Source of the DNA: Bifidobacteriaceae bacterium
GTDB taxonomy: Bacteria; Actinomycetota; Actinomycetes; Actinomycetales; WQXJ01
Reading direction: 5' to 3'
Length of the DNA stretch: 64,000 nucleotides
Assembly (NCBI GenBank): GCA_031281585.1
Contig: JAITFE010000158.1
Coordinates: 3,477 to 67,476 of the forward strand
In this document: positions 1 to 64,000 of the stretch, piece after piece
Numbering within the stretch: position 1 is the first letter of the stretch
Layout: each line of letters begins with the position of its first letter
Made by a program: the position numbers and the translations under genes
The notes under the pieces: model-generated
What the model saw: the letters and a program-made list of their open reading frames with translations, nothing else
What the model was told of the DNA's origin: nothing
Database searches by the model: none

Positions 1-168
1 CCGCCGCCGCCGGACGAGGCCGGCGAGATCGAGCCCCACGCCCGGCTCCCGATAGAGGCCATGAGCCCCGAGGACCGCACCGACAACTTCCTCGAAGTGA
101 TCAAGGGTTACAACAAACTGAACGCCATCGCTGAATCGAAGCGGTGCCTGCGCTGTGACAGGAGCTAG
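1..168 (+). CDS. 3' end of an upstream Fe-S / NAD(P)H-oxidoreductase-like gene (partial, start outside window)
   Basis: Frame 1 is open from base 1 to TAG 166-168 (...MSPEDRTDNFLEVIKGYNKLNAIAESKRCLRCDRS*). It has a CxxC motif and ends 3 nt before the hydrogenase start. A role as hydrogenase electron-transfer partner is inference only. Confidence 0.4.
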   Translation, partial: PPPPDEAGEIEPHARLPIEAMSPEDRTDNFLEVIKGYNKLNAIAESKRCLRCDRS

Positions 169-171
169 ACG

Positions 172-2010
172 GTGGTCAACGTAACCATCAACGGCCGGGA
201 GATTGAGGCGACCGCAGGGGCCACCATTCTGGAAACCGCCCAGGCGAACAGCATCCGCATACCGACGTTGTGCTACCTGGAAGGCGTCCACGCGTTCGGC
301 GCCTGCCGCATCTGCGTGGTAGAAGTCGAAGGGGCCCGCACCCTGCAGGCGTCATGCATGGCGCCGGTGCGCGAGGGCATGGTTGTGCGGACCAACACCA
401 GGACGGTCCGAAAAGCCCGCAAGATGCTTTATGAGCTCATTCTCTCCGACCACCCCAGGGACTGCCTCAGCTGCGTGCGCAACCAGAACTGCGAATTGCA
501 GAGCCTTGGCCAACTGCTCGGCGTGGCAGAGTCCCGCTTCGGCGGCGAAACCAGCCTCGGCGCCCTGGACCTGTCGCCCGCGCTTTACCGCGACACGAGC
601 AAGTGCATCCTGTGCCGCCGCTGCGTCACCGTTTGCAACCAGGTCCAACAGGTCGGGATCCTGAACGCGCAGAACCGCGGCTTCCAGACCGTTGTGGGGC
701 CGGCGGCGAACCTCTCGCTGAACAACGTCGACTGCTCCTATTGCGGACAATGCACCGTGGTGTGCCCGGTGGGGGCGCTGAACGAGGCGGACGGCATCGG
801 GAAAGTCTGGAACGCCCTGGACGACGCGGGCAAACGGACCGTTGTCCAGGTCGCGCCGGCGATCCGGGCCGCGCTGGGCGAAGAGTTCGGGATGGCGCCT
901 GGGACCTTGGTGACCGGGAAGCTGGCCAGGGCGCTAAGGCTGCTGGGGTTCGACGACGTCTTCGACACGAACTTCGCCGCCGACCTGACGATCATGGAAG
1001 AGGGCACGGAGTTCTTAAGCCGGGTCAGCGCGGCGCTGACCGGCGGCGGGCCGGCGGCGCTGCCCATGATCACAAGCTGCAGCCCGGGCTGGGTCAAGCA
1101 CATCGAGCACGCCTTCCCAGGGCAGCTCGACCACCTGTCCAGCTGCAAGTCCCCCCACACAATGCTCGGCGCGGTGGCCAAATCCTTCTACGCCGAACGG
1201 ATCGGGGTGGACCCGAAGGACATGTACGTGGTCTCGGTGATGCCGTGCACCGCCAAGAAATTCGAGATCTCGCGGCCCGAGATGGCCAACGGCGGGGTGG
1301 CGAACGTGGACGCCGTGCTCACCACGCGCGAATTGGCAAAGATGATCAAGGAGGCGGGCATCGACTTCGCCTCCCTGGAGGACAGCGATTTCGACTCCCC
1401 GTTGGGGCTCTCGACCGGAGCGGCGGACATCTTCGGCGTCACCGGCGGCGTCATGGAGGCGGCCCTGCGCACTGTCTACGAACTGGTGACCGGCAGAGAA
1501 CTGCCTTCCAACGGGTTGCATGTGACTCCGATCGTCGGCTTGGAGCGCATCAAGGAGGCGGCTTTCACAATCGAAGAGCCGTTGCCGGAGTACGCCTTCC
1601 TGGACGGCGTGGAGGTCAAGGTGGCCGTCACCAGCGGCCTGGCGGGCGCCGACATCCTCATGGAACAGGTCGCGAAGGGCGAATCGCCTTATCTGTTCAT
1701 CGAGGTGATGGGCTGCCCCGGCGGCTGCATCAGCGGCGGCGGCCAACCGCGCCCCACCACCCCGGCCATCCGGGAAAAGCGCCTCCAGGCGATCTACGGG
1801 GCGGACGAGGCCAAGACTCTGCGCAAGTCGCATGAGAACCCGGACGTGCAACGCCTGTACGCGGACTACCTGGGCTCGCCGTGCGGCCACCTCTCGCATG
1901 ACCTGTTGCACACGACCTACACTCCGCGCGGTAGATTCAACGAGTTGATCGCCGAGGGCGATGACGCCGCCCGCGAGTTCTCCTTGCTTGACTTGGTGAC
2001 GCGAGCCTGA
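172..2010 (+). CDS. [FeFe]-hydrogenase catalytic subunit (HydA/HndD-like, multi-FeS N-terminus)
   Basis: 612-aa ORF. N-terminal 2Fe-2S ferredoxin-like region (CYLEGVHAFGACRIC). Two 4Fe-4S motifs (CILCRRCVTVC, CSYCGQCTVVCP). H-cluster signatures ITSCSPGW (L1 variant), MPCTAKKFE (L2) and EVMGCPGGCISGGGQP (L3). Confidence 0.9.
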   Translation: MVNVTINGREIEATAGATILETAQANSIRIPTLCYLEGVHAFGACRICVVEVEGARTLQASCMAPVREGMVVRTNTRTVRKARKMLYELILSDHPRDCLSCVRNQNCELQSLGQLLGVAESRFGGETSLGALDLSPALYRDTSKCILCRRCVTVCNQVQQVGILNAQNRGFQTVVGPAANLSLNNVDCSYCGQCTVVCPVGALNEADGIGKVWNALDDAGKRTVVQVAPAIRAALGEEFGMAPGTLVTGKLARALRLLGFDDVFDTNFAADLTIMEEGTEFLSRVSAALTGGGPAALPMITSCSPGWVKHIEHAFPGQLDHLSSCKSPHTMLGAVAKSFYAERIGVDPKDMYVVSVMPCTAKKFEISRPEMANGGVANVDAVLTTRELAKMIKEAGIDFASLEDSDFDSPLGLSTGAADIFGVTGGVMEAALRTVYELVTGRELPSNGLHVTPIVGLERIKEAAFTIEEPLPEYAFLDGVEVKVAVTSGLAGADILMEQVAKGESPYLFIEVMGCPGGCISGGGQPRPTTPAIREKRLQAIYGADEAKTLRKSHENPDVQRLYADYLGSPCGHLSHDLLHTTYTPRGRFNELIAEGDDAAREFSLLDLVTRA

Positions 2011-2026
2011 GCACGAAGGGCAAGAA

Positions 2027-3019
2027 ATGAAGGCAAGACTGGTCGCCGCGCTGACAACGGCGCTCTTGGCCGGCGTGTGCGCTTGCGCGCCGGAGTCCGA
2101 ATCTGGGTCGCCGCCGGCCGCGCCAACCGCGCCGCCCGCCGCGCCGCAAGTCACCGCCAAGGTGGCGGCCCTGAAAGGACCCACCACGATGGGCCTGGCC
2201 TGGGCGCTGGACCGGCAAGCGGACGCGTCCCCGGTGCGGTTCGAACTGTCTCTGCACGGCTCACCCGACGAGATCAGCCCGGGCTTGGTCAAGGGCCAGA
2301 CCGAGGTGGCCGCCATTCCGGCCAACCTCGCCGCCGTGCTCTACTCCAAAGGCGCGCAAATCAAAGTGGCCGCCGTCAACACCCTCGGAGTGCTCCACGT
2401 GGTCGCCAAGAACGAACAAGTTCTCGGCTTGGCCGACCTGGCCGGCAAGAAGGTCTTCTCCGCCGGAAAGGGAACCACGCCCCAATACGTGCTGGAGTAC
2501 CTTCTCGCCAAAAACGGCGTGGACGCCGCTGTCGAGTACCTCAGCGAGGCCTCCGAGGTGGCGACCCGTCTCGCGGCCGAAGACGCGGCCGTCGCGGTGC
2601 TGCCCGAACCGTACGTGACGACGGCGTTGGCGAACGACCCTTCCCTGGTGCGCGCCATCGACTTGACGGCGGAATGGGACAAGGTCTCCGACACCGCCCT
2701 GGTCACGGGCGTTCTGGTGGTCGCGGACCAGTTCCCGGCGGACCACGGCGAGGCCTTCGACGTGTTTCTGGAGGACTACCGGGCCTCAATCGAATACACC
2801 AACGCGAACCCCGGCGATGTGGCGCCGCTCATCGCGAACCTCGGGATAGTCCCCAGCCCCGAAGTCGCCGAGGCGGCCATCCCAGGCTCCCACTTGGCGT
2901 TCCTGAGCGGCCCGGAGTGCAAGGCGGCGGTCTCGGCCTACTTGGATGTGCTCTTCCAAGCGGATCCAGCGTCCGTTGGCGGCGCCCCGCCAGACGATGC
3001 CTTCTACTACGGCGCTTGA
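2027..3019 (+). CDS. ABC transporter substrate-binding lipoprotein (NMT1/THI5- or SsuA-like)
   Basis: 330-aa ORF with a signal/lipobox-like N-terminus (LLAGVCACAP). The fold family is assigned by overall resemblance to nitrate/sulfonate/HMP-type binding proteins. It starts 17 nt after the hydrogenase stop and is followed by permease and ATPase genes. Confidence 0.75.
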   Translation: MKARLVAALTTALLAGVCACAPESESGSPPAAPTAPPAAPQVTAKVAALKGPTTMGLAWALDRQADASPVRFELSLHGSPDEISPGLVKGQTEVAAIPANLAAVLYSKGAQIKVAAVNTLGVLHVVAKNEQVLGLADLAGKKVFSAGKGTTPQYVLEYLLAKNGVDAAVEYLSEASEVATRLAAEDAAVAVLPEPYVTTALANDPSLVRAIDLTAEWDKVSDTALVTGVLVVADQFPADHGEAFDVFLEDYRASIEYTNANPGDVAPLIANLGIVPSPEVAEAAIPGSHLAFLSGPECKAAVSAYLDVLFQADPASVGGAPPDDAFYYGA

Positions 3020-3779
3020 GGGGCTCCGCGCCCGGCGCCTGGTCGCCGCCGTCTTCTGGGTCGGCGTCTGGCAGGTGGCCGCGCTGCTGGTCGGCAACGG
3101 CGTGCTCCTGGCGTCGCCGGTGGACGTCGTGGCGACCTTCGGCCGACTGGTCCCCACGCCGAGTTTCTGGGCGACGGTCGCCTATTCGGCGGTCCGCATC
3201 GCCGTCGGCTTCACGGCCGCAGCCGCGGCGGGCGTCTTGCTGGCCTGGCTGGCCTCCTTGGGCCGCTGGGCGGACGCGCTGATCTCGCCCGCGGTGCGGG
3301 CTATCCGGTCCGTGCCGGTGGTCTCCTTCATAGTCCTGGTGTTGATCTGGGCCGACTCGGCGTGGTTGTCGGTCACCATCTCCGCGCTGATGGTGCTGCC
3401 AATCGTCTTCGCGAACGTCGAGGAGGGTATAGCCCGCAAGGACGTCGCCTTGGACGAGTTGGCGACCGTGTTCGCGATGCCGTCCGGGCGGCGGTTGGCG
3501 GCGATCAGGCTGCCCGCCGTGCTGCCGTACTTCACCGCCGCCTGCCGCGTCGGGATCGGCCTGGCGTGGAAGGCCGGCGTCTCCGCCGAGGTGATCGGCC
3601 TGCCGGACGGATCCATTGGCGAACGCCTTTACGAGGCGAAGCTCTTCCTGGCCACAGCCGACCTGTTCTGCTGGACCGCGGTGATCGTGGCCTGCTCGTT
3701 CGCGTTCGAGAAGCTGGCGCTGAGGGCGCTGGCGGCGCTCGAGTCCTCTCTGGGCAGGGGGTACGCGAAATCATTGTGA
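2997..3779 (+). CDS. ABC transporter permease (SsuC/TauC-type)
   Basis: Multi-TM hydrophobic ORF. ATG 2997 is chosen inside track ORF 2946..3779. The stop overlaps the GTG of the ATPase gene (GTGA). Confidence 0.8.
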   Translation: MPSTTALEGLRARRLVAAVFWVGVWQVAALLVGNGVLLASPVDVVATFGRLVPTPSFWATVAYSAVRIAVGFTAAAAAGVLLAWLASLGRWADALISPAVRAIRSVPVVSFIVLVLIWADSAWLSVTISALMVLPIVFANVEEGIARKDVALDELATVFAMPSGRRLAAIRLPAVLPYFTAACRVGIGLAWKAGVSAEVIGLPDGSIGERLYEAKLFLATADLFCWTAVIVACSFAFEKLALRALAALESSLGRGYAKSL

Positions 3780-4330
3780 TCTCCGACGTCAGCTTCGCCT
3801 ACGATTCGGCGCCCGTCCTTAGGGGCGTCAGCGCGCGAGGCTCGGTGTTGGCCGTCACCGGCGCCAACGGCTCAGGCAAGACGACGCTGTTGAAGCTCAT
3901 TCTGGGCCTGCTGGCACCCTCTGCGGGCACCATCGCCGCCCCCGCCCGCAAGGCGGCCGTTTTTCAGGACGACCGGCTCTTGGAGCACCTCACGGCCATC
4001 GGCAACGTCCGCGTGACGCACCCGGGCAAGATCGGCGACAAACAGATCGCCGCCGAGTTCCAGGCGTTGGGCCTCCCCGAGGAAGCCTGGCGCCGCCGGG
4101 TGCGCGACCTGTCTGGCGGCCAACGCCGCCGCGTCTGCCTGGCGCGGGCACTGGCGCCGGACGCCGAACTGGTCTGCCTGGACGAGCCCTTCAAAGGAAT
4201 CGACGCCGAGAGCCTGCCCGCCGTGCGGGAGCATGTGCGCGAGCGGCTCCGCGACAAGGACGTCGCCATCGCCACCCACGACGAGGAGGACCTGGCCCTT
4301 TTTCAGGGCGCGGGCATTTGCCTGGGCTGA
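3776..4330 (+). CDS. ABC transporter ATP-binding protein (compact, about 184 aa)
   Basis: Walker A GANGSGKTT, signature LSGGQRRR, Walker B LVCLDEPF, H-loop ATHD. GTG 3776 overlaps the permease stop. The upstream part of track ORF 3362..4330 is the alternate frame of the permease. Confidence 0.85.
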   Translation: MISDVSFAYDSAPVLRGVSARGSVLAVTGANGSGKTTLLKLILGLLAPSAGTIAAPARKAAVFQDDRLLEHLTAIGNVRVTHPGKIGDKQIAAEFQALGLPEEAWRRRVRDLSGGQRRRVCLARALAPDAELVCLDEPFKGIDAESLPAVREHVRERLRDKDVAIATHDEEDLALFQGAGICLG

Positions 4331-4335
4331 CTCAT

Positions 4336-4387
4336 CCCCGCCACGGTCGCCGTATCATGATCGGCCCGCTCGCCTAACGGCTCGGCG
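4336..4387 (+). repeat. 52-bp direct repeat, copy A
   Basis: ccccgccacGgtcgccgtatcatgatcggcccgctcgcctaacggcTcggcg. It matches 4912-4963 at 50 of 52 positions. Confidence 0.9.
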
Positions 4388-4417
4388 AGGAGCTCCGGCG
4401 ACGCTGGAGACACGTTT

Positions 4418-4861
4418 TCAGACTTCTTGATCGTCAATCATGTGCGGGAACTCGGTCTGTTCCACGCGGTCGTTTTCCGGAAACTCCGAGCCGTAGGAGA
4501 TCCGGTTGCCAAGGAACAGCCCGTTGGCGAAGAAATCCACGATCCGCCGGTCCACCGGTTCCGGCAACAGAATGCAGGCGGTCCTGTAGCGGTCGAGGAA
4601 AAGCTGGTCCTTGGCGAACGCGATCTCAATTCGATCCGGCAAGAACAACACGCCGGCCAGGTCGTAATAGCCTCCCTGCGATTGGTCGTCCAATTCGACG
4701 TGGACGGTGTTCATGTCCGGGTATTCGGGATCGTCTGCAACGCCTCGTTGAAAGGTGAACCAAGACCAGTCGGCGCCCTCCCCCGGGGTGAAGCTGATAG
4801 CGTTGGTCTCAAGTTCGTCCCAAAACCAGTGGGCTTCCCTCGCCGTCAAGTCAAGTCGCAT
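4418..4861 (-). CDS. Hypothetical small acidic cytoplasmic protein (immunity-protein-like; family not recognised)
   Basis: ATG 4861 (MRLDLTAREAHWFWDE...) is preceded by GGGAGG 5 nt upstream. The longer track start (4933) runs into repeat copy B. No TM or signal peptide. Confidence 0.6.
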   Translation of the reverse strand: MRLDLTAREAHWFWDELETNAISFTPGEGADWSWFTFQRGVADDPEYPDMNTVHVELDDQSQGGYYDLAGVLFLPDRIEIAFAKDQLFLDRYRTACILLPEPVDRRIVDFFANGLFLGNRISYGSEFPENDRVEQTEFPHMIDDQEV

Positions 4862-4911
4862 GAATGCCTCCCTGTTCCGCACCGCAAATACTGCCACAAA
4901 ACCAACCTGCC

Positions 4912-4963
4912 CCCGCCACAGTCGCCGTATCATGATCGGCCCGCTCGCCTAACGGCCCGGCGC
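4912..4963 (+). repeat. 52-bp direct repeat, copy B
   Basis: ccccgccacAgtcgccgtatcatgatcggcccgctcgcctaacggcCcggcg. It lies between the divergent starts at 4861(-) and 5036(+). Confidence 0.9.
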
Positions 4964-5035
4964 TCGCACGTGAGCGCTACCATTTCCACGACTGAGCGCC
5001 CTCGCGACGCTCTCAGCCGGAAAGGAGGCCCGCAA

Positions 5036-5383
5036 ATGGGGTGCTGGGGAGACGAGCCCTGGGAGAGCGACGGGGGCGCCGACTGGTTTGGCGACCTGAT
5101 GGACAAATCGTCGCTGCGCGAATACTGGCGAGAGGGGATAGCCGCCGAGGACGACGAAGGCGAGGTCGTGTTCGCCGCCGCGTGGCTGTTTGTCCAGTTG
5201 GGGCGGGTCTACATCTGGCCGATCAGGGACTTCGACGCCGACCTCCAGGCGACCTTGAGGGCCCTCCACCGTCTGCGGGAAGACGAGCGCATGGCCGAGG
5301 GCCAACCGGTGGAATGGGAACGGCGGATCGACGGCTATATCGCGGAGCTTGAATCTCGCCTGCCGGCGAGCGGGTCAGGCTGA
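5036..5383 (+). CDS. DUF4259-like small protein
   Basis: ATG 5036 is preceded by AAAGGAGG 7 nt upstream. The N-terminus MGCWGDEPWESDGGADWFGDL resembles the MGxWGxGPFDND..ADW start typical of DUF4259 (from memory). The rest of track ORF 4427..5383 is antisense to 4418..4861. Confidence 0.65.
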   Translation: MGCWGDEPWESDGGADWFGDLMDKSSLREYWREGIAAEDDEGEVVFAAAWLFVQLGRVYIWPIRDFDADLQATLRALHRLREDERMAEGQPVEWERRIDGYIAELESRLPASGSG

Positions 5384-5453
5384 CGGCCGCGACGGGCATC
5401 TAGGATGGCCCTATGTCCGGCCGATCGATTTGCCCGCGTTGGTGACCCCGCCG

Positions 5454-6974
5454 ATGCCGTCTGGCGGCGCCCGTCTGTCCGCTCGCCTTGGGCAGGCGTT
5501 GGCCGGGCGGCGCTGGGCTCCGGCGGTCGCGTGGCTGCGCCGAAGGGCGGCCCAGGCGGATTGGATCGCCTGGGCGGTCGCCGGACTCGGGTTCGCCCTT
5601 TACCTGACGCTGACACTGGCCCGGTGGCACAGGCAGGACGCGCCGTCGCTGGACCTGGCGATCTTTGAGCAGGCGGTCAAGGGCTACGCGCATTTCGGGC
5701 CGCCGATCGTGGACATCAAAGGGCCGGGCGCAAACCAACTCGGCGACCATTTCTCGCCCATCCTGGCGCTTCTGGCCCCCTTCTACCGGGTCTTCCCCTC
5801 GCCGGTGACGTTGCTGGTGGCCCAATGCGTGCTGGTCGCCCTGTCGATTGTCCCTGTGACAGCCCTGGCCCGCCGGCGGCTGGGACGCTGGTCGGGGCTG
5901 GCGTTTGGAGCGGCCTACGCCCTCAGCTGGGGATTGCAGACCGGCGTGGACGCCCAGTTCCACGAATACGCCTTCGCCGTGCCAATGCTGGCCTTCGCGC
6001 TGGCCGCCGCGTTGGATCAGCGGTGGACCGCCGCCGCCCTGTGGGCTGCGGCCACCGTCACGGTCAAGGAGGACATGGGCCTGACTGTGATCGCGTTCGG
6101 GGCGGTGATGGCCGGGCACGGCTGGTGGCTCCGCCGCCGGGAGGCCGCCGCGCGGAACCGGGACGCGTGGTGGCCTGAATGCCGGGCGGGATTGTTGCTG
6201 ATCGGCGGGGGTTTGACGGCTTTCGTCCTGGTGTTCGGGCTGCTCATGCCGGCTTTCAAAGGCGGCGACTGGTACTACTGGGGGAAAGTCGACCAGACCG
6301 GCGGGGCGTTGGGGCTGATCGTGGGCATTCTTGAGCCGCCGGTCAAACTCAAGACGCTGGCGCTGGTCAGCGCCGTGGTCATGGGCACCTGCTGGCTGTC
6401 GCGCTGGAGCCTGGTGGCCCTGCCCACCCTGTTCTGGCGGTTCGCCTCGACCGACTCGGCGCACTGGGGCACCATGTGGCACTATTCGATGATCCTGATG
6501 CCAATGGTGTTTCTGGCGGCGCTCGACGTGTTGGGGCGTTGGCGGGCCTCGAAACGGCGGTGGCCGCGCGGCGTTGCGCGCGTGACGGTGGCCGCGAGCC
6601 TGGCGTTCGCTGTTGTGGCGACGGCCTGGTTCCCGTTGGGCAAACTGACCAGACCGGACACTTACGCTCCCTCGCCCAGGGCGGACCAGGCGGCCCGGGT
6701 GCTGGAGCTGATTCCGGACGGGGCCTCCGTCGCCTCGGATCGCGGGCTGATCACGCAGCTCGCCACGGACCATGTCGTGTACTGGATTGGCGACTACGCC
6801 GACCGGGTGCAGCCGGACTACGTGCTGCTGGACCCGATGAGCGGCTGGAGCAACGACCCGGGCGGGGCGGAGGGCTACGCCGAGTCGGTCTACGGCGGGG
6901 ATTACGAGCCGGTGGGCGGGATTGGGCCGCCGGACGACCAGACCGCCTACCGCCTGGCCCGCCGCCTCCCCTGA
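5454..6974 (+). CDS. Integral membrane protein, DUF2079-like
   Basis: Polytopic ORF with LDLAIFEQAVKGY...GDHFSPILALLAP, reminiscent of DUF2079. The start is uncertain (ATG 5454 versus the alternative start at 5349). Confidence 0.7.
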   Translation: MPSGGARLSARLGQALAGRRWAPAVAWLRRRAAQADWIAWAVAGLGFALYLTLTLARWHRQDAPSLDLAIFEQAVKGYAHFGPPIVDIKGPGANQLGDHFSPILALLAPFYRVFPSPVTLLVAQCVLVALSIVPVTALARRRLGRWSGLAFGAAYALSWGLQTGVDAQFHEYAFAVPMLAFALAAALDQRWTAAALWAAATVTVKEDMGLTVIAFGAVMAGHGWWLRRREAAARNRDAWWPECRAGLLLIGGGLTAFVLVFGLLMPAFKGGDWYYWGKVDQTGGALGLIVGILEPPVKLKTLALVSAVVMGTCWLSRWSLVALPTLFWRFASTDSAHWGTMWHYSMILMPMVFLAALDVLGRWRASKRRWPRGVARVTVAASLAFAVVATAWFPLGKLTRPDTYAPSPRADQAARVLELIPDGASVASDRGLITQLATDHVVYWIGDYADRVQPDYVLLDPMSGWSNDPGGAEGYAESVYGGDYEPVGGIGPPDDQTAYRLARRLP

Positions 6975-7049
6975 GCCGTCCCGGCCGCCCGCAACCGCCG
7001 CCACCAATCTGGTGCTGGCATTTCCGGGCGCGGGTTCTCAAACAGCCGT

Positions 7050-7580
7050 TCAGGCGGTCCGCGCGCGGGAACGCGGCAGAGAGCGCAGTCCCGCGGCCAG
7101 CGTGACGGCCCAAGCCCGGGCGCGGATCAACTCCCCGTCGTCAAGCGGTCCGGCGTAGTCGGAGACGCAGAAGGTGGCGCCGCGCCGGACGTGGGAGAAG
7201 CCCGCCCGCGCCATCAGCCGCGCGGCGGTCTTGGCGGCGGTGGACGGCGTGAAACCGGTCTTGAAGGCGGTGTCCACCGTCACAACCTTGACGTCTTCCC
7301 GGCCGTCCAGGCCCGCGATCCACTCCCGCAGGCCCGGTTCGGCCGCCTGGCCTCCCCGAGCCGCCGCGCGAGCCCGGGTGCGGGGCCTGGGCAACGAGTA
7401 ATCGTGCGTCGGAGCGGCCAGGATCAGCAGATCGGTGCCGTCCGGAACGGACTGGGGCGCGTCCGCCACGGGGAGCGACTCAACGGACATGCCGCCCGCC
7501 CCGGACAACGCCTCGGCGATCGCCCCAGCCAGCGCGGTGGTGTTGCCGAAGCAGGACTCGGTGATGATCAAAGCCGTCAT
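7050..7580 (-). CDS. Flavodoxin-like fold protein
   Basis: MTALIITESCFGNTTALAGAIAEAL is a flavodoxin-type N-terminal phosphate-binding loop. 176 aa. Confidence 0.65.
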   Translation of the reverse strand: MTALIITESCFGNTTALAGAIAEALSGAGGMSVESLPVADAPQSVPDGTDLLILAAPTHDYSLPRPRTRARAAARGGQAAEPGLREWIAGLDGREDVKVVTVDTAFKTGFTPSTAAKTAARLMARAGFSHVRRGATFCVSDYAGPLDDGELIRARAWAVTLAAGLRSLPRSRARTA

Positions 7581-7715
7581 GAGGTCCTCCTTGCGTGCGA
7601 ATGGCGGTTGACCGGGCCGCTGGGGATGACGGTAAGGCGCTGGTTCCGGTCACGGGTCGGCGCCCTGCCCGGCGTCTCACCCGTTGAGACACGGTGCGGG
7701 CGTAGGGTTGCCAGA

Positions 7716-8630
7716 ATGAGGATTCTGATGGCGGGGGCGTCCGGAATGATCGGCCGGGCTTTGCGCGCCCAGTTGGAAACCGAGGGGGCCGAGGTCAGAG
7801 TCCTGGTCCGGCGTCCCGCCCGCGCCGCCGCCGAGTACCCGTGGGAGGGCACGGTCGGCACAGTTCCGCAGGCGGCGGTAGCGTGGGCCGATGCCGTCGC
7901 CTCGCTTGGCGGGGCCCCGATCGCCCGGTTGCCGTGGACCAAGGCGTACCGCCGGGAAATCATGGACTCAAGGGTTGATTCGGCCAGCGCGCTGGCCCAA
8001 GCCATCTTGCGGGCCGACGACCCGCCCAAGGTCTGGGTGTCCGCCAGCGCCACCGGGTTCTACGGCGATGCGGCCCCCACGCGGGCGGATTTGCAACCGG
8101 AGGCGCTGACGGAGTCTTCGCCGTCGGGTTCGGGATTCTTGGCGGCGGTGGTCCGGGCCTGGGAGGCGGCCGCGCTGCCCGCGGCCTCGGCGACGCGCCT
8201 GGTCCGCGCCCGCACCGGCATGGTCCTGGGGCGCGGTGAGGGCACGCTGAAGCCGCTCGCGGCGGCCACAAGACTGGGCTTGGGCGCCCGGTTCGGCGAC
8301 GGGCGTCAATTCTGGCCCTGGATCTCCCTGCGGGACGAGGTCCGGGCTTGGGCGTTCGCCCTGCGGGACGAGTCGATCAGGGGACCCGTCAACCTGGTCG
8401 GCCCCACCTTGGCCACAGCGGGCGAAGTCACGGGGGCGGTGGCCCACGCCCTTCGCCGCCCGCACCGGCTGGCCGTCCCGGCCGGGGTGTTGCGGGCGGC
8501 CCTGGACGGCGCCGCGGAAGACCTGCTGCTGGCCTCCCAGCCAGTGCGGCCAGGCGTGCTCGAGGCGCATGGCTTCGAGTTCCTGGACCGCACGGCGCCG
8601 GCGGCGATCCGCACGGTGTTGGCCGGGTAG
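7716..8630 (+). CDS. NAD-dependent epimerase family protein, YfcH/TIGR01777-like (DUF1731 C-terminus)
   Basis: ATG 7716 gives MRILMAGASGMIGRAL (Rossmann GxxGxxG). The 5' part of track ORF 7191..8630 is antisense to the flavodoxin gene. Confidence 0.8.
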   Translation: MRILMAGASGMIGRALRAQLETEGAEVRVLVRRPARAAAEYPWEGTVGTVPQAAVAWADAVASLGGAPIARLPWTKAYRREIMDSRVDSASALAQAILRADDPPKVWVSASATGFYGDAAPTRADLQPEALTESSPSGSGFLAAVVRAWEAAALPAASATRLVRARTGMVLGRGEGTLKPLAAATRLGLGARFGDGRQFWPWISLRDEVRAWAFALRDESIRGPVNLVGPTLATAGEVTGAVAHALRRPHRLAVPAGVLRAALDGAAEDLLLASQPVRPGVLEAHGFEFLDRTAPAAIRTVLAG

Positions 8631-8690
8631 GGGGCCTGCGGCCCGCGCGGGCGGACCGAAAGCCCGCGCCGCCAAGGGCTCCCAGACGGT

Positions 8691-9407
8691 TTAGGACTCG
8701 GGCGAGGCCTTGTCCTCGGACTGGTGCACGGCATCGGCGGCGGCCTTCTTGACCGCGTCGCCAGCCTTCTTCACGGCGTCCCCGGCCTTCTTGGCGACGT
8801 CTGTGACGGCCTTGACAGCGTGGCCGGCGGCTTCGCCAACGGCTTCGGCGGCGTCTCCGGCGGCGTCCGCCATGTCTTCCTCCGGCGGGGCTTCGAAGTC
8901 TTCCCAATCCTCCTCGGCCCACGGGTCTGTCACCGGGCGGGTTTGCCGCCACAGCCAGAAGACAACCCCGGCGGCGGCGGCGCCCGCCAAACCCCACCCG
9001 ACCGCTTTGGCGGCGCGGCGGCGCTTGGCCTGCCGCGCTTGCCGAACGGGGGCGGCGGCGGCGTCTGCGGCGGCGCGCGCGGCCGAATCGACGGCCGCGA
9101 CAATCGCCGGCAGCGCCCTTTCGACAATGGCGTCGCGGGCGTCGTCAACACGGGGCGCCAAGGCTCGGGCGGCCTCCTCGACCTTGGGGGCGGCGGCGGT
9201 GATGCCCTTCCGCCAGGCCGCCTCGACGCGCGGCGAGGCCCATTCCCAAGCGGCGCCCAGGCGCGGGCCCGTCTTGGCGGCGATCAGTTCGGCGACGGTG
9301 GTTGCGACAGACTTGGCCGACCCGGCTAGTTCGACGGCTTTGCCGGCCCACGGCGCACCGTTCGGGGCCGGACTGGCGCTGACACAACAAGAGCGTAACT
9401 TGGCCAT
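8691..9407 (-). CDS. Hypothetical Ala-rich membrane protein
   Basis: ATG 9407 (MAKLRS...). One central TM (VGWGLAGAAAAGVVFWLW). Acidic tail with KKAGDAV repeats. Family not recognised with certainty. Confidence 0.55.
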   Translation of the reverse strand: MAKLRSCCVSASPAPNGAPWAGKAVELAGSAKSVATTVAELIAAKTGPRLGAAWEWASPRVEAAWRKGITAAAPKVEEAARALAPRVDDARDAIVERALPAIVAAVDSAARAAADAAAAPVRQARQAKRRRAAKAVGWGLAGAAAAGVVFWLWRQTRPVTDPWAEEDWEDFEAPPEEDMADAAGDAAEAVGEAAGHAVKAVTDVAKKAGDAVKKAGDAVKKAAADAVHQSEDKASPES

Positions 9408-9594
9408 GGGATTCTCCTTAGAATCTGTCAAGCTGCTGCCGGGCTTGGCAACATGCTTAACCCATGCTAGGGCTATCTGCGCCCGGGCTGTCAGGCGGCG
9501 CGTGGCATGTCCGCCGCCGGGCAAGGCCTGGGCGGCAGCCGAGCCCGATCCGCCGGGGGACCCGCTCCGCGCCAGGACGTGGGAAGATGGCCAG

Positions 9595-10116
9595 ATGCAA
9601 GCGATTCTTCACACTTCCAAAGGTGACATCCAGTTCGATTTGTTCGAGGACACCGCGCCCAACACGGTTGCCAACTTTGTCGGCTTGGCCGAAGGGTCCA
9701 AGCCCTGGCGCGACCCGGCCACCGGCCAGCCCGGCGCGGGGCCGTTCTATGTCGACGTTCCCTTCCACCGGGTCATTGACGGCTTCATGATCCAAACCGG
9801 CGACCGGTTGGGCAAAGGCACGGGCGGCCCCGGCTATGACTTCGACGACGAGATCGTCCCCACCCGCACCTTCTCAGAGCCGTACCTGGTGGCCATGGCC
9901 AACGCGGGCCTGAGGAACGGGCGCGGCACCAACGGGTCGCAGTTCTTCATCACCGTGGCGCCAACCCCGCATCTCAACACCGCCCACACCATTTTTGGAC
10001 GCGTTGGCGACCAGGCCTCGCGCCAGGTCGTGGACGCCATCGCCACAACGCCCGTGGACCGCAACGACCGTCCGCTGGAGCCCGTCGCCATTGAGTCGGT
10101 GGACATCCTCCGGTGA
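9595..10116 (+). CDS. ppiA: Peptidyl-prolyl cis-trans isomerase, cyclophilin type
   Basis: MQAILHTSKGDIQFDLFEDTAPNTVANFVGL...FHRVIDGFMIQTGD...GTNGSQFFIT are canonical cyclophilin motifs. Its position in the conserved ppiA-crgA-pknB block agrees. Confidence 0.9.
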   Translation: MQAILHTSKGDIQFDLFEDTAPNTVANFVGLAEGSKPWRDPATGQPGAGPFYVDVPFHRVIDGFMIQTGDRLGKGTGGPGYDFDDEIVPTRTFSEPYLVAMANAGLRNGRGTNGSQFFITVAPTPHLNTAHTIFGRVGDQASRQVVDAIATTPVDRNDRPLEPVAIESVDILR

Positions 10117-10997
10117 CCGATGCCGCCGGAACCGGCCCGCTCGAGGCCGACGGTTCGCGCTGTTACCGGCATCCGAACCGTCCCGCGTTTGTGCGCTGCC
10201 AGCGCTGTGGCCGCGCGGTCTGCCCCGAATGCCAGGTTCCGGCGGCTGTGGGCGTCCACTGCCCCGACTGCGTCCGCCAGGCGGCCAGGCAAATGCCGGT
10301 GGCCCGTTCGGCCTTGGGCGCGCCCATCTCCGGCGGGGCGCCGGTGGTCACAATCACCGCCATCGCCTTGTGCGTGGCGGTCTTCGTGGCCCAGCAGGCC
10401 TCCGGCGGGCGGCTGACCTCCGAGTGGGTCTTTATGCCCGCGGCGGAGTGGTATCAGCCGTGGCGGATCGTCACCGCCGCGTTCCTCCACGGCGGCGTGC
10501 TCCATCTGGCGTTCAACATGTACGCCCTGTGGGTGGTCGGAAGCTTCATGGAGCAGTTGTTCGGGCGCTCGCGGCTCGCGGCCCTGTACCTTGGCTCGGC
10601 TCTTGGGGGCCACGCGTTGGTCTTGATCTGGTTCAGGCTGGTCGAGTTCAACGGGGCCGCCGCACTGACCGGGACGCTTGGCGCCTCCGGGGCGGTGTTC
10701 GGGTTGTTCGCGGCCGCGCTCCTGGCGGGGCGTCGGCTGGGCGGGAGCATCAACGGGATCATGACCGTGATCGGCCTGAACCTGGTGCTGAGCTTCACGG
10801 TGCCGAACATCTCGTGGCAGGGGCATGTGGGCGGCCTGTTGACTGGCGGGGCGATGGCTCTGGCGTATATCCGCGCGCGTCCGTCCGAGCGCCGGCGCCG
10901 CGCGTGGGTTGTCGCGGTCGTGGTGCCCGTGGCGATCGCGGCGGTGGTGTTTTTGACGGCCTCGCCATGGTCGTGGAGCTTGGGGGCGCCAAGCTGA
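10113..10997 (+). CDS. Rhomboid family intramembrane serine protease with N-terminal zinc-ribbon
   Basis: CYRHPNRPAFVRCQRCGRAVCPEC zinc ribbon. Rhomboid core with HLAFNMYALW and catalytic GASGAVFGLF. 4-nt overlap with ppiA. Confidence 0.85.
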   Translation: MTDAAGTGPLEADGSRCYRHPNRPAFVRCQRCGRAVCPECQVPAAVGVHCPDCVRQAARQMPVARSALGAPISGGAPVVTITAIALCVAVFVAQQASGGRLTSEWVFMPAAEWYQPWRIVTAAFLHGGVLHLAFNMYALWVVGSFMEQLFGRSRLAALYLGSALGGHALVLIWFRLVEFNGAAALTGTLGASGAVFGLFAAALLAGRRLGGSINGIMTVIGLNLVLSFTVPNISWQGHVGGLLTGGAMALAYIRARPSERRRRAWVVAVVVPVAIAAVVFLTASPWSWSLGAPS

Positions 10998-11010
10998 GCG
11001 CCGCCTTGGG

Positions 11011-11149
11011 TTTTCCAAAGGCACCTGTGGACAAACTGCCCCCAAATGTGGAAAAACCCCGTCTTGGCAGGCCGCTTTGGCCTTGTTCTGTGGAAAACCG
11101 CTGTGGCGGAGGAATTACAGGGATGTAGTTTTCCCCAGGCTTATCCCCA
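11011..11149. promoter_or_regulatory. Cluster of DnaA-box-like 9-mers (cluster 1)
   Basis: TGTGGACAA 11026-11034 is the exact complement of TTGTCCACA. TGTGGAAAA occurs at 11047-11055 and 11089-11097. Also TTTTCCAAA 11011, TTTTCCCCA 11129 and TTATCCCCA 11141. The cluster lies in a convergent intergenic region (rhomboid stop 10997, crgA stop 11227). Confidence 0.5.
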
Positions 11150-11226
11150 CTTGGGGATGGAGCCGCCGGAGACCGGGCGACGGGCCCGCGGCGCCTGCCG
11201 CGCGAACTCCTGGGCCGGCCTGGCGG

Positions 11227-11478
11227 CTAGCGCCAGCCCGCGGTCATCCCAAAGCCGCCCAGAATCAAGCCGAAGCCGATCGCCAGGTTCCAGTTCCCGA
11301 TTTGCCGGATGGGCAACGCGCCCTGGGAAAGGTAGTAGACAACCACCCAGACCAGGCCCAACAGCATGACGGAAACCATGACGGGGGCCCACCACTGCGG
11401 CGAGGGCTTGGGCGCCTTGGAAACGGGCGGGGCGATATAGGTCCGCTTCTTCTTGCGACGCGACCTTGACTCAGGCAC
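11227..11478 (-). CDS. crgA: Cell division protein CrgA
   Basis: 83 aa. Basic N-terminus (SRSRRKKKR), two TM helices and PQWWAPVM, the typical CrgA layout. Conserved locus position. Confidence 0.9.
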   Translation of the reverse strand: MPESRSRRKKKRTYIAPPVSKAPKPSPQWWAPVMVSVMLLGLVWVVVYYLSQGALPIRQIGNWNLAIGFGLILGGFGMTAGWR

Positions 11479-11604
11479 CTTAGTTCTCCCTCGGATGTGG
11501 GCTCAGCCGTCTTCTTGGCGCCCGCCGGGCGCACTGGCTGAGCGGAAGTGCGGATATCTTGTAACAGGGTACTCAGACTGAGCAACGAAAGGGCAATTCG
11601 GCAG

Positions 11605-12363
11605 ATGCGGCCACGCCGTCCCAACGCTTCGAGGACCTCAGCGCCCCGTCAGGCCCTTTCGGTCGGATTGGTGGCGGTGCTGGCCGGCTGGCTGTTCACC
11701 TGGAACGCGACCTCGGGTTGGACGTCGGACCTGCGGGACGCACCAGGACTGCGCGGCCTGGTGACCGCGCGTGACCGCGAGGTCGAGGACCTCCAAGAGC
11801 GTCAGGCCGCGTTGGCTGACGAGGTCGCCGGGCTGGTTGGGGCCGCCGCGCCGGCCCTGACCGCCCCCGCCTTGGAGGTGACGGTGGCGGCGGGCGCCGC
11901 CGAAGTCTCGGGACCGGGCTTGACCGTGACCCTGAACGACGCCGACCTGTCCCGTGGGGTCCTGAACGGCCCGTCCGCGCCCGGCGCCGACCTGTTGGTC
12001 CACCAGCAAGACATTGACGCCGTCCTCAACGCCCTGTGGGCGGGAGGGGCCGAAGTCGTGGCGGTTCAGGGACACCGCGTGACCTCCGCGACGGTCATCA
12101 AGTGCGTCGGCAACGTCATCTTGGTGGGCGGCCGGGTTTATTCGCCGCCGTACTCCATAGCCGCCATCGGGCCGGCTGGGGCGATGCGTGAGCGCCTTGA
12201 CGTTTCGCCGGTGGTTCGCGCTTACCGCGAACGCGCTAGCCGGCTCGGGTTGACGTGGAGCACTGTGGACGAGGCTAAGCTGACCATCGCAGGTGACACG
12301 GCCGTGTCATCGGCGCTACGGTACGCGAGGGCGCTGGGCCCAACGTTGCAAGCAGAGGACTGA
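11605..12363 (+). CDS. DUF881 domain membrane protein
   Basis: ATG 11605 with GAAAGGG upstream. N-terminal TM, then LVHQQDIDAVLNALWAGGAEVVAVQGHRVTS...VYSPPYSIAAIGP, typical of DUF881. Confidence 0.75.
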   Translation: MRPRRPNASRTSAPRQALSVGLVAVLAGWLFTWNATSGWTSDLRDAPGLRGLVTARDREVEDLQERQAALADEVAGLVGAAAPALTAPALEVTVAAGAAEVSGPGLTVTLNDADLSRGVLNGPSAPGADLLVHQQDIDAVLNALWAGGAEVVAVQGHRVTSATVIKCVGNVILVGGRVYSPPYSIAAIGPAGAMRERLDVSPVVRAYRERASRLGLTWSTVDEAKLTIAGDTAVSSALRYARALGPTLQAED

Positions 12364-12371
12364 ACTGGACC

Positions 12372-13211
12372 ATGAGTTTCTTGCCGGATGATCCGGCGCC
12401 GGCGGGACTCCCGGACGGCCGCCGAACAGAGCCGGGCGTCAGCCGCCGCCAGCGCTCTGAGCAGCGCCGCAAGCGCCACGGCGCGGCGGTAGTCGGCGTG
12501 ATAGGCGAACTGCTGATCACCTTGGGCGTGCTGCTTGGTCTCTACGTGGTTTGGGAGTTGGTCTGGACCGACGTGGAGGCCAACGCGGAGGCCCAGGACA
12601 TCCGCCAGGAGATCGTCAAAGACCAGGCCTGGATCGAGCCGGCGGCCCCCGCCGAGGGCTCGCCGTGGGCGCCGCGCCACGACCCGGCCGTGGACGCGCC
12701 GCCGGTTGACGAGAACCCGCTGGCGGTGCCGGCCTTCGGCGACGCCTGGGGGATTATGCACGTGCCGCGCTGGGGGCTGGACTACCAGGTGCCGATCGTC
12801 GAGGGCACCGACCGAGTAAAAATACTCAATAAGGGCCTGATCGGCCACTACGAGGGCACACAAGGGCCGGGCGAGGTTGGCAACTTCGCCACTTCCGCGC
12901 ACCGGACCACCTACGGCAAGCCGTACAACCGGGTGGCGGAGCTGTTGGACGGCGATTCGCTGATCGTGGAGACCGCCCAGTACTACTTCGTCTACAAGGT
13001 TTACGGCCGCGAGATCGTCAAGCCGAAGGACGTGCGCGTGATCTGGCCGGTGCCCAACGAGGAGGACACCAAGCCGACCAAGCGGATCTTGACCATGACG
13101 ACTTGCCACCCCATGTTCTCGGCCGCCGAACGCTATGTCATCTGGGGCGAGTTGGCCTACTGGGCCGACAAGTCCGAGGGTCCGCTCGAAGAACTAACCG
13201 GGCAGGGGTGA
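12372..13211 (+). CDS. Class E sortase
   Basis: N-terminal TM anchor and catalytic TLxTC-type motif ILTMTTCHP. Locus position next to crgA/DUF881 is as in other actinobacteria. Confidence 0.85.
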   Translation: MSFLPDDPAPAGLPDGRRTEPGVSRRQRSEQRRKRHGAAVVGVIGELLITLGVLLGLYVVWELVWTDVEANAEAQDIRQEIVKDQAWIEPAAPAEGSPWAPRHDPAVDAPPVDENPLAVPAFGDAWGIMHVPRWGLDYQVPIVEGTDRVKILNKGLIGHYEGTQGPGEVGNFATSAHRTTYGKPYNRVAELLDGDSLIVETAQYYFVYKVYGREIVKPKDVRVIWPVPNEEDTKPTKRILTMTTCHPMFSAAERYVIWGELAYWADKSEGPLEELTGQG

Positions 13212-13218
13212 ACGCGAA

Positions 13219-13431
13219 ATGTACGGTTGGCTATGGCGCTACGCGCCCGGCCCCTGGTGGGTCAAAATCATGCTCTTCGCCGCTGTGGCGGCGGCGATTG
13301 TGGCTATCTGCTTCACAACCTTCTTCCCATGGCTGTCGCCGCTCTTGCCGTTCAACCACGTGACGGTGGGGGACGAGGAGCCCACCACGGTCGAGTCCAC
13401 GCAGTCGCTGGGCGGGTTCGACCTGCCCTAG
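13219..13431 (+). CDS. Small membrane protein (70 aa)
   Basis: One hydrophobic helix (VKIMLFAAVAAAIVAICFTTFF). Starts 8 nt after the sortase stop. No family recognised. Confidence 0.5.
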   Translation: MYGWLWRYAPGPWWVKIMLFAAVAAAIVAICFTTFFPWLSPLLPFNHVTVGDEEPTTVESTQSLGGFDLP

Positions 13432-13449
13432 GCGAACACAGCCCTCGGT

Positions 13450-14268
13450 CTAGGCGATGTCCACCGGGGCGCCGGGGGGGACCACCGCCGCCAAGGCGTC
13501 CAGATCCGCCATGTGGACGCGCACGCAGCCATTCGAGATCGCTCCGGCGGCGTCGATGGAGGCCTCATTGCCCAACGGGCCGTGGATCGCGGTGACCGCG
13601 TCGCCCGAACCCTGCCAGTTGTCGATCGTCTCCGAATGGGCGGACAACACCAGCACCTGCTTGCCGTAGCCGGCCGAAGGCCCCGGCTGGAGCATGGTGA
13701 CGAAGAACCGTCCGGCGGGCGTGGGGGTGGCCGGGCGGCCCACTATGGCGGGCACGTCCATCACAACCTCGCCCAGCTTCAGCAGCCTGACCCGATGGGC
13801 CTCCAAGTCGACCTCTATCCGGTACGGGGTGGTTGTGATCTCGATTCCCTCGGCCGCGATCCACGCGGTCGACTCGTTGGGCCGCTGCTGCAGCCGGACC
13901 TGCAAGAAGCCGTCCACCTGGTCTATGACGGGCAGTTGGGACTGGTAGCCCCACCACTCGCCGGCCACCGTTCCGGACGGCTCGCCGCCGGGCGAGTCAT
14001 AGGCGGTGACGTCGCCGGGCAACAGGGCGATCGGATAGGGGCCGTCCGGCGGCGGAGCCGGCGGATCGGACTTGTCGGCGGTCGGAACGGCCGGGACGGT
14101 TTCGGACACCACGAGAGGCACGGGGGCGGCGGGCGCCGGCCGCGGCCACCACAGCGCCAGCCAACTGAGCGCCGCCGCCAAGACCAGGACAATCGCGAGG
14201 TAGCGCCGCCATTCGCGCGCCGGCTCTTCATCGGCTGACGGATCAGTCAGCGGGATGTCGCCTAGCAT
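13450..14268 (-). CDS. L,D-transpeptidase (YkuD domain)
   Basis: N-terminal TM, then catalytic HG...SNGCVRV motif (IHGPLGNEASIDAAGAISNGCVRVH). Confidence 0.85.
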   Translation of the reverse strand: MLGDIPLTDPSADEEPAREWRRYLAIVLVLAAALSWLALWWPRPAPAAPVPLVVSETVPAVPTADKSDPPAPPPDGPYPIALLPGDVTAYDSPGGEPSGTVAGEWWGYQSQLPVIDQVDGFLQVRLQQRPNESTAWIAAEGIEITTTPYRIEVDLEAHRVRLLKLGEVVMDVPAIVGRPATPTPAGRFFVTMLQPGPSAGYGKQVLVLSAHSETIDNWQGSGDAVTAIHGPLGNEASIDAAGAISNGCVRVHMADLDALAAVVPPGAPVDIA

Positions 14269-14347
14269 GCGGACTCCTGGGGGCTTCCTAGAATTGCCGG
14301 GGCCTGGACCGGGCCCGACGAGGAGGCAGTTTAGCGGTCAAGCTGGA

Positions 14348-14386
14348 GGTGTGTCGCGTCCGCGACGAAGAGGGGCGCGACACACC
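14348..14386. terminator. GC-rich hairpin downstream of pknB
   Basis: GGTGTGTCGCG (14348-14358) pairs with CGCGACACACC (14376-14386), giving an 11-bp stem and 17-nt loop. It begins 4 nt beyond the pknB stop. No U-tract. Confidence 0.45.
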
Positions 14387-14389
14387 GCT

Positions 14390-16429
14390 TCAGTTGGTGG
14401 GAGGGCTGGGCGGCGGAGACGCCGGATCCGGCCCGCGTGAGATGACCAAGATGATCGTGTCCCCCGCATTCAGTTTGTCGCCCGGCCCCGGTTCGGTCCG
14501 GATCACCTGGTTGGCCCCGATGTTCGGATCGTATGACCGCTGCTCTTCCACCTTCAGGCCGAGGGACACCAGGTGGGCTTTGGCGGCGTCCACATCCCAG
14601 TTGGTCACGTCCGGAACGGTGACCTGCTTCGGGGCTTCCGCGATCACGGCCACGACCGGCGAGTTTTGGAGCAGGATTTGATCCTTGGCGGGTTCTGTTC
14701 GGATGATCTTGCCGGCTTCCACGCTGTCCGAGACCTCGGTCTTCGTGTCGCCCAGGCGCAGCCCGGCCGTGGAGAGGATGTCCGAGCATTCGGCTTGGGT
14801 CTTGCCAGCGCAGTCGGGAACCTTGGTCTTGCCGGTTGAGACCAGCAAAGTCACCTCCTGACCCACTGTCACAGGCGCCTCGAAGGCCGGGTCGGTTCCA
14901 ACCACCCTGTCCGCCGGCACCCTCGCGTCATCCACCGACTTGGTCGCGATGGCGGGCTTGAGGTTGGCGTCAAGCAGCTTTTTGCGGGCCTCGTCCTGGG
15001 TCAGGCCCGCGACATCCGGAACGGTCACCTCGCTGGGGCCAAGCGACACGAAGTACTTAACCGTGTCGCCGACTTTGACCGACTGGCCGGTGGCGGGGTC
15101 GAAACGGGTCACTTGCCCCTTGGGAACGCTCTCGCTGGTTTCGGGGGTGCCCTCTTCGGCCTTCAACTCGAGGTCTTCCAGCGCCGCCACGGCGTCTGCG
15201 ACGCTCCGGCTTGTCGGCACCTTGGGCACCACCGCGGTGGCCGGCCCGGTGGGACCCGTGGGCCCCGGGTCCGGTTCCCGGTCGCGGAGCATGAGGATCG
15301 CGACAATGGCCAGGGCCACCACCAGCAGTCCCGCGATCACCGAAATGATGGTGATCCGCTTGCGGCGCCTGGCCCGGTCCGCCGCCTCTTGCTCCGCCAC
15401 CCGGCTGGCGTTCGGCAGAATCCCGGCCTGGTTGAACGGCGACGCGCCCGGCGGGGCCGGGGGCGGCGGGAAACTGGCCGGCGGCACGGCCAAAGTGGGA
15501 CTGGTGGCCGGGCTGATCACCTGGGTGGCGTCATCGGTCACGGGCATCACCGGAGGAGCCGACACCCGGCCGCCGTGCTTGGAGGCCTGCAAGTCGGCCA
15601 AGAACTCCGACGCGGTGGCGTAACGGTGGTTTCGGTCCTTCGTCAGCGCCTTGATGACGATCTGGTCCAGCACCGCCGGCACGTCCGGGGCGTAGGCCGA
15701 AGGCGGCACCGGGTATTCGCGCACGTGCTGATAGGCCACGGCCACGGCCGAATCGCCTTGGAAAGGCGGCCGACCGGTCAGAAGCTCAAACAGGACGCAG
15801 CCCGTCGAATACAGGTCGGAGCGGGCGTCCACGTTTTCACCCCGCGCCTGTTCCGGCGAGAGGTACTGGGCGGTGCCGATCACGGCTTGTGTCTGAGTGA
15901 CCGAATCGGAGGTCTCCGCCAGCGCGCGGGCAATGCCGAAGTCCATGACCTTGACTTGGCCCGCGGCCGTCAACATGATGTTGCCGGGCTTGATGTCCCT
16001 GTGCACAATCCCGGCGTGGTGCGCGTATTGAAGGGCTGAGAGCACCCCGATGGTGATGTCCGTCGCCTCGTCGATTGGCAACGCGGTGCCGTCATGCATC
16101 AGTTCGCGCAGGGTGTGGCCCTCCACGTATTCCATGATGATGAACGGCAGATGATGGGTCACGCCGGCCGCGTCGGTCACAACGTCCTCGCCGGTGTCAT
16201 ACACCGACACAATGGCCGGATGGTTGAGCGAGGCCGCCGCCTGGGCCTCGCGCCTGAAACGAGTCTGGAAGGACGGATCCCGGGCCAGGTCAGACCGCAG
16301 CAGCTTGATGGCGACGGTCCGCCCAAGGCGGGTGTCGCGGCCGACATGGACCTCGGCCATGCCGCCGCGGCCGATCAGCTCGCCCACCTCGTAGCGGCCG
16401 GCCAGGATCCGTGGAGTGAAGTCCGCCAC
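14390..16429 (-). CDS. pknB: Ser/Thr protein kinase PknB with extracellular PASTA repeats
   Basis: Hanks kinase motifs (GRGGMAEV, HRDIKPGN, DFGIA, SPEQ). Single TM, then repeated PASTA-like modules (VTVPDV...G). Confidence 0.95.
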   Translation of the reverse strand: MADFTPRILAGRYEVGELIGRGGMAEVHVGRDTRLGRTVAIKLLRSDLARDPSFQTRFRREAQAAASLNHPAIVSVYDTGEDVVTDAAGVTHHLPFIIMEYVEGHTLRELMHDGTALPIDEATDITIGVLSALQYAHHAGIVHRDIKPGNIMLTAAGQVKVMDFGIARALAETSDSVTQTQAVIGTAQYLSPEQARGENVDARSDLYSTGCVLFELLTGRPPFQGDSAVAVAYQHVREYPVPPSAYAPDVPAVLDQIVIKALTKDRNHRYATASEFLADLQASKHGGRVSAPPVMPVTDDATQVISPATSPTLAVPPASFPPPPAPPGASPFNQAGILPNASRVAEQEAADRARRRKRITIISVIAGLLVVALAIVAILMLRDREPDPGPTGPTGPATAVVPKVPTSRSVADAVAALEDLELKAEEGTPETSESVPKGQVTRFDPATGQSVKVGDTVKYFVSLGPSEVTVPDVAGLTQDEARKKLLDANLKPAIATKSVDDARVPADRVVGTDPAFEAPVTVGQEVTLLVSTGKTKVPDCAGKTQAECSDILSTAGLRLGDTKTEVSDSVEAGKIIRTEPAKDQILLQNSPVVAVIAEAPKQVTVPDVTNWDVDAAKAHLVSLGLKVEEQRSYDPNIGANQVIRTEPGPGDKLNAGDTIILVISRGPDPASPPPSPPTN

Positions 16430-16433
16430 CGAT

Positions 16434-18479
16434 CTACCTTTCCGTGATTGGGCCCAATTCGGGCACCGTGCTAACTATACTTACCCCGCCCTGCGTGGCG
16501 GGCGCCGCCCGTGTCGCGGTGAGCCAGACCGGCGCAAGCGGTTGGGCGTTCGCGGTGATCACCGTCAACAGTCCGATCAGGACAATGATCAGCAGTCCGG
16601 CCCCGGCCAAGATGGCCCAAAGCCAGTCGCGGAGGCGGACCCGCCGCCTTGGTCGGCCGGCCGGCGGGGAAGGGGCTTCAGTGGCCGCCGGGCCCGTCCG
16701 ACCGGATTGGCCCGGTTGGCCCAGTGGGGCCGAGGGGGCCGGTGAAGCTGATTGGCCCGCTGGGGGCTCGGCTGCGGCCACACCCGGCTGGATCTGTGCG
16801 GCCGGCTGCCCAAGGGGTCTGGCCAAGTCGGCGGCCGAAGGCAAGGGTGGTAGTCCGGGCGCCGCCTGGCTCAGCGGAGACGTGGGCGGCGGCGCGTCCG
16901 GGCCCCGCCGCTGGTGCCGGCGGCCGTCCACCCCGGCTTCCCGTCCCCGTGGTCCGGTCTGCCCCGCGCCGAGAGCGGGCGCGCCCGGCGCCGTCGGTCC
17001 AGCACCGCCACTGGGTCCCGCCGCATCGCCAGGCCGCGCCGCGCCAGGTCCCGCCGCGCCGGCGGGCTGTGCCGCGCCGGCGGATCCCGCCCCGTCGCCG
17101 ACCTTTGTCACGCCGCCGGGAACGGCCGCGTCGCCAGGCCCCGCCGGTTCGTCGGGTCCTGCGGCGTCGCTGGGTGCCGCGGCGTCGGCGGGTCCCGCCG
17201 CTTCGTCGCGCGCCGCCGCATCATTGGCCCCCGCCGCTTCGCCGAGGCCGCCCGGCGGGATCGGCGCGGCCGCAACCTCAGGTTTGGCCAATTGTTCGAG
17301 ACTGGCCGCCGCGATTGCAGGCGGCGGACCCTGCGAGCCCGGCTCGCCGGTCGGCGTGAGGCCGCCGGATTGGCCGCCGCCCGCGGCTCGCTCCGTCTGG
17401 TCGGCGTTGGCTGGCTCCGCCACGCCGCTGGCCAGGGGGGCGACCTCGGTCGGCGCGGTCTGCCCTGGGACCGCCGCCGGAGGGGTCACCTCCCCGACGA
17501 CCGGGCCCACGTCCGTGGCCGGTGCGGGCGGCGGCATGAGGGAACGGGCCGGCACGGCAGGCTGCTCGGCCGTTCTGGGCGGCCCGCCCGCCCGCCTGGA
17601 ACGGGGCAAGGGCCCCTCGCCGCTGCGGGAGGCCAGCAAACGTCCCGCCAGGTGGCGGTGGGTTTCCAGGGCCTCGCCGAACAAACTCGCCAACTGGGCG
17701 CCGTCGGTTGGACGCTTGGCGGGGTCCTTGTTCAGCAGTTGCATCACCAACGCCGCGAGCGAGCGCTCAACGGTGCCGGGCAACGGCGGCGGCATGTCGT
17801 TGACCTGCGACAAGGCAATGGCGACATAGTTCGCTCCGCGAAATGGCCGCCGTCCCGCCAACGCCTCGTAGGCGATCACGCCGAGCGAATAGAGGTCGCC
17901 CGCGGGGGTGGCCGGGTTGCCCAGCGCCTGCTCCGGCGCCAAGTACTGGGCGGTCCCCATGACTTTGCCGGTGTCCGTCAAAGCCAACTGGCCGTGCGCC
18001 ACCGAGATGCCGAAGTCGGTCAGCTTGACGTGGTCGGAGGGCCCCAACAAGATGTTGCCCGGCTTGACGTCGCGGTGGACCACCCCGGCGGAGTGGGCGG
18101 CGTGCAACCCGAGGGCCGATTGGATCAGGATGGGCAGCAAACGCATCGGGGCGATGATCGAATGGGCGGCCAGCACGTCGGCCAGGGATTGGCCGTCCAC
18201 GTACTCCATCACCAGATAGCCGGTGCCCTCGTGTTCGCGGTAGTCGTGGACCGTCGTGATGTTCGGGTGGTTCAGGAGCGAGGCGTTGCGGGCCTCGATC
18301 CGGAGCCGCTTGAGCGACGTCTGGTCGCCGGTGAACTCCTGGCGCAAGACCTTGATCGCCACGGGCTTGTCGGCCAGGAGGTCGTGGGCGCGCCAAACCT
18401 CCCCCATGCCGCCAACGGCGATTCGCGAGACTAGCTTGTAGCGGCCGTCCGCCAGCATCAGTCCGGTCTGGGCGATCAT
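16434..18479 (-). CDS. pknA: Ser/Thr protein kinase PknA-like
   Basis: Start ATG 18479 (MIAQTGLMLADGRYKL) overlaps the pbpA stop (ATGA). Kinase motifs HRDVKPGN and DFGIS. About 330-aa Pro/Ala/Gly-rich linker and a C-terminal TM. Confidence 0.9.
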   Translation of the reverse strand: MIAQTGLMLADGRYKLVSRIAVGGMGEVWRAHDLLADKPVAIKVLRQEFTGDQTSLKRLRIEARNASLLNHPNITTVHDYREHEGTGYLVMEYVDGQSLADVLAAHSIIAPMRLLPILIQSALGLHAAHSAGVVHRDVKPGNILLGPSDHVKLTDFGISVAHGQLALTDTGKVMGTAQYLAPEQALGNPATPAGDLYSLGVIAYEALAGRRPFRGANYVAIALSQVNDMPPPLPGTVERSLAALVMQLLNKDPAKRPTDGAQLASLFGEALETHRHLAGRLLASRSGEGPLPRSRRAGGPPRTAEQPAVPARSLMPPPAPATDVGPVVGEVTPPAAVPGQTAPTEVAPLASGVAEPANADQTERAAGGGQSGGLTPTGEPGSQGPPPAIAAASLEQLAKPEVAAAPIPPGGLGEAAGANDAAARDEAAGPADAAAPSDAAGPDEPAGPGDAAVPGGVTKVGDGAGSAGAAQPAGAAGPGAARPGDAAGPSGGAGPTAPGAPALGAGQTGPRGREAGVDGRRHQRRGPDAPPPTSPLSQAAPGLPPLPSAADLARPLGQPAAQIQPGVAAAEPPAGQSASPAPSAPLGQPGQSGRTGPAATEAPSPPAGRPRRRVRLRDWLWAILAGAGLLIIVLIGLLTVITANAQPLAPVWLTATRAAPATQGGVSIVSTVPELGPITER

Positions 18480-19930
18480 TGGAAGACCGCCCCCAGGATG
18501 GACGCCACCATGGGCGCTGCGACTGTGCCGCCAGACCCGGACTTGCCGCGCGCGCCGCCGTCCTCCACCACGACGGCCAGCGCCACCGTGCGGCCGTGCG
18601 CCTCGCCGAAGGCGACGGTCCACACGTCGGGCGCCTGGCCGGACGCCGTCTCGGCGGTCCCGGTCTTGGCTCCGACGGTGACGCCCTCGACCCGCGCACG
18701 GGTCCCGGTTCCCTTCTCGGCGACCTGGATCATCATGTCTTTCAGCGTGGCGGCGGTGTCGGCGCTGATCGGCCGGCCCATTTCCTCGGCGGTGCCCTGG
18801 GACACCACGCTCATGTCGGCCGCCCGCTCCGACCGGACCAGGCGGGGCTTCATCTCCCGCCCGCCGTTGGCGATGGCCCCGGCGACCATCGCCATCTGCA
18901 GCGGCGTCACCCTGTCGTCGAATTGGCCGATCGCGGCCATCGCGGTCTGGGCCCGGTCCATGCCGTTGGGGAAGACCGAGGGCACCACGTACAGCGGAAT
19001 GGACAGGTCCTGGCCGAACCCGAACCGTTCGGCCTGGCGGGCAAGGGCGTTCGCGCCCAGTTCCATGCCCAGCCAGCCGAAGGCGGTGTTGCAGGACACG
19101 GTCATGGCCTGCTCCAGGGTCATGACGCCGTCTGCGGCGCAGGTCGACTCGCCGAAGTTGGTCAGCTTCCTGGAGCTGTTCGGCAAGTCGAGGGCGTCCG
19201 GGGCCTCCAGTTCGCTGTCGGCCTGGTACCGTCCGGATTCCAGGGCGGCGGCGGCGGTGATCAGCTTGAAAGTCGACCCGGGCGGGTACAGGTTCCCGGC
19301 GATCGCCCGGTTGTGGAGCGGGCCGGCCGGGTCGTTCTCCAACGCCTCGTAGGCGGATTGCACAGCCGCCGGGTCGTGGACCGCCAAGGCGTTCGGGTCG
19401 AAGGACGGCTTCGACACCATCGCCATGATCTCGCCGGTCTTGGCGTCCATCACCACCGCGGCGCCCCGCGCGTCGCCCAGGGCGTCCCAGGCAGCCTGCT
19501 GGACCTGCGGGTCGATCGTCAGCTCGACCGCCCCGCCGGTCGGCTTCTTGCCTGTGAACACGTCCTGCACGCGGGTCCAGAACAAGGAGTCGGCCGTGCC
19601 CTCAAGGACCTCGTTCTCGATCAACTCCAGCCCGGATGGCGGCCCGACCACCGTCACGTAGCCGGTGACGGGCGCGTAAAGCGGGCCGCCCGCGTAAAGC
19701 CGCTGGTAGGAGTAGTCGTCGTCGACCTTCTTCGACTGGGCCAGGATGGTGCCCCCGCCCGCGATGATGGGCCCCCGGTCGCGGTCGAAGGAGTTGTAGA
19801 AGGTCCGCGAGTTGCGGGGGTCCAGCCGAAGCTCGCCCGCGGCGGCGAACTGGATCACGCTGGAGGCCACCAACAGGGCGAGGATCATGGCCGTGACCAC
19901 AAGGCTGACCCGCCGGATCTCGCGGTTCAC
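18476..19930 (-). CDS. pbpA: Penicillin-binding protein (class B transpeptidase) PbpA
   Basis: 484 aa. N-terminal TM, STFK active-site motif (PGSTFKLITAAA) and KTGT motif (GAKTGTAE). Confidence 0.9.
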   Translation of the reverse strand: MNREIRRVSLVVTAMILALLVASSVIQFAAAGELRLDPRNSRTFYNSFDRDRGPIIAGGGTILAQSKKVDDDYSYQRLYAGGPLYAPVTGYVTVVGPPSGLELIENEVLEGTADSLFWTRVQDVFTGKKPTGGAVELTIDPQVQQAAWDALGDARGAAVVMDAKTGEIMAMVSKPSFDPNALAVHDPAAVQSAYEALENDPAGPLHNRAIAGNLYPPGSTFKLITAAAALESGRYQADSELEAPDALDLPNSSRKLTNFGESTCAADGVMTLEQAMTVSCNTAFGWLGMELGANALARQAERFGFGQDLSIPLYVVPSVFPNGMDRAQTAMAAIGQFDDRVTPLQMAMVAGAIANGGREMKPRLVRSERAADMSVVSQGTAEEMGRPISADTAATLKDMMIQVAEKGTGTRARVEGVTVGAKTGTAETASGQAPDVWTVAFGEAHGRTVALAVVVEDGGARGKSGSGGTVAAPMVASILGAVFQ

Positions 19931-21432
19931 GGTCGCCTCACCGCCTCGGTCGCGATTTGGTCCGCCGGCGGGTCCGCCGCCCTCTTCTTGGGCCGCCCGG
20001 CCGCGCCGCCGGCCCGCGCCGAAGAGGCGGACGATGCCGCCCGCGCCGCTTCTGCCTGCAACACCGGCCCGATGTCGATCTCCGAGGTGGCCGGCGGAGG
20101 TCGCCTCGCGCCGTCGGAAATCCGCAGCAGCAGCGCCACCACGATCCAGTTCGCGAGCAGCGCCGAGCCGCCGTAGGCCAAGAACGGCGTCACCAGCCCA
20201 GTCAGCGGGATCACCCGCGTGACGCCGCCCACCACCACGAACAGCTGGAAGGCCAAGGTGAACGCGAGGCCGGTGGCCAGGAGCTTGCCGAAGCCGTCGC
20301 GGATGCCGATCGCGGTTCTCAGACCGCGTTCCACCAACACCAGGTAGATCACCAGGATGGCCATCACCCCCGTCAGCCCCAGTTCCTCCCCCAGCGCGGC
20401 GAAGATGAAATCGGAGTAGGCGAGCGGCGTGATGTCCGGCCGCCCCCGCCCCAGGCCCGTGCCGAACAGCCCCCCGTTGGCCAGCCCGAACAGGCCTTGA
20501 ACCAACTGGCCGGAGCCGCCTCTGGCCTCATACAGCCGCTGGTCGAACGGGGTCAACCAGATCTCCACCCGGTGCTGCACGTGGGAGAACAGCCGGTACG
20601 CCGCCACCACGCCGCCGGAGAACAGCGCCAGCCCGATCACAATCCACGACGGCCGGTTGGTCGCCACGTAGATCATGACCACGAACAAGCCGAAGATCAG
20701 CAGGGACGTGCCCAGGTCGCGTTCGAACACCAACAAGCCCACCGAGATCACCCAGGCCAGCATGATCGGCCCCATGTCCCGCAGGCGCGGAAGCTGCAAG
20801 CCCGCCACCCTGGGGCCGGCCAGCGCCATCGAGTCGCGCCGGGTGACCAGATACCCGGCGAAGAAGACCGCCAGGGCGATCTTCGACACCTCGGCCGGCT
20901 GGAACGACAGCGGGCCAACGTGGATCCAGATCCGCGAACCGTTGATGCTGCGCCCAATCCACGGCGCCAAAGGCGCGACCAGCCCGACCAGGCCCAGGAT
21001 CATGGCGGTGTAGGTGAAGCGGCGTAGGGACCGGTGGTCCCGCAGCCAGGTCACAGTCACCGCCGCCGCCACCAGGCCGAGCACCGTCCAGACCAGTTGC
21101 TTCGAGGCGATGGCCGAACCCGGGTCTACCCCGCGCTCCTCGTAACGCAGCGACAACCGGTAGATCATCGCCAAGCCCACCCCGTTGAGCAAGACCGCGA
21201 CCGGCAGGATGACCGGATCGGCGTAGGGCGCTCTCCACCGCAGGATCAAATGCACCACCAGCACCAGCACGGTGAAGCCGCCGCACTGGACCGTCATCTG
21301 GGCCGGCAGCTCACCGGTCACAGCCAAGGCGACCTGGGCGTACGCGAAGAAAGACAACCCCAGAGCGAAAACCAGGAGCAGCAGCTCAGCCCAGCGGCCA
21401 GGTCTGGCGCCTCCGGGCAGCACGGTGGCCAC
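19927..21432 (-). CDS. rodA: FtsW/RodA/SpoVE family peptidoglycan glycosyltransferase
   Basis: Polytopic SEDS protein. GTG 21432 lies 3 nt after the pstP stop. The track ORF extension to 21894 is the alternate frame of pstP. Confidence 0.88.
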   Translation of the reverse strand: MATVLPGGARPGRWAELLLLVFALGLSFFAYAQVALAVTGELPAQMTVQCGGFTVLVLVVHLILRWRAPYADPVILPVAVLLNGVGLAMIYRLSLRYEERGVDPGSAIASKQLVWTVLGLVAAAVTVTWLRDHRSLRRFTYTAMILGLVGLVAPLAPWIGRSINGSRIWIHVGPLSFQPAEVSKIALAVFFAGYLVTRRDSMALAGPRVAGLQLPRLRDMGPIMLAWVISVGLLVFERDLGTSLLIFGLFVVMIYVATNRPSWIVIGLALFSGGVVAAYRLFSHVQHRVEIWLTPFDQRLYEARGGSGQLVQGLFGLANGGLFGTGLGRGRPDITPLAYSDFIFAALGEELGLTGVMAILVIYLVLVERGLRTAIGIRDGFGKLLATGLAFTLAFQLFVVVGGVTRVIPLTGLVTPFLAYGGSALLANWIVVALLLRISDGARRPPPATSEIDIGPVLQAEAARAASSASSARAGGAAGRPKKRAADPPADQIATEAVRRP

Positions 21433-21434
21433 GG

Positions 21435-22817
21435 TTAGCCTCCCGCGGAGGGTTGGCCGCCCGGGTCGTTGGTGTTGGCGGCGCCCGAACTGCCTGGGGA
21501 AGGGGCTCCTGGGGATGAACTGGGCTGCGTGGTCGCGTTGCCGGGGGACGGCCTGGCGGACTCCCGTCGGGCGGGAGGCGTGTCTTGACGGTTGGAGCGT
21601 GACTCGGCCACGGCATCGTCCACCCATGCCTCGGCCTGTTCGAGCGTGACGTGACGCTGGGAGGCCTGCTGCACCTGCTCCTGGTAGAGCTCGGTCAGGT
21701 CGGACTCCACGCTGTAGGCGGTGCGGCGGGCGACGTGGGAGAGGTCCAGGCCGAACACCTCCTGGGGGATGCCCTGGTAGATGGCCACGTTGCCGTCCGC
21801 CTCGCCCACGTAATACTGGTCCTGGCTCCACGAATACGCCCAGTAGAGGCCGGCCGCCGCCAGCGCGAGGATGGCCAGGATGACGGCCGCCCAAACCAGC
21901 CGGCGGCCCACCGGCCTGCGGCGGCGCGAATCCGGCAATCCCGGGCCGTCCTCCGGCTTGGCCGACTGCACCAAAGACGCCGCCTTGGCGGCCGCGCCGC
22001 CGCCGCCCCGCGTTGGCCGGTGGCGGTCGATCGCGGCCGCGCCCGCGACCTGGGCCGCCGTCGAGGGGACTTCTTCGGCGGGGAGGTCGTCAATGTCCAG
22101 CACGTCGGCCACAATGCAGGTGACGTTGTCCGGACCCCCGCCGCGCAGAGCCAGCTCGATCAGCAGCTCGGCGCAGTTCTCGGGTTCGCTCTCCTCAAGC
22201 AAAGTGCGCTGGAGCGTCGCCTGGGAGACCACCCCGGACAGGCCGTCGGAGCAGAGCAGCCAGCGGTCGCCGGGCTCCGCCTTGCGGACCGAGATGTCCA
22301 AGCCGCCGGACAACTCGACGTCCCCCAAGACCCGAAGGAGCAATGAGCGCTGGGGATGGCGCTCCGCCTGGTCGGGCTCCAATTTGCCGCTGTCCACCAA
22401 GTACTGCACAAACGTGTGGTCGTTGGTGACCTGCTCCAGCTTTCCGTCTCTGAGCAGGTAGGCGCGCGAATCGCCGATGTGCCCCAGGATCAGGCGGTCG
22501 CCCGTTCGGAGCAAAGTGGTGATAGTGGTGCCCAGGCCGGCCAGCTCTTGATCCTCCTCGACGCGTTCCAGCAACTCGTCATGCGCCGCCTCGACGGCCG
22601 CCTCCAAAGCCTGGGCGCCCTGGTCGGAGGTCGGCGTTTCCTCGTCCAGCGGTGCCAGATGCGCGATCGCCACCGAGGAGGCGATGTCGCCGCCCGCGTG
22701 GCCGCCCATGCCGTCCGCTACAACCAGCAAATGCGGCCCGGCGTACGCCGAATCCTGGTTGTTGGCGCGTGTCAACCCGATGTCTGAACGCACCGCGTAG
22801 CGGAGGGCTATGGTCAC
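21435..22817 (-). CDS. pstP: PP2C-family Ser/Thr phosphatase PstP
   Basis: RYAVRSDIGLTRANNQDS...VADGMGGHAGG...GGPDNVTCIV PP2C motifs. TM, then an extracellular tail. Confidence 0.9.
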   Translation of the reverse strand: MTIALRYAVRSDIGLTRANNQDSAYAGPHLLVVADGMGGHAGGDIASSVAIAHLAPLDEETPTSDQGAQALEAAVEAAHDELLERVEEDQELAGLGTTITTLLRTGDRLILGHIGDSRAYLLRDGKLEQVTNDHTFVQYLVDSGKLEPDQAERHPQRSLLLRVLGDVELSGGLDISVRKAEPGDRWLLCSDGLSGVVSQATLQRTLLEESEPENCAELLIELALRGGGPDNVTCIVADVLDIDDLPAEEVPSTAAQVAGAAAIDRHRPTRGGGGAAAKAASLVQSAKPEDGPGLPDSRRRRPVGRRLVWAAVILAILALAAAGLYWAYSWSQDQYYVGEADGNVAIYQGIPQEVFGLDLSHVARRTAYSVESDLTELYQEQVQQASQRHVTLEQAEAWVDDAVAESRSNRQDTPPARRESARPSPGNATTQPSSSPGAPSPGSSGAANTNDPGGQPSAGG

Positions 22818-22818
22818 G

Positions 22819-23382
22819 CTACTTCAGCACCTCCAATGTCGTGTTGCCGATCCGGATCGACTGGCCCGCCGTCACTTCGATCGGGGCCGCAATTCTCTCA
22901 CGGCCAAGGAACGTGCCGTTGGTCGAGCCCAAGTCTTCCAGCACCCAGCCGCCATTGCGAGGTACCAGTTGGGCGTGGCGTCCCGAAGCGAAGTCGTCGT
23001 CCAAAACCAAATTGGCGGTCGAGGAGCGGCCGATCACGACCGGCGCCCGGGTCAGGGGCAGCGTGGTGCCGCGCAGCGGACCGGACTTGACGACCAACCG
23101 GGTCGGGACCCCCTGCCGGACCGGCGTGGCGGCAGGGGCTGCGAGCGGGGCGGCGTGGGGCGTGACCGCGTGCGGCAGGGCGGGCGTGGCGGCGGCGAAT
23201 TCGGCGGGCACGGCGACTCGCTGCCGGCGCTTTGAGTTCGGCCGGTCGTTCGGCACGGCGTCCCGCCGCCGGATCGTGGTCCCGTAAATGTCGCGGCGCA
23301 ACGTCACCAGGGCCGCCAGCACGAACAGCCATAGCACCAGCAAATAGCCCAGCCGGAGCAACGAGACCGACAGCTCTCCCAT
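22819..23382 (-). CDS. fhaB: FHA domain protein FhaB/FipA
   Basis: N-terminal TM. C-terminal FHA (VIGRSSTANLVLDDDFASGRHA...DLGSTNGTFL). Confidence 0.85.
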   Translation of the reverse strand: MGELSVSLLRLGYLLVLWLFVLAALVTLRRDIYGTTIRRRDAVPNDRPNSKRRQRVAVPAEFAAATPALPHAVTPHAAPLAAPAATPVRQGVPTRLVVKSGPLRGTTLPLTRAPVVIGRSSTANLVLDDDFASGRHAQLVPRNGGWVLEDLGSTNGTFLGRERIAAPIEVTAGQSIRIGNTTLEVLK

Positions 23383-23407
23383 GCGTCAACCTTAGTTGGG
23401 GCGGGCG

Positions 23408-24127
23408 TTAGTTCTCAGGATCAAAACCCAAGTCGGTGGATTCGCCGGTCCAAAAGACCACTTGGGTGCGCCCGACGGTCAACGTGTTGCCGTCCACCAG
23501 CAAAGCGTTGGTGATGCGGTGTCCCTCCACGAAGGTGCCGTTGGTGGAGCCCAGGTCGGTGGCGATCGGGCCGTCCGGCGTGAGCCGGATCTCGACGTGC
23601 CGCCGCGAGACGCCCGTGTCCTCCACGATGATGTCCGCGTCCGAGCCGCGTCCGATCACCGTGACCGGCCCGGTCAGCAGGTAGCGCTGGCCGTCTATGT
23701 CCACAATCGGGTGCCGGGAGGTGGCCGGCGCCGGCCCGGCCGGCGCGACGGCGCCCCGGACCGTCTCCGAACGGACCCGGAAGACGCCCACCTCGAGTTC
23801 GGGGTCCTCCTCGAACGTGACGGAAACCGGCCCCACAAAGGCGTAGCGCTGCGAGGCGGCGTGTTGGGCCACGCCTTCCTGGAGCTCTTCCCCCATCGCC
23901 TCCGCGCCCCAGTCCAAAATGCGGTCGAAATCTTGAGTCGAAAGCTCAATGACGAATTCGTTGGGCACCACGGCGCGGCCGCGGGCCAACACGGCCGCCT
24001 TGTCATCCAACTCGCGCCGGAGCGCCGAAGCCAGGTCCACTGGTTTCACCTCACTACGTGATGCTTTGGCGAAAGCGCCGTTGACTGCGCGCTCAACGCC
24101 TTTCTCAAACCGGTCGAGGAATGCCAT
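23408..24127 (-). CDS. fhaA: FHA domain protein FhaA (DUF3662 + FHA)
   Basis: N-terminal MAFLDRFEKGVERAVNGAFAK (DUF3662-like). C-terminal FHA (IGRGSDADIIVEDTGVSRRH...DLGSTNGTFV). Confidence 0.85.
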   Translation of the reverse strand: MAFLDRFEKGVERAVNGAFAKASRSEVKPVDLASALRRELDDKAAVLARGRAVVPNEFVIELSTQDFDRILDWGAEAMGEELQEGVAQHAASQRYAFVGPVSVTFEEDPELEVGVFRVRSETVRGAVAPAGPAPATSRHPIVDIDGQRYLLTGPVTVIGRGSDADIIVEDTGVSRRHVEIRLTPDGPIATDLGSTNGTFVEGHRITNALLVDGNTLTVGRTQVVFWTGESTDLGFDPEN

Positions 24128-24257
24128 CCGCTATCCCTCCCCACTGCAAGAACGTAGCCAATGGTAACGACTTCCTTCCCCCGAGCCCATAGGTCTGGCG
24201 GTCAGACCACGTCCCAGATTCCCCGTAGACGCATTTCATGCTAGCCTCATCGCTTGC

Positions 24258-24341
24258 GCGCGAGTGGCGGAATAGGCAGACGCGCACGGTTCAGGTCCGT
24301 GTGCCCGCAAGGGCATGGGGGTTCAACTCCCCCCTCGCGCA
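24258..24341 (+). tRNA. tRNA-Leu (anticodon CAG), long variable arm, CCA not encoded
   Basis: GCGCGAG acceptor 5' arm pairs with CTCGCGC plus discriminator A. Anticodon stem CACGG/CCGTG with loop TTCAGGT. T-arm GGGGGTTCAACTCCCCC. Near-identical layout to bacterial tRNA-Leu(CAG). Confidence 0.9.
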
Positions 24342-24353
24342 CAACCAGCTCCA

Positions 24354-24378
24354 GCCCGGAGGCCGTTAGGCTCCGGGC
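24354..24378 (+). terminator. Hairpin 12 nt downstream of tRNA-Leu
   Basis: GCCCGGAG (24354-24361) pairs with CTCCGGGC (24371-24378), with a 9-nt loop. No U-tract. Confidence 0.35.
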
Positions 24379-24524
24379 GTCCGCGGCCCGGCTCCAGAAG
24401 GCGCCCGACCGACCCGGCGCACGCCCGCCTTTCGCGTTTAGCCGCTTTGGCCGCCCGTTGCCCGATGCCGTCTGCGGGCCCCGGCGTGTTTCCCCAGGTT
24501 GAGCTGCCGGTGGCGTCCGCCGTG

Positions 24525-24593
24525 GGGCGGAAACGACTGCTAAGGCAGGGTGGAAACGACTACTGCGGTAGGGTGGAAACGACTACTAGACGC
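24525..24593 (+). repeat. Three tandem 23-bp repeats (GGG[C/T]GGAAACGACT[G/A]CT...)
   Basis: Units start at 24525, 24548 and 24571, an exact 23-bp period with a conserved GGAAACGACT core. The array ends immediately before the AGGAGGGGG RBS and GTG 24613 of the ATPase gene. Confidence 0.85.
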
Positions 24594-24612
24594 TCAGGAG
24601 GGGGACGCCGCC

Positions 24613-25893
24613 GTGGCTTCGAGTCGCTATCTTCCGAGGATCGTGGACGCCGATCTTGCCGAGATGTTGGCGGCGCTTCCCGCAGTCGCGCTCGAGGGCG
24701 CGAAAGCGGTGGGGAAAACCCGCACCGCCGAGCGGGTCGCGAGATCGGTGTTTGCCCTGGCCAGCCGCAATGTGCTGCTGAATGTCGAGGCGGATCCGGC
24801 TGCGGTGGCCGCCGCCGCCGAACCAGTTTTGCTCGATGAATGGCAGCGGGCACCCTGGATTTGGGATGAGGTCCGGCAGTGGGTGGACCAGGAACCCCGG
24901 CCGGGACGTTTTGTTCTTACGGGCAGTTCGGCGCCCCGTGGGGCGCGGATTCATTCGGGGGCAGGCAGAATTCTGCCGATCCGAATGCGGCCGTTGTCGC
25001 TTGCGGAGCGCCTTGAGGGCGGCGGAGTGAGTCTCGGGCGGCTCTTGGGCGACGGGGAGGCCAGCCCGGTCGCGGGCGAATCAAAGCTGAGGTTGGCGGA
25101 CTACGTTGACGAAATCCTTAGATCCGGCTTCCCGGCGATCCGGGACCTTCCCGTCCACGCGCGGGACAGGGCACTTGACGGCTACCTTGAGGCCGTGGTC
25201 GCCAAGGAGTTCCCCGAGCAAGGCCTGACGGTGCGCAAGCCGCAGTTGTTGAGGGGTTGGATGAGGGCCTACGCGTTGGCGAGTGGCAGTACCGCGAGCT
25301 ACACCACCATCTTGGATGCGGCCACGTGGGGCGTTGGCGACAAGCCGTCGAAGGCGCAAACACTGGCGTACCGGGACACCTTGGCATCCCTGTGGCTGGT
25401 CGACCCGGTCCCGGCCTGGGACGCCGCCGGCACAGGCCTTGCGACCCCGCTGGTCAAGGCGTCCAAGCACTACTTGGCCGACCCGGCGCTGGCCGCCAGG
25501 CTGGCGGACATGACCTCGAACACCTTGTTCGCCGGACCCGGGCCGGACCCGCTGGGTCTGCAAGGCGGCTCGCTGTTGGGCCGCCTGTTCGAGTCGTTGG
25601 TGGCCTTGAGCCTTCAGACTTACGCCGCCGCTTGCGGCGCAAAGCTCTTCCACTTGCGCACGGTGTCCGGGCACCGGGAGGTGGACTTTGTGGTGCAGCG
25701 CGGCCGGTCGATTGTGGCCCTGGAGGTGAAGCTGGCGGCAGCCGCGCTGGACAAAGACGTCCGTCATCTCAACTGGCTTGAGAGCGCCCTGCCCGGTCAG
25801 GTCGCCGCCAAAGTCTGCGTCACCACAGGCCCGCGCGCCTACACCCGTCCCGACGGAGTGCATGTGGTCCCGGCGGCGCTCCTGAGGCCATAG
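24613..25893 (+). CDS. AAA-type ATPase with DUF4143 domain
   Basis: P-loop LEGAKAVGKT and overall AAA_14 + DUF4143-like layout. GTG 24613 is preferred (RBS CAGGAGGGGG) over the track start 24550, which lies inside the tandem repeat. Confidence 0.75.
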   Translation: MASSRYLPRIVDADLAEMLAALPAVALEGAKAVGKTRTAERVARSVFALASRNVLLNVEADPAAVAAAAEPVLLDEWQRAPWIWDEVRQWVDQEPRPGRFVLTGSSAPRGARIHSGAGRILPIRMRPLSLAERLEGGGVSLGRLLGDGEASPVAGESKLRLADYVDEILRSGFPAIRDLPVHARDRALDGYLEAVVAKEFPEQGLTVRKPQLLRGWMRAYALASGSTASYTTILDAATWGVGDKPSKAQTLAYRDTLASLWLVDPVPAWDAAGTGLATPLVKASKHYLADPALAARLADMTSNTLFAGPGPDPLGLQGGSLLGRLFESLVALSLQTYAAACGAKLFHLRTVSGHREVDFVVQRGRSIVALEVKLAAAALDKDVRHLNWLESALPGQVAAKVCVTTGPRAYTRPDGVHVVPAALLRP

Positions 25894-26090
25894 ACCCGGT
25901 CCGAAAAGCCGGGGCGTGGCGCCGCGGCCGGCAGTCGATGATGACCTCGGGCGGGGCCGTAAGACGGGCCACACGGTCCGACCGGTCCCAGTGACAGTCC
26001 GCTGTCGTTGGTCAGACTGGCCGTGCGGGAGGCCATCTTGACCACCGGGGCCCGGCTGGCGTCATTGCGGCGGTCTGGAGCGAGACAGAG

Positions 26091-26252
26091 TTATACCCAG
26101 AGTTTTCCACAGGGGCGAAGAAGCGCGGCAATGCCCTGTGGAAAGAGAGGTGCACCCTGTGAATAACATGGTTGAACACCTGTGGATAGAGCGGTGACCT
26201 GCGGAAACGAGGACCAGCTGCCTAACTTGACAAGGCGGCCGCCTGTGGATAA
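26091..26252. promoter_or_regulatory. Cluster of DnaA-box-like 9-mers (cluster 2)
   Basis: TGTGGATAA 26244-26252 is the exact complement of TTATCCACA. Also TTTTCCACA 26103, TGTGGAAAG 26137, TGTGAATAA 26158, TGTGGATAG 26181 and TTATACCCA 26091. The patch is locally AT-richer and lies in a convergent intergenic region (25893 stop +, 26409 stop -). Confidence 0.5.
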
Positions 26253-26408
26253 AAGGGGGCCTTCGTGCCCGGAGCCCGCTGCGCGCCAGGCTTCCTACCG
26301 ACTTCGGGCGCGGCCGGATTGACCTGAAACTGGCTTCGGTGGCCGTTTGAGGTCAATCATGCCCGCCGGAGCGTGGGGCGATAACGGATCACGCGGCCGA
26401 ATCAGGGC

Positions 26409-27389
26409 CTACAAGGCCGCCAGCTTGTCAAAGGCCGCGTCCAGTTCCGGCGAGGGCACGGCCAAATGCGGGTGGGAATCGTGGAAGCTGACGTATTGGG
26501 CAGCGCCGACCCGCCAGGGGATCTTCTGCGCGAACCCGGACGCGATCGCCCGCACCTTCGAGTTGTCGAAGACCACCGAGTGGGCTTTGTCGCCAATCAA
26601 CCCGTCCAGCGCCTCCGGGATGAACCGGCCGATCATCGAAGAGGACACGTGGACCAGCGTCGGGTTCTTGACCCCCGCGGCCAAAGCCAGGTCCCGGTAG
26701 ATCGCGTCCCACGGGGCGACCTCGTCGCCCGTGATGTGGAACGTGTTCCCAATGGCCCGGCGGTCGGCGAACAGCGGCACAAAGCAATAGGCGAAGTCTG
26801 AGGCGTGCGTCAAAGTCCACAGCGACGTGCCGTCGCCCTGCACAATCACGGGTTTGCCCGCCCGCATGCGCGCCACGTCGGTCCAGCCGCCCAGGGTCAC
26901 CGACATGGCGGCATCGTAGGTGTGGGACGGCCGGACAATGGTGGCCGGGAAGCCCTCCCGCCGGACCAAGTCGACCAAGTAATCCTCGCATGCGATCTTG
27001 TCGCGGGAGTATTGCCAGAACGGGTTGACGAGCGGCGTCGACTCGGTGATCGGCAGGGAAGCGACAGGCTTCTGATACGCCGAGGCCGTGGAAATGAAAA
27101 TGTACTGCCCACACCGGCCGGCCAGCAGCTCGACGTTCCGCCTCAGCCGGGCCACGTCGAAGGACAAGAAGTCCGCCACCACGTCGAATTCGCGCCCGGC
27201 CAGCGCCACCTGCAAGGAGCCCGAGTCCGTCACGTCCGCCTTGATCCATTCCACCCCGTCCGGCAGCGGCCGGATTTGCGACAACCCCCGCCCCACCGCG
27301 CTGACGTTCCAGCCCGCCTGTTGGGCCGCCCGCACGCACCACCATGAGATAGTCCCAGTGCCGCCAATGAACAGGACGCTTCCCTCCAT
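26409..27389 (-). CDS. NAD-dependent epimerase/dehydratase family protein
   Basis: LFIGGTGTISWW Rossmann motif. 326 aa, SDR-extended-like. Confidence 0.8.
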   Translation of the reverse strand: MEGSVLFIGGTGTISWWCVRAAQQAGWNVSAVGRGLSQIRPLPDGVEWIKADVTDSGSLQVALAGREFDVVADFLSFDVARLRRNVELLAGRCGQYIFISTASAYQKPVASLPITESTPLVNPFWQYSRDKIACEDYLVDLVRREGFPATIVRPSHTYDAAMSVTLGGWTDVARMRAGKPVIVQGDGTSLWTLTHASDFAYCFVPLFADRRAIGNTFHITGDEVAPWDAIYRDLALAAGVKNPTLVHVSSSMIGRFIPEALDGLIGDKAHSVVFDNSKVRAIASGFAQKIPWRVGAAQYVSFHDSHPHLAVPSPELDAAFDKLAAL

Positions 27390-27414
27390 AGCCGGTCCCC
27401 ACTCCCTCCCGAAA

Positions 27415-28494
27415 TCAGTCGATCATGTTCGCCGCGGCGGCCGCCACCACCGCCGGGTCGATCAGGATCCGGTGATGGCCCAGGCCCTCGGTCGTCACCA
27501 GCGTGGCGCCGGCCCAAGAGGCCGCGATCCCCTGCGCAACACGGTAGGGGGATTCCTTGTCCACCGCGTCGTGGATGACCAAAGCGTCCGGCAACAGCCC
27601 GCTCGCCCCCATTTCCGCGATGTCGAAGTCCGCCAGCTTGACGTGGGCCCGCTTTTCCATTTCCTCCGTCAGCATTCGCTCCGCCCGCTTGCCGAACCCC
27701 AGTTTGCGCGCGAACGTCTTCGCCACCGCCCGCATGTCCGGACTGGGCGAAACCAGCGTCAGCTTCTCAAACTCCGCACTCCCGTTGAGGTAGCAACGGC
27801 ATGCCGCCGCGCAGCCCAGCGAGTGGGCTATCACGCCATACGGTTGCCCGATCCCGTCCGCCACCTTTTTCAGAGACCGCATCAGTTCGCCGCCGCTTGA
27901 GTGGGTTGGGCCGTGCTCTCCCGGCCCCGAGTCGCCATGCGACAGCGCGTCGAAGGACACCACCCTGAACCCGGCTCGGGTGAGCGGCTCGACGAAGGCG
28001 GCAACTTGGCCGCGCCACCCGCCCCAACCATGGACCAGGAGAACGGTCTTGGGTTCGGATTCGGCCGCAGAAGACCAGCCCGCGCGGGCCGGGCGGCCGG
28101 CGGCCGGCTGGGCGGCATCGGCGGCGGGTGAGTGGCCCTGGGCCGGCGCGGAACTGTCGGGCGCGGGCGCGGGTTGCCGGGCCGGCGGGGAGGCTGGGGG
28201 CGGCTGGGCGGCATCGGCGGAAGGGTGGCTGTGCGGCTCCCAGGTCTCGACCACCAGGTCGGAGCCCAAGACGGTGGGGATTCGGCTGATGGAGCCGGGC
28301 CAGGGCCGGTTGTCCTTGCGGCGGCCGGGGTTGCCGGGGAGCTTGCACCAGATGCGGGCCGCCGCCTTGGCGGCCAGGCGGGGCGTCAGCAAACCGCCGC
28401 CCACAAAGCCGACCCAGCCAACCATTTGGACGGCTCGCTTGCGCAGGGACGGCTTGCGGCGCGGGACGCGGGTGGGCAGGTCTAGCCGGGTCAT
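27415..28494 (-). CDS. Alpha/beta hydrolase
   Basis: LLVHGWGGW oxyanion region and nucleophile elbow AHSLG. Pro/Ala-rich insertion in the N-terminal third. Confidence 0.8.
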   Translation of the reverse strand: MTRLDLPTRVPRRKPSLRKRAVQMVGWVGFVGGGLLTPRLAAKAAARIWCKLPGNPGRRKDNRPWPGSISRIPTVLGSDLVVETWEPHSHPSADAAQPPPASPPARQPAPAPDSSAPAQGHSPAADAAQPAAGRPARAGWSSAAESEPKTVLLVHGWGGWRGQVAAFVEPLTRAGFRVVSFDALSHGDSGPGEHGPTHSSGGELMRSLKKVADGIGQPYGVIAHSLGCAAACRCYLNGSAEFEKLTLVSPSPDMRAVAKTFARKLGFGKRAERMLTEEMEKRAHVKLADFDIAEMGASGLLPDALVIHDAVDKESPYRVAQGIAASWAGATLVTTEGLGHHRILIDPAVVAAAAANMID

Positions 28495-28984
28495 GATTGG
28501 TTCAGACTAGTCCGCTTCGCCGACGCCGCGAAAGCCGGGATTCCGTCCACTCGCCTCCGCGAGAGCCGGATTCCGGCCGGCGGTTGCCCGCCAGAGCCCC
28601 ATTCTGTCTGCTTCGGTCCCGCCGCTCGCCCGGCGGCCCGGACGAACGCGGATCGCGCTGGACAAAACGCGGCTTTCGAGGAGGGGGGGTGGATACGCCC
28701 GGCCTTTCGCGGGTGGCCTATAGAACAGACGAGGTTCGCGGGCGCGCCGACCTGGCAGAGTGACCGAAACGTGATCCTTTCGTTATCGAATTGGGGCGCG
28801 GGAGTCCAGATTGTGACGCGGGGTGGGCCGTTTTTGCGCCTCGGGGGCGCGGGCGGAGGATAGTGTCGCCGGGTGTGGCAAGCTGGGCGTTGCCGCGGCG
28901 CGGCCCAGCACCGAAAACCGCAAGCCACCACGGCCGGACCCGGACCCTCGGGCGAGGCGACCAGCACCCGAAGGAGGACCGGCT

Positions 28985-31480
28985 ATGGCTTGGCAGCCGA
29001 TTGAAGACCCGCTGGACCGCACGCGCTTCCCGGTCGACCCGTGGCGGTTGGCCGAAGTCGCGTACGACCAACGCGACATTGGGGTGACCGAGACGCTGTT
29101 CGCGGTCGGCAACGGCTACATGGGCATGCGCGGCAATCCGGAGGAGGGCCGGGTCGCCTACGAGCACGGCACCTACATAAACGGGTTCCACGAGACTTTC
29201 CGCATTCGCCACGCGGAGGACGCCTACGGCTTCGCGACCGTGGGCCAGACCATGGTCAACGTTCCGGACGCCAAGGTCATTCGGCTCTACATTGACGACG
29301 AGCCGCTCTTGCTGACCGTCGCCGACTTGCAGGAATACCGCCGCACGCTGGACTTCAGGACGGGCCAGCTCAAACGGCACCTGGTTTGGCGGACGCCGTC
29401 CGGCAAGCTGGCCAGAATTGTCACAACGCGGATGACTTCGTTGACGGAGCGGCATTTGGCGCTGATGACCTATGAGGTGACGGTTGACCGCGACGCGCCG
29501 GTGACGCTGTCCTCCGGGATCATCAACCGACAAGACGGCGAGGACGAATACCACGTCTCCGGCCCGGACGCGGGCAACCCGGCATGGGATCCGCGCAAGA
29601 CCGAGACCTTCCCGGAGCGGGTGCTGCTGCCGGAGTTGGCGGAGCAAGACGGCGCCGACGGGCCGGTGTTCCTGGGCTACCGGTGCGCCAACTCGGGCAT
29701 GACGGTGACGGTGGGGGCAGCGCACGAACTGGTCACGGACAACGAGTTCTCCCGGACCGACCTGGTTTCGGATGACCAGGCGGAGACCCGGTTCACCGTC
29801 AAGGCGCGGGCCGGGGTGCCGGTGCGGCTGACCAAACTGGTGGCGTATCACACGTCCCGCGGCGTCCCCCCGACGGAGTTGCGGGAGCGCTGCCGGTTGA
29901 CCTTGGGCCGGGGCGCGGAGCGCGGAGCCGCCGGCCTGGCCGAGGATCAACGCCAGTTCCTGGACCGCTTCTGGGACCGGTCTGATGTGGAGGTGCTGGG
30001 GCAGGGCGCCACCCAGCAGGCGGTGCGCTGGAACCTGTTCCAAGTCCTCCAGGCCTCGGCGCGGGCGGAGGGCGTGGGCATTCCGGCCAAGGGTGTCACC
30101 GGCTCGGGCTATTCGGGGCACTATTTCTGGGATTCGGAAATCTACGTTCTGCCTTTCCTGACCTACACCACGCCGCGTTGGGCCCGCAACGCTTTGCGGT
30201 TCCGCTACACCATGCTCGATGCCGCGCGGCGGCGGGCGCTCGAATTGTCGGAAGTCGGCGCCCTCTACCCGTGGCGAACCATCAACGGCGAGGAGGCGTC
30301 CGCCTTCTACGCCGCGGGGACCGCGCAGTATCACATCGACGCGGACGTCGCGTACGCGTTGACGCAATACCTGCGGGCGAGCGACGACTTCGGCTTCCTG
30401 GAGCGCGAGGCGATTGACATTCTGGTCGAGACGGCCCGCATGTGGCAGGGGCTTGGGTTTATGCGCGAACCCGGGCGCGGCGCCCCGGTCGAGTTCTATA
30501 TCCACGGCGTGACGGGGCCGGACGAATACACCACGGTGGTGAATGACAATCTTTTCACCAACGTCATGGCGCGGTTCAACCTGCGGGCGGCGGCGCGGGC
30601 CGTTTACCTGCTGAAAGACAACAACGAGGTGGCCTATGGCAAGGCCGTGGCGCGTTTGGGGCTGCGCCCGGAGGAGCCGGGCGAATGGCTGGAGGCGGCC
30701 GAGGCCATGCACATCCCCTACGATCCGTCGCTGGGGATTCACCCGCAGGACGATCAATTCCTGCAAAAGGAGCTGTGGGACTTGGCGGCCACGCCGGCCT
30801 CCAAGCGGCCGTTGTTGCTTCATTACCATCCGCTGGTCATCTACCGCTTCCAGGTCCTCAAGCAAACGGACGTGGTGCTGGCGCAGTTCCTTTGCTCGAA
30901 GGATTTCACGGCTGAGGAGAAGCTGGCGGATTTCGACTATTACGATCCGCTGACCACCGGTGACTCCTCGCTCAGCGCCGTGGCGCAGGCGATCATGGCG
31001 GCGGAGGTCGGCTACCAGGAATTGGCCCAAAAGTACTTCTACGCCGCGCTCTACGTGGATCTGAGCAACCTGCACGGGAACGCCGTTGACGGCGTGCACG
31101 TCGCCTCCGCCGGCGGAGTGTGGTCTTCGCTGGTGTTCGGCTTCGCCGGGCTGCGGGACTGGGAGGGCCAGTTGTCATTCGAGCCGCGGTTGCCGGAACT
31201 GTGGGACGGGGTCTCATTCAAGCTCGCCTTCTGCGGCACGCGACTCGGCGTGTTGCTGACGCAGGAACGGATCGAGTTCACCTTGTTGGAAGGGACCGCG
31301 ACCACCGTTTGGGTGCGGGGCGAGCGCGTGGAAGTCGGGCCCGGCGGCCCTGTGGCCGTGCCGTTGGCGGATCAAGGCCCGCGCCTGCTGGGCGCGCCCA
31401 CGGCGCGCGACATCACGGGAGCCGTCAGGGCGGACGGTTCGGTCATCACCGCCACGGTGCCTACCCCGGTGGGGGACTGA
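28985..31480 (+). CDS. Glycoside hydrolase family 65 disaccharide phosphorylase (maltose/trehalose/kojibiose phosphorylase-like)
   Basis: ATG 28985 (MAWQPIEDPLDRTRF). GH65 hallmarks LFAVGNGYMGMRGN and GSGYSGHYFWDSEIY. About 831 aa. Confidence 0.9.
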   Translation: MAWQPIEDPLDRTRFPVDPWRLAEVAYDQRDIGVTETLFAVGNGYMGMRGNPEEGRVAYEHGTYINGFHETFRIRHAEDAYGFATVGQTMVNVPDAKVIRLYIDDEPLLLTVADLQEYRRTLDFRTGQLKRHLVWRTPSGKLARIVTTRMTSLTERHLALMTYEVTVDRDAPVTLSSGIINRQDGEDEYHVSGPDAGNPAWDPRKTETFPERVLLPELAEQDGADGPVFLGYRCANSGMTVTVGAAHELVTDNEFSRTDLVSDDQAETRFTVKARAGVPVRLTKLVAYHTSRGVPPTELRERCRLTLGRGAERGAAGLAEDQRQFLDRFWDRSDVEVLGQGATQQAVRWNLFQVLQASARAEGVGIPAKGVTGSGYSGHYFWDSEIYVLPFLTYTTPRWARNALRFRYTMLDAARRRALELSEVGALYPWRTINGEEASAFYAAGTAQYHIDADVAYALTQYLRASDDFGFLEREAIDILVETARMWQGLGFMREPGRGAPVEFYIHGVTGPDEYTTVVNDNLFTNVMARFNLRAAARAVYLLKDNNEVAYGKAVARLGLRPEEPGEWLEAAEAMHIPYDPSLGIHPQDDQFLQKELWDLAATPASKRPLLLHYHPLVIYRFQVLKQTDVVLAQFLCSKDFTAEEKLADFDYYDPLTTGDSSLSAVAQAIMAAEVGYQELAQKYFYAALYVDLSNLHGNAVDGVHVASAGGVWSSLVFGFAGLRDWEGQLSFEPRLPELWDGVSFKLAFCGTRLGVLLTQERIEFTLLEGTATTVWVRGERVEVGPGGPVAVPLADQGPRLLGAPTARDITGAVRADGSVITATVPTPVGD

Positions 31481-31623
31481 CGCTCGGGCGGCGCCGTGAC
31501 CCCGGGGCCGTCGGGGTGCGGCTTTGCGGGACAGCGGGGCCGGGGGAAGTTTTAGGTGAAAATGTCGTCTTGTCGGCCAGCCTAAATGGCCGCGGAGCGG
31601 CAATTCGTGTCAATGTTGACCCC

Positions 31624-32292
31624 ATGGTGTTTGGCAATTCCCCAACTGCGGCAACGCCGGAGGCAGACGACTCGCTCGCCATAACCGTTGTCGTGGTGGA
31701 CGATCACCCCGTGGTGCGGCGCGGCATGGTGGATTTGCTGCGGGAAAGCCCGGATATCGAAGTGATCGGCGAGGCGAGCACTGGCGAGGAAGGCGTGCGG
31801 GTGGTCCGCGAGACGGCACCGGATGTGGTCATGATGGATTTGGAAATGCCCGGCAGAGGCGGCATCTGGGCCATTTCTCAAATCCTGGCCGACTCGACCC
31901 GTGCGGGAGCGAACACGCAGGTCTTGGCCGTGACGGTGTTCGAATCGGACGCCCGCATCAAAGAGGCCATAGCGGCGGGGGCCGCCGAATACCTGATCAA
32001 AGCCAGCCGCCCGGAGGTCTTCGCCCAGGCGGTGCGGCGGGTGGCGGCGGGGCGCGCCGTGTTGACCGCCGAGGTCAAGGCTGCTTTGGCGAACCGCAAA
32101 GGCGGCTTGTCGAAAAGGGAGACGGAAATCCTGCGGCTGGTCGCCAAGGGAATGTCCAACATTGAAATCGCGGAGGAGCTGTACGTGGCTCCGTCTACCA
32201 TCAAGACGCTGCTGACCAGGATCTACATGAAACTAGACGTGGCCGATCGCGCGGCTGCCGTCGCCGAGGCGCTGGCCCGCGACCTGATCTAG
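31624..32292 (+). CDS. NarL/LuxR-family response regulator (no adjacent histidine kinase)
   Basis: Receiver domain (VVVVDDHP, VVMMDLEMPG). C-terminal LuxR HTH (LSKRETEILRLVAKGMSNIEIAEELYVAPSTIKT). Confidence 0.9.
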   Translation: MVFGNSPTAATPEADDSLAITVVVVDDHPVVRRGMVDLLRESPDIEVIGEASTGEEGVRVVRETAPDVVMMDLEMPGRGGIWAISQILADSTRAGANTQVLAVTVFESDARIKEAIAAGAAEYLIKASRPEVFAQAVRRVAAGRAVLTAEVKAALANRKGGLSKRETEILRLVAKGMSNIEIAEELYVAPSTIKTLLTRIYMKLDVADRAAAVAEALARDLI

Positions 32293-32314
32293 CGGCCGGG
32301 TCGCCGCGCCAAAG

Positions 32315-32334
32315 TCCCCCGTTTGGGGGACGCG
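32315..32334. promoter_or_regulatory. 6-4-6 palindrome TCCCCC-GTTT-GGGGGA + CGCG (copy 1)
   Basis: tcccccgtttgggggacgcg. It lies 23 nt after the response-regulator stop and about 35 nt before ORF 32369. Confidence 0.55.
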
Positions 32335-32368
32335 AACATCTGTCCGGGTGCGTTTCAGTGGATGCTGA

Positions 32369-33271
32369 TTGTTTGTGACATGGCGAAAGGCTCTTGGGGT
32401 GTTGGCGGTCGCTCCCGCCGAGCCGCGCCGCGGTGCCAACCGGGAGGCGGTGAACCCGAACGTGGAAGGAGCCCCGAACGCGGGCGGCCTGAACGCGGAG
32501 CACTCGGTCGCAACGGACGGCCAACGCTGCGACGTGACGCGCAGCGTCACCCTGGGCGGTTTGGACGCCAGCTTGTGCGTGGATTCGGCGGCGGCTCGCC
32601 ACGCGGAGGGGTGGTCCTCTCTGGTGACCGTGACAGCTTGGCGGGAGGCGGCGAGCGCCCAAGCCTCCGGCCACACGGCCCCAAAGCTGCTGCCGCCGCA
32701 TCTTCCCCCGCGCGCGGGTTTGACGCCGGGGTTCGCCGCGGTCACGGTCGAGGTCAAGGGGATGGGCGGGGACAAAGCCGACGCTCCCCGTGACGGGATC
32801 CTGGTCGAATTGCGCGGCGGCGGCCGGTTCGCCAGGACCGCGTACACCAACGAGGAGGGCTGGGCCTTCTTCTTGGTGCAGCCGTCCGCGACCGGCGGCG
32901 ACTATCAGGCCAGGCTGTTGGGCGGACACGGGCCGGGAACCTATGTGGCGCCTGGCGGAGCCGCCAAACCAACCCAGGCCGTCTCAACCCTCGCCCCAGG
33001 CGCGGACCGGCTGGTGACCTTCGAGGCCTACGACCTGGCCGCCCGGCTGCGGGTCGACGTGGCCAATTGGGACGGGATCGCCCGGCCGATCACCCTGTGG
33101 GCTTCGGCCGGGGGCGCGGCAGTCGGGGCCGCGCAACAGTACAACGGCGCCGCCGTCCTGTTCGACCGCCTGTATCCCGGCGCGTATTCAGTCGAGTTGA
33201 GCGGCGTGCCCCCTGTGGCCGTCACCCTGGCGGCGAACGAGACAGGCGAGGCGACCCTGGTGCTGGCGTGA
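32369..33271 (+). CDS. Hypothetical protein with beta-sandwich (carboxypeptidase-regulatory-like) repeats
   Basis: 300-aa ORF with plausible composition. Segments such as GILVELRGGGRFARTAYTNEEGWAFF resemble CarboxypepD_reg-type folds. Start and export signal are unclear. Confidence 0.45.
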   Translation: MFVTWRKALGVLAVAPAEPRRGANREAVNPNVEGAPNAGGLNAEHSVATDGQRCDVTRSVTLGGLDASLCVDSAAARHAEGWSSLVTVTAWREAASAQASGHTAPKLLPPHLPPRAGLTPGFAAVTVEVKGMGGDKADAPRDGILVELRGGGRFARTAYTNEEGWAFFLVQPSATGGDYQARLLGGHGPGTYVAPGGAAKPTQAVSTLAPGADRLVTFEAYDLAARLRVDVANWDGIARPITLWASAGGAAVGAAQQYNGAAVLFDRLYPGAYSVELSGVPPVAVTLAANETGEATLVLA

Positions 33272-33345
33272 GCCCCGGTCGCTCTTCGACGCGGAGCGCC
33301 GCCCGCGTCATGCGGCCTGGACCGGACCGCCAAGAAGGCTCAGAT

Positions 33346-33365
33346 TCCCCCATTTGGGGGACGCG
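33346..33365. promoter_or_regulatory. 6-4-6 palindrome TCCCCC-ATTT-GGGGGA + CGCG (copy 2)
   Basis: tcccccatttgggggacgcg. It lies 75 nt after the stop at 33271. Confidence 0.55.
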
Positions 33366-33932
33366 CGAATCCGCCGAAGGCGGTTGGCTAGTAATCACCC
33401 CGTTCGTCCAGAACACCTCCCAAGGCGCCCTGAGACGATCGGCGTTTTTCGGGTGCTGATAGCGGTCGGGTTGGGGTCCTTGCCGCAAAAGGGGCCTGGC
33501 GAGCGCGGCGGCCTTAAGGGCCGCGCGCGGCCAGACGGCGTTACCGAAAAACGCGGGTCTCAATTGGGCGGTGGTCGGGACGCACGGGGTCATTGACCGA
33601 ATTGGATTATTCGAGTTTCCAGGGCTCGAAGTACGGACTGGGTCACTTCCTATGGTGTGTGCCGCCCCCCGTTTGGTTCAAGGACTGGTCAATGGGGTAC
33701 CGGTCCGGCGCGCGCGCTCGCTCGGCGGTTGGGGGTGCGGATTCGCTATAGCAGCGGCGCAAGCACACGCTAGCCGGGCCGCCGGGCCGGTACCCCAAAC
33801 TTCCCCGGCGAGCGGGCCTCGCCACAGCCGCGCCGCCGGCAGTTGCCTGAAGGGCGGTATTCCCCACCATTTCCCGGGATTTACGGATTGGCGGCCCGTC
33901 AACGCGCTGGCCTGGGCCGTTGCGCCTAGCTG

Positions 33933-33952
33933 TCCCCCATCTGGGGGACGCG
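33933..33952. promoter_or_regulatory. 6-4-6 palindrome TCCCCC-ATCT-GGGGGA + CGCG (copy 3)
   Basis: tcccccatctgggggacgcg. It lies about 180 nt upstream of the giant gene ATG 34131. Confidence 0.55.
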
Positions 33953-34130
33953 CCGCCAAAGGGGCCCCAGGTTGACTCAGGGGGAGTTTCCGTTTTCATG
34001 CCCTCGTGAAAGGTAATCCTCTATGTTGCGAAGGCGCCGTCCCCGCTCGACGGCCACGCGAGCCAGCGCCGGGGCTCCGGCGGAGTCTCTTGCCGGAGTC
34101 GTCCGACCCAGAGAAGCAGAGGTGTAGGCC

Positions 34131-37100
34131 ATGTCCACGCGTTGGAGCAGGGCGTTCCGGGCGTACCGGGCGCTCTTGGGAGCCGGGGCGGCCGTGGCGC
34201 TGGTGGTCGGGGTGGGGCTGGTGGCCAACTTGACGGCATCGGCGGATGAGAACGACGGGGACGCGCCGAACGTTGTGCTGCGGGAGGCGGAAAAGGGGAC
34301 GGCGCCGTTCGCGGCGACGGTCGGAGAGCCGCTGGCGTGGGGCTTTCAAGTCGAGCCCGCGGACGCGGCGGGATCCTTGACCTTCACGTTGACCAGAGAC
34401 GACGGCGTGGTGACAAGCCACCCGGCGACCCGCGCCGGGGCCGGTTTGACCGTGAACATCCCCGCCGGGACCCTTCAGCCCGGATATTACGACGTGGCGG
34501 CCGCCTTCCCCGGCGCGTCAGACTGGACGGGGGCGGTGGTGCTGGTGGACGGGCTGGTGGACCAGGACGCGACCCGCCGCTTCGGCGTGGACGCGGGGCT
34601 GACCTGGTCGGAGCACAGCCTGGCGCAGATCCGGCAAGAGGCCCAATGGATGCGGGTGCTGGGCTTGGGCTCGGTCCGGGACCGGTTCCGGCTGGCCGAG
34701 TTGGAGGCCGCCGGCACCGCCAGCTGCGAAGGCGAAGTCCGCTGCATGGACAACGTGGCTCGGGTGCTGGCAGAAGACGGCGGCTTGGAGGTCGTGACGG
34801 TCAGCAACTCCGCCGGCTACCGCGCCAGCGTGGTCCAGCCCTACAACCTGGACGAGGCGTTCGCGCAGGGCAAGATGCTCGCCACCAAGATGTGGCCCCA
34901 CGTCACTTCGATCGAGGTGGCGAACGAGCCGGTCCTGTCCCAATTCTTCTCCGGCCACCCGTACCAATACGCGTCCGTGTTGAAGTTCTTCGCCGCCGGG
35001 GTCAAGTCGGTCCACCCGGAAATGCGGGTGCTGACCGGCTCTTACACCCCCATGAACACTGAGGGCTACCGGTTGAAAGACCGGACTGGCGCGCTGTACG
35101 AGCAGGAGGTGTTGGGGAACAACACCGCGGACTCTTTCGACACCCGCAACGAGCACTGGTACCCGTCCTCGCCCCACCCCAACGTGGGCTGGTTCGACGT
35201 GGACAAGCTGGCAGGCGGCACCCCCCAGGTGGACGTGGGCACAAAGCGAGCCATTGACCAGGCTGGCGGCGTTGGCGACAAGCCGGTCTGGATAACGGAG
35301 CTGGCCGACTCCTACAAGCCGACCGCCGGGGGCTTCGACTTGGCGGCGGAGGAGAAGAAGGCCGCCGAGCGGGTGGTCCAGTCCTACGCGGCGGCGTTCG
35401 CCGGGGGGGCCGAAAGGGTCTACGCCTTCTACTGGCAAACCCTGTTGGAACAGTGCCCGCAAACCAGCAACACCGACGTGTGCGCGGCGGTGTGGGGGCT
35501 GACGCGCAACGAGAAAAGCGACACCTACCGGGACGGGCGCTCGCAGGTGTTGTCGCCGCGTCCGGCGCTGGCCGCCACGGCGGCGCTGATCCGCCACGTC
35601 CAAGACAAGCAGGTTGTGAAAGTCGAGACCACCCAAGGGGCTGGCTTCTACACCGGCACCACCGTTTACTTCGCCGACCAGACCGCCGTCACCTGGGACG
35701 GCTCCAAGACGCTGGCCAGCTTCGGCCCGGACGCCACGGCCAAGAACATGTACGGGCGGGCCGTCGACGCGCTGGCCCCCGCCCGGACGGCGTTTGAGTC
35801 CTACTCGCCGTTCCTGGTGTCCGGGGTGACCTTGGACGGGAACTCCGTCCCGGTGACCGCGCCCGGGTCCGGCGGGGAGGCCTCGGCGCAGATCTCGGAG
35901 GGCGCTCAGTTCCGGCTGGGGTCCGGCGGAGTCAAGATCAACGGGCAGGACCCGCCGCCGCGCACCGCCTACAAGAACCCGGTGCCGGAACCGCAGGGGA
36001 TTGACCACGAAGTCGACAGGGAGGCCGTGCTGGGCGTCAAAGCCGGCGACGTGCTCACCCTGGACGTGCAAGCGCGGGCCGGGGCGGACAACCTGGACGT
36101 GTCGGGCGACCCGGACATTCGGTTCGCGTGCCAGGCCGGGCCGGGGATCGAGGTCGACCAGACGGCATCGGCGGCCATATCCGGCGGCTACCGCTGCCAG
36201 TTCAACGTGGTGGGGGACGTCCCCGGGCACGTCCAGACCTACGCGGACGGGATCTACACCTGGTCGGTGCCGGGGTTCGTCTCCGCGACCGCCGCCTGGG
36301 ACGGGCTCGAGGACCGGGTGAGGGTCGGCCTGACCGGCCGCGCGGCCGGCGAGTTCAAGATCGCCGGGTCCGCCTACCTGGGCCAGACGGTGGGGGTCCA
36401 AACGGACATCGAGGGGATTGCCCACTACCGCTGGTACGACTTGGAGACGTCTGACAGCCAGTGGATTGGCGAGGGCCCCGAGTACGCGGTGACGGCCAAA
36501 GACCTGAGGAACGGCGGCTTGGAGGGCCGGCGGATCACGGTTGTCGCCTACGAAGCCGTTGGGCGGGCCTTGGCGCAGGACTGGGTGCAGGTCACCCACT
36601 CGCGGTTGAAGGGCTGGATCGCCGCGGCGGACTTGACTTCTCCCGAGCCCGGCAAGGTGCGGATCGCCCAGGCGTGGGCGTTCGACTGGCAAGCCCTGGC
36701 CGGCGTCTCGCGGATGGTGGCGACCGTGGGGGCGACCTGTGAGAACGCCGACCTGAGCCAACGTTACGGCTTCAGTTCGCCATACGCGGCAAACAATTCG
36801 ACCTGGAAGGTGGCCGGGGAGTGGTATCCGAACGTCGTGGGGGGCGCGTACTACTTCACGAACCTGACCATCCCGGTGGCGCAGCGCGGAGAACAGGCAG
36901 TGCACTTGTACGCTGTGCCGTCCGACTGGGGTGGGACCTGCGACGGCCTGGTGGAGTTCGACGGCGGCGGGAAAGCCAAAGTGCTGGACTTGGGTGCCGT
37001 GCAGGTGGCGGACGTGTTGGCGAATTGCGCGAACTCAGCCGGCGGGGGCGACCAACTGGTGGTCCGGGTGCCTGCGGCCGAATCGGCCGGCGCCTGGGTC

Positions 37101-40100
37101 TGCCCGCTGCCGGACGGCCAGCAGGCGGTCACGATCAGCGCGATGGTTGATTCGACCCTGGAATGGGCGGAGGGGTCGCTTGACGTGCGCTTCTTCGACG
37201 CCAACGGCGATGAGCTCAACGTCCGCGGGGCGGCGGGCGGCCGCGAGGCGAAACTGTCGGCGAAGATGGCCCAGGTCGGCAGCGTCCACCGCTACCGGGT
37301 GGGCTCCTGGTTCGGCCAGTTCGATAGCCTTCGGCTGGACGAATCAGTGCTGGTCCCGCAAGACGCGGCGACGGTCAGGCTGTCTGCGACGGTCAAATCG
37401 GAGGCGCAAACCCCCAGGGAGGGGACGCTGACGCTGTCAGACGTGGCGGTGCGGCCGGGCGTGGTGCTGGACCCCGTCGGGGAGACATTCGGCTCCCAGT
37501 CCTACAGCTTTGAGCAGACCCTGTTCCGCCGAGGCGAGGCCTCCCCCTCCTGGAGCTTCGAACCCGTGCCCGCGGTGTCCGGAACCCTTGAGTTCCAGGT
37601 CAAAGATCTCGCCGGAGAGGAAGTCGCCGCCCGGACCGTCACGCGGACGGCCGCCAGCGGAGACTCTCCGATCAGAGTTCAGGGCGGTGGCCTGGACCAA
37701 CTGGGCGTGGGGTATTACACCGTGGCGGCGCGGTTCAGGGGCGCCGGAGGCGAATGGGGCGTGTGGGACAGCTCATTCGCGGTGCTCCCGGCCGCAGAAC
37801 CCGTCGTTGACCAGCGGTTTGGCGTTGACGCGCAACTGAGTTTCCGGTCTTCCCCGGCCGAGGTTTCGCGCCGCTCGGCCGCCATGCTGGCCGAACTGGG
37901 CGTCGGCTCGGCCCGCGACCGGATGGCCTGGGGCGAGGCGCAACCTGATTGCGCAGACTGGAGCGAGCCCGGCGGCGGCCGTGCCAAACTGGTCAACGCC
38001 GAACTGAAAGCCGTTGGCGTTGAGGACGTGCAGCTGTTCGAGAGCTCTCCGGCGTGTGCGCGGCCCGGGGCCAACCAGGACGCCACGGCCGCGCCCACCG
38101 ATTACGACGCCGCCTATTCTTACGGCCGCGCCTACGCCGAGTGGGCGCTGGCGAACGGACAACGCTCGGTCGAGGTGTGGAACGAGCCGAACGCGACCGC
38201 CTTCTTCAGGGGATACGCGTACCAGTACGCGAGCTTTCTGAAGGCGTTCGCGGCTGGCGTCAAGTCGGTCGCGCTGAAGCCGGGCCAGGATCCGGTCCGG
38301 GTGGTCATGGGCGGTTCGGCGGATTATCCGGGGCTGTTCATGGAGGAGGTCTACGCCAACAACGCCGCTCCCTACTTCGACGTCCGCAACCAGCACTTTT
38401 ACCGGGGCAACCCCTTCAACTCCGGCGAACCGACGGACCTGGTGGAGTTCCGCTTGGCGGACCCGTCCGCTATGACGAACCCGTGGCCGGCCATGTCCGC
38501 GTCGATCGCCCAGGTGGAGGCGGCGGCCGGCGTGGCCGCCAAGCCGGGCTGGCTGACGGAGACCGGTTACGCCGTCAACCGGGACGCCGCCGGCTCCTTC
38601 GCCGCAGACGAGCTCAAACAGGCCGAATACCTGGTCAAGAGCTACGCGCAGGGGTTCGCCGCCGGGTACGAGCGGGTTTTCGAGTTCGCCTGGCAGGAGC
38701 ACAACGAGCCCGATCACGGTTCCTTCGGCATTGTGCGGAAGGACCTGTCCCCGCGCCCCGCGGCCTTGGCGCTGGCCGTCCTGACCGACCACCTGGCCGG
38801 CGCCAAGGTGGCGGCGACCGTGACCCACGGCGAGGGCGGCCGGACCGTCTACTTCCAGCGGGCAGACGGCGCCTACGCGGCGGTGACGTGGGGCGGAGGG
38901 GCAAACCTGCCCGCCGATGCCGTCGTGGCAGACGTGTTCGGACGTGCGGCCAGCGTTGCGGCCGCCACCCGGACGGGCGCGGCCCCGTACCTGGTGACCG
39001 GCATTGCGCAACTGCCGGGCGGGGTCGAGTCGGTGAGCACGCCGACGGCCGCGCCCGCCGCCGCCGTGCCGGCCGCGCACCTGGAGGTCGCGGGCGTGAC
39101 CGTAGGCGGCGCGGCGCCACCCGTCCCACAGAGCGGGTCCACCCGCAACGCCGAGGTGACGGCCGGGGTGGGCGATGAAGTCACCGTGGCGGCGCGCGCC
39201 TGGACCGCGCAGCGGGATGACGCGAGCGGCTTGGTCCAGGTGGCATGCGAGGCGGGGCCCGGCCTAGAGGTGTTGGGGCAGGCGTCGCCAACGGCGGTGG
39301 CGGGCGTGTTCACCTGCCGCTTCCGGGCGGGGCTGGCGACCGGGCAAAGCGGCTATGCGGTGGTCAAGACCGCCTCCGGGGGCGGCGACCTGGTGCGAGT
39401 GGCATTGCGGGGCGGGCCTCCCGCCGGGTCGTTCGCACAGCTGGGACACGTGTTCGCGCCCGGCGACCAGTTGCGGTCGCCAGACGGCGGGACTGTCTTC
39501 ACCTGGCTGGAGAACGGCAAGCTTGAGTTGCGCCAGGACGGGCGTGAGACGTGGCGGGCGGACACCGACGGCGCCACCAGATTGGTTTTCTCCAACGGCG
39601 GCAACTTGGTGCTTTACAACGCCGACGGCACGGTGCGCTGGGCCACGCACGGCGGGGACGCTCAGGTCGCCTGGCTGGCCGTGTTGGACGACGGCTCGCT
39701 GGCGTTGCTCGCCGATTCGGGCGAGGTCCGCTGGCGCCTGGGCCCGGTCACGGTGACGATCGCGGCCGCGAACGGCACCCCGGAGGCGGGCTCCGCCGAC
39801 GCGGCGGCCCCGAGCACAGTCGCCCCCGGCACCACCTTGGCCGCCGTCGGCGGCCACCCATCCGCCACGGCGAACACCCAGACCCAGCTCTTGTGGCGGT
39901 GGTACCGGAACGACTCGGTGATTGACGGCGCGACCGCGGCCACCTACACGGTGACCCAAGACGACCTGGGCAAACGTCTCAGCGCCATGGCAGTCACCTT
40001 CTGGCCCAACCATTACGCCGCCTACGCGCGGTCGGCTGACATGACGGTCGCCGCCGCCGCCCCAGTCGCCTCCGGGCTGAACAAGGGCGTCAATCTGGCC

Positions 40101-43100
40101 CAATGGTTCCAGCCGACCGATGTGGACGGGGACGGCGGCGTGGAGTGGCCGTTCCTGAATCCTCCCGGCGACCCCTACCCGTACGCAGAGGCCGACTTCG
40201 ACGTGTTGAAGAACCTGGGCGTGGATCATGTGCGCCTGCCGGTGAGCTTTGACCAGCTGGCCCCGGCGGGGGACGACTACCAGATCGATTCGCGCTTGTG
40301 GGGTCCGTTGGACGGGGCTATCAAGTGGGCGAATGACCGCGGTATCAAAGTGGTGATCGACTACCACCCCGTGAACGCGCCGCCGTTCACCGAATTGGCG
40401 GAGGGCCTGCCTGCCATCTGGCGCCAAGTCGCCGAACACTACAAGGGTTACCCGGCCCATTCGGTCTACTACGAGATCCTGAACGAGCCTGACCGGGGCA
40501 TCGCGGCGACGGCGGCCGATTGGGGCGCCCTGCAGGAGGCCGCGGTCGCGGAGATCCGCCAGGTGGACCAGACCCACACTGTGGTGGTGACCCATGTTCT
40601 GAGCGAAAGCGGGAACCTGGTCAACCTGGCGGACGCGCTGCCCCGCTATGAGGACAAGTACCCGGGCCCGTTCGTTTACACTTTCCATTTCTACACGCCC
40701 GCTTTGTTCACCCACCAAGGGCTGCGGGGATGGACGCAACAGATCGAAATGCCGTTCCCGCTGGACCCGGAGGCCGAATGGCCGGCCACTGCGCCGGCCG
40801 GCGTCACCGAGGCGGACAAAGCACTGTGGGCGACCTACCCGGAGAACGCCAGCGTGGAGTACCTGACGGCCATGATGGACGCGGTGGTCCAATTTGCGCG
40901 GGACCGGAACGTGCCGGTGTGGTGCGGGGAGTACGGCCTTTACTGGGCGGCGCCCGAGGATGACGCCCTGACCTGGTTGAGGACCGTGACCGAGTTGTTG
41001 GAAGAGCGGAACATAGGCCGCGCGGTCTGGGACTACACGTACGGGTTCGGCATCTTCGATTGGAAGACACGCACCCATGACCCGGACAAACTCAACCTCA
41101 AGGCACTCGACGCGATCGGCTTCAACCCGCCGTCAACCTGGCCAAAGTCAGAGCCGCCGGTTTCAGGTCCGGGACTGACGCGCCTTGAGGTGTCCAATTC
41201 GACGGTCACGGCGTACGTGACAGACGGGGACGGCGCCGTCTTGCCGGGCCGCGAAGTCGCGTTCTCAATCCCCCATGGCGTCACGGCTGGCTTGACTTCA
41301 GGTCCGGCCTTCGTGTCCGTGACCACGGACGCGCAGGGTGCGGCGGTGCTGGCCCTGTCCGGGGCGCCTGGGTGGTACTCGGTCAGCGCGGTGGTGGACG
41401 GCGTCACGATCACCGAGGGTTCGCCCGCGCGGGTTGTGTTCGGGCCGGTAGAGGCGGTGTGGCCGGAACCGGGCGGAGACCCCGCGCCGTTGGATTCCGG
41501 CTTGCACAAGGGCGTCAGCCTGCATCACTGGTTCCAAGGCGTCGATCTGACGGGCGACGGCGTGCCGGACTGGCCGTTCTTGGATGAGCAGTCCCACCTG
41601 AACCGGTACACGGAGGCCGACTTCGACACGATGCGGAAACTAGGCATTGACCATGTGCGCATCGCGGTGGACTTCAACGGAATGTCTTCCGCCGAGAACG
41701 GCTACGAGTTGGATTCCCGGCTGTTGCCGGCCCTTGACCGGGCCATCGGCTGGGCGTTCGCGCGCGGAATCAAGGTGGTGATCGACTACCACCCCAAGAC
41801 GACCATTGAGTTCACGGACTTGACGGACGGTTTGGCGCCCATCTGGGAGCAGGTCGCCGAGCATTACGGGGACTACACGGCCTATCCAACCGACATGCTG
41901 TACTTCGAGGTCCTGAACGAACCGGTCCCCCCGCAGGGCAGCGCGTCGCGCGCGTCGACCAAACTGTGGGGCGAGGCGCAGGAAGACGCGGTCCGGGCCA
42001 TTCGCGGCAAGGACAAGCTTCATCCGATCATCGTGGGCCATGTCGCGGGCAACTCCACATTCTTGTTCGACGTGCAGCAGTGGACCCAGGACGTGGAGGT
42101 CCTGCCGCGCTACGAGGACCTGTACACGGATGACGGGCCGATCATTTACACATTCCACTTCTATGAGCCGGGCATTTTCACCATGCAGGGCACCCCCGCC
42201 ACCTCTGCGGGCGTGCTGGCCGGCATGGGCATTCCGTTCCCATGGGATCCGGCCCGCTGGCCGGAGGAGGAGCCCCAGGGGTTGAGCGTCTACGGCCACG
42301 ACGACTGGACGCGTTACGCGGAGAAGGGCACCGTCGCCTATCTGGCCAAACGGCTCGACACCGTGGCGTTGTTCGCGAACATGCGCGGTGTGCCCGTCTA
42401 CGCGGGCGAGTACGGCGTGTACGGGGGGGAGGCGCCCCGCGCCGACCGTCTGACCTGGCTCAGCTCCATGACCAAGCTCCTGGAGGAACGCAACTTGGGT
42501 CGCGCCGTGTGGAGCTACAACGGCGCGTTCGGCCTGTTCGCGGACTTCAAGGGCGGTGTTCACGACCCGGCGCTGCTTGATTCGGAGGTCGTGGCGGCGG
42601 TTGGCCTGAACCCGCCGGAAAGCTGGCCGGCGGCTCTGGACTTGGAGGCGATCCGGTTGTCGTTCCAGGGTTCGTCGGGTGTGGTCGATCCGGCGTCCGG
42701 GGTCCACGCCGCGTCGGTGGCGGTGACGGACGTGGCGGGTTTGCCGCGGGGCGACGTGGAGGTTTCGTTTGAGTTGTCCCCGGCTGCTTCGGCGTTCTTT
42801 GTCGACCCGGCCACGGGCGGGCGTCTGGACGCGAATCCTTTGGCGATGGCGTCCTCGGCGTTGGGCGTGGCGGCGGTGGCGGTGTCCGCTGACGCGTCCG
42901 CGACGGTTCATCTGATTGTGCGGATCGGCTCGGATGTGGTCGGCGAGGCGGATTTCTCGTTCGAGGCCGCGCCCGGCCCTTCCCCGAGCGCCTCGGCCAG
43001 CCCGGAGCCAAGTCCGGAGCCCAGCCCGGATCCGTCCCCAAGCCCGTCGGCGAGCCCTTCTCCTAGCCCGTCCCAAAGCCCGGAACCGCTGGTCTGCGCC

Positions 43101-46100
43101 GGACCCGTCGGCGAGTTGACGGCATCGGCCTCGGAGCCGTCCCAGGCTGTCACCTCGGCGGCCGTGGTCTGCCCCGTGGACGGGTTGGCGGCCGTCCGGC
43201 TGAACGCCCGGTTGGGCGGCGACTTGTCACGCTTGCGCGGCGAGGTCGTGGTGACCTTCAAGAACGCGCAGGGCGCCACGGTGGGATCGAAGGTGTTCGG
43301 GCCTTGGATTCACTCTTTCGCCGGGCTGGACTGGTCTGACACGTTGCCGGTTCCGGCCGGGGCGGCGTCCGTCTCGGTGGCCGCGCGGGCCACAGCCGCC
43401 TCCAGCGGCGCGATCTCCGGCACGTGGCGGGTGGCGGCGGTGGAGGCGCTGCCCAGCACCCACGTGGCGCCCGCCGGCGACCAGCCCGTCGCGATCACCG
43501 CAGGCGAATCCGCGACTTGGGCCTTCAACGTGACCCCCGCGTCCGCCCGCGGCCCGCTCGAGGTCGTTTTGACGGACGTGGACGGCGTGGAGGCGTACCG
43601 CGCGTCGGCGGTCCGCGCCGCCGACGGGTCCACCGCGGTGACCGTGCCCGCGGTGGCGCAGGGCTACTACGACGTGACGGCGACGTTCACGGCATCGGAC
43701 GATGCCGTCGCCCGGGGTTCCTGGACCAGCTCCCTGACCGCCGTGCCCGCCGGGGAGGTCCCGCAAGAGGCGCGGTTCGGGTTGGACGCGGGTCTGTCGT
43801 GGCCAAACGCCGCCGCGTACCGGGACGGGCGCTCCGCGTCAATGATCGCGAAAGCCGGGGTCGGCAGCGTCCGCGACCGGCTGAGGTGGGCCGACGTCTA
43901 CGACTGCCAAACGTGGAACACGCAGGGGCGGTATCTGGGCAACAGCGCGGTGCGGACCTACGGCGCGGTCGCGGAAGACTTCGTGGACAACGGGTTGGCC
44001 GTGGTGCACGTGTTCCAGGACGCGCCGGCGTGCGCCCGCCCCGGCGGCGCCGCCGAGCCCAACATCCCCTTGGACTACGCCCAGGTGTACAAGTTCGGGC
44101 AGGAATACGCCCGCAATTTGGGGCCGCTGGTGGAAGCGGTCGAATACTGGAACGAGCAGGCCGGCTCATTCTTCAACGGGCGGCCGTTCGAATACGCCTC
44201 CGGCCTGAAGGCGTTCACGGCCGGGGTCAAGTCGGTCCGCCCGGAAATCCGCGTCCTGATCGGCTCATCCGGCCCGGTGGGCCGGTATGAGACTGAAACC
44301 TACGCCAACGCCGTGACCAACGACTTCGACACGCGCAACCACCATTTCTACGGCTACGCCTCCGGCGGGAACACCGGCCTGACTGAGTTCGCCGCGCAAA
44401 ACAAGACGCAAGAGGCGACAACCGCGGCCGGCCTGGGTGCCCCGGCCGCCGGGCTGACCGACAAGTCCTTGTGGCTGACGGAGACCGGGGTCGACATCCA
44501 CGCCGACGCGGCCGGATCCGAACGCCCATCGGAAAAGCTCCAGGCCGAACGCTTGGCGCAGACCTACGCGGAAGGCTTCGCGGCCGGTTACGAGAGGGTC
44601 TTCGTCTTCTACTGGCAGGAACTGCTGGAGGGGAACTCGTACCTGTGGGGAATCACGCGGGACGATTTGTCGCCGCGCCCCGCCTACTACTCGCTGTCCC
44701 TGGTGACGCGTCATCTGGCGGGGATGTCGGCGGCGAAGATCGAAACCCACGGCTCCGGCAAGACGGTGTATTTCACGTGCGACAACCCGGAGGCGAAGGG
44801 CGCCACCTGCTCGCAGGGCGAAGTGCGGGCCGTGACCTGGGGCGGGGGTGTGACGCTGCCCGCCTCCGCGCAGGTGATGGACGTGTTTGGGCGTGTGGTT
44901 CCGGCCGCTCAGGCTTCCGCCGAGGGCGCGGGCACCTATCTGGTGGGGGGCTTGACCGCCGTCCCGGCGGGGGCCGCGCCTGTGACGGTCCCGCAGTCGC
45001 CCGTCGCGACCGGACCGGCGCCCTTGCGGCTCCAGGTGCAGCGGATAGTCGGCGACGGGAGGATCACCACGCTGACCGGCGCGACTGCGCATTACGACTT
45101 CCTGGTCTCCACCGGTTCCGTCATCGACATGGTCCTGGCCGCGCGCGACGCGGCCGATTCGGACGTTTCCGCGTCCACCACGGTGACGTGCGGCTATCAC
45201 ACCGGCTTCACCATCCTGTCAGACGTGAATCCCCAGCCCGTGGACGGCGAGTTCGTCTGCCGCTACCGGGTCGACCTGCCATGGGCCACCGGCGGCTGGT
45301 CCAGGATCTGGGCCCAGGCGGCACGCGGGGAAGGGGCCGCCCAAACAACCGACCAGGCGGCGGCCTGGATTGTGGCCGGACCGCCGGAGGGCGCCTTCTG
45401 GGCGCCTGGTCGAACGTTGGCCCCGGGCGACGCCATCACCTCGCCGAACGGCCGAGTCAAGGTGGTTTGGGAGGCGGACGGCCGCCTGGTGGAGTACTAC
45501 GACGGCGCCGAGGTCCGGGCCACGCCCACCGCCGGCGCCGCCAAGGCGGTCTTCCAAGCCGACAACGACTTCGTGATCACGGACCAAGCCGGCGCCGTGT
45601 TGTGGCGCACCGGCAGCGTTGGCGACTGGACGGGTGTCTTCACCGTCAACGACCAGGGCCAGGTGGCGGTCGAGCGGTTCAACCGCACCCTGGAATGGGA
45701 GTGGCTGCCCGCGCTCGAGCCACCGGGCGAGTTGCCCGTCTCGGGCCCCGGCCTGTCGCGCCTGGAGGCGGCCGCCGGGTCCGCCACCCCCGCCGATGGC
45801 GTCACCACCCGGTCGGTCACGGCCCACGTGACAAACGGTTCCGGCGCCCCGCTGGCGGGCCGCGACGTGTCGTTCTCAATCCCCTTCGGGGTCCGCGCCG
45901 GATCCTCACCGGGACCGGCCGTCATCCTGGTGGCGACGGACGCGACAGGCGCGGCGGTGTTGGCCCTGACGTCCGATGCCGCCGGGTCCTATCCGGTCAC
46001 CGCCCGCGTCAACGGGGTGGCGATCACGGAGGGCTCCCCGGCCGTGGTCGCGTTCGCCCAGCCCCTGGACCCGTCCCCAAGCCCGACGGCGAGCCCGACG

Positions 46101-47738
46101 CCGGACCCGTCCCCGAGCCCGACGGCGAGCCCGGAGCCGTCGCCCTCCCCGTCGGAGAGCCCCGTCCCGGAGCCCAGCCCCTCCCCGAGCGTCGTTCAGA
46201 GTCCGTCCCCTAGCCTCTCAGCGAGCGCGTCGGCGAATCCGTCCCCTAGCCCGTCACCGACCTCTGGCCCGGATCCGAGCCCTTCATCCAGCCAGTCGGC
46301 GGACCCGACGCGGGTGCCGGTTTCCGGCCCTGGCTTATCGCGTTTGGAGGCGGGCGGGCCCGGTGCGGCCGATGGCGTTTCGCCGGTGTTCGTGACGGCG
46401 TGGGTCACAAATGGGGACGGTACCTATTTGGCGGGCCGGGACGTGGAGTTTTCGGTTCCCGTCGGTGTCCGGGTTGGTTTGTCCGAGGGCCCGGCGGTGG
46501 TGTCGATTGTGACGGCCGTGGACGGGTCGGCTCGCTTGGCGGTGACCTCTGAGATTCCCGGCGGGTACGGCGTGACAGCTGTGGCCGAGGGTGTGGCGAT
46601 CACGGAAGGCTCCCCGGCTGTGGCGGTGTTCGAGCCGGTGCTCTCCCCGAGCCCTGAGCCGTCGGGCGGCCCGTCTTCGGGCCCCAGTTCCGATCCGTCG
46701 CCAACTGTTCCCGGCAGTCTGGATCCTTCTGCGGGCCCTGATCCGGACCCGAGCGGGTCGCCCCGCCCCAGTCCGTCTTCGGGCCCGCTCCCGTCCTCCG
46801 GGCCTGGCCCCGACCCGTCGCCGAGCGGGTCTGCGGGCCCTGACCCGTCGCTGGGTCCTGACCCGAGTCCGTCGTCTGGCCCCGACCCGTCTTCCAGTCC
46901 CGACCCGTCTTCCAGCCCCCAACCGGGGTTGTCGCCAACACCGTCGTCTGGCCCGGATCCCAGCGCCTCGACTGGTCCTTCGCAGGGCCCTGGTCCCTCT
47001 TCGAGCCCGGACCCTGGTCCCAATCCCAGCTCCGGCCCATCGGCCTCTGCGTCTCCGTCGAATGCGCAGGTCTCGGTCGTGGGGGTGTCTGACGGTTCGC
47101 GGTTGGCGGGCTTCGGGGCGCCGGGCGCTGCGGTGACCGTGTCGCTGGATGGCGTCGTGTTGTGCTCTGTGGCGGTCGGTTCGGATGGCGGCTGGTCATG
47201 CGTGCTCCAGCCCGCCGCCAGGGAGGGTGACGTGCTTCGGGTCGAGCAGGTTTCCACCGCCGGGGACAGCGCTGTGACCTGGCGGGTCGGCGTTCCAAGG
47301 GTAGTGGCGTCTGCGACGGCGGAGCGTGGCTCGGTGCTGGAGCTCGCGGGATTGAATTTCCAGCCGGGCGAGCGGGTTGACGCCGTGGTCCGTTCTGAGC
47401 CGGTGCGAGTCGGCCAGGCCGTGGCTGACGGCGACGGCCGCGTGGCGTTCTCCTGGGAGGTTCCCGGCGACTTCGCGCTGGGCGGCCACCGGTTGGAATT
47501 GGCCGGCGAGATGTCCGGTTTGTACTCGGCTCCGTTCGGCGTGTTAGCGGCCGACGCGGGTTCGCCGCCGTCTTCAGCGCCGCCGCCTTCGCCGCCGTCC
47601 GGCGGCGACCTGCCGGTGACCGGCGCGAACCACGCGGGCACCCGGACGCTGGGAGTGTTGTGCCTGCTGATGGCCGGCGGGGCGGCGCTTCAGCTCCGCC
47701 GCCGACTTCTCTTGGGACCCGCAAACCACAATCATTAG
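34131..47738 (+). CDS. Giant (4,535 aa) LPVTG-anchored multi-catalytic glycoside hydrolase / lectin surface protein
   Basis: Uninterrupted 13.6-kb ORF. GAGG lies 10 nt upstream. Signal peptide (ALLGAGAAVALVVGVGLVANLTASA). Three PslG/GH39-like TIM-barrel modules, two GH5-like modules, two bulb-lectin domains, Big_1-like Ig domains and Pro/Ser linkers. C-terminal LPVTG + hydrophobic stretch + RRRLL. Confidence 0.9.
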   Translation: MSTRWSRAFRAYRALLGAGAAVALVVGVGLVANLTASADENDGDAPNVVLREAEKGTAPFAATVGEPLAWGFQVEPADAAGSLTFTLTRDDGVVTSHPATRAGAGLTVNIPAGTLQPGYYDVAAAFPGASDWTGAVVLVDGLVDQDATRRFGVDAGLTWSEHSLAQIRQEAQWMRVLGLGSVRDRFRLAELEAAGTASCEGEVRCMDNVARVLAEDGGLEVVTVSNSAGYRASVVQPYNLDEAFAQGKMLATKMWPHVTSIEVANEPVLSQFFSGHPYQYASVLKFFAAGVKSVHPEMRVLTGSYTPMNTEGYRLKDRTGALYEQEVLGNNTADSFDTRNEHWYPSSPHPNVGWFDVDKLAGGTPQVDVGTKRAIDQAGGVGDKPVWITELADSYKPTAGGFDLAAEEKKAAERVVQSYAAAFAGGAERVYAFYWQTLLEQCPQTSNTDVCAAVWGLTRNEKSDTYRDGRSQVLSPRPALAATAALIRHVQDKQVVKVETTQGAGFYTGTTVYFADQTAVTWDGSKTLASFGPDATAKNMYGRAVDALAPARTAFESYSPFLVSGVTLDGNSVPVTAPGSGGEASAQISEGAQFRLGSGGVKINGQDPPPRTAYKNPVPEPQGIDHEVDREAVLGVKAGDVLTLDVQARAGADNLDVSGDPDIRFACQAGPGIEVDQTASAAISGGYRCQFNVVGDVPGHVQTYADGIYTWSVPGFVSATAAWDGLEDRVRVGLTGRAAGEFKIAGSAYLGQTVGVQTDIEGIAHYRWYDLETSDSQWIGEGPEYAVTAKDLRNGGLEGRRITVVAYEAVGRALAQDWVQVTHSRLKGWIAAADLTSPEPGKVRIAQAWAFDWQALAGVSRMVATVGATCENADLSQRYGFSSPYAANNSTWKVAGEWYPNVVGGAYYFTNLTIPVAQRGEQAVHLYAVPSDWGGTCDGLVEFDGGGKAKVLDLGAVQVADVLANCANSAGGGDQLVVRVPAAESAGAWVCPLPDGQQAVTISAMVDSTLEWAEGSLDVRFFDANGDELNVRGAAGGREAKLSAKMAQVGSVHRYRVGSWFGQFDSLRLDESVLVPQDAATVRLSATVKSEAQTPREGTLTLSDVAVRPGVVLDPVGETFGSQSYSFEQTLFRRGEASPSWSFEPVPAVSGTLEFQVKDLAGEEVAARTVTRTAASGDSPIRVQGGGLDQLGVGYYTVAARFRGAGGEWGVWDSSFAVLPAAEPVVDQRFGVDAQLSFRSSPAEVSRRSAAMLAELGVGSARDRMAWGEAQPDCADWSEPGGGRAKLVNAELKAVGVEDVQLFESSPACARPGANQDATAAPTDYDAAYSYGRAYAEWALANGQRSVEVWNEPNATAFFRGYAYQYASFLKAFAAGVKSVALKPGQDPVRVVMGGSADYPGLFMEEVYANNAAPYFDVRNQHFYRGNPFNSGEPTDLVEFRLADPSAMTNPWPAMSASIAQVEAAAGVAAKPGWLTETGYAVNRDAAGSFAADELKQAEYLVKSYAQGFAAGYERVFEFAWQEHNEPDHGSFGIVRKDLSPRPAALALAVLTDHLAGAKVAATVTHGEGGRTVYFQRADGAYAAVTWGGGANLPADAVVADVFGRAASVAAATRTGAAPYLVTGIAQLPGGVESVSTPTAAPAAAVPAAHLEVAGVTVGGAAPPVPQSGSTRNAEVTAGVGDEVTVAARAWTAQRDDASGLVQVACEAGPGLEVLGQASPTAVAGVFTCRFRAGLATGQSGYAVVKTASGGGDLVRVALRGGPPAGSFAQLGHVFAPGDQLRSPDGGTVFTWLENGKLELRQDGRETWRADTDGATRLVFSNGGNLVLYNADGTVRWATHGGDAQVAWLAVLDDGSLALLADSGEVRWRLGPVTVTIAAANGTPEAGSADAAAPSTVAPGTTLAAVGGHPSATANTQTQLLWRWYRNDSVIDGATAATYTVTQDDLGKRLSAMAVTFWPNHYAAYARSADMTVAAAAPVASGLNKGVNLAQWFQPTDVDGDGGVEWPFLNPPGDPYPYAEADFDVLKNLGVDHVRLPVSFDQLAPAGDDYQIDSRLWGPLDGAIKWANDRGIKVVIDYHPVNAPPFTELAEGLPAIWRQVAEHYKGYPAHSVYYEILNEPDRGIAATAADWGALQEAAVAEIRQVDQTHTVVVTHVLSESGNLVNLADALPRYEDKYPGPFVYTFHFYTPALFTHQGLRGWTQQIEMPFPLDPEAEWPATAPAGVTEADKALWATYPENASVEYLTAMMDAVVQFARDRNVPVWCGEYGLYWAAPEDDALTWLRTVTELLEERNIGRAVWDYTYGFGIFDWKTRTHDPDKLNLKALDAIGFNPPSTWPKSEPPVSGPGLTRLEVSNSTVTAYVTDGDGAVLPGREVAFSIPHGVTAGLTSGPAFVSVTTDAQGAAVLALSGAPGWYSVSAVVDGVTITEGSPARVVFGPVEAVWPEPGGDPAPLDSGLHKGVSLHHWFQGVDLTGDGVPDWPFLDEQSHLNRYTEADFDTMRKLGIDHVRIAVDFNGMSSAENGYELDSRLLPALDRAIGWAFARGIKVVIDYHPKTTIEFTDLTDGLAPIWEQVAEHYGDYTAYPTDMLYFEVLNEPVPPQGSASRASTKLWGEAQEDAVRAIRGKDKLHPIIVGHVAGNSTFLFDVQQWTQDVEVLPRYEDLYTDDGPIIYTFHFYEPGIFTMQGTPATSAGVLAGMGIPFPWDPARWPEEEPQGLSVYGHDDWTRYAEKGTVAYLAKRLDTVALFANMRGVPVYAGEYGVYGGEAPRADRLTWLSSMTKLLEERNLGRAVWSYNGAFGLFADFKGGVHDPALLDSEVVAAVGLNPPESWPAALDLEAIRLSFQGSSGVVDPASGVHAASVAVTDVAGLPRGDVEVSFELSPAASAFFVDPATGGRLDANPLAMASSALGVAAVAVSADASATVHLIVRIGSDVVGEADFSFEAAPGPSPSASASPEPSPEPSPDPSPSPSASPSPSPSQSPEPLVCAGPVGELTASASEPSQAVTSAAVVCPVDGLAAVRLNARLGGDLSRLRGEVVVTFKNAQGATVGSKVFGPWIHSFAGLDWSDTLPVPAGAASVSVAARATAASSGAISGTWRVAAVEALPSTHVAPAGDQPVAITAGESATWAFNVTPASARGPLEVVLTDVDGVEAYRASAVRAADGSTAVTVPAVAQGYYDVTATFTASDDAVARGSWTSSLTAVPAGEVPQEARFGLDAGLSWPNAAAYRDGRSASMIAKAGVGSVRDRLRWADVYDCQTWNTQGRYLGNSAVRTYGAVAEDFVDNGLAVVHVFQDAPACARPGGAAEPNIPLDYAQVYKFGQEYARNLGPLVEAVEYWNEQAGSFFNGRPFEYASGLKAFTAGVKSVRPEIRVLIGSSGPVGRYETETYANAVTNDFDTRNHHFYGYASGGNTGLTEFAAQNKTQEATTAAGLGAPAAGLTDKSLWLTETGVDIHADAAGSERPSEKLQAERLAQTYAEGFAAGYERVFVFYWQELLEGNSYLWGITRDDLSPRPAYYSLSLVTRHLAGMSAAKIETHGSGKTVYFTCDNPEAKGATCSQGEVRAVTWGGGVTLPASAQVMDVFGRVVPAAQASAEGAGTYLVGGLTAVPAGAAPVTVPQSPVATGPAPLRLQVQRIVGDGRITTLTGATAHYDFLVSTGSVIDMVLAARDAADSDVSASTTVTCGYHTGFTILSDVNPQPVDGEFVCRYRVDLPWATGGWSRIWAQAARGEGAAQTTDQAAAWIVAGPPEGAFWAPGRTLAPGDAITSPNGRVKVVWEADGRLVEYYDGAEVRATPTAGAAKAVFQADNDFVITDQAGAVLWRTGSVGDWTGVFTVNDQGQVAVERFNRTLEWEWLPALEPPGELPVSGPGLSRLEAAAGSATPADGVTTRSVTAHVTNGSGAPLAGRDVSFSIPFGVRAGSSPGPAVILVATDATGAAVLALTSDAAGSYPVTARVNGVAITEGSPAVVAFAQPLDPSPSPTASPTPDPSPSPTASPEPSPSPSESPVPEPSPSPSVVQSPSPSLSASASANPSPSPSPTSGPDPSPSSSQSADPTRVPVSGPGLSRLEAGGPGAADGVSPVFVTAWVTNGDGTYLAGRDVEFSVPVGVRVGLSEGPAVVSIVTAVDGSARLAVTSEIPGGYGVTAVAEGVAITEGSPAVAVFEPVLSPSPEPSGGPSSGPSSDPSPTVPGSLDPSAGPDPDPSGSPRPSPSSGPLPSSGPGPDPSPSGSAGPDPSLGPDPSPSSGPDPSSSPDPSSSPQPGLSPTPSSGPDPSASTGPSQGPGPSSSPDPGPNPSSGPSASASPSNAQVSVVGVSDGSRLAGFGAPGAAVTVSLDGVVLCSVAVGSDGGWSCVLQPAAREGDVLRVEQVSTAGDSAVTWRVGVPRVVASATAERGSVLELAGLNFQPGERVDAVVRSEPVRVGQAVADGDGRVAFSWEVPGDFALGGHRLELAGEMSGLYSAPFGVLAADAGSPPSSAPPPSPPSGGDLPVTGANHAGTRTLGVLCLLMAGGAALQLRRRLLLGPANHNH
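34575..35600 (+). other. Domain: clan GH-A barrel module 1 (PslG/GH39-like)
   Basis: RRFGVDAGLTW...GSVRDR...IEVANEP (Glu codon 34926-34928)...VWITELADS (Glu 35298-35300)...LSPRPALAA. Confidence 0.6.
37811..38795 (+). other. Domain: clan GH-A barrel module 2 (PslG/GH39-like)
   Basis: QRFGVDAQLSF...GSARDR...VEVWNEPN (Glu 38184-38186)...GWLTETGYA (Glu 38559-38561)...LSPRPAALA. Confidence 0.65.
39435..39743 (+). other. Domain: bulb-type (B_lectin-like) lectin 1
   Basis: LRSPDGGTVFTWLENGKLELRQDG...LVFSNGGNLVLYNADGTVRW...LDDGSLALLADSGEVRW shows the three-fold GNLVLY-type repeat pattern. Confidence 0.6.
40074..41150 (+). other. Domain: GH5-like (cellulase family) module 1
   Basis: GLNKGVNLAQWFQ...GVDHVRLPV...YYEILNEPD (Glu 40485-40487)...FHFYTP...VWCGEYG (Glu 40929-40931). 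Confidence 0.7.
41496..42640 (+). other. Domain: GH5-like (cellulase family) module 2
   Basis: GLHKGVSLHHWFQ...GIDHVRIAV...YFEVLNEPV (Glu 41919-41921)...FHFYEP...VYAGEYG (Glu 42408-42410). Confidence 0.7.
43771..44720 (+). other. Domain: clan GH-A barrel module 3 (PslG/GH39-like, NEQ variant)
   Basis: ARFGLDAGLSW...GSVRDR...VEYWNEQ (Glu 44154-44156)...LWLTETGVD (Glu 44481-44483)...LSPRPAYYS. Confidence 0.6.
45396..45704 (+). other. Domain: bulb-type lectin 2 (more degenerate)
   Basis: ITSPNGRVKVVWEADGRLVEYYDG...FQADNDFVITDQAGAVLW...VNDQGQVAVERFNRTLEW. Confidence 0.5.
47610..47738 (+). other. Cell-wall sorting signal
   Basis: LPVTG (47610-47624), then GANHAGTRTLGVLCLLMAGGAALQL and a RRRLL basic tail. 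Confidence 0.85.
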
Positions 47739-48312
47739 ACCCCAACCGACATTTAACCAGCCAAGGGGCGAAGGGAAACAGCCAAGGGCAATTGGCGAAC
47801 TGCGTGGCCGCTGCGGGGTTGAAGTGCTATCCCGAAGAACCTGATTCCGGCCCCGCCGGACCCCAGCCAATCGGTGCGACTTTCACGAGTCTCGCGTTGC
47901 CGCTGTTGTCCGGCGATCGTCGTCAGGTCGAACGCCGGGGCCATGGTCTGACCGCTCCGTCCAGTGGTGAAGAGACACCTGTGTCCGGCGCGAATGCCGG
48001 GTATGCCGATTCGCTTGGTGAGCAAGCCCGCGCCGAATACGACAGAGCTGTTTATGGCCATGACTACGGTCCGGGCAGCGAAGGACCCGGAGGTTGCTCG
48101 GGGGAAGTAGCCGCCAAGCACCCCGAGCCGACGCGGGGCCCAAACCGACTATTTCAGCCGCCTGCTGGCCAGGCGAATCGTGATCGAGCAAGCTTTCGGC
48201 GACGCCCACAGGGCGGACCTCGACGGGATGCTTGCCGCCGCGGATGCCGTCGGTTTGAACTGAGCCGGCCCCGTCGGCGTGGGGGAACCGCACGAGCCGG
48301 TCCGAAACCTGG

Positions 48313-49425
48313 TCACGCGGCCGCGTAGGCCTTCATTTTCTCAAGGTCCGGTTTGTGGGCGTCGACGAAGTCCTGCTCCCAAGACAGATACTCCTCGAGG
48401 AAGACCGCTTCGTAGTCCGTGGCTTGGCGGCAGTCGAAGTCCGCCACGGCGATGCGCCGTTCCCCGTCGGTGCCCAGGAGGCTGCGCTCGTCGGCGGGCG
48501 TCTCCTCCTCGCTGGCGTAATGAGTCCACGAGTTGCCCAGCGAACCGTCGGGCTTGGTCCTCAACGCCATCACGAAGGACGCCCACGGCGTGGCTTCCTC
48601 CGCGGAATGCATGTTGCCGCCGGCTATGTCGAAGCCCGCGTCCAGCATGCAACTCCGGTACTCGCTCACGAGCGCCTGCATCTTGGCGTCTTTGACGAAT
48701 GACATTTCGTTGACGGCCAGCAGCAGGTCCCCGAATTCCTGCCAAAAGGCGTCGTAGCCCGCGTTTCCGGCATCAACGGACATGTCGATGGAGGCCGCTT
48801 GTTGGCCGACCAAAGAGCAGGCGACAGGCGTGTCTGCCTGGTCTTGCGCGTAGGGATCGGGGCCGGTCAGGGCCAAGTCGAACGCTTCCTTTCCCGCGTC
48901 ATTCAGGGCTTCGCGGTAGGGCTGCTTCGGCGGATCCTCGCCCGAGTCGCCGTAATCCTCCGCGGCGAGCTTGCCATAACCTCTTGCCGCCACCTCTTCA
49001 CGGGTGTCAGGCAGCCAGGGCAGAGGCAATTCATCCACCGAAGGGAAGACCATCGGCTGGGGAACCGGCTCCCACGGTTCAGGCTGATAGTCGAATCCGC
49101 GCTCCTTCATGCACTGGGCGATCGCCTGTTCGGCGGCATCGTGATTCCGCGCGTAAAGCGCCTGCTGCGCCGCATAGCTGCCCTCGGGCCCGTTGGCGTA
49201 GGGCAAGTACTCGCCGAGCGGCGTCTCGGTGTCAAGCGGGATGCCGAGCCGGGCGGCCTCGGCGGCCGTTGGCGCCCCTGTTGCCGGGGTATCTTGAGTG
49301 GCGTCGTGCAGCGGAGTTGGGGAAGCGGGGAAGCCTCCCCCGTGGCACCCGGCGAGCACAAGGCTTGCGGCGAGGGTGCCGCTGCTCAGCGGCAACCAGC
49401 ACCGAACGGTTCGTCGGCGGATCAT
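48313..49425 (-). CDS. Hypothetical secreted lipoprotein (370 aa)
   Basis: ATG 49425 gives MIRRRTVRCWLPLSSGTLAASLVLAGC (signal + lipobox LAGC), with GAAGG upstream. The 5' 276 codons of track ORF 48313..50253 have Arg/Pro-rich non-coding-like composition. Confidence 0.65.
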   Translation of the reverse strand: MIRRRTVRCWLPLSSGTLAASLVLAGCHGGGFPASPTPLHDATQDTPATGAPTAAEAARLGIPLDTETPLGEYLPYANGPEGSYAAQQALYARNHDAAEQAIAQCMKERGFDYQPEPWEPVPQPMVFPSVDELPLPWLPDTREEVAARGYGKLAAEDYGDSGEDPPKQPYREALNDAGKEAFDLALTGPDPYAQDQADTPVACSLVGQQAASIDMSVDAGNAGYDAFWQEFGDLLLAVNEMSFVKDAKMQALVSEYRSCMLDAGFDIAGGNMHSAEEATPWASFVMALRTKPDGSLGNSWTHYASEEETPADERSLLGTDGERRIAVADFDCRQATDYEAVFLEEYLSWEQDFVDAHKPDLEKMKAYAAA

Positions 49426-50009
49426 AGTTCTACCTTCAAGCTTCCGGATGTCACCCGGCCCGATCCGACAACCGCGTGTGCCAGGGCGGGGTGTCTTGCT
49501 AGCGGCTCGACTCCTGGAGGCATCGTACCGGTCGTCGCCGGCCGTCCTGGTTCGGGGACTGAGCGCTTCCGGGGCGACCACCCTCCCCCCGTTCGCGATC
49601 GGATCTTGGATCGCCTGAGCCACGGCCATGTCGGTCAGGTGGCCAAGATCAAGGCGTTCGGCCCGGCGAAGAAACGTCAACACTTCGTCGTTCAGCAGGG
49701 CGTCGATGCCGTTGGGCGGTCTGGCAGCGGAGCAGGCGACGTCAAGACCCTTGTGGGAAGGCGTGCGTGCGGGCGCTTCACGGGCCGTTTGCCAAGCCCG
49801 CCCGAAGGCCTGCGTCTGCCGTTCTCGGCCGCCAGCGCGGGCGGGGTGACGGTGAACGCGAGGGCGAATGGGTTCATGGGGACGGCTCTTGGTGCGACTG
49901 CGGCTTTCCACGGCAATCCATGTCGATCGACGCCTATCTCCGCCGCAACATGGGTAGCGGGGGCCGACGCCCGCACGTCCCAGCGCCGCACGCCGAGGGA
50001 TTGGCTCAA

Positions 50010-50025
50010 ATACCCCCAGGGGTAT
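50010..50025. promoter_or_regulatory. CsoR-family operator-like palindrome ATACCCC-CA-GGGGTAT
   Basis: Perfect 7-2-7 inverted repeat ending 11 nt before ATG 50037. GC-tract palindromes flanked by TA are the known operator type of CsoR/CstR repressors, and a CsoR-family gene follows in the same operon. Confidence 0.6.
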
Positions 50026-50036
50026 ATGGTTGTAGC

Positions 50037-51743
50037 ATGCGGAGCCCGAGGATCGTTGTGGTTGGCGGCGTTGCCGGCGGAATGGCTGCGGCGGCGCGGC
50101 TGCGGCGGCTGGATGAGTCTGCACGGGTGACCGTGCTCGAAAGGGGCCGGCACGTTTCCTTCGCGGGCTGTGGGCTGCCGTATTACCTGGGCGGCGAGGT
50201 CCCGGATCAAGAGAGCCTGTTGCTGCACACGCCAGAGTCTCTGGAAGCGGCACTCGCGCTGGATGTGCGTGTGGGACATGAGGTCCTGGGGTTGAATCCG
50301 GAGGATCAGACGGCGCGCGTCCGGGCGGGCGCTCAAGAGTTCGACCTGCCCTACGACGAACTCATCCTGGCCCCGGGCGCCACGCCGATCCTCCCGCCCG
50401 GCGACGGGCTGAAGAACCCGCGGAATCCGCGCGTGCGCGCCCTGCGCACAATCGAAGACGCCGCCGTCCTGCGCGCGCTGGCCCAAGGCGCGGCCAGCGG
50501 CGCAAACAGGGCAGTTGTCTTGGGAGCGGGGTTCATTGGGCTTGAGGCCGCAGAGGCGCTGCGGTCGCGCGGCTTGAATGTCACGCTGGTGGAACTGGCC
50601 AACCAGGTTCTACCGCCTCTCGAACCGGAGTTGGCGTGGCTGGTCGGCGACGAATTGCGCCGGTTGGGCGTGGACGTCCGCACCGGCGTCAAGGCTGAGA
50701 AGGTGTCCGATGCCGTCCGGCACAGCGCCGTTCACCTGTCCAGTGGCGAGGTGGTGGACGCCGACATGGTCCTCCTGAGCGTTGGCGCCAAACCGGACAC
50801 CGCCCCCTTCGAGGCTGCGGGTGTGGTGTCCGAGCGCGGCGCGATCCTGGTCGATCACCACGGCCGGACCAACCTGCCGCACGTTTGGGCGGTCGGGGAC
50901 GCCACCCTCAGCACCGATGCCGTCACGGGCACCCGGAAGCCCGTCGCCTTGGCCGGGCCCGCAGTTCGCGCGGGCCGCTTGGTTGCTGACGCGATTGGGG
51001 CGCCGGGGGCGCGGGCCATCCCCAGGCCGTTGGGCACGGCCATAGTGCGGGTCGGCGGTTTGACGGCCGCGATGACCGGCGCGAACCGCGCCGCCTTGCG
51101 CGCCGCCGGGCGGGAGTTCGCCACCGTGCACGTTCACGCGGCGCAACACGTCGAATGGCTGCCCGGAGCCCAGCGCCTGCACCTGGTGGCCCACTTCGAC
51201 CCGGCCACGGGAGCTCTCTTGGGAGCGCAGGCGGTCGGCCCCGTCGGCGTGGACAAGCGGATCGACGTGATCGCCACGGCGATTCGGGCGGGAATGACCG
51301 CCCCCGACTTGATGGACTTGGACCTGTGCTATTCGCCGCCGTACGGCGCTCCACGTGACCCGGTGACAATGGTGGGATTGGTTGCTGACAACGTGGTCAC
51401 CGGCCAGACCCGGCTCTGGCAGTCCGACGAATTGGATTGGGCGACCAACCAGGCCCTGCTGCTTGACGTGCGCTCACCGGATGAGTTCGCGGCCGGGCAC
51501 CTTGCGGGCGCGGTCAACGTTCCGCACACTGCTCTGCGCGGGCGCCTGGCTGAAGTACGCGAACTGGCCGGTGGGCGTCAGATAGCCGTTTTGTGCGAAT
51601 CTGGCGTCCGCAGCTACACCGCCCACCGCATTCTGACCGCCGCCGGGCTCGAATCACGCACGCTGTCCGGCGGCATGGCGACGCTGCGCGCCTGGCTGGG
51701 GGACTCGGTCTCCGACCTGGTGAACTGCGGGGCAGAACCATGA
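50037..51743 (+). CDS. CoA-disulfide reductase / NADH-dependent persulfide reductase with C-terminal rhodanese domain
   Basis: IVVVGGVAGG FAD motif and redox Cys in VSFAGCGLPYY (CoADR-type). Second Rossmann VVLGAGFIGLE. C-terminal rhodanese with active-site CESGVRS. Confidence 0.9.
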   Translation: MRSPRIVVVGGVAGGMAAAARLRRLDESARVTVLERGRHVSFAGCGLPYYLGGEVPDQESLLLHTPESLEAALALDVRVGHEVLGLNPEDQTARVRAGAQEFDLPYDELILAPGATPILPPGDGLKNPRNPRVRALRTIEDAAVLRALAQGAASGANRAVVLGAGFIGLEAAEALRSRGLNVTLVELANQVLPPLEPELAWLVGDELRRLGVDVRTGVKAEKVSDAVRHSAVHLSSGEVVDADMVLLSVGAKPDTAPFEAAGVVSERGAILVDHHGRTNLPHVWAVGDATLSTDAVTGTRKPVALAGPAVRAGRLVADAIGAPGARAIPRPLGTAIVRVGGLTAAMTGANRAALRAAGREFATVHVHAAQHVEWLPGAQRLHLVAHFDPATGALLGAQAVGPVGVDKRIDVIATAIRAGMTAPDLMDLDLCYSPPYGAPRDPVTMVGLVADNVVTGQTRLWQSDELDWATNQALLLDVRSPDEFAAGHLAGAVNVPHTALRGRLAEVRELAGGRQIAVLCESGVRSYTAHRILTAAGLESRTLSGGMATLRAWLGDSVSDLVNCGAEP

Positions 51744-51780
51744 CCGAACCCTGCGCGAAACGCTCGACTGGAGGAAAACC

Positions 51781-52137
51781 ATGACCGAAACCCCCGCCGA
51801 TCAATCAGTCGCGGCCCAGGAGCCGGCCGCCGTCCGGCGTCAAGTGCTGAACCGGTTGAACCGCGCCCAGGGCCAGTTGGGCGCGGTGATCAGAGCGGTC
51901 GAGGCCGGCACGGATTGCCGGGCGGTCATCACGCAGCTGGCGGCGGTGTCCGCCGCGGTGGACCGTGCCGGCTTCGCCATAGTGGCCTCCGGCTTGAAAC
52001 GCTGTTTCAGCCGCGATGCGGGCGCGGGGACCTCCCCGGATCCCGCCGCCGCCCAGGCTGCTGGCCCGCCCGGCCTGGACGCTGACGCGGGCATGACCGT
52101 CCAGGATTACGAGAAACTCTTCATGATGCTCGCCTGA
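51781..52137 (+). CDS. CsoR/RcnR-family repressor, His-less (CstR-like)
   Basis: VLNRLNRAQGQLGAVIRAVE...DCRAVITQLAAV...ASGLKRC. Both Cys are present, but the His of the CsoR C-H-C triad aligns with Gly. Confidence 0.85.
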   Translation: MTETPADQSVAAQEPAAVRRQVLNRLNRAQGQLGAVIRAVEAGTDCRAVITQLAAVSAAVDRAGFAIVASGLKRCFSRDAGAGTSPDPAAAQAAGPPGLDADAGMTVQDYEKLFMMLA

Positions 52138-52257
52138 GAGGCCAAGCGGCGCCGCGCGTGGGAGCGGAGCGGGCGATGCGCGGGTCAGCAGCAGAACCCA
52201 AAGACACAAATCGAAAAAGGTACCGTCCCCATTTCTGGAGAAGCAGAGGAAACCCTT

Positions 52258-52434
52258 ATGTGCCGTCCTGTCACCTGCCGAGTGTGCGGCAAGACCACCT
52301 GGGCCGGCTGTGGCCAGCACGTCGACCAAGTCAAGGCGGGCGTGCCCGCGTCCCAGTGGTGCGACGGCCGCCACGCGCAGGTGGAAAACGGCGCCGCCAG
52401 GCGAAAAGGCCTGTGGGCGCGCCTCTTCGGCTGA
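52258..52434 (+). CDS. Small Cys-rich protein (58 aa), below the ORF-track size cut-off
   Basis: ATG 52258 with AGAGGA 8 nt upstream. MCRPVTCRVCGKTTWAGCGQHVDQVKAGVPASQWCDGRH... has 6 Cys plus His, suggesting Zn binding. It resembles a conserved actinobacterial small protein (from memory). Confidence 0.6.
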   Translation: MCRPVTCRVCGKTTWAGCGQHVDQVKAGVPASQWCDGRHAQVENGAARRKGLWARLFG

Positions 52435-52477
52435 CCAACTGCGGCTGCGCGCCGGGCTGCCGTCGGCACCCGGCTGG

Positions 52478-52744
52478 TCAGGGGTAGCCGACTTCCCAAG
52501 TTTCCAGCACGGTGCCCTCGCCCACCGAGCGGCTGCCCTCTTTGACGAAGAAGCGTGCGCCCGCGACCAATTCCGAGTAGTCGGCCTGGGTCCAGCATTC
52601 GGCCACCCCGCGCATCGGCTTGCCGAGTTCGCGGTCCCGGCCGTCGTCATGGGCGTTGAACCAAACGCCCAGGTAGTCGCCCAATCCGGCTCCCGCCTCC
52701 TGCGGGTGGGCGGTCAAGAAAGCGCAATCTGGCGCGTTCTTCAC
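52478..52744 (-). CDS. Hypothetical small protein (88 aa)
   Basis: Balanced composition. 4-nt overlap with the upstream gene 52741..53025. The C-terminus FFVKEGSRSVGEGTVLE is beta-barrel-like. No family assigned. Confidence 0.5.
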   Translation of the reverse strand: MKNAPDCAFLTAHPQEAGAGLGDYLGVWFNAHDDGRDRELGKPMRGVAECWTQADYSELVAGARFFVKEGSRSVGEGTVLETWEVGYP

Positions 52745-53025
52745 AGGCTTGCGGCAGCGGCGCGAAGGCGTTCCGCCATGCGCGCGGTGCCGGCGGCGGG
52801 TAGGCCGTAATCGGCGAATTCTGCCGCATCAACCGTAGAGGCCTGCATCAGCACATGGGCAAATGCAGCGGCCGTGGCCTCGGGTCTGATCTTGGCCAGC
52901 ATGGCGGAGAGGCCTTGCACGGTCCAACGACCCAAGTCCACTACCACCGCGCCGTCACCTGGAGCCGCGACCACGAACGACCGAAACCAAGAGTCGGCCT
53001 GACCGGCAAGGGCGGGCGCTGGCAC
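52741..53025 (-). CDS. Hypothetical small protein (94 aa)
   Basis: ORF translationally coupled to 52478..52744. No recognisable motif. Confidence 0.4.
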   Translation of the reverse strand: MPAPALAGQADSWFRSFVVAAPGDGAVVVDLGRWTVQGLSAMLAKIRPEATAAAFAHVLMQASTVDAAEFADYGLPAAGTARMAERLRAAAASL

Positions 53026-53128
53026 GTACCGCGCGACGGTTCCCTGCGCGCGATTGACTGTTCAGGCAGCCCATTCCCCCTGATCAGACCGCAAAACCGC
53101 GCGCACAAGCCGCGAAGTCAGGATCCGG

Positions 53129-53150
53129 CTTGACCTTGACGTTACGTCAC
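53129..53150 (+). promoter_or_regulatory. MerR-type operator/promoter motif, copy 1 (CTTGACCTTGACGTTACGTCAC)
   Basis: TTGACC (-35-like, 53130-53135), a 19-bp spacer containing the palindrome TGACG-TTA-CGTCA, then TGTAAT (53155-53160). It lies 78 nt upstream of the small ORF at 53228. Confidence 0.6.
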
Positions 53151-53227
53151 AGCCTGTAATGAATGATGCAAGAGCGAAGGGCCCCGAGGTTCTTCGCGCA
53201 GACATCGCCCGAAAGGAAATATAAGGC

Positions 53228-53314
53228 ATGAACACCGCCGACTCTGATATCCAGCTTGACCTGACCGTGACTGAATTTGACGCCACCGAAGCCCCTTCAT
53301 TCGTCTGGTGGTGA
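53228..53314 (+). CDS. Candidate RiPP precursor peptide (28 aa): MNTADSDIQLDLTVTEFDATEAPSFVWW
   Basis: Not in the ORF track (<60 aa). AAAGGA lies 10 nt upstream of ATG 53228. Sits downstream of MerR-type promoter copy 1 and 48 nt upstream of the RRE-M50 gene. Acidic leader-like N-terminus (6 D/E, no K/R) and hydrophobic C-terminus. Confidence 0.5.
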   Translation: MNTADSDIQLDLTVTEFDATEAPSFVWW

Positions 53315-53362
53315 TCACCGCCAACCGATTCGGCGCTTCGATCCGAGGAGACGAGTGAGACG

Positions 53363-54685
53363 GTGAGTGCCTTGCTAACACGCTTCCGGCCCGCGCCGGG
53401 AACAACGTCGCGGCTCCAGGCCGATAGCGGTCTTCTCCTCGTCTCCCGTTCGGATTGTCGAGTATTCCAACTCGGCCGCGACGCGGGTCGCCTCTTCGAC
53501 GCTCTAGCCGCCGAAGGCGACCCGCGCGACGCCGATGACCTTTGCGACATGTTGGGCTGTGGTCGCAATGCCGAATCCGTGGAGCGGGCGCTCGCGTCAA
53601 TGGAGGCATTGGGACTGGTGTCCCGCGTGGGACGGGCGGGTCCGGTCTCGGGTCCGCCACGCCGCTCCCGGATCGCGTTTCGTCCGCCGCTCGCGGTTGC
53701 CGTCAGACTGATCGACCCCTCGCGGCTACTGGCGTTTCTCGCCCCGCTGGCGGTGCTGCTGCGCGGTCGCCTTGGCCTGTGCCTTGGACTGGCAGGACTC
53801 ATGGCGCAAGTCGCGTTCCTATGCTGGGCCCCGCCCGCTTGTGTCAAGGATCCGTTTCACGCTGTGCTCGCAGCTTCCCTGGTACTTGGCGTGGCGGGAT
53901 TGCACGAGCTCGCTCACGGGTTAGTCATGACCCGCGCAGGCGTGAGTTCCCGAGGGATCGGATTCATGTTCATGGGTCCGGTGCCTCTTCTGTACTGCGA
54001 CGTTTCCGGCAGCGTTGCGTTGTGCCGTCGGGCCCAAGTCGATGTCGCCCTTGCCGGGGTGGTAATGCAGGCCCAGGTGGGCGCGCTCCTTCTGCCGATG
54101 GCGGCCGGCGCCAACTCACTTGGCGTGATTAGGGCGTTCATCGCGGTCAACCTGATGATGATGGCTGGAAACGCGGTTCCATTTCTTCCCTTGGACGGAT
54201 ACATCGCGCTTAGGGCAGGGCTCGGCAGACCCAACTTGCGGACGGCTGCCATCGCGGAGTTTGGTCGGTGGGTGGTTCGCCTCGTGGGACGGCAAGGCCC
54301 GGGCGGGGAACGCGGAAGCGAACCAAGATGGCTTGCCGCGTTCGGCGGAGCGGCGGCGCTTGCGCCGGTTTGCCTGGTGGGCGTCGCGGTTTGGCGATCA
54401 AGCGAACTTGCCGGATGCGCCGGCGGGATCGGGGCGCTGGCGGTGGCCGTGGTGGTGTGGCTGGTAAGTCGAATCGCGCCGAATGTGGCTCGCTCGGCGC
54501 GATCACAGGGTTCCTGTACCCTGTTGCCAGGCAATCGATGCGTTCCGCGCCAGGGACGCACGTCCTACGGGGAAGGACTGGAGAGACCGGGTGGACCTGA
54601 CGATTGGCGAACTCGCGCGGATGGTGGGCCTGACGCCCAGGACGGTCCGTTACTACGAGAGCATTGGGCTGCTTCCAGAGCCTGA
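53363..54685 (+). CDS. PqqD/RRE-like domain fused to an M50-family (site-2 protease-like) membrane zinc metallopeptidase
   Basis: GTG 53363 with GAGGAG upstream. The N-terminal about 90 aa has a PqqD-like pattern (LLLVSRSDCRVFQLGRDAGRLFDALAAEG...AESVERALASMEALGLVS). Multi-TM core with HELAH (53903-53917) and NAVPFLPLDGY. The last 95 nt overlap the MerR gene, so the C-terminal end is uncertain. Confidence 0.7.
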   Translation: MSALLTRFRPAPGTTSRLQADSGLLLVSRSDCRVFQLGRDAGRLFDALAAEGDPRDADDLCDMLGCGRNAESVERALASMEALGLVSRVGRAGPVSGPPRRSRIAFRPPLAVAVRLIDPSRLLAFLAPLAVLLRGRLGLCLGLAGLMAQVAFLCWAPPACVKDPFHAVLAASLVLGVAGLHELAHGLVMTRAGVSSRGIGFMFMGPVPLLYCDVSGSVALCRRAQVDVALAGVVMQAQVGALLLPMAAGANSLGVIRAFIAVNLMMMAGNAVPFLPLDGYIALRAGLGRPNLRTAAIAEFGRWVVRLVGRQGPGGERGSEPRWLAAFGGAAALAPVCLVGVAVWRSSELAGCAGGIGALAVAVVVWLVSRIAPNVARSARSQGSCTLLPGNRCVPRQGRTSYGEGLERPGGPDDWRTRADGGPDAQDGPLLREHWAASRA

Positions 54686-55370
54686 TCGCACTTGGGGAAA
54701 CTATCGCCTGTACTGCGAAGAAGACGTCATCCGTCTTACTCGCGTTAAACGGCTCACCGCAATGGGGCTGAGCCTAGAACAGGTCGCCGACGTTATCGGC
54801 AGACCGGTTGACGAATCCTCAGAAGAGGTTCTGACGGAGCTGAATAGGCGGCTCCAATCTGAGATTCGAGTCGCGCGCGAGCGGCAGAAAGCCATTGACC
54901 GCATAAGGGGAACCGGTGCCACAATCGACGCGGAGCCGGAATTCGCCGCCAGGCTAGTAAAGCAAGAACAGGCGGAGTTGACTGAATTTGAGCGCGACTA
55001 CAGCCGGGTCCTGGTTGACGCCGTCACCGCGCTCGGCTCGGACTCTGACCGCGCCCGCCTCGAATGGCTCTTTGCCCACGGTGACGCGTTATCGACGCTG
55101 CCGGAGTTCCAGGCCCTCAATTCGCTCGACAAGGATCTGGCCGCTCTGCCGGATGATGCGACCGAGGAGGAGATCGAAAAGCTGGCCGATGCCTACATCA
55201 CGGCGCATGAGGCGGCTGATCAAGCGTTCCCGCCCGGTATCGCCCGAACCTGGTCGCCCCGCTTGGCTGATGTGTTAGACGCCCTTTTGGACAACCGGCT
55301 CAGCGATGCCCAGGTCGAGGTCCAACGCCGCGTCCGAACCGCTCGCCGCGACGGCGGCGCGAGACACTGA
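54591..55370 (+). CDS. MerR-family transcriptional regulator (long C-terminal effector domain)
   Basis: GTG 54591 gives VDLTIGELARMVGLTPRTVRYYESIGLLPEP...YRLYCEEDVIRLTRVKRLTAMGLSLEQV (MerR HTH + coiled coil). About 150 aa of additional C-terminal sequence. Confidence 0.85.
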   Translation: MDLTIGELARMVGLTPRTVRYYESIGLLPEPDRTWGNYRLYCEEDVIRLTRVKRLTAMGLSLEQVADVIGRPVDESSEEVLTELNRRLQSEIRVARERQKAIDRIRGTGATIDAEPEFAARLVKQEQAELTEFERDYSRVLVDAVTALGSDSDRARLEWLFAHGDALSTLPEFQALNSLDKDLAALPDDATEEEIEKLADAYITAHEAADQAFPPGIARTWSPRLADVLDALLDNRLSDAQVEVQRRVRTARRDGGARH

Positions 55371-55401
55371 CCCCTAGTGATGTTTGGCTCGCGGACGGCC
55401 G

Positions 55402-55423
55402 CTTGACGTTGACGCGGGGTCAG
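55402..55423 (+). promoter_or_regulatory. MerR-type operator/promoter motif, copy 2 (CTTGACGTTGACGCGGGGTCAG)
   Basis: TTGACG (55403-55408), a 19-bp spacer with TGACG-CGG-GGTCA, then TTGGGT (55428-55433). GTG 55441 follows about 8 nt later, consistent with a leaderless mRNA. Confidence 0.55.
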
Positions 55424-55440
55424 AGTGTTGGGTCGGGTAT

Positions 55441-55857
55441 GTGACAAGCATCCAGAATCCGCCAGTGCCCGGCCATGCCGGCTCCCAGACCCCGATCCAG
55501 TTGGAATACACCACGCGAGAGGCGGCGCAATTGGTTGGGTTGACCGCCCGCGCGCTGCGCTACTACCACCAGGTGGGGCTCCTGCCCGAGGGCCGGCGCG
55601 GACCCGGTGGCCAGCGCATCTACACCCGCGAGCAGATCCTGATGTTGCTCCGGATAGTGCGTCTGAGCGAAATGGGCCTCTCCCTAGAGGAGGTGGCGGA
55701 TGTCTTGGGTGGCCCGCCGGGGACTCACCGCGCAGAGGTCATTCTTGTGAGCTTGGACCGCGCGCTGGCTGACCGGGTCGGCGTGATCCAGGCCCAGCGC
55801 CGTGTCATCCGTGAGCTGCTCACGACGGGATCGCCCGTGATCAAACGCGGTGGGTGA
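55441..55857 (+). CDS. MerR-family transcriptional regulator (short)
   Basis: YTTREAAQLVGLTARALRYYHQVGLLPEGRR...RIYTREQILMLLRIVRLSEMGLSLEEV. GTG 55441 is preferred over the track start 55384, which lies upstream of and across the promoter motif. Confidence 0.8.
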   Translation: MTSIQNPPVPGHAGSQTPIQLEYTTREAAQLVGLTARALRYYHQVGLLPEGRRGPGGQRIYTREQILMLLRIVRLSEMGLSLEEVADVLGGPPGTHRAEVILVSLDRALADRVGVIQAQRRVIRELLTTGSPVIKRGG

Positions 55858-55907
55858 CGCCGCAGGGCACCGACCAGCTCCACGTGTCCGTTTCGTGGCG
55901 TCCCCGG

Positions 55908-57797
55908 CTAGGGAAACGGGTGCGGCACCAAGTTGGGTACGAACGCCGATGCCGGGCGGCCGGTGTGCGCCGCCCACGCGTCCCGCAGTCGGGGCATCCG
56001 TAGGGCGCGCTGAACCGACCAGCCGAAGTCGATCGGGATTAGCCCAGGGACGATCGCCTTGGCCGCGTGGGCCCCGAGCCTTGTCAGTAGTGGAATCGTC
56101 TGGTCTACCACGATCGGCTCGAAGCCCGCCTGGCTGGTGATCTCGATGAGCCAGCCAAGACCCAGGCCGGGCTCGTCGGCTTCGGCCGCGCTTCGGCATG
56201 GTCCAACCTTGTCCACCGGAACCAACGGCTCCGCTGGCCCATCCAGCAAGAATGCGGCCAAGTGGCGGGCCGCGGGATTCTTGAACATGTCAGCGTGATC
56301 CTCCAACCGCCTGACCGCCTGGAAATCGCGAATCATGGCGTCGGTCTGCGTCAGCCTTCCCTGCGTCATGCGATGCGTCGAGGCCGAGTCGGAGGTGAAA
56401 CCCAGTCCGAAGTCGGAGCAGATCTCCGACAAGGCGCCCAGGATGGCGTCCTGCGGATCAGGCCGACTGGCGGCGCCGAAACAAAGGGCGCCGCTCTTTT
56501 CATTCTCGGCGACAGCCATCACAGTTGGAACCGGCAAACCAACCGTGCAATCGAAGAGGCGGACCTGCTGCCCATATAGCCGCATGCGTGCCAGCATCAT
56601 CTGCGCCAAATTGGATTCGACCCCGTTGGGGTCGATCTCGCGGAGGGGAATCCCGCCATACCAAGCGATAAGGAACGAGTCTCGTTCAATCACTTCGAGG
56701 AGGCCATAGAACGCGGCCTCTGCCAGAGTTGAACCAACGGCACAGCCACTCGAAGTTTCGAAGGCGAATAGCTCTGCGGCCGGCTCGGCCCCGTAATACA
56801 CCAGCGACTCTGGAACTGCGACAACCTCTCTCGCGCGCAGCGAATAGCCGGGCACCCAATTCATCTCCGCCGGAACCGGGAACGGCCAGTCCTCGGGCGC
56901 CAAGCCGAATTCGCTCGGGCCTACGGCGCGCACCGGTAGATCGGCAGCGGATCCCCGCCAACGCAGCGCACGCTGGGCCGGCCTGTACCCGGCGATCCGC
57001 TCCAGTCCTTCCAGCACGCCAATGGCCTCGGAATCGGCGAATGTGCCGGCGTGGCCGCCCCAATGCAGCGACCAATTCTCCCTGTGGGCGCCCAACCGCT
57101 TCTCTCCAGCGACCTTGGCGGGAATCTCTGACTCAAGGTCCCAAAACGATCGGGATCCAGCCAAAGCCGTTGCTGGATGAAGGAAATCGCTTGGTTGCAG
57201 CGCGTCGAAATGGGAGCGGGCCGGGGCGCGGGGCACAAGCAGCGCGTCGCCCGGCCGGAGTTGTCCCTCATAATCTGCGGGCGGAGCCTCAGGTGCGAAC
57301 TCATGGTGCCGGGACGGGTGACACGGCTCACAGGCCAATAGGCGTACACCCGTGATGCCCAACCGCAACCGGTCAATTCCAACCACCGCTGGGGCCGCCG
57401 CGGGATCGGAAGTGGCAAGGGTTTCGAGTAGGCGGGCCATCAACTCGGCCTCGAACGGGTTGCTCCCCGGCAGATCCACGCCGACCTCCGCAGTGCTCAC
57501 TGCGTGGCGGAGCGACGGATCGTAGCCCACGGCCTCCATCACACAGGGAACGCAGCTGGTTGCCCTGGGATCCGAGACAAAGACGTGGGTCGGCGTGCGG
57601 TAGATGACCGGACCATCCCACTGGATCGCCAGATCGGGGTCCGAGTGCCCCGAGGGGGCCGGACCCAAAGCGTCCACCACCAGGCATGGGCACGGGTCTG
57701 GGGGGAGCTTCGCATCGGGCACTAACGGGTCCTGTCGCTGGTCGGGGTGGGTCATGAGGGAACTGGCGCGGGCGTTTGGGACCTTATCACACACCAT
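55908..57797 (-). CDS. YcaO-domain cyclodehydratase (SagD family) with Cys-rich N-terminal extension
   Basis: FETSSGCAVGSTLAEAAFYGLLEVIERDSFLIAWY (YcaO ATP/Mg core-like). Pro-rich C-terminus ...VPNLVPHPFP, typical of azoline-forming YcaOs. The N-terminal about 230 aa has CPC, CVPC and CEPC. The alternative start ATG 57755 (MTHPDQ) is equally possible. Confidence 0.88.
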   Translation of the reverse strand: MVCDKVPNARASSLMTHPDQRQDPLVPDAKLPPDPCPCLVVDALGPAPSGHSDPDLAIQWDGPVIYRTPTHVFVSDPRATSCVPCVMEAVGYDPSLRHAVSTAEVGVDLPGSNPFEAELMARLLETLATSDPAAAPAVVGIDRLRLGITGVRLLACEPCHPSRHHEFAPEAPPADYEGQLRPGDALLVPRAPARSHFDALQPSDFLHPATALAGSRSFWDLESEIPAKVAGEKRLGAHRENWSLHWGGHAGTFADSEAIGVLEGLERIAGYRPAQRALRWRGSAADLPVRAVGPSEFGLAPEDWPFPVPAEMNWVPGYSLRAREVVAVPESLVYYGAEPAAELFAFETSSGCAVGSTLAEAAFYGLLEVIERDSFLIAWYGGIPLREIDPNGVESNLAQMMLARMRLYGQQVRLFDCTVGLPVPTVMAVAENEKSGALCFGAASRPDPQDAILGALSEICSDFGLGFTSDSASTHRMTQGRLTQTDAMIRDFQAVRRLEDHADMFKNPAARHLAAFLLDGPAEPLVPVDKVGPCRSAAEADEPGLGLGWLIEITSQAGFEPIVVDQTIPLLTRLGAHAAKAIVPGLIPIDFGWSVQRALRMPRLRDAWAAHTGRPASAFVPNLVPHPFP

Positions 57798-57821
57798 CTG
57801 GAAACTGGTGGGCGCGAGCCG

Positions 57822-57843
57822 CTTGACCTTGACGCGACGTCAC
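57822..57843 (+). promoter_or_regulatory. MerR-type operator/promoter motif, copy 3 (CTTGACCTTGACGCGACGTCAC)
   Basis: TTGACC (57823-57828), a 19-bp spacer with TGACG-CGA-CGTCA, then TTGACT (57848-57853). ATG 57861 lies 8 nt downstream (leaderless-type). The motif sits in the divergent YcaO / E1-like intergenic region. Confidence 0.6.
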
Positions 57844-57860
57844 GGTTTTGACTTCAAGCC

Positions 57861-59954
57861 ATGACCCGCTCACAGCAAGGAATCGGCCCATCGACAGCCC
57901 TTTCGCTTGAAGCGCCGCAGCCCTCCGGAGCCGCCCCAGGCGCGAAGCTAAGGCTCCGAGCCAACACCATGTTCAGCTCGTCCGCTGCCGGTATCCGCTT
58001 CTCCAACACCGAGACGGTCCTTGAGATCGCCGGTGCGTCCGCCTACCGTGCCTTCAAGGCCATCGCGCCGATACTGGACGGCTCGTATTCGCGGCGCGAA
58101 CTCGCCCAGACGCTGGATCAGCGGACTTGGCAGAAGGTGGAGGCGTTTGTCGAGCCGTTGCTGGCACGGGGCTTCCTTCGCGAAATCGACCCGTGTCCGG
58201 ACGTCAGCCTCTCGCCCGATGACGAGGTGAGGTTTGCCGAGCAGCTCGCCTTCATCGCCCACTTCAAAGATGATCCGAAGCGTCGCTTTGTTCGCTTCCG
58301 CGACGCATCCATCGCCGTGGTCGGCGGCTGCCCGCTTGCTGCCTGGCTTGCCCGCGTGCTTGTCCAAAACGGCGCCCGGCGCCTGACCTATTACAGCCCC
58401 GGCGCCGCGCGCCCGGACGATCTGCCGGACTCAGTTCAGGTCCGATCGCTGGATCGCCTGGACCATGACGCGCCGGAGTGCCAGGTCCTGGTGCTGCCGC
58501 CCACACCTTGGGCGGCGCGGCGGCTGGCGCAGGCCGGAGACGGTTTTGGCGCGCCGGTGACTTTGCCGATCACAGCCTTGGGCGACAACCTCGTGATCGG
58601 CCCGATGTGGACCGCCGGTGACGATTCGGCCGCCACCTGGGCAGACATGATGGCGGCGCTGAGCGAGCACGATTCGGATGGGAGTGTCGCCCACTTCTGG
58701 GTCACCGCACTTGCGGGGGTAGAGACCGGCGCGACCGCGACAGGGCTACCTGCGGTCCAGCGGCTTGGAGCCTCCCTTGCCGCCATCGAGGTGTACCGGA
58801 ACCTGACCGAGATTTCTGAGCCTGAGACGGCCGCTTCGATCCTGGTCCTCGATTGCCTTCACGGTGAGGCCAAGCGTCACCGCGTGATCCCGCACCGGTA
58901 CATCCACCCGGCCGCCACCGGATCTATGAACAGGTGCCCGGCGTCGAGCCTGCCCGCACCTTCCGACGAAGTCTCCGGCAGGGTCGGACCAAGCTGGTCC
59001 AAGGCCTGCGCACAAGCGGTCGATCCTCTGACTCTTCCAATCATGCGATTCGACGATGGCGAGATCGAGCAATTGCCGCTCAAGGTGTCCGTGGCGGAGG
59101 TGGTGATGGGTGGCGGGAGACCACCGGTCACCATCGGCTCGGCCGATCTCTGGGATGTGGCCGGCGCTCGTGCCCGGGCTACCCGCCAGGCGCTGGCGCT
59201 GCGGCTCGAAACGTGGGCGCCCCCCGCCGCCTCGTGGGCCGAGGCGCGGACGGTCGATGGTCTCCTTCACGGTCGCACAACGCGCGACCAGGCCCACACA
59301 TCCAATCCCGTCCTGGCACGGGACCTCCTCACGGGCGAGAAAATCGCCGTGCCTTCCGGCGCCGTCGCCACCATGTCGAGCGCTAACACGCTGGGCGTCT
59401 TCGGCCGCTCAGCGCTCGGCTGCGGCATCGGACTCGACTACGACGAGGCGTTGGAGGGCGCCGTTTCCTCGGCCGCCGCGCGTCTAGGACTGATCGCGGC
59501 GGCCCGCGCGGGAGCGGCACCCCGCGCGACGGCATCGGACACCTCGCCTAAGAGCGTCTTCTTGCGCGACGCGGCCCAAAGGCTCGGCGTGGTTGTCGAA
59601 TCATTCGATGCCGGGTGCCACCTCGGCCGCCACGTCGTCATCTCGCGGTGCCGGCGCTCCGGGGTGACCGCCTGGGAGGCAGCCGCAGGCAGCGACTTGG
59701 CCGAAGCCTTGTGCGCCTCGCTCGTTGGGCTGATCGGCGCTGTGCAACGGGCCGCCAACGGAAAGGCCCCCGAGACCTGGTCGATGACGGCCGAGCCAGA
59801 GTTCGACCCGAACGGTTTGGCGACCGGAACGGCCCCTCTGGAAAAGGCCAATAGCCCCCGCGTGATTGTCTGCGACGTCACCAACCCGGAACTCGCTGCC
59901 CTCGGATTCGTGGCCGTCAAGGCCCTGACGGCGGACGGGGGCGAACCGCGATGA
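57861..59954 (+). CDS. E1/ThiF-like cyclodehydratase partner (ocin-ThiF-like) with N-terminal RRE-like wHTH and YcaO-like degenerate C-terminal half
   Basis: N-terminus IRFSNTETVLEIAGASAYRAFKAIAPILDGSYSRRELAQTL...VEPLLARGFLREI (RRE pattern). Rossmann-like IAVVGGCPLAAWLARVLVQNGARRLTYY. The C-terminal half has GCGIGLDYDEALEGAVSSAAARL but no E-x-x-ER motif. Assignment is by resemblance only. Confidence 0.65.
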   Translation: MTRSQQGIGPSTALSLEAPQPSGAAPGAKLRLRANTMFSSSAAGIRFSNTETVLEIAGASAYRAFKAIAPILDGSYSRRELAQTLDQRTWQKVEAFVEPLLARGFLREIDPCPDVSLSPDDEVRFAEQLAFIAHFKDDPKRRFVRFRDASIAVVGGCPLAAWLARVLVQNGARRLTYYSPGAARPDDLPDSVQVRSLDRLDHDAPECQVLVLPPTPWAARRLAQAGDGFGAPVTLPITALGDNLVIGPMWTAGDDSAATWADMMAALSEHDSDGSVAHFWVTALAGVETGATATGLPAVQRLGASLAAIEVYRNLTEISEPETAASILVLDCLHGEAKRHRVIPHRYIHPAATGSMNRCPASSLPAPSDEVSGRVGPSWSKACAQAVDPLTLPIMRFDDGEIEQLPLKVSVAEVVMGGGRPPVTIGSADLWDVAGARARATRQALALRLETWAPPAASWAEARTVDGLLHGRTTRDQAHTSNPVLARDLLTGEKIAVPSGAVATMSSANTLGVFGRSALGCGIGLDYDEALEGAVSSAAARLGLIAAARAGAAPRATASDTSPKSVFLRDAAQRLGVVVESFDAGCHLGRHVVISRCRRSGVTAWEAAAGSDLAEALCASLVGLIGAVQRAANGKAPETWSMTAEPEFDPNGLATGTAPLEKANSPRVIVCDVTNPELAALGFVAVKALTADGGEPR

Positions 59955-61585
59955 CCGCCACAACAATCCAAGTGGACAGGCCGACACCTGCCCCGGAGTC
60001 GTCTTGTGCCACGCTCACGCCGCTGGGCGAGGAATGGGCGGAACTGGCCCCAGGCCAGGCGGCGCGGCGGTACGCCGAGATGATCTTTCGCCGGGCCGAA
60101 CAGGGAATGCCCCTCCGCAAGTGGCAGATCGACTGGGCGGACGCCCCCTGGCCGCAGAAGTTCTACCCCGGAACCCAGCTTGTCGCCTTGCCTCGGGCCA
60201 CGGCACCAGGTGGCCTGGCCTCGGGTGGACCGGTCGCCATGGACCGCGCGCTTGGAGACCTCCTCTTCTACTCCTACGGAGTGATGGGGAGGCGCAGCCG
60301 AGTCAATTGCAACGAGTCCACATCGATGCTGGTGAACGCCGAGGAGGCCAGGTGGGCGCGAGGTGCGTCATCGGGTGGGGGCAGATACTGCGCGGGCGTG
60401 TACCTCGTGGTGGGACGCGACTTCGGTCTGGAGAGCGGGATCTACCACTATTCACCGATCCACCACGCTCTCGAGCGCCTCTCGTCGGGGGACTGGACAG
60501 GTCCCGTGGCGCATGCTCAGCGGTATCCCGCCGCGCAACAGTGCTACGTCATCCTCACCGTCAAGTACTGGCAGTCCGCCTTCAAGTACAACGACTTCGC
60601 CTGTCAGGCGACCAGCATGGACCTGGGAACTCTCACGGGGACATGGCGCTACGTGCTCGGGGAGGCCGCAGATCTCGTCCAGCCCGATCTGTGGGTGGAT
60701 GAGGCGTCGCTGGCGGGGATCCTCGACCTTGACTCCGGCGCGGAGGCCGTTTGTGCGGTCATGGGGATCGGGCCGGCCACCACCGCTGCGGTCAGTCCCC
60801 GACCGGGCGGGCGCCTGCCCCACGCCGACGAGCGTTCCCAGACGGTCCACTCGTTTGTCACCCAGCGGGCGCTCCAACGTGACGCGCTGGCAGAACGAGG
60901 AGTGCCGTCCGGCCTCGACCCGGTGTGGCCTGTACCCGAGTCTTTGACCGCCTCGCTGACGCCCGACCCAGCAGTCAAGGGGCGAATCAGCGACGTGTGG
61001 CGCCGCGAGACGTCTTTTGGGCGCTTTGACGGCGCTCCGGTCCGCGTCGAAGTGCTAATCGAATGCCTGGCTGAGGCAGACGCCGCCCAATCGGTGGTGG
61101 ACCGAACCTTCTCCGGCGCCACGGGGAGGGAAGTGGGTCTATATGTCATAGCCGAGGCCGTGGATGGCCTACCGAGAGGCTGCTACCGCTTCGATGCCGG
61201 CACGCGGGCGTTGCGCCGGGCGCACACCCGTGACGCCATGGCGATCTTGCTCCGGCGCTACTTCCTCAACAACTACGACCTCGAGCGAGCGGCGGCCCTC
61301 GTGGTCATGACTGCCAATCCGATCGGCCTTGGAGAGGCTTACGGCGTTCGCGGCTACCGCGCCATCAACACGGCCGCAGGCGCGGTTTGTCAGCATCTGC
61401 ACCTCGCATGTGCGCGGCGAGGAGTGGGCGCCGGAACGGCCCTCGGCTTCGACGCGGCCAGCGAGTTCGACGCGCTGGGGCTGTCAGGCCGGGACGCCAT
61501 TCCGGTGTTGACCATGTTCATTGGGCATGACCGGCTGGCCTCCGGGGCGCTTGACCTGTCCCTCGAATGCGGCGGGGAACGGTGA
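59951..61585 (+). CDS. SagB-type (nitroreductase-fold, FMN) azoline dehydrogenase
   Basis: ASSGGGRYCAGVYLVVG...GIYHYSPIHHALERL and a second lobe LYVIAEAVDGLPRGCYRFD...NTAAGAVCQHLHLACARRGVG. ATGA overlap with the preceding gene. Confidence 0.85.
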   Translation: MTATTIQVDRPTPAPESSCATLTPLGEEWAELAPGQAARRYAEMIFRRAEQGMPLRKWQIDWADAPWPQKFYPGTQLVALPRATAPGGLASGGPVAMDRALGDLLFYSYGVMGRRSRVNCNESTSMLVNAEEARWARGASSGGGRYCAGVYLVVGRDFGLESGIYHYSPIHHALERLSSGDWTGPVAHAQRYPAAQQCYVILTVKYWQSAFKYNDFACQATSMDLGTLTGTWRYVLGEAADLVQPDLWVDEASLAGILDLDSGAEAVCAVMGIGPATTAAVSPRPGGRLPHADERSQTVHSFVTQRALQRDALAERGVPSGLDPVWPVPESLTASLTPDPAVKGRISDVWRRETSFGRFDGAPVRVEVLIECLAEADAAQSVVDRTFSGATGREVGLYVIAEAVDGLPRGCYRFDAGTRALRRAHTRDAMAILLRRYFLNNYDLERAAALVVMTANPIGLGEAYGVRGYRAINTAAGAVCQHLHLACARRGVGAGTALGFDAASEFDALGLSGRDAIPVLTMFIGHDRLASGALDLSLECGGER

Positions 61586-61589
61586 CACC

Positions 61590-64000
61590 ATGCGCGTCAT
61601 AGCCGACGAGAGGGTTCAGTCCCGGACAGCGGGTTTGCCGGCGAGTGTGCTGCGCGGTCTGCGTTCAGCGGATTTCGAGGCGTGGGTAGCGGACGTTGAC
61701 GCGGCGGAGGAAGCTCTCAGCTCAGCTCTTGAGCGCGCCACGGACCAGCTCTTCGGGATCATCGGCAGACTCGAGGCCGGTTCCGACCGCAAGGCGTTGG
61801 TGGAAGCGCGCCGGCACTTGCACAACCGGCGCTTCGCCCAGGCCAAGGTCCGCGTCGATGCCGTGTCACCTGGGATTGCCGAAGAGGTTGCCGCCTTGTC
61901 CGCACCGGTCTTCGCGGCGGCCGACGAATTTGAGGCCGTGCGGGCGCGCGGCGAGCTGGTGGTGGGGGAATGGCTGCGCCGGGAGCGCTTGAACCTTGGC
62001 GAACTGCTGGACGAGGAAGACTTCGCGCGAGGACTGGGCGTGGCGGCACCGAGCGCCACCACCGGCCTCCTCTCATACCGGGCCGCTGCACGCCGCGGGG
62101 GAACGCTGTCAAAGAATCAGCGCAAGGCTGAGCGGACGCTTCTTCAATACGCGTGGCGGGCGGCCGCCAAGACCTCACCGTTCTCAAGCCTCACGCGCGT
62201 TGGCATAGCGCGGTGCTCCGGCGCTGCAAACGTGCCCGCATCTGGCGGGAGAGACTTTCCAGACCGGATTGATGTGTCTCGCGCCTCGGTTTACCCGATA
62301 GCGCTGGCCTTGGACTCGCTTTGGCACAACGAGAAAGCCGTCCTGGGAATGCGGGTGATGCCGGGCCAGGTGATAGGGGAGGAACCGGACGGCGCCGTGA
62401 TTGTCCACCGCTCGGAGTACGACTTCTCCGACGCCACCGGAGAATCCGACCAGGCGGCCGTTCTGGAGTCTCTGGTCCGCATAGTTCCCGGAGATCTTTG
62501 CGACACGGTAGCGGCGGCCCTGGAGCAGGGCGCCGCCACCGTGGGCGCAGTCGTGGATCGCATGCATGGCCAGGGTGTGCCTCAGGCGACAGCGTTGCGT
62601 GCGGTTCAAGAGCTGATCCGGCTCGGCTTCTTGGTTCTGCCGGACCTCCGCTTCCATCCGCACATTGGCGCCGAGGCGGTCCTCGAGAGCCTGCCCAGGG
62701 AGATTGAGAAGCTCGGGGACCAAGGCTTCCGCGACGCGGTCACTGGGTATGTGGAGGCCGCCGAGTCTTTGTCGAAGATCAGCGGACTCGCCGAGCGATC
62801 CCATGCCGTGGATGCGATCCGCGGCGCGGTCAAGCGGGTTTACGAGGTCTCCGGCTGCTCAGACGCGCCGGTTCCGCAGTCGGTTGTTTACGAGGACTCG
62901 GGCCTGGGTCAGGCGCCCGAACTGCCAAGCCCGCCTCTGGAGAATCCGGACTTGGGGAAGCTGTTCGCGTTGTCGGAGGTGCTGGACGAGAGTCAAGTGC
63001 CGAGGGCCATGCTGAGGGGATTCTTCTTAGGGATGTTTGGGGCGGACGGTCGATGCGAGAACGTTCCCGCGTTCCTCGACGCATTCAAGACGCAGTTGTA
63101 CAGCTCGCACATGGCTCGTGACGCCGCCAACTTGGACCGGGACCGCATTGAAGCCGATCCGTGGCTGAGATGGGGTGAGGCTTGGCGCTGGGAGAAGGCC
63201 CAGGGCGTACTTAGGGAGTTGGTTGCGGACGCCGTTCCCGTGGGCGGCGTCATCGACATTCGCGACGCTTTGGCCACGAGTGGCCCGGCTCTGCGGCTGT
63301 TGCCAGATGTTGTCTTCCCCTTCCGGCACCTCAACATATTCGCTCAGGTCCTTGGTCGGAACGGACTGGTGGTCAACAACGTGTTCGGCGGTCCTGGGTT
63401 TGGGCTCTCCCGCTTCGCCCATCTATTTGGGGACGATGCCGTCAGTTGCGTTCGGTCGGTAGAGGACATGGCGCTCGCGGCCGGAGTGACGTTGCACGAG
63501 TTGCTGGGTGGAGCCGCCGTAACGAATCTCAACCTCCATGGTCCGCTTCTCAGGTCGGAACTGCGCATGCCCGGAGATCCGTCAGGCTCGCGGGCCGAGC
63601 GTCAGACCAGCGTCTTCGATCTAGATCTCATCTACATCTCGGATCAGGGCCGGCTGGCCTTGGTGCACCGGCGCACCGGCGAAGAGGTCCTGCCCACTTA
63701 CATCGGTTACCTGGTGCCGTTCGCGACTCCGACATCTCATCAGCTGATGGGGCTCCTGGCGCCCCCGGTGATGTTCGGCTCCGGCGTCTGGGGTGGACCG
63801 GAAGGAAGCGACGAGGCCGGAGCCGTTGAGGTGAAAAGGCGCCCGCGGGTCGCGATAGGCGATCACCTCGTCCTCGAGCGTGCCACTTGGGAGGTTCCAG
63901 CCGAGCTAATGCCGTCGGCCGATCCGACGTCCCCAAACGGCCTGGTCGAGTGGTGCCGATGGTGGCGTGCGCTGGGCCTGCCAGAGACGTCCTTCATCAG
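61590..64000 (+). CDS. Lanthipeptide/thiopeptide-type dehydratase, LanB N-terminal (glutamylation) domain; 3' end outside window
   Basis: Not in the ORF track (no stop in window). Hand translation from ATG 61590 (4 nt after the SagB stop) stays open for 803 codons. Hallmarks are RKAERTLLQYAWRAAAKTSPFSSLTRVG and a C-proximal RRPRVAIGDHLVLERATWEV. Confidence 0.85.
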   Translation, partial: MRVIADERVQSRTAGLPASVLRGLRSADFEAWVADVDAAEEALSSALERATDQLFGIIGRLEAGSDRKALVEARRHLHNRRFAQAKVRVDAVSPGIAEEVAALSAPVFAAADEFEAVRARGELVVGEWLRRERLNLGELLDEEDFARGLGVAAPSATTGLLSYRAAARRGGTLSKNQRKAERTLLQYAWRAAAKTSPFSSLTRVGIARCSGAANVPASGGRDFPDRIDVSRASVYPIALALDSLWHNEKAVLGMRVMPGQVIGEEPDGAVIVHRSEYDFSDATGESDQAAVLESLVRIVPGDLCDTVAAALEQGAATVGAVVDRMHGQGVPQATALRAVQELIRLGFLVLPDLRFHPHIGAEAVLESLPREIEKLGDQGFRDAVTGYVEAAESLSKISGLAERSHAVDAIRGAVKRVYEVSGCSDAPVPQSVVYEDSGLGQAPELPSPPLENPDLGKLFALSEVLDESQVPRAMLRGFFLGMFGADGRCENVPAFLDAFKTQLYSSHMARDAANLDRDRIEADPWLRWGEAWRWEKAQGVLRELVADAVPVGGVIDIRDALATSGPALRLLPDVVFPFRHLNIFAQVLGRNGLVVNNVFGGPGFGLSRFAHLFGDDAVSCVRSVEDMALAAGVTLHELLGGAAVTNLNLHGPLLRSELRMPGDPSGSRAERQTSVFDLDLIYISDQGRLALVHRRTGEEVLPTYIGYLVPFATPTSHQLMGLLAPPVMFGSGVWGGPEGSDEAGAVEVKRRPRVAIGDHLVLERATWEVPAELMPSADPTSPNGLVEWCRWWRALGLPETSFI

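Follow-up and report, generated by a model that had tools for sequence, protein, structure and literature searches.

A MerR-linked short-peptide cassette and its putative operator at a predicted linear azole peptide cluster in Bifidobacteriaceae

Introduction

Several described peptide systems resemble parts of the locus considered here. In goadsporin biosynthesis, cyclodehydration by a YcaO enzyme is combined with an FMN dehydrogenase and with a split LanB dehydratase acting on serine, where GodF carries out the glutamylation and GodG the elimination; there is no pyridine synthase, and both leader removal and export fall to a peptidase/ABC transporter (PMC5303826, PMC10676384). Thiopeptide clusters, exemplified by those of thiomuracin (tbt) and thiocillin, combine a partner protein with a fused YcaO architecture (PMC4603692) and have a separate [4+2] pyridine synthase of the TclM/TbtD type. 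The 'coryneazolisin' clusters (Cox et al. 2015, PMC4603692) are a bioinformatic family, reported from Corynebacterium only and never characterised, with cores that are runs of Cys, Ser and Thr and, in many cases, with transposable elements on their flanks.

Two further systems concern short peptides. In daptide biosynthesis, an RRE–site-2 protease removes the leader, the conserved motif of which, ELExMEAP, ends at P(-1) (PMC10036551). In the streptococcal SHP/Rgg systems, e.g., PdrA/tryglysin, the gene of a short hydrophobic peptide adjoins that of its regulator; this regulator activates the gene of its own peptide together with a RaS-RiPP operon, and the peptide is imported by Opp (PMC8092268).

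The DNA analysed here, called the window, is a stretch of 64,000 nucleotides from a Bifidobacteriaceae bacterium. From comparison of sequences, the joint explanation that we find best, and rather probable, is that its last part carries two linked systems: a biosynthetic cluster and a separable regulatory cassette.

Results

The biosynthetic cluster continues beyond the window

Across 11,038 nt, a public contig (L001) agrees with the window in every position (0 mismatches), and it reaches 7.5 kb beyond base 64000. Every gene that an earlier note on this DNA had listed between 53129 and 64000 was found where it had been placed (Table 1). Beyond the edge follow the genes of a Lant_dehydr_C protein (LanB_C), a second RRE/M50 protease (M50b), a 59-aa precursor, an ABC/ABC-2 exporter, a second YcaO protein (YcaO2) and a flavodoxin-like protein, and the biosynthetic cluster spans about 18 kb, from 53130 to window-equivalent 71430. 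A further metagenome contig (L002) carries the entire block in synteny, with protein identities of 35-69%, and about 75 of 80 related genome loci have their core genes in the same order. From this follows that the arrangement of the genes is not due to chance. The gene order of the cluster is common to the genomes of at least 75 actinobacterial species; the member of the family found in Nesterenkonia is flanked by transposable elements.

Table 1. Positions of the features of the locus, in window coordinates unless stated otherwise
Feature	Position	Strand	Remarks
Putative MerR-type promoter-operator before the short-peptide gene	53130-53160	+	Exact match to TTGACNNTGACGNNNCGTCA
Short-peptide gene (28 aa)	53228-53314	+	MNTADSDIQLDLTVTEFDATEAPSFVWW; upstream ribosome-binding site AAGGAAA
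M50a, RRE–M50/site-2 metalloprotease fusion	53363-54685	+	Motifs HELAH and NAVPFLPLDG (NxxPxxxxDG)
MerR type A (259 aa)	54591-55370	+	PF00376/PF13411
Degenerate operator just upstream of the MerR type B gene	55403-55422	+	1 mismatch
MerR type B, truncated (138 aa)	55441-55857	+	HTH and coiled coil kept, without C-terminal domain
YcaO1	55908-57797	-	PF02624, 222 bits; TIGR03604, 222.5 against a cutoff of 219.25
Second putative promoter-operator, facing into the partner-SagB-LanB operon	57823-57853	+	Exact match
Ocin-ThiF-like partner ('F protein')	57861-59954	+	Sub-threshold HMM matches and synteny
SagB-type FMN dehydrogenase	59951-61585	+	TIGR03605, 113.1 bits against a cutoff of 78.4; PF00881
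LanB_N (glutamylation enzyme)	61590-64000, cut by the window end	+	PF04738, 54 bits
59-aa precursor	13610-13789 on L001 (window-equivalent 66572-66751), outside the window		Conventional precursor ORF, MSTADIAGLAAELDALNAETLEVKDYVDYSDAAFASSSSCSSTTSTCSSCSSTSSCAAL

Matches to profiles, motifs and RRE structures agree with the YcaO, SagB, LanB_N, RRE–M50 and two MerR assignments of the earlier note. The divergent YcaO1 gene encodes a predicted azoline-forming cyclodehydratase of the SagD family, which is extended by about 250 aa at its N-terminus and has PHPFP at its C-terminus; a PxPxP C-terminus is kept throughout the family. YcaO2, with 183 bits on PF02624, has the C-terminal variant PHPFS, which is conserved in its clade. 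The partner protein, for which 57969 is an alternative start, has only sub-threshold matches, to TIGR03693 (ocin_ThiF_like; 2.4e-10, 39 bits, cutoff 562), to TIGR03882 (cyclo_dehyd_2; 0.0025, 18 bits, cutoff 37) and to PF02624 (YcaO; 1e-6). From these matches, together with a position beside YcaO1 that is conserved in about 75 loci, it is a putative E1-like partner, which probably delivers the leader of the precursor to the YcaO enzymes. The operon that had been described is also there, in that the SagB gene overlaps the end of the partner gene by 4 nt and LanB_N begins 4 nt after SagB.

Complete LanB_N, as encoded on L001, has 880 aa and ends at window-equivalent 64232, and its closest solved relative is TbtB (6ec7, 6e-21). 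Directly after it comes LanB_C, with 137 bits on PF14028 (Lant_dehydr_C), so that the locus has a split LanB, with a glutamylation enzyme and a separate elimination enzyme. The profile of LanB_C aligns with the elimination domains of NisB and MibB across the YEPExxRYGG motif, but its alignment with TbtD, a pyridine synthase, leaves this motif out. No pyridine synthase was found in the window and L001, nor in the cluster of L002, which is bounded by unrelated genes. The absence of such an enzyme had been noted before and stands, while the LanB elimination enzyme and the transporter, thought to be missing as well, are encoded just past base 64000.

The 59-aa precursor and the predicted product

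The core of the 59-aa precursor is SSSSCSSTTSTCSSCSSTSSC, where 21 of 24 residues are Cys, Ser or Thr; its Cys/Ser/Thr-rich part reads SSSSCSSTTSTCSSCSSTSSCAAL. The precursor passes two models of the thiazolylpeptide type, NF033400 (40.3 against a cutoff of 30) and TIGR03892 (36.8 against 25). From the enzymes and the precursor beyond the edge, and from the absence of a pyridine synthase, follows the predicted product class: a linear azole peptide with dehydroalanines, made by goadsporin-type chemistry with thiopeptide-type enzymes. The class had seemed unassignable because the window edge cuts the cluster, and this verdict falls with the precursor, the elimination enzyme and the exporter that the extension supplies.

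The gene content and the family assignments are observed, and the chemistry of the pathway we infer from the characterised enzymes of goadsporin and thiomuracin (PMC5303826, PMC10676384). By analogy with these, the Ocin-ThiF-like partner would bind the leader of the 59-aa precursor, YcaO1 and YcaO2 would turn Cys, Ser and Thr of the core into azolines, and SagB would oxidize these to azoles. With Glu-tRNA(Glu), the TbtB-like LanB_N would glutamylate the leftover Ser and Thr, the single Lant_dehydr_C enzyme would eliminate the glutamate to give Dha and Dhb, M50b would remove the leader, and the DrrAB-like ABC-2 pump would export the mature product.

A true macrocyclic thiopeptide, with the [4+2] pyridine formed by the single Lant_dehydr_C enzyme or by the product of an unlinked gene, is very improbable. 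Such a product would accord with the thiazolylpeptide matches of the precursor, with TbtB as the nearest relative of LanB_N, with a score of 87 bits for the NCBIfam model thiopep_ocin, and with TbtD as the best solved match of LanB_C by E-value (1e-13). However, LanB_C reaches only 66.8 bits on NF045556, the TbtD/PbtD pyridine synthase model with a cutoff of 325, and keeps the elimination motif of NisB and MibB. All related loci (more than 80) have exactly one PF14028 gene, yet the dehydratase needs an elimination partner, and Cox et al. took 'coryneazolisin' and goadsporin clusters, which have the same gene content, to be non-macrocyclic (PMC4603692).

The predicted linear azole peptide cluster can be set beside the described ones as follows. 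Its predicted chemical logic is that of goadsporin; it has two YcaO proteins and an Ocin-ThiF-like partner where goadsporin has the single cyclodehydratase GodD, it has no counterpart of the acetyltransferase GodH (PMC5303826), there being no GodH-type N-acetyltransferase among the genes of L001 and L002, and its precursor, of the thiopeptide-type family, has a core whose composition bears no relation to that of the 19-aa GodA core. With the thiomuracin and thiocillin clusters it shares the architecture of a partner protein, here a putative one, plus a fused YcaO, but not the separate pyridine synthase. By description only, it can be likened to the 'coryneazolisin' clusters, in which there are also two YcaO (D) proteins, split lanthipeptide-type dehydratases and no cycloaddition enzyme. 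The earlier note had reckoned both with a conventional precursor just outside the window and with collinearity to a characterised cluster: the former is there, whereas all collinear matches are to uncharacterised clusters, and no characterised member of the family was found among them. The spongiicolazolicins, linear azole peptides with dehydroalanines related to goadsporin, may be such a member; their reported 28 and 29 residues would fit the family's Streptomyces precursors if these were cut after D28 or A29, a lead from length. A Pearlin/PEARL system, in which a LanB-like ligase works on the C-terminus of a scaffold peptide with no elimination partner and an M50 protease takes part, was rejected, as the elimination enzyme directly follows LanB_N and six loci with the cassette described below have no LanB.

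The short peptide belongs to a separate cassette

The 28-aa peptide has a daptide-like leader, …LDLTVTEFDATEAP (…EFDATEAP), followed by the five residues SFVWW, in agreement with the five-residue core proposed before. Ten distinct short peptides, one in the window and the others in nine other loci, each adjoin an RRE–M50 protease homologous to M50a. They have in common the leader (L/F)x(V/I)xE(F/Y)D(A/V)x(E/D/Q/K)(A/I)P, while their tails are variable and Trp-rich: SFVWW, TLLWW, NIWIWLL, IWWL, DWWMG, GFYLGL, CWLLLFLL, SFWMGL, CWWWVCCR and SFWNW.

M50a scores 180 bits (6.8e-53) on NCBIfam daptide_HExxH (NF041824), below the equivalog cutoff of 300, and in a model of its residues 1-105 (pLDDT 79.6) the top structure matches are all RRE (TbiB1, TruD/LynD, PqqD and PbtF). 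Its homologues in equivalent cassettes are 36-43% identical to it, and the subfamily also takes in true daptide proteases (in locus L175); true daptide precursors, with leaders …LE(A/T)L(D/E)AP, adjoin more distant relatives. M50a is predicted, by analogy, to act as leader peptidase on the 28-aa peptide, and from its homology to the proteases of daptide processing it would cut after …EAP and free SFVWW. Intramembrane proteases do not usually have substrates with a tail as short as five residues. The window shares with the daptide pair MpaA/MpaP an RRE-fused intramembrane site-2 protease and a leader ending at P(-1). The daptide core, however, is long and aliphatic, of about 20-28 residues with an invariant C-terminal Thr, against four to eight residues in the short peptides, none of which ends in Thr; neither the window nor L001 or L002 has the tailoring genes MpaB, MpaC, MpaD and MpaM; and the short peptide is accompanied by MerR regulators and a dedicated operator, which the daptide descriptions examined do not mention.

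MerR type A consists of an N-terminal HTH and an all-alpha C-terminal domain of about 150 aa, which matches no Pfam family and no known ligand-binding family; database homologues match the HTH only. Orthologues of type A occur in L002, L089, L090, L092, L094, L174 and L175. The type B proteins of L002, L089 and L094 are 265-292 aa long; that of L092, like that of the window, is truncated (144 aa). In all eight cassettes with contigs that reach far enough, MerR type A and/or B is adjacent.

Peptide, M50 protease and MerR occur together without YcaO or LanB in six loci (L089, L090, L092, L094, L174 and L175). Judged from the sequences, the 28-aa peptide is not the precursor of the azole cluster, for which the earlier note had it as a candidate. 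That it is after all the substrate of YcaO, SagB and LanB, giving a new RiPP of very small size in which Ser24 becomes an oxazole or Dha, would suit its location in the cluster, its Thr20 and Ser24, and an LD…E pattern that its leader has in common with the 59-aa precursor. But a conventional precursor is available to these enzymes, the leader is of the daptide and not of the thiopeptide type, with no match to thiopeptide precursor models, and the residue after …AP is not a conserved Ser or Thr but S, T, N, I, D, G, C, S, C and S in the ten peptides. With the six loci added, we give this alternative hardly any credence. The peptide, M50 protease and MerR cassette, separate from the biosynthetic cluster, is apparently undescribed.

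A putative operator shared by the peptide gene and the biosynthetic genes

In the promoter at 53130, the -35 hexamer TTGACC and a -10-like TGTAAT are 19 bp apart, and the dyad TTGACG-N3-CGTCA lies in this spacer; that at 57823 has the same -35 hexamer, a 19-bp spacer containing the dyad, and a -10-like TTGACT. A dyad inside an over-long -35/-10 spacer of 19-20 bp is the geometry of MerR-activated promoters; here the spacer is followed by a TTnACT-like hexamer, and the geometry is alike in all copies; a scan for canonical promoters with 16-18 bp spacers found none at the operator sites. The operator is therefore put forward as a predicted MerR-activated promoter.

The window has two exact copies, one with one mismatch and one with two, where 0.12 copies with at most two mismatches are expected. 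The 20-nt operator had 15 exact matches in the first 2.54 Mb scanned (some in duplicate contigs), against about 0.005 expected, and loci added later gave further ones. All exact matches fall in cassette-bearing loci, and members of the cluster family without the cassette lack the operator. It precedes the orthologous peptide genes in L002, L097, L092, L090, L174 and L175, and in L002 it also occurs at the equivalent position before the partner-protein gene; L089 has an exact copy between its two MerR genes, at the position of the degenerate copy in the window. In all, the operator precedes peptide genes, M50 genes, one MerR gene and three types of RiPP operon, namely azole-peptide (window, L002), radical-SAM/SPASM (L092/L176) and daptide (L175). 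As it lies in front of the biosynthetic operon and of the peptide gene alike, one regulator set probably switches on both.

If the cassette were the decaying remnant of a daptide cluster, with operators that are alike as a local promoter type and have no regulatory link, one would understand the truncation of MerR type B in the window and L092, and the true daptide proteases in the M50a subfamily. Decay is, however, at odds with ten intact peptide ORFs that keep ribosome-binding sites, leaders and stops next to proteases of only 33-43% identity, with the exact 19-bp architecture retained in the operator copies, and with L002, where the cassette is retained together with the two operators although the proteins are only 35-61% identical. 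A remnant is accordingly extremely improbable.

Discussion

The cassette is best read as an autoinducing-peptide-like switch for RiPP clusters, where the genomic pattern is observed and the signalling role is what we infer from it. The freed Trp-rich peptide would be a signal sensed by the C-terminal domain of MerR, and this sensing would give a positive-feedback switch similar to those of quorum sensing. A parallel is SHP/Rgg, in that the operator lies before the peptide gene as well as before RiPP operons, and in that genes of an Opp-type peptide importer adjoin the cassette in L089 and L094, although there is none in the window. The autoregulation pattern, in which peptide gene and target operon share one operator, is found here at the level of sequence only. 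SHP/Rgg differs in using RRNPP regulators, whereas no RRNPP (TPR) receptor was found here, the adjacent regulators being of the MerR family; the hosts here are Actinomycetota, and processing is predicted to depend on an RRE-fused M50 protease and a RiPP-type leader, unlike in SHP/Rgg. To our knowledge, no MerR-family protein is a receptor for an unmodified short peptide. This counts against the proposed signalling, as do the truncated MerR type B and the missing Opp importer in the window, a MerR C-terminal domain that resembles no known ligand-binding family, and the shortness of the tail as a protease substrate.

The MerR-family protein TipAL binds Dha-containing thiopeptides. The short peptide could thus itself be the end product, a membrane-active or antimicrobial minimal daptide, with the MerR proteins as ordinary, TipAL-like regulators responding to stress or to the product of the cluster, which is predicted to be a Dha/azole peptide. 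Peptide and protease do derive from the daptide system, the products of which are membrane-active (PMC10036551). Yet the tails are very short and lack the invariant Thr, and no MpaB/C/D/M genes lie alongside except in L175, which has separate true daptide precursors. Moreover, the two MerR genes are tied to the short peptide and not to one type of biosynthetic cluster, a profile search of the window proteins detected no TipAS domain, and the peptide gene carries its own copy of the operator, a hallmark of autoinduction. We consider an end product unlikely.

The earlier note had seen here the window's best candidate for a new system. The azole cluster is of an ordinary type, and the novelty of the locus lies instead in the peptide/M50/MerR cassette, which had been treated as accessory. 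Tentatively, and as a possibility that we rate somewhat below even, the Trp-rich peptides would constitute an actinobacterial pheromone family, matured from RiPP-style precursors of leader and core by RRE-guided intramembrane M50 proteases and sensed by a dedicated MerR pair, within a portable autoinduction cassette. If this is true, sensing would occur via a previously undescribed MerR C-terminal domain, and one and the same cassette would have been plugged in before at least three unrelated types of RiPP cluster: azole/Dha, radical-SAM and daptide.

Gene Content of the Locus

The genes named in the earlier note for the right end of the window (a 28-aa ORF, an RRE-M50 protease, two MerR regulators, a YcaO enzyme, its partner protein, a SagB dehydrogenase and a LanB N-terminal dehydratase, LanB_N) were all found there, in a region of high GC content (about 65-68%). 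The protease, here called M50a, carries the motifs HELAH and NAVPFLPLDG; it has no Pfam match, and on the NCBIfam model of the daptide intramembrane metalloprotease it scores 180 bits (6.8e-53) against an equivalog cutoff of 300. The two MerR genes come next. YcaO1 scores above the cutoff for the SagD family and has PHPFP at its C-terminus; the 697-aa partner protein gives only weak matches to ocin_ThiF_like, cyclo_dehyd_2 and YcaO. The SagB gene overlaps the partner gene by 4 nt and is followed, after a gap of 4 nt, by the LanB_N gene, which extends past the window end. Rfam gave no match on 52500-64000.

Exact-sequence lookup of the SagB protein retrieved a public contig of 18.6 kb (L001), which is identical to the window across all 11,038 shared bases and reaches 7.5 kb further. 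On this contig LanB_N is complete at 880 aa and is followed, in order, by a Lant_dehydr_C protein of 372 aa (LanB_C; PF14028, 137 bits), a second M50 protease of 373 aa (M50b; HELAH and NLVPMRYSDG), a 59-aa ORF with a perfect 14-bp hairpin after it, a DrrAB-like pair of ABC ATPase and ABC-2 permease, a second YcaO enzyme of 563 aa (YcaO2), a small membrane protein and a flavodoxin_5 protein. The 59-aa peptide scores above the cutoff in both NCBI models of thiazolylpeptide-type precursors. The earlier note saw no elimination domain, transporter or precursor rich in Cys; this holds for the window and not for the locus, since the extension carries LanB_C, an exporter and the precursor. The inverted repeat between the precursor gene and the ABC genes might act as an attenuator and so set the ratio of precursor to enzymes. 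An ORF of 30 aa that overlaps the stop codon of the M50b gene is probably not a gene.

At the left side of the cluster lies a fusion of a pyridine-nucleotide disulphide oxidoreductase with a rhodanese domain, which resembles CoA-disulphide reductase and belongs to ordinary metabolism; two minus-strand ORFs near it have no Pfam match. Further left, one ORF of 4535 aa combines two cellulase domains of family GH5 with Ig-like domains (Big_1/Big_6) and resembles a giant cellulase that is secreted or displayed on the cell surface, as would suit a fibre-degrading actinobacterium, if a guess at the habitat is permitted.

Positions of the features discussed, in the window or in the public contigs (L numbers) compared with it
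Feature	Contig	Position (strand)	Remark
Operator-like match	window	13089-13108 (+)	2 mismatches
Putative giant cellulase	window	34131-47738 (+)
ORF	window	48313-50253 (-)
Oxidoreductase-rhodanese fusion	window	49767-51743 (+)
ORF	window	51805-52650 (-)
Operator, peptide gene	window	53130
28-aa ORF	window	53228-53314	MNTADSDIQLDLTVTEFDATEAPSFVWW
M50a	window	53363-54685
M50a overlap with MerR type A gene	window	54591-54685
Degenerate operator, MerR gene	window	55403
YcaO1	window	55908-57797 (-)
Operator, YcaO1/partner intergenic region	window	57823
Partner, SagB, LanB_N	window	(+)
30-aa ORF	L001	13493-13585
59-aa precursor	L001		MSTADIAGLAAELDALNAETLEVKDYVDYSDAAFASSSSCSSTTSTCSSCSSTSSCAAL
14-bp inverted repeat	L001	13810-13847	window-equivalent 66772-66809
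M50a orthologue	L002	1270-2463
Operator without ORF	L089	11585 (-)
Radical-SAM RiPP-like cluster	L092	5609-10244
Radical-SAM RiPP-like cluster	L176	7816-12451
Daptide-type cluster	L175	3069-9828
M50-ABC fusion	L008/L072	11141-13369

Family and Product Class of the Biosynthetic Cluster

Close relatives of LanB_N number just six proteins at E<=1e-10 in a word-indexed search, and 80 loci emerged when species-representative genomes were scanned with a profile. In about 75 of these 80, a tblastn table shows the order partner, YcaO, SagB, LanB_N, LanB_C, M50, ABC, ABC-2, YcaO2, in genera that include Brevibacterium, Nesterenkonia, Microbacterium, Arthrobacter, Rothia and Gleimia, as well as in many Streptomyces, Salinispora, Micromonospora, Actinokineospora and Catenulispora. 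Nearest are two MAGs labelled Bifidobacteriaceae bacterium, with LanB_N identities of 92% and 57%. The precursors of the family have a common leader (…LAxE(I)LxLExETFE(I/V)xDY…) and cores of Cys, Ser and Thr only, with C(A/S/T)A at the end; those of Streptomyces are annotated as 'thiazolylpeptide-type bacteriocin' on hundreds of contigs, and others are annotated in Micrococcales, Micromonospora and Salinispora.

To decide on a product class, consider the single Lant_dehydr_C gene, a second one being found in no family locus. The LanB_C profile aligns with the elimination domains of NisB and MibB across the motif YEPExxRYGG, where NisB has its elimination residues E823 and R826, and with the pyridine synthase TbtD solely outside that motif; LanB_C reaches 66.8 bits on the TbtD/PbtD model, for which the cutoff is 325. 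These results come from a profile search, single-sequence comparison with solved structures being uninformative. In L002, a syntenic metagenome contig where unrelated genes bound the cluster on both flanks, there is no further candidate for a pyridine synthase. On these grounds the predicted product is assigned to the linear azole peptides that contain dehydroamino acids, with goadsporin-like chemistry and thiopeptide-like parts. The predicted chemistry is that of goadsporin, for which GodD, GodE, GodF and GodG have been reconstituted (PMC5303826; summary in PMC10676384), and the parts shared with thiopeptides are the partner protein, a LanB_N whose best solved relative is TbtB (6ec7, 6e-21) and the precursor type. 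The 'coryneazolisin' clusters described by Cox et al., which are uncharacterised, have this gene logic too. Since the C-terminal PHPF(P/S) is retained family-wide in both YcaO enzymes, it is suggested that both are active, perhaps with one acting on Cys and the other on Ser/Thr.

Two other systems were rejected as matches: dehydrazoles (PMC10676384) have a LanM-type dehydratase and are relevant for general chemistry only, and dmxorosin (PMC11855644) is a split-LanB lanthipeptide with a cyclase. A link to spongiicolazolicins is possible. No characterised member of this exact family was found in the searchable literature, and no full text contained precursor core or leader strings such as STSCSSTSTCSS or ETFEISDY.

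Some members differ in their arrangement. In Nesterenkonia lacusekhoensis (L003-L005) two tandem precursor genes occur, and the IS3- and ISL3-type transposase genes on both flanks suggest recent horizontal transfer; flanking of the transposase type was likewise recorded by Cox et al. for coryneazolisin clusters. In Catenulispora rubra the M50-like protease and the ABC ATPase form one protein of 742 aa, which supports a coupling of leader removal to export, and the same fusion may occur in several Streptomyces loci. Micromonospora members (L048, L053-L062, L088) have three different precursor genes upstream of the YcaO gene, with pure Cys/Ser/Thr cores of up to 30 residues, and tblastn detected one YcaO only within these loci.

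The family is thus very widespread, apparently unstudied and of ordinary enzymology, and because the predicted product consists nearly entirely of azoles and dehydroamino acids, it would be reasonable to choose any producer for structural studies. The observations of the earlier note on the cluster stand and its interpretation does so in part: the cluster adds a member to a known kind, and the novelty lies in the cassette formed by the short peptide, M50a and the MerR pair.

A Short Peptide and Its Protease

The 28-aa ORF is a real gene, because a homologue (MNAESTKNLDCGLDLTIAEYDVTQAPTLLWW) is encoded at the corresponding place in L002, where it precedes an M50a orthologue that is intact at 397 aa. 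A first search gave two relatives of M50a at about 40% identity, and a metagenome scan together with a full HMMER search gave more. The small ORFs that adjoin them have the same leader and different tails.

Leader ends and tails of the small ORFs adjoining M50a relatives
Contig	Leader end	Tail
L089	…LDLSITEYDVTEAP	NIWIWLL
L090	…DLTITEYDAVDIP	IWWL
L092/L176	…DFSITEYDAVDAP	DWWMG
L093	…DFVITEYDAVDAP	GFYLGL
L094	…LDLTVTETDATKAP	CWLLLFLL
L097	…DFSITEYDTVDAP	SFWMGL
L174	…IDLTITDYDAVDAP	CWWWVCCR
L175	…DLTIDEYDAVDAP	SFWNW

More distant relatives of M50a adjoin classic daptide precursors (…ELEMQELEALEAP/GWW…T). In daptides, an RRE-site-2 protease fusion occurs with the leader motif ELExMEAP, where Pro is position -1 (PMC10036551), and the same pairing of an RRE-M50 protease with a leader ending in Pro is found in the window. 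By this homology the 28-mer consists of leader residues 1-23 and the tail SFVWW, which bears out the five-residue core guessed from the window. The N-terminal domain of M50a, modelled by itself (pLDDT 79.6) as the full-length model was too poor (pLDDT 46), has the β-β-β-α-α-α topology of an RRE, with TbiB1, TruD/LynD, ThcOx, PqqD and PbtF as best structural matches. The M50a ORF of 440 aa overlaps the MerR type A gene by about 95 nt, and since its homologues stop about 30 residues earlier in the alignment, its end may not be translated as protein.

The short peptide is predicted to be neither an azole/Dha substrate nor a daptide, because its first tail residue is not conserved as Ser/Thr, no tail ends in Thr, YcaO and LanB genes are absent from six other cassette loci (L089, L090, L092/L176, L094, L174, L175), and the one of these six with daptide tailoring genes, L175, has them beside separate true daptide precursors. 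The tail peptide could alternatively be an end product in its own right. The pearlin (PEARL) idea, prompted by the C-terminal WW and tRNA-dependent Trp addition, was dropped, as LanB_N is followed by an elimination enzyme and other loci have the cassette but no LanB.

The M50a subfamily is small (1.84 billion proteins gave 20 representatives at E<=1e-30), and at least one of its members, that of L175, is a true daptide protease; from this it appears that the cassette is a rare offshoot of the daptide system. A rival reading of the same kinship is that the cassette is a decaying daptide remnant. The daptide-type cluster of L175 itself has four unusually short precursors of 29-37 aa (e.g., MQKRELDLGVRELETLDAAWFFIIIIVIT), with leaders that end in …LDAA and not in …EAP.

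MerR Regulators and a Shared Operator

The peptide and M50 genes have MerR genes next to them in the window, L002, L089, L090, L092/L176, L094, L174 and L175. The proteins are of two paralogous types, A and B, with a common all-alpha C-terminal domain that has no Pfam match, so that a TipAS-like domain was rejected; the window and L092 have type B in truncated form. A search with MerR1 brought up Streptomyces MerR proteins, and their genomic contexts are unrelated.

The same 24-nt string, CTTGACCTTGACG(N3)CGTCA, occurs upstream of the peptide gene and in the divergent YcaO1/partner intergenic region. Its pattern, TTGACNNTGACGNNNCGTCA, has 15 exact matches in the first 2.54 Mb of sequence scanned, some of them on duplicate contigs (L001/window, L002/L010, L090/L091), where about 0.005 would be estimated by chance. 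Every exact match is in a cassette-bearing locus, further ones were found in loci added later, and the operator is missing from those members of the azole-peptide family that have no cassette. With up to two mismatches the window has 4 matches, to be compared with 0.12 expected; one, far from the cluster and without the right half of the dyad, is probably due to chance. The geometry is constant: a -35 hexamer TTGACY, a 19-bp spacer with the dyad TTGACG-N3-CGTCA(A), and then a TTnACT-like hexamer. A dyad in an over-long spacer is the classic layout of MerR-activated promoters, and canonical promoters with 16-18 bp spacers were not found in the region.

The operator precedes peptide genes (window, L002, L090, L092, L097, L174, L175), M50 genes (L090, L092, L174), a MerR gene (L089, with a degenerate copy in the window) and three kinds of RiPP operon. 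The first is the azole-peptide operon (window, L002). In the second (L092/L176) the operator is followed by a 33-aa ORF (MLFELFNHNDSGCVSAGFIVCVSAGGNIGSWSI) with a strong ribosome-binding site and then by genes for a membrane protein, an Rce1-like protein, a radical-SAM/SPASM enzyme and an ABC ATPase, apparently an uncharacterised radical-SAM RiPP-like cluster of the same regulon. The third (L175, with four operator copies in 12 kb) has an MFS gene, then the four daptide precursors, M50, an aminotransferase and Fe-ADH. In L089 another exact copy points into about 360 nt without recognisable ORF, convergent with the M50 gene, and might drive an antisense or non-coding transcript.

Discussion

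We propose that the cassette is a peptide-controlled switch. M50a would cut the 28-mer after Pro23 and release SFVWW at the membrane. The pentapeptide would accumulate and re-enter the cell, via Opp where present; in L089 and L094 the cassette has genes of an Opp-type peptide importer as immediate neighbours, and there are none in the 64-kb window. Inside, SFVWW would bind the C-terminal domain of MerR type A or B, and the MerR proteins would remodel the promoters with 19-bp spacers, so that transcription increases both for the peptide gene, in positive feedback, and for the biosynthetic operon. The MerR proteins could alternatively sense the Dha/azole product, as TipAL does. To our knowledge, no MerR regulator acts as a peptide receptor, and peptide-based cell-cell signalling in Actinomycetota is little documented. 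For a switch driven by SFVWW, the closest functional analogue is the streptococcal SHP/Rgg control of RaS-RiPP operons, which relies on another family of regulators and another processing enzyme (PMC8092268).

The literature gave nothing specific on a MerR/peptide/M50 system or on this cluster family, and as far as could be found the cassette of peptide, RRE-M50 protease and MerR regulators, together with its operator, is undescribed. It is therefore the cassette, more than the biosynthetic cluster, that is the interesting result. If it works as proposed, addition of a five-residue peptide would be a simple handle by which silent RiPP clusters could be woken, and the recognition of a RiPP leader by an RRE would have been reused in the processing of a signal.

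What the first reader, a model, noticed from the sequence alone, without database searches (positions are those of the whole stretch)
53129..57853. A 22-bp motif CTTGAC-S-TTGACG-N3-SGTCA occurs three times with identical promoter geometry, defining a MerR regulon for the cluster
Copies are at 53129-53150, 55402-55423 and 57822-57843. Each has a TTGAC(C/G) hexamer and a 19-bp spacer containing the palindrome TGACG-N3-CGTCA (one arm mismatch in copy 2). Each also has a T-N4-T hexamer (TGTAAT, TTGGGT, TTGACT). A 19-bp spacer with the operator inside it is the established hallmark of MerR-activated promoters, and two MerR genes lie in the cluster. The motifs precede the precursor/protease/MerR1 unit, the MerR2 gene and the E1-like/SagB/LanB operon; the third is shared with the divergent YcaO gene. 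Copies 2 and 3 sit about 8 nt from the start codons, implying leaderless mRNAs. The first copy gives a plausible left boundary of the cluster at about 53.13 kb.
Basis: partly seen in the sequence, partly recalled or inferred. Interest (0 to 1): 0.7.

Follow-up and report, generated by a model that had tools for sequence, protein, structure and literature searches.

The report
TipA-type MerR promoters driving a RiPP cluster
Three copies of a widespread, well-known MerR-type "switchable" promoter (the kind that precedes TipA/Mta antibiotic-sensor genes) drive the peptide precursor, a regulator gene and the modifying enzymes of a rare peptide-natural-product cluster from a termite-gut actinobacterium.

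Summary
CTTGACSTTGACGNNNSGTCA occurs exactly three times in 64 kb (0.01 expected), always intergenic. Each copy has -35 TTGAC(C/G), a 19-bp spacer holding the dyad TGACG-N3-CGTCA, and a T-N4-T -10.

The MerR reading is strongly supported by comparison:
- A 49%-identical sister cluster (L002) keeps the motif at all three orthologous positions, as islands in otherwise diverged spacers.
- The exact 20-mer TTGACCTTGACGNNACGTCA is in at least 120 genomes (about 17 expected), always with -10 TAnnnT 19 bp after TTGACC.
- The gene right behind it is MerR-family in 87 of 110 loci and carries a TipAS domain in 76.
- Published TipAL, Mta and SkgA operators share the register.
- The start codon lies 5-8 nt after the -10 in 47 of 120 loci, which supports leaderless mRNAs.

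Corrections:
- The motif is the generic operator of a large MerR subfamily, so genome-wide hits outside the cluster are expected.
- MerR1 has no TipAS domain. It carries an uncharacterised helical sensor domain with no PDB fold match.
- The window's MerR2 has no sensor domain.
- ycaO probably has its own promoter.

Binding, inducer and transcription starts remain untested. This is a new variant of a known kind, of moderate interest.

The parts
53129..53160 (+). Promoter-operator P1: -35 TTGACC (53130-53135), 19-bp spacer with dyad TGACGTTACGTCA (53137-53149), -10 TGTAAT (53155-53160). The predicted transcript start is near 53167, giving a leader of about 61 nt with a conserved CCGAAAGG Shine-Dalgarno region.
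   Evidence: PWM score 40.2. Forms a conserved island against L002.
53228..53314 (+). Putative precursor peptide, 28 aa: MNTADSDIQLDLTVTEFDATEAPSFVWW.
   Evidence: L002 has a homologue, MNAESTKNLDCGLDLTIAEYDVTQAPTLLWW (tblastn E 5e-6).
53363..54685 (+). HExxH intramembrane metalloprotease-like gene, the probable leader peptidase. Its ORF overlaps the start of MerR1 by 95 nt.
   Evidence: NCBIfam daptide_HExxH NF041824, E 7e-53, 180 bits, below the 300-bit cut-off. 37% identical to the L002 neighbour.
54591..55370 (+). MerR1, 259 aa, GTG start: MerR HTH and coiled coil plus a helical C-terminal sensor domain of about 150 aa of unknown type. It has no promoter motif of its own and is the last gene of the P1 unit.
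   Evidence: Pfam MerR/MerR_1. AF2 model pLDDT 91.5. The sensor domain has no TipAS similarity and no PDB fold match. The domain family has 288 representative clusters.
55402..55433 (+). Promoter-operator P2, a degenerate variant: -35 TTGACG (55403-55408), dyad TGACGCGGGGTCA (55410-55422), -10 TTGGGT (55428-55433).
   Evidence: PWM 21.8, comparable to the experimentally used mta operator (19.9 against 20.0 over 26 positions). The variant is itself conserved in L002.
55441..55857 (+). MerR2, 138 aa, GTG start 7 nt after the P2 -10 (leaderless). It has the HTH and coiled coil only and no sensor domain.
   Evidence: Pfam. The L002 orthologue is 292 aa, starts at an ATG exactly 7 nt after its -10, and retains a divergent MerR1-type sensor domain.
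55908..57722 (-). YcaO cyclodehydratase (TOMM SagD type). The likely start is GTG 57722 (604 aa), not the upstream ATG of the 629-aa ORF.
   Evidence: Pfam YcaO 1e-65. TIGR03604 above cut-off. The L001 gene call is 604 aa, and the upstream ATG (57755) is not conserved in L001.
57781..57789 (-). Tentative separate promoter element for ycaO: extended -10 TGaTAAGGT on the minus strand (TGaTAACGT in L001, TGcTAGTTT in L002).
   Evidence: Read by eye and alignment A5. This is inference only.
57822..57853 (+). Promoter-operator P3: -35 TTGACC (57823-57828), dyad TGACGCGACGTCA (57830-57842), -10 TTGACT (57848-57853).
   Evidence: PWM 37.6. Conserved in L001 and L002.
57861..59954 (+). E1-like / TOMM leader-binding partner protein, 697 aa, ATG 7 nt after the P3 -10 (leaderless).
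   Evidence: Weak YcaO (Pfam) and ocin_ThiF_like matches. Only 3 homologues among 5.8 billion proteins.
59951..61585 (+). SagB-type peptide dehydrogenase, with overlapping stop/start with the preceding gene.
   Evidence: TIGR03605, 113 bits, above cut-off. Nitroreductase Pfam.
61590..64000 (+). LanB-type dehydratase (N-terminal part). It runs off the end of the window.
   Evidence: Translation. 57.5% identical to the L002 gene, which carries Lant_dehydr_N.

Best explanation
**What the sites are.** The three sites are MerR-type, distortion-activated sigma-70 (HrdB-like) promoters. Each has a near-consensus -35 (TTGACC) and a weak -10. The two are held out of phase by a 19-bp spacer that contains a dyad operator, (C)TTGACG-N3-CGTCA, centred 8 bp from the 3' end of the -35.

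**How they work (inferred).** A dimer of a cluster-encoded MerR protein sits on the dyad. The most likely binder is MerR1, whose homologues elsewhere are preceded or flanked by the same operator. When its C-terminal sensor domain is liganded, the dimer untwists and bends the spacer so that RNA polymerase can use the promoter.

**What each promoter drives.**
- P1 transcribes precursor, HExxH protease and MerR1, so MerR1 feeds back positively on itself.
- P2 transcribes a leaderless MerR2. In this genome MerR2 has no sensor domain, so it probably competes for the operator, forms heterodimers, or sets a basal or repressed state.
- P3 transcribes a leaderless E1-like/SagB/LanB operon.

**Shown here.** The sequence architecture, its conservation in orthologous clusters, its identity with the operator class of TipA/Mta/SkgA-type regulators, and the association of MerR1-type proteins with this operator in other genera.

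**Inferred.** Which protein binds, that binding activates, the transcription starts, and the inducer. My guess for the inducer is the mature or partly modified peptide, or another antibiotic-like molecule. MerR1-type regulators elsewhere head operons for MFS and ABC transporters, hydrolases and P450s.
For: - **Non-random occurrence.** Exact triple occurrence.
- **Phylogenetic footprints.** In the L002 cluster (49-62% protein identity), the motif is the conserved island in each of the three intergenic regions. The 7-nt distance from -10 to start codon is kept at P2 and P3. L001 keeps P3.
- **Wide distribution.** At least 120 genome loci carry the exact 20-mer. Unforced positions show A20, T23 and -10 T25-A26-N3-T30 at a fixed 19-bp spacing.
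- **Downstream genes.** The downstream gene is MerR-family in 87 of 110 loci and carries TipAS in 76. Most of the remaining loci have a MerR as second gene.
- **Experimentally used operators.** The tipA, mta and skgA operators have the same register and score 2.9, 19.9 and 15.6 on the PWM, against a random mean of -31 with sd 8.6 (PMC7762955).
- **Family rules.** The centre-to-(-35) distance of 8 bp and the 19-20-bp spacer match the MerR-family rules stated in PMC5045206.
- **MerR1-type proteins elsewhere.** Proteins with the MerR1-type sensor domain are directly preceded by the exact motif in six further loci from Streptosporangium, Actinomadura (two loci), Planobispora, a Streptomycetaceae bacterium and Nonomuraea. 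MerR1 homologues P0006 and P0007 are flanked by 2-3 PWM hits.
- **No alternative promoter.** No canonical promoter with 16-18-bp spacing exists in 52.6-58.1 kb.
Against: - No experimental datum exists for this locus. No RNA run is available, so transcription starts are unmapped, and no binding data exist.
- The operator is generic, so a MerR encoded elsewhere in the genome could be the real binder.
- L001, whose enzymes are 91% identical, keeps P3 but has no MerR gene on its 11-kb contig.
- The -10 hexamers lack the A at position 2 that 81% of the 120 sites have. However, the same hexamers (TGTAAT, TTGACT) recur in the MerR1-type subclass.
- MerR2 orthologues carry RA(L/V)R instead of RT(L/V)R in the recognition helix, so MerR2 may have a shifted specificity. 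This is read from the sequences and is untested.
Confidence: 0.75

Rival explanations
1. The sites are real MerR-type promoters, but they are served in trans by a housekeeping TipA-class (TipAS-bearing) regulator encoded elsewhere in the genome. The cluster would then be wired into the host's general antibiotic-stress response, and the cluster's own MerR proteins would play a secondary or different role.
For: - The 20-mer is the consensus autoregulatory operator of TipAS-bearing regulators in many phyla.
- L001 retains P3 without adjacent MerR genes.
- P1 and P3 score as high as typical TipA-class sites.
Against: - Two MerR genes are co-conserved with the three sites in the window and L002.
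- MerR1-type proteins, which lack TipAS, are themselves preceded by the exact operator in six other loci and are flanked by it in L123 and L125.
- The -10 hexamers match the MerR1-type subclass, not the TAGCGT/TACCGT type common before TipAS-bearing genes.
Confidence: 0.12
2. The cluster MerR proteins act mainly as repressors at these sites, with no activation. The 19-bp-spacer promoters would be intrinsically weak, and the cluster would be silenced until the repressor is titrated. The sensor-less MerR2 would be a constitutive repressor, as with sensor-less or co-repressor MerR relatives.
For: - Window MerR2 has no effector domain.
- Apo MerR proteins are known to repress, which is established family knowledge reviewed in PMC9909328 (listed, not read).
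- P2 is a conserved degenerate variant, which could tune occupancy.
Against: - With a 19-bp spacer and poor -10 hexamers, and no alternative canonical promoter, the genes would have no way of being expressed without activation.
- MerR1 retains a conserved sensor domain.
- The same architecture in TipAL, Mta and SkgA is an activation system (PMC7762955).
Confidence: 0.08
3. The repeat is only a duplicated strong promoter, or a recombination or duplication scar, with no dedicated regulator. Alternatively, it is bound by a non-MerR factor that recognises TGACG/CGTCA.
For: - TTGACC is a good -35.
- The TTGAC direct repeat could arise by duplication.
- TGACG-type half-sites are used by other factor families (general knowledge).
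Against: - The palindrome and the 19-bp spacing are conserved across at least 120 genomes, with a MerR gene downstream in about 80% of them.
- In L002 the flanks have diverged and only the motif is kept.
- Published binding data for the same operator class are with MerR proteins.
Confidence: 0.03

Closest known systems
TipAL and the tipA promoter of Streptomyces lividans; the TipA class (Mta of B. subtilis, SkgA of Caulobacter)
   Same: - The promoter-operator architecture and register are the same: -35 TTG(A/C)AC, then yTsACG-NN-ACGTsA inside a 19-bp spacer (PMC7762955 operators; PWM comparison).
- Both are autoregulatory.
- The N-terminal MerR HTH and coiled coil are shared.
- A stand-alone sensor-domain protein sits under the same kind of promoter next to a MerR1 homologue (L125 6699-7322). 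This recalls TipAS.
   Different: - MerR1 and MerR2 have no TipAS domain (Pfam; hhalign probability 0.4%; no fold match).
- TipA-class systems are minimal single-gene resistance modules. Here the operator is used three times to run a biosynthetic cluster, with two paralogous regulators, one of them without a sensor.
Classical MerR at Pmer (Tn21/Tn501) and metal-sensing relatives (CueR, ZntR, CadR)
   Same: Both have a 19-20-bp spacer, a dyad operator centred about 8 bp from the -35 (PMC5045206), and the presumed DNA-distortion mechanism. The N-terminal domain matches by sequence and fold.
   Different: - The half-site sequences differ.
- There is no metal-binding Cys loop; a 150-residue helical domain takes its place.
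- The regulator is not divergently transcribed but lies in the same direction as its targets.
TclU, the small MerR-family regulator of micrococcin/thiocillin thiopeptide clusters
   Same: It is a short (120 aa) MerR-family gene inside a YcaO/LanB-type RiPP cluster (PMC12916899), comparable to the 138-aa sensor-less MerR2.
   Different: TclU occurs in Firmicutes plasmid or chromosomal clusters, and I found no operator described for it. Homology to MerR2 was not tested here, and the papers found report no multi-promoter motif.
BmrR / bmr promoter (GyrI-like multidrug-sensing MerR)
   Same: It is a MerR activator with a large C-terminal ligand domain acting at a 19-bp-spacer promoter. Foldseek matches the N-terminal half.
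   Different: The effector fold (GyrI-like) and the operator sequence are different.

Membership tests
MerR-type distortion-activated promoter | -35 and -10 hexamers separated by an overlong 19-20-bp spacer | tested here: met
   All three copies have a 19-bp spacer. The same spacing is fixed in 120 independent sites. The rule is stated in PMC5045206.
MerR-type distortion-activated promoter | Dyad-symmetric operator inside the spacer, at a fixed distance from the -35 | tested here: met
   TGACG-N3-CGTCA occupies positions 8-20 counted from the -35 start. Its centre is 8 bp from the 3' end of the -35, as for MerR/HMRTR sites.
MerR-type distortion-activated promoter | Cognate MerR-family regulator encoded at the locus | tested here: met
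   MerR1 and MerR2 match Pfam PF00376 and PF13411 with E 1e-13 to 1e-18.
MerR-type distortion-activated promoter | Regulator binds the operator and activates on ligand binding; shortening the spacer relieves the dependence | not testable with these tools
   Needs EMSA or footprinting, reporter assays and spacer mutants. No RNA data exist.
TipA class of MerR regulators (TipAL/Mta/SkgA/AlbA) | C-terminal TipAS antibiotic-recognition domain (PF07739) | tested here: not met
   - MerR1, MerR2 and the L002 orthologues give no PF07739 hit, even at E 0.1.
- The profile-profile comparison of the MerR1 C-terminal domain with TipAS gives probability 0.4%.
- Foldseek of the C-terminal model against the PDB gives a best E of 0.63.
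TipA class of MerR regulators (TipAL/Mta/SkgA/AlbA) | Operator of the type TTGACC-yTsACG-NN-ACGTsA in the regulator's own promoter (autoregulation) | tested here: met
   The register is identical to the tipA, mta and skgA probes. P2 precedes MerR2, and P1 heads the operon that ends in MerR1.
TipA class of MerR regulators (TipAL/Mta/SkgA/AlbA) | Thiopeptide or multidrug binding, and a short sensor-only isoform from an internal start | not tested
   No internal-start analysis was done and ligand binding cannot be tested. A separate sensor-only gene exists next to a MerR1 homologue in L125.
Azole/dehydroamino-acid RiPP cluster (thiopeptide or LAP-like) | YcaO cyclodehydratase, E1-like partner, SagB dehydrogenase and LanB dehydratase | tested here: met
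   - YcaO and TIGR03604.
- SagB TIGR03605.
- ocin_ThiF_like, a weak match.
- The LanB-like gene is 57.5% identical to the L002 gene that carries Lant_dehydr_N, and L002 has a separate gene with Lant_dehydr_C.

Azole/dehydroamino-acid RiPP cluster (thiopeptide or LAP-like) | Precursor with a Cys/Ser/Thr-rich core | tested here: inconclusive
   The 28-aa peptide has no Cys and few Ser/Thr near its C-terminus (…ATEAPSFVWW). It is conserved in L002 (…VTQAPTLLWW). Either the product is unusual or another precursor lies outside the window.

The most novel reading that the evidence does not exclude
MerR1's uncharacterised helical domain may be a new ligand-sensing module that specifically recognises the cluster's own modified peptide (…APSFVWW-derived). 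P1 to P3 would then form a product-induced feed-forward switch, and the sensor-less MerR2 would act as a built-in antagonist or heterodimer partner that sets the threshold. That would be an autoinducing, quorum-like RiPP circuit in a termite-gut actinobacterium, built on the TipA operator but with a different sensor.
Probability: 0.2. Interest if true: 0.7.

Novelty: new variant of a known kind. Interest (0 to 1): 0.45.

Why it matters
- **A handle for expression.** The cluster family is very rare (three homologues of its E1-like protein among 5.8 billion proteins). Supplying MerR1 with its inducer, or simply shortening the three spacers to 17 bp, should switch on precursor, protease and enzymes together.
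- **One operator, several sensors.** The TipA/Mta-type operator is shared by MerR regulators with at least two unrelated sensor domains: TipAS and the MerR1-type helical domain (288 representative clusters). This bears on how MerR regulons evolve and on possible cross-talk between paralogues in one cell.
- **A practical annotation rule.** In actinobacteria, TTGACC-TTGACG-NN-ACGTCAA followed 19 bp after the -35 by TnnnnT, with a start codon 6-7 nt further on, marks a leaderless MerR-controlled gene.

Tried and rejected
- **Alternative register.** I tried the second TTGACG as the -35 with a 17-18-bp spacer. The resulting '-10' hexamers (ATGAAT, CTTCAA, GTCGGG) are inconsistent, and the start-codon geometry is lost. 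Rejected.
- **MerR1 as a TipA-class protein.** Pfam, hhalign and Foldseek were all negative. Rejected.
- **Further sites.** I looked for a fourth site, for example before MerR1, LanB or ycaO. There is no PWM hit of 12 or more outside the three sites and their reverse-strand echoes.
- **Canonical promoters and RNA families.** The sigma-70 scan of 52.6-58.1 kb found 0 promoters. The Rfam scan found 0 hits.
- **Transcription starts from public data.** The only runs that hold the sequence are termite-gut metagenome DNA, with no RNA.
- **Source contig by exact protein look-up.** It is not on record.
- **Full-text search for the literal motif.** It returned only unrelated primer hits.
- **Copy 3 shared with ycaO.** There is no support. 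The minus-strand PWM score is only 12.2, and that match is just the palindromic operator read on the other strand. A separate candidate -10 exists.
- **Search for more sister clusters.** Only L001 and L002 exist at useful similarity, so I did not spend the metagenome scan.

Full report
**1. The observation**

With up to two mismatches the pattern has these three hits and no others on either strand of the 64-kb window. Shuffles give 0.01. The bare palindrome with one mismatch allowed is much less special, with 7 hits against 2.8 expected. The information therefore lies in the composite of -35, dyad and spacing.

All three copies are intergenic and on the + strand. Each has TTGAC(C/G), exactly 19 bp, then TGTAAT, TTGGGT or TTGACT. 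At copies 2 and 3 the -10 ends 7 nt before GTG 55441 and ATG 57861.

**2. The genes**

- A 28-aa peptide, MNTADSDIQLDLTVTEFDATEAPSFVWW.
- An HExxH membrane protease related to the daptide leader protease (E 7e-53, below cut-off).
- MerR1, 259 aa, GTG 54591.
- MerR2, 138 aa.
- A divergent YcaO (SagD type).
- An E1-like partner protein of 697 aa.
- A SagB-type dehydrogenase.
- A LanB-type dehydratase that runs off the window.

The source is a termite-gut metagenome. Upstream lies a 4535-aa multi-domain GH5 cellulase.

**3. Orthologous clusters**

The E1-like protein has only three homologues among 5.8 billion proteins.

L002 is a JGI metagenome contig of 107 kb whose proteins are 49-62% identical to the window's. 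It has the same gene order: peptide, protease, MerR, MerR, ycaO on the opposite strand, E1-like, SagB, LanB-N, LanB-C and further genes. It has the motif at all three orthologous positions. Pairwise alignments of the three intergenic regions show the motif, and the Shine-Dalgarno region of the peptide, as conserved islands in diverged DNA. At P2 and P3 of L002 the -10 again ends exactly 7 nt before an ATG. At P3 this ATG lies 93 nt upstream of the database gene call, and the extra residues (…LRLRADTM…) match the window protein.

L001 is a Bifidobacteriaceae MAG contig whose enzymes are about 91% identical to the window's. It keeps P3 but has a 350-bp insertion between ycaO and P3. Its left arm is different and carries no peptide and no MerR genes.

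**4. What the motif is**

I scanned one genome per species for the exact TTGACCTTGACGNNACGTCA. I estimate about 17 or fewer by chance (0.25^18 x 1.2e12 positions). The hosts are mostly Actinomycetota and Bacillota, with some from other phyla.

In every locus the geometry is that of the window. Positions not forced by the search are conserved: A after the right arm (88%), T23 (76%), and a -10 T(78%)-A(81%)-N3-T(91%) exactly 19 bp after TTGACC.

The gene immediately downstream is MerR-family in 87 of 110 scorable loci. It carries the TipAS antibiotic-recognition domain in 76. Most exceptions are operons in which an MFS or ABC transporter, a hydrolase or a P450 comes first and a MerR second.

The operators used in binding assays for TipAL, Mta and SkgA are TTGCACCTCACGTCACGTGAGGAGGC, TTGACCCTAACGTTGCGTGATTGTTT and TTGACCCTCACGCCACGTCAGACCTG (PMC7762955). 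They align in the same register. On my PWM they score 2.9, 19.9 and 15.6, against a random mean of -31 and sd of 8.6. The window's P1, P2 and P3 score 33.2, 20.0 and 35.3.

The 19-20-bp spacer and the 8-bp distance from the -35 to the operator centre are the stated hallmarks of MerR-family promoters (PMC5045206). The motif is therefore the generic promoter-operator of a large, partly characterised MerR subfamily. It is not a cluster-specific element.

In 47 of 120 loci an ORF of at least 70 codons starts 5-8 nt after the -10.

**5. The regulators**

MerR1 and MerR2 have canonical MerR N-terminal domains. Neither has a TipAS domain.

MerR1 has a seven-helix C-terminal domain, confidently modelled (pLDDT 91.5 for the whole protein and 86 for the domain).
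- It shows no profile similarity to TipAS (hhalign probability 0.4%).
- It has no fold match in the PDB (best Foldseek E 0.63).
- The domain defines a modest family of 288 representative clusters among 1.84 billion proteins. It almost always occupies residues about 105-255 of proteins of about 255 aa.

Proteins with this domain are directly preceded by the exact motif, with leaderless starts, in six further loci: L017, L065, L074, L095, L096 and L103. The hosts are Actinomadura (two loci), Planobispora, Nonomuraea, a Streptomycetaceae bacterium and Streptosporangium. Their -10 hexamers are TGTAAT, TCTAAT, TTCAAT and TTGACT, two of which are the window's own P1 and P3 hexamers.

Closer MerR1 homologues from gut metagenomes (P0006 and P0007, 37-43% identical) sit beside 2-3 PWM hits in non-RiPP contexts. 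In one of these contexts (L125/L126), a gene consisting of the sensor domain alone follows one of the sites. This is a parallel to TipAS.

The window's MerR2 stops right after the coiled coil. Its L002 orthologue is 292 aa and retains a divergent copy of the MerR1-type domain.

P2, the promoter of MerR2, is a degenerate operator in both clusters, and the two variants resemble each other: 22 of 27 positions are identical.

**6. Mechanism and rivals**

The best-supported model has three regulator-dependent promoters forming a small local regulon.
- P1 drives peptide, protease and MerR1, giving positive feedback.
- P2 drives the leaderless MerR2.
- P3 drives the leaderless E1-like/SagB/LanB operon.

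No conventional promoter with 16-18-bp spacing exists in the region. That fits dependence on an activator.

The inducer is unknown. Relatives of MerR1 head efflux, hydrolase and P450 operons, so an antibiotic-like small molecule, or the cluster's own product, is the reasonable guess.

The main rival is trans-regulation by a TipAS-bearing MerR encoded elsewhere. The generic nature of the operator and the MerR-less L001 locus make it possible. The co-conservation of MerR genes and sites, and the subclass-specific -10 hexamers, make it less likely.

The claim that P3 is shared with ycaO is not supported. The likely ycaO start is GTG 57722. A minus-strand extended -10 candidate (TGaTAAGGT, 57789-57781), conserved in L001 and L002, lies about 40 bp from the operator. 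This is read by eye.

**7. Comparison and novelty**

The system works like TipAL, Mta and SkgA at their own promoters. It fails the defining membership feature of the TipA class, the TipAS domain. It is a member of the wider MerR family.

Cluster-situated small MerR genes are known in thiopeptide clusters (TclU, 120 aa; PMC12916899). I found no description of their operators, nor of a three-promoter MerR regulon in a RiPP cluster.

I rate it a new variant of a known kind. It combines a known operator and mechanism with a new sensor domain, a dual-regulator arrangement and a rare biosynthetic cluster. Nothing here is experimentally verified. The decisive tests are footprinting, 5'-end mapping and the 19-to-17-bp spacer deletion.

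Noticed in passing
L125 6699-7322 (-) and L126 253-876 (-): A gene of about 197 aa consists of the MerR1-type sensor domain alone, with no HTH (hmmsearch E 1e-16). It lies directly behind a high-scoring copy of the motif, next to a MerR1 homologue and an ABC transporter. This is a possible TipAS-like ligand-sequestering protein.
   Followed up: partly
window 55402-55433 and L002 7005-7036: The promoter of MerR2 is a degenerate operator (right arm GGTCA or CGGCA). The degenerate form is itself conserved between the two clusters, with 22 of 27 positions identical. MerR2 orthologues have RA(L/V)R instead of RT(L/V)R in the recognition helix. This may be a tuned low-affinity or paralogue-specific site.
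   Followed up: partly
window 54591-54685: The HExxH protease ORF (stop at 54685) overlaps the MerR1 start (GTG 54591) by 95 nt in another frame. In L002 the two genes are separated by about 120 nt. This could be a real overlap, a frameshift, or an over-extended ORF in GC-rich DNA.
   Followed up: no
L001 8376-8723: In the 91%-identical locus, a 350-bp insertion separates ycaO from P3, and the whole peptide/protease/MerR arm is replaced by ABC-transporter and other genes. The nature of the insertion is unknown.
   Followed up: no
window 53228-53314; L002 4811-4906: The conserved small peptide ends in …AP(S/T)xxWW, has no Cys and has very few Ser/Thr. That is odd for a YcaO/SagB/LanB cluster. 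The product may be an unusual small azole/dehydro peptide, or the true precursor may lie elsewhere. L002 carries a second YcaO gene and ABC transporters downstream.
   Followed up: partly
L115 (Ktedonobacteria bacterium brp13) 10-4012 and 5953-6857: A TipAS-bearing MerR with the exact motif lies about 2 kb from a YcaO plus ThiF/YcaO-like (TOMM-type) gene pair. This is a second, unrelated case of this promoter class next to azole-RiPP genes, and it may be coincidence.
   Followed up: partly
window 34131-47738 (+): A giant 4535-aa ORF carries a GH5 cellulase domain and bacterial Ig-like domains (Big_1, Big_6). This fits the termite-gut origin.
   Followed up: partly
L123 10804 and 11088; L125 7326 (-), 7404, 10804: MerR1 homologues in gut metagenomes have 2-3 motif copies around them but none directly upstream of their own gene, just as MerR1 in the window has none. 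Multi-promoter local regulons seem typical of this subfamily.
   Followed up: partly

Follow-up and report, generated by a model that had tools for sequence, protein, structure and literature searches.

Daptides are produced from MpaA precursors whose leader carries the motif ELExMEAP, with Pro at position -1, and is removed by MpaP, an intramembrane M50 protease fused at its N-terminus to a RiPP recognition element (RRE) (Ren et al. 2023, PMC10036551). Their cores span 20-31 residues and end in an invariant Thr that is converted to the amine terminus, and their loci encode MpaB (RRE protein), MpaC (dehydrogenase), MpaD (aminotransferase) and MpaM. Short peptides also serve as signals: the induction peptides of class II bacteriocin loci, such as plantaricin A, are short bacteriocin-like peptides with the same leader type as the bacteriocins, and SHP/XIP pheromones are matured by the M50 protease Eep (PMC7564271, PMC2850506). 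The latter are imported by Opp/Ami and often control radical-SAM RiPP clusters. Other membrane M50 enzymes, including EpeP/YydH of epipeptides and TglG/TmoG of pearlins, release a small peptide or residue from a ribosomal scaffold, and EpeP is thought to both cleave and export its peptide (PMC10885120). In Streptomyces, the MerR-family activator TipAL responds to thiopeptides through a C-terminal TipAS antibiotic-recognition domain and acts at ptipA.

Here, we examined a 28-codon gene at positions 53228-53314 of a 64,000-nucleotide stretch of actinobacterial DNA (hereafter the window). The gene is conserved, and its product is probably cut by the neighbouring membrane protease to release the five-residue peptide SFVWW. 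Together with one or two MerR-family regulators, the two genes form a small, portable cassette that sits beside different antibiotic gene clusters in uncultured actinobacteria and may act as their on-switch, rather than supplying raw material for the thiopeptide-type antibiotic encoded next door. The relevant features of the window are as follows.

53130..53160 (+), MerR-type promoter/operator copy 1: -35 TTGACC (53130-53135), a 19-bp spacer holding the palindrome TGACGTtACGTCA, and a -10-like TGTAAT (53155-53160); expected transcript start about 53167
53212..53217 (+), Shine-Dalgarno sequence AAAGGA, 10 nt before the ATG
53228..53314 (+), 28-aa pre-peptide MNTADSDIQLDLTVTEFDATEAPSFVWW: leader of residues 1-23 (..LDLTVTEFDATEAP) and predicted released peptide SFVWW (residues 24-28)
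53363..54685 (+), dedicated RRE-fused M50 intramembrane metalloprotease, 440 aa: RRE at residues 1 to about 90 (predicted), catalytic motifs HELAH at 181-185 and N270..P273..LDG277-279
54591..55370 (+), MerR regulator 1 (type A, 248-259 aa): HTH, coiled coil and an all-helical C-terminal domain of about 150 aa with unknown ligand; its start overlaps the 3' end of the M50 ORF
55403..55433 (+), MerR-type promoter copy 2, with a -10-like TTGGGT
55441..55857 (+), MerR regulator 2 (type B, 138 aa), which lacks the C-terminal domain and appears leaderless
55908..57797 (-), YcaO cyclodehydratase (SagD family), part of the neighbouring azole/dehydroalanine RiPP cluster and not of the cassette
57823..57853 (+), MerR-type promoter copy 3, directly before the ocin-ThiF-like/SagB/LanB operon; ATG 57861 lies 8 nt after the -10-like TTGACT, and this transcript also appears leaderless
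57861..64000 (+), cluster operon placed under promoter copy 3: ocin-ThiF-like partner (57861-59954), SagB dehydrogenase (59951-61585) and LanB N-terminal-type dehydratase (from about 61590, cut by the window end)

The small ORF had been proposed from sequence alone, and every local feature described for it was confirmed. The frame runs from ATG 53228, the only in-frame start, to TGA 53312-53314. The G+C fraction is 0.54 for the ORF and 0.57 for 53100-53362, against 0.68 for the window. The stop lies 48 nt before GTG 53363 of the protease gene, with no terminator-like site between them, and residues 1-23 hold six D/E and no K/R. A GAAAGG sequence occupies the Shine-Dalgarno position in L002, L003 and L038 (L numbers denote the related loci, all of them on metagenomic contigs and several of these short). 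The promoter, 79 nt upstream of the ATG, belongs to a pattern with three matches in the window (53130, 55403 and 57823) against 0.01 expected, and a transcript start near 53165, as had been suggested, fits the sequence. A standard sigma-70 scan found no promoter in 52800-58000, as expected for 19-bp spacers. Two other tiny ORFs, starting at 53159 and 53163, begin before the expected transcript start and lack a Shine-Dalgarno sequence.

To identify what the neighbouring enzymes act on, we followed the cluster beyond the window on L001, a metagenomic contig identical to this region. In order, L001 holds the rest of LanB, a Lant_dehydr_C/thiopeptide-type protein, a second and very divergent HExxH membrane protein, a 59-aa gene (MSTADIAGLAAELDALNAETLEVKDYVDYSDAAFASSSSCSSTTSTCSSCSSTSSCAAL), ABC transporter genes and a further YcaO. 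The 59-aa product, rich in Ser/Cys/Thr, passes both NCBIfam thiazolylpeptide-precursor cut-offs (40.3 against 30 and 36.8 against 25), whereas the 28-aa peptide gives no NCBIfam hit even at E = 10. The cluster therefore has a conventional substrate just outside the window, and the 28-aa gene should not be annotated as the thiopeptide precursor. The two HExxH proteases of the cluster share only the HELAH region (18-22% identity), and paralogy between them was rejected.

To investigate the prevalence of the small gene, we searched with the protease, with the MerR C-terminal domain, and with a profile against 1.84 billion representative proteins. These searches yielded 12 lineages carrying a 24-39-aa ORF with the leader ..[ST][IV]TE[FY]D..[DE]AP followed by only 4-8 residues of aromatic character, given below as locus, leader and core.

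Window: ..LDLTVTEFDATEAP, SFVWW
L127: ..DLTIDEYDAVDAP, SFWNW
L041: ..DFSITEYDTVDAP, SFWMGL
L036: ..DFSITEYDAVDAP, DWWMG
L121: ..DFEITEYDAVDTP, ALWMGC
L037: ..DFVITEYDAVDAP, GFYLGL
L003: ..DLTITEYDAVDIP, IWWL
L122: ..MSILIFDATDAP, TWWVQ
L002: ..LDLSITEYDVTEAP, NIWIWLL
L124: ..DLTITDYDAVDAP, CWWWVCCR
L038: ..LDLTVTETDATKAP, CWLLLFLL
L119: ..FDFSVTETDTTQAP, CWLLLFLL

The motif occurs nowhere else in about 1 Mb of related loci. In the conserved leader block, 46% of codon differences are synonymous, against 25% expected from mutational opportunity. Between L038 and L119, the core has 0 nonsynonymous and 2 synonymous changes, while the leader has 12 nonsynonymous changes (Fisher p = 0.015), indicating selection on the core. 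In L116/L117, the peptide gene is missing and the M50 has lost its NxxPxxxLDG region, while MerR and the promoters remain. A partial scan of genome contigs returned only distant or daptide-type relatives, and tblastn against plasmids found only mpaP-type genes; no cultured carrier was identified in them, and no description of this module was found in the literature searched.

Each short peptide lies beside an RRE-fused M50 protease of a distinct clade related to MpaP. The partner proteases are 32-48% identical to one another and 24-34% identical to daptide proteases, are about 400 aa long against about 545 aa for MpaP, and were separated in the exhaustive profile search by a score gap (232-620 bits against 214 bits or less). 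Their HExxH and NxxPxxxLDG motifs are invariant. The only family match of the window protein is NCBIfam daptide_HExxH (E = 7e-53), with 180 bits against a curated cut-off of 300 (180-243 bits for the clade), whereas a true daptide protease (L045) scores 488; shared architecture combined with a sub-threshold score places it neither inside nor outside the MpaP equivalog. A weak hit to RiPP_HExxH_LiaK (about 40 bits) was also recorded, although substrates, modifying enzymes and cut sites differ from those of the epipeptide and pearlin proteases, and no radical-SAM epimerase or PEARL logic is conserved with the cassette. An AlphaFold model (AF2; pLDDT 64 overall, 74-89 in the first 90 residues) shows an N-terminal sheet-plus-three-helix domain, which Foldseek matched to the RREs of TbiB1 with its leader (probability 0.99), PbtF, TruD and ThcOx.

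The more distant protease relatives sit in true daptide loci, where the precursors read ..ELExMEAP|GFW... and all 30 or more retrieved end in Thr. The window peptide fits the daptide leader motif position by position, as E16-F-D-A-T-E-A-P23 with Pro at -1, and aligns with daptide precursors across the cut site (z = 3.7-8.3 against shuffles). In relatives this segment is conserved as TE[FYT]D..[DEKQ][AIT]P, with [DEKQ][AIT]P before the cut in all of them, and the short cores resemble the first residues of daptide cores (x-F/W-W). Cleavage after Pro23, as proposed in the sequence-only reading, is therefore well supported by homology. However, the window peptide ends in Trp, and its relatives in W, L, G, C, Q, R or I, rather than in Thr. 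Moreover, the core comprises 4-8 residues, and no MpaB/C/D/M genes were found near the gene in the window or L001, nor in L002, L003 or L036; they are present in L127, where separate Thr-ending precursors exist.

Comparison of gene neighbourhoods indicates that the peptide is an accessory gene with its own protease. In L121, three daptide-like precursors and a daptide-type 523-aa M50 lie in one operon, whereas the short peptide sits between a MerR gene and a second, short-clade M50. In L127, four Thr-ending precursors lie with a daptide RRE protein, an aminotransferase (465 bits, above the cut-off) and a dehydrogenase, whereas the short peptide follows a MerR gene and a second, short-clade M50 has its own promoter. 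L036 carries a radical-SAM/SPASM cluster with a 33-aa Cys-containing ORF, and L002 and L038/L118 carry no visible cluster but have Opp-type peptide importers directly beside the cassette. The window repeats this logic, with one protease for SFVWW and another next to the thiopeptide-type precursor, although no importer was identified among the window ORFs that were scanned. An upstream-ORF or attenuator role was rejected because in L003 and L036 the small gene is convergent with M50 and has its own promoter.

The adjacent MerR proteins form one family, which includes a shared all-helical C-terminal domain of about 150 aa that is rare in the databases (9 clusters) and has no recognisable ligand-binding homologue. 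The closest PDB sequence hit of the MerR profile is the N-terminal domain of TipA (2vz4, E = 6e-23), and the system resembles TipAL/ptipA in placing a MerR-family activator beside a thiopeptide-type cluster, in its 19-bp spacer holding a palindrome, and in its autoregulatory arrangement. No TipAS domain was detected, however: there was no Pfam hit (PF07739), no PDB sequence hit for the C-domain profile, and no TipAS structure or other counterpart of the domain among the Foldseek hits of an AF2 model (pLDDT 82), a comparison made with the whole chain, so that a distant fold match of the C-domain alone is not excluded. In addition, these regulators travel with the short peptide and M50 even where no thiopeptide cluster exists.

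The promoter motif TTGAC-N2-TGACG-N3-CGTCA, with a T-T-n-A-n-T hexamer after a fixed 19-bp spacer, recurs before peptide, M50, MerR and cargo genes, and the same geometry lies upstream of the small ORF in L003, L036, L037, L041, L121, L122, L124 and L127. Across 127 loci it tracks the short peptide (11 both, 108 neither, 4 and 4 discordant), and it was found in only 1 of 18 loci with daptide-like precursors, the one that also has the short peptide. The L038/L118/L119 lineage lacks the motif. Peptide gene and target operons thus share a promoter type at the sequence level, with binding and activation by the adjacent regulators left unexamined.

Taken together, these data suggest that the ORF encodes a pre-peptide descended from daptide-type precursors. 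In this view, the RRE of the adjacent M50 protease binds the acidic leader, the protease cuts after Pro23 as MpaP cuts after ..MEAP, and the unmodified hydrophobic pentapeptide SFVWW (calculated [M+H]+ 724.345) is released at or in the membrane. The peptide would then act as an induction or autoinducer signal, sensed directly or after re-import by the long MerR protein, and raise, through MerR1 and MerR2, its own expression and that of the neighbouring antibiotic operon. The analysis itself establishes the gene and its conservation, its pairing with a dedicated M50 clade, the leader motif, the shared promoter motif and the coexistence with separate bona fide precursors; translation, the cut site (by homology), the lack of modification, and the signalling role and its receptor are inferences. 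We consider it likely that the gene is real and is processed by its neighbour after Pro23, but the signalling role, and with it the model as a whole, is tentative.

The arrangement parallels induction peptides and Eep-matured pheromones in several respects: a short pre-peptide with a leader of the same type as neighbouring antimicrobial precursors, a short hydrophobic C-terminal fragment that would be released unmodified by an M50 protease, an Opp-type importer nearby in some loci, a promoter type shared with cargo operons, and cargo that is often a RiPP or bacteriocin cluster. A 4-8-residue core beside an M50 with intact catalytic motifs fits this anatomy but goes no further, as cleavage itself was not observed and no expression or signalling data exist. 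Differences are also evident, since the regulators are MerR-family proteins, which are not known peptide-pheromone receptors, instead of RRNPP/Rgg or histidine kinase/response regulator pairs, and their response to the peptide was not measured; the protease is dedicated and RRE-fused, where Eep is a housekeeping enzyme; and the hosts are high-G+C Actinomycetota.

Several alternatives must be weighed against this model. The released peptide could be an end product in its own right, such as a small membrane-active or antimicrobial peptide or a substrate for tailoring enzymes encoded elsewhere, merely co-regulated by MerR proteins that sense something else. The dedicated protease, the hydrophobic Trp-rich core, the ABC or MFS transporters near it in L003, L116, L121 and L127, the precedent of EpeP and the TipA-like N-terminal domain are compatible with this view, and TipA-like induction by the antibiotic itself would explain the shared promoters without any role for the peptide. 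Nevertheless, we regard the end-product view as unlikely, as 4-8 unmodified residues are very short for an antimicrobial, no tailoring gene co-occurs across the loci, the peptide gene carries the regulators' own promoter and no TipAS domain is detected. More doubtful still is an intracellular role in which the uncut peptide or its leader binds the MerR C-domain or the RRE as an anti-activator or decoy, with M50 cleavage relieving or creating that state as in regulated intramembrane proteolysis and the short tail serving only to make the peptide cleavable. The leader is the best-conserved part across lineages, MerR and M50 are always adjacent, the RRE and the S2P active site face the cytoplasm, as is established for site-2 proteases, and the x-[F/W/L]-[W/Y] start of the cores, which equals the first residues of daptide cores, may reflect only the protease's P' preference. 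Against this stand the stronger constraint on the core than on the leader between L038 and L119, the Opp importers adjoining the cassette in two lineages, and the wide divergence of the cores between lineages, which such a model does not need.

The sequence-only reading, which made the peptide a thiopeptide- or azole-type precursor with an oxazole or dehydroalanine at Ser24, is only partly supported: the gene is a genuine precursor-type gene paired with the RRE-M50 gene and the proposed cut site matches the daptide leader motif, but its role as a substrate of the YcaO/SagB/LanB enzymes appears very unlikely. Location in the same locus under the same promoter type, a chemically modifiable Ser24, and the similarity of the N-terminus MNTAD to MSTAD of the true precursor favour this role, yet the latter alignment is marginal (p = 0.05) and the leader resembles those of daptides instead. 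That reading had itself set out what would count against it, and the outcome is divided: the small ORF proved conserved in related loci, but a conventional precursor gene does lie downstream of the LanB genes. Furthermore, the cassette occurs without these enzymes in the 11 other lineages (homologous peptide genes in L002, L003, L036, L038, L121, L122, L124 and L127 lack them), and position 1 of the core varies (S, D, G, N, I, T, A or C), so no modifiable residue is conserved; azole or dehydroalanine chemistry on SFVWW is therefore unlikely, though not excluded. Equally improbable is a decayed, truncated daptide precursor, or a pearlin-type scaffold extended by the LanB-like enzyme. The cores do look like the first 5-8 residues of daptide cores, M50 proteases release C-terminal residues from pearlin scaffolds, and an 880-aa LanB-like protein is present; but short length, Shine-Dalgarno sequence, own promoter and dedicated protease are maintained in 12 lineages, synonymous changes are enriched, no hydrophobic remnant ending in Thr follows the stop codon, and LanB is absent from the other loci and is here paired with a Lant_dehydr_C protein as in thiopeptide clusters.

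If the signalling model holds, a daptide-type leader/protease pair has been recruited to make a tiny unmodified peptide that is wired, through MerR-type promoters, to antibiotic gene clusters of at least three different classes. This would offer a testable handle on how silent RiPP clusters in uncultured actinobacteria are switched on, by adding SFVWW-type peptides or expressing the cassette, and would provide genome miners with a compact marker for regulated clusters: TEYD..DAP followed by 4-8 residues, a roughly 400-aa RRE-M50 protein and the promoter motif. In its furthest-reaching form, which is possible but less likely than not, the cassette is a portable cell-cell or autoinduction system of Actinomycetota, in which a 4-8-residue Trp-rich pheromone is sensed by MerR-family regulators through a new helical domain and switches on whichever RiPP cluster it is attached to (thiopeptide-type, daptide or radical-SAM). 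This would be the first MerR-type peptide-pheromone receptor, adding a receptor class to peptide signalling, and a RiPP-machinery-derived quorum-sensing module in high-G+C bacteria.

Among the remaining observations, the window also carries a pknA/pknB/rodA block and an FeFe hydrogenase, which together with its 68% G+C point to an uncultured actinobacterium. In L002, the stretch after the promoter copy was considered as a riboswitch but proved to be tRNA-Gly.

Beyond the window end, the metagenomic contig L001, which is identical to this region and continues past it, carries a conventional 59-aa thiazolylpeptide-type precursor gene (positions 13610-13789, about 2.6 kb beyond the window end) with a strong AAAGGAG ribosome-binding site. 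Together with the genes around it, this makes the locus a complete azole/dehydroalanine RiPP cluster, although only one Lant_dehydr_C-type protein is present, so that a pyridine synthase is not assured. Directly before this thiopeptide-type precursor lies a second HExxH membrane protein of 373 aa (L001 12375-13496) with an RRE-like N-terminus. This protein is only 18-22% identical to all the other M50 proteins compared. It may be a leader peptidase of a further kind.

In L036 (5609-9348), a related metagenomic locus, a copy of the MerR-type promoter is followed by a 33-aa ORF (MLFELFNHNDSGCVSAGFIVCVSAGGNIGSWSI), an ABC2-like protein, a CAAX/Rce1-like protein, an unknown protein and a radical SAM/SPASM enzyme. 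This region has a lower G+C content (0.55 against about 0.68) and looks like an unclassified RiPP cluster under the same control. In L037, another locus carrying the cassette, two 71-aa ORFs with double-glycine leaders (MSDQLVELTE..L.D.DGG) lie about 4.7 kb from the cassette, at 6662-6877 and 7275-7490; no promoter motif was found in front of them, and they are bacteriocin-like. In the related locus L002 (11585-11420, minus strand), a perfect copy of the MerR-type promoter motif lies 72 nt upstream of a tRNA-Gly(CCC) gene.

L116 (3481-8594; equivalent to L117) represents a remnant of the cassette, in which the M50 has an internal deletion and the short peptide gene is absent, while a 197-aa protein consists only of the MerR linker and C-domain, without the HTH. 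Three promoter copies remain in this locus, one of them before an ABC transporter operon. In L125 (568-6831; equivalent to L126), a promoter copy and a short-clade M50 are followed by two large S8 subtilases; no short peptide gene was found in the 650 nt of upstream sequence examined.

Within the window, the 3′ end of the M50 ORF overlaps the start of MerR1 by 62-95 nt (54591-54685), and this overlapping stretch encodes a low-confidence tail that is not conserved in the relatives. At 55428-55443 and 57848-57863, the start codons of MerR2 (GTG 55441) and of the ocin-ThiF-like gene (ATG 57861) lie 7-8 nt after the -10-like hexamers, which suggests leaderless mRNAs; the public gene call for the latter starts 108 nt further downstream. 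By aligning the window MerR proteins (54624-55370 and 55441-55857) with those from L002, L003, L036 and L038, four related loci, we observed that two MerR sub-types usually occur together. Type A has YYE..GLLP.P.RT.GNYR.Y and is always long, whereas type B has YYH..GLLPE and is either long or truncated to about 140 aa. These two sub-types may form an activator/antagonist or heterodimer pair.

Elsewhere in the window, a 4535-aa ORF (34131-47738) contains Big_1, Invasin_D3 and Big_6 domains near its C-terminus, while its first 1000 residues have no Pfam match; it is probably a giant surface protein. In addition, at 172-2010 and 14390-21894, an FeFe hydrogenase large subunit with ferredoxin-like domains lies in the same window as an actinobacterial PknB(PASTA)/PknA/RodA block, which hints at an anaerobic actinobacterium.
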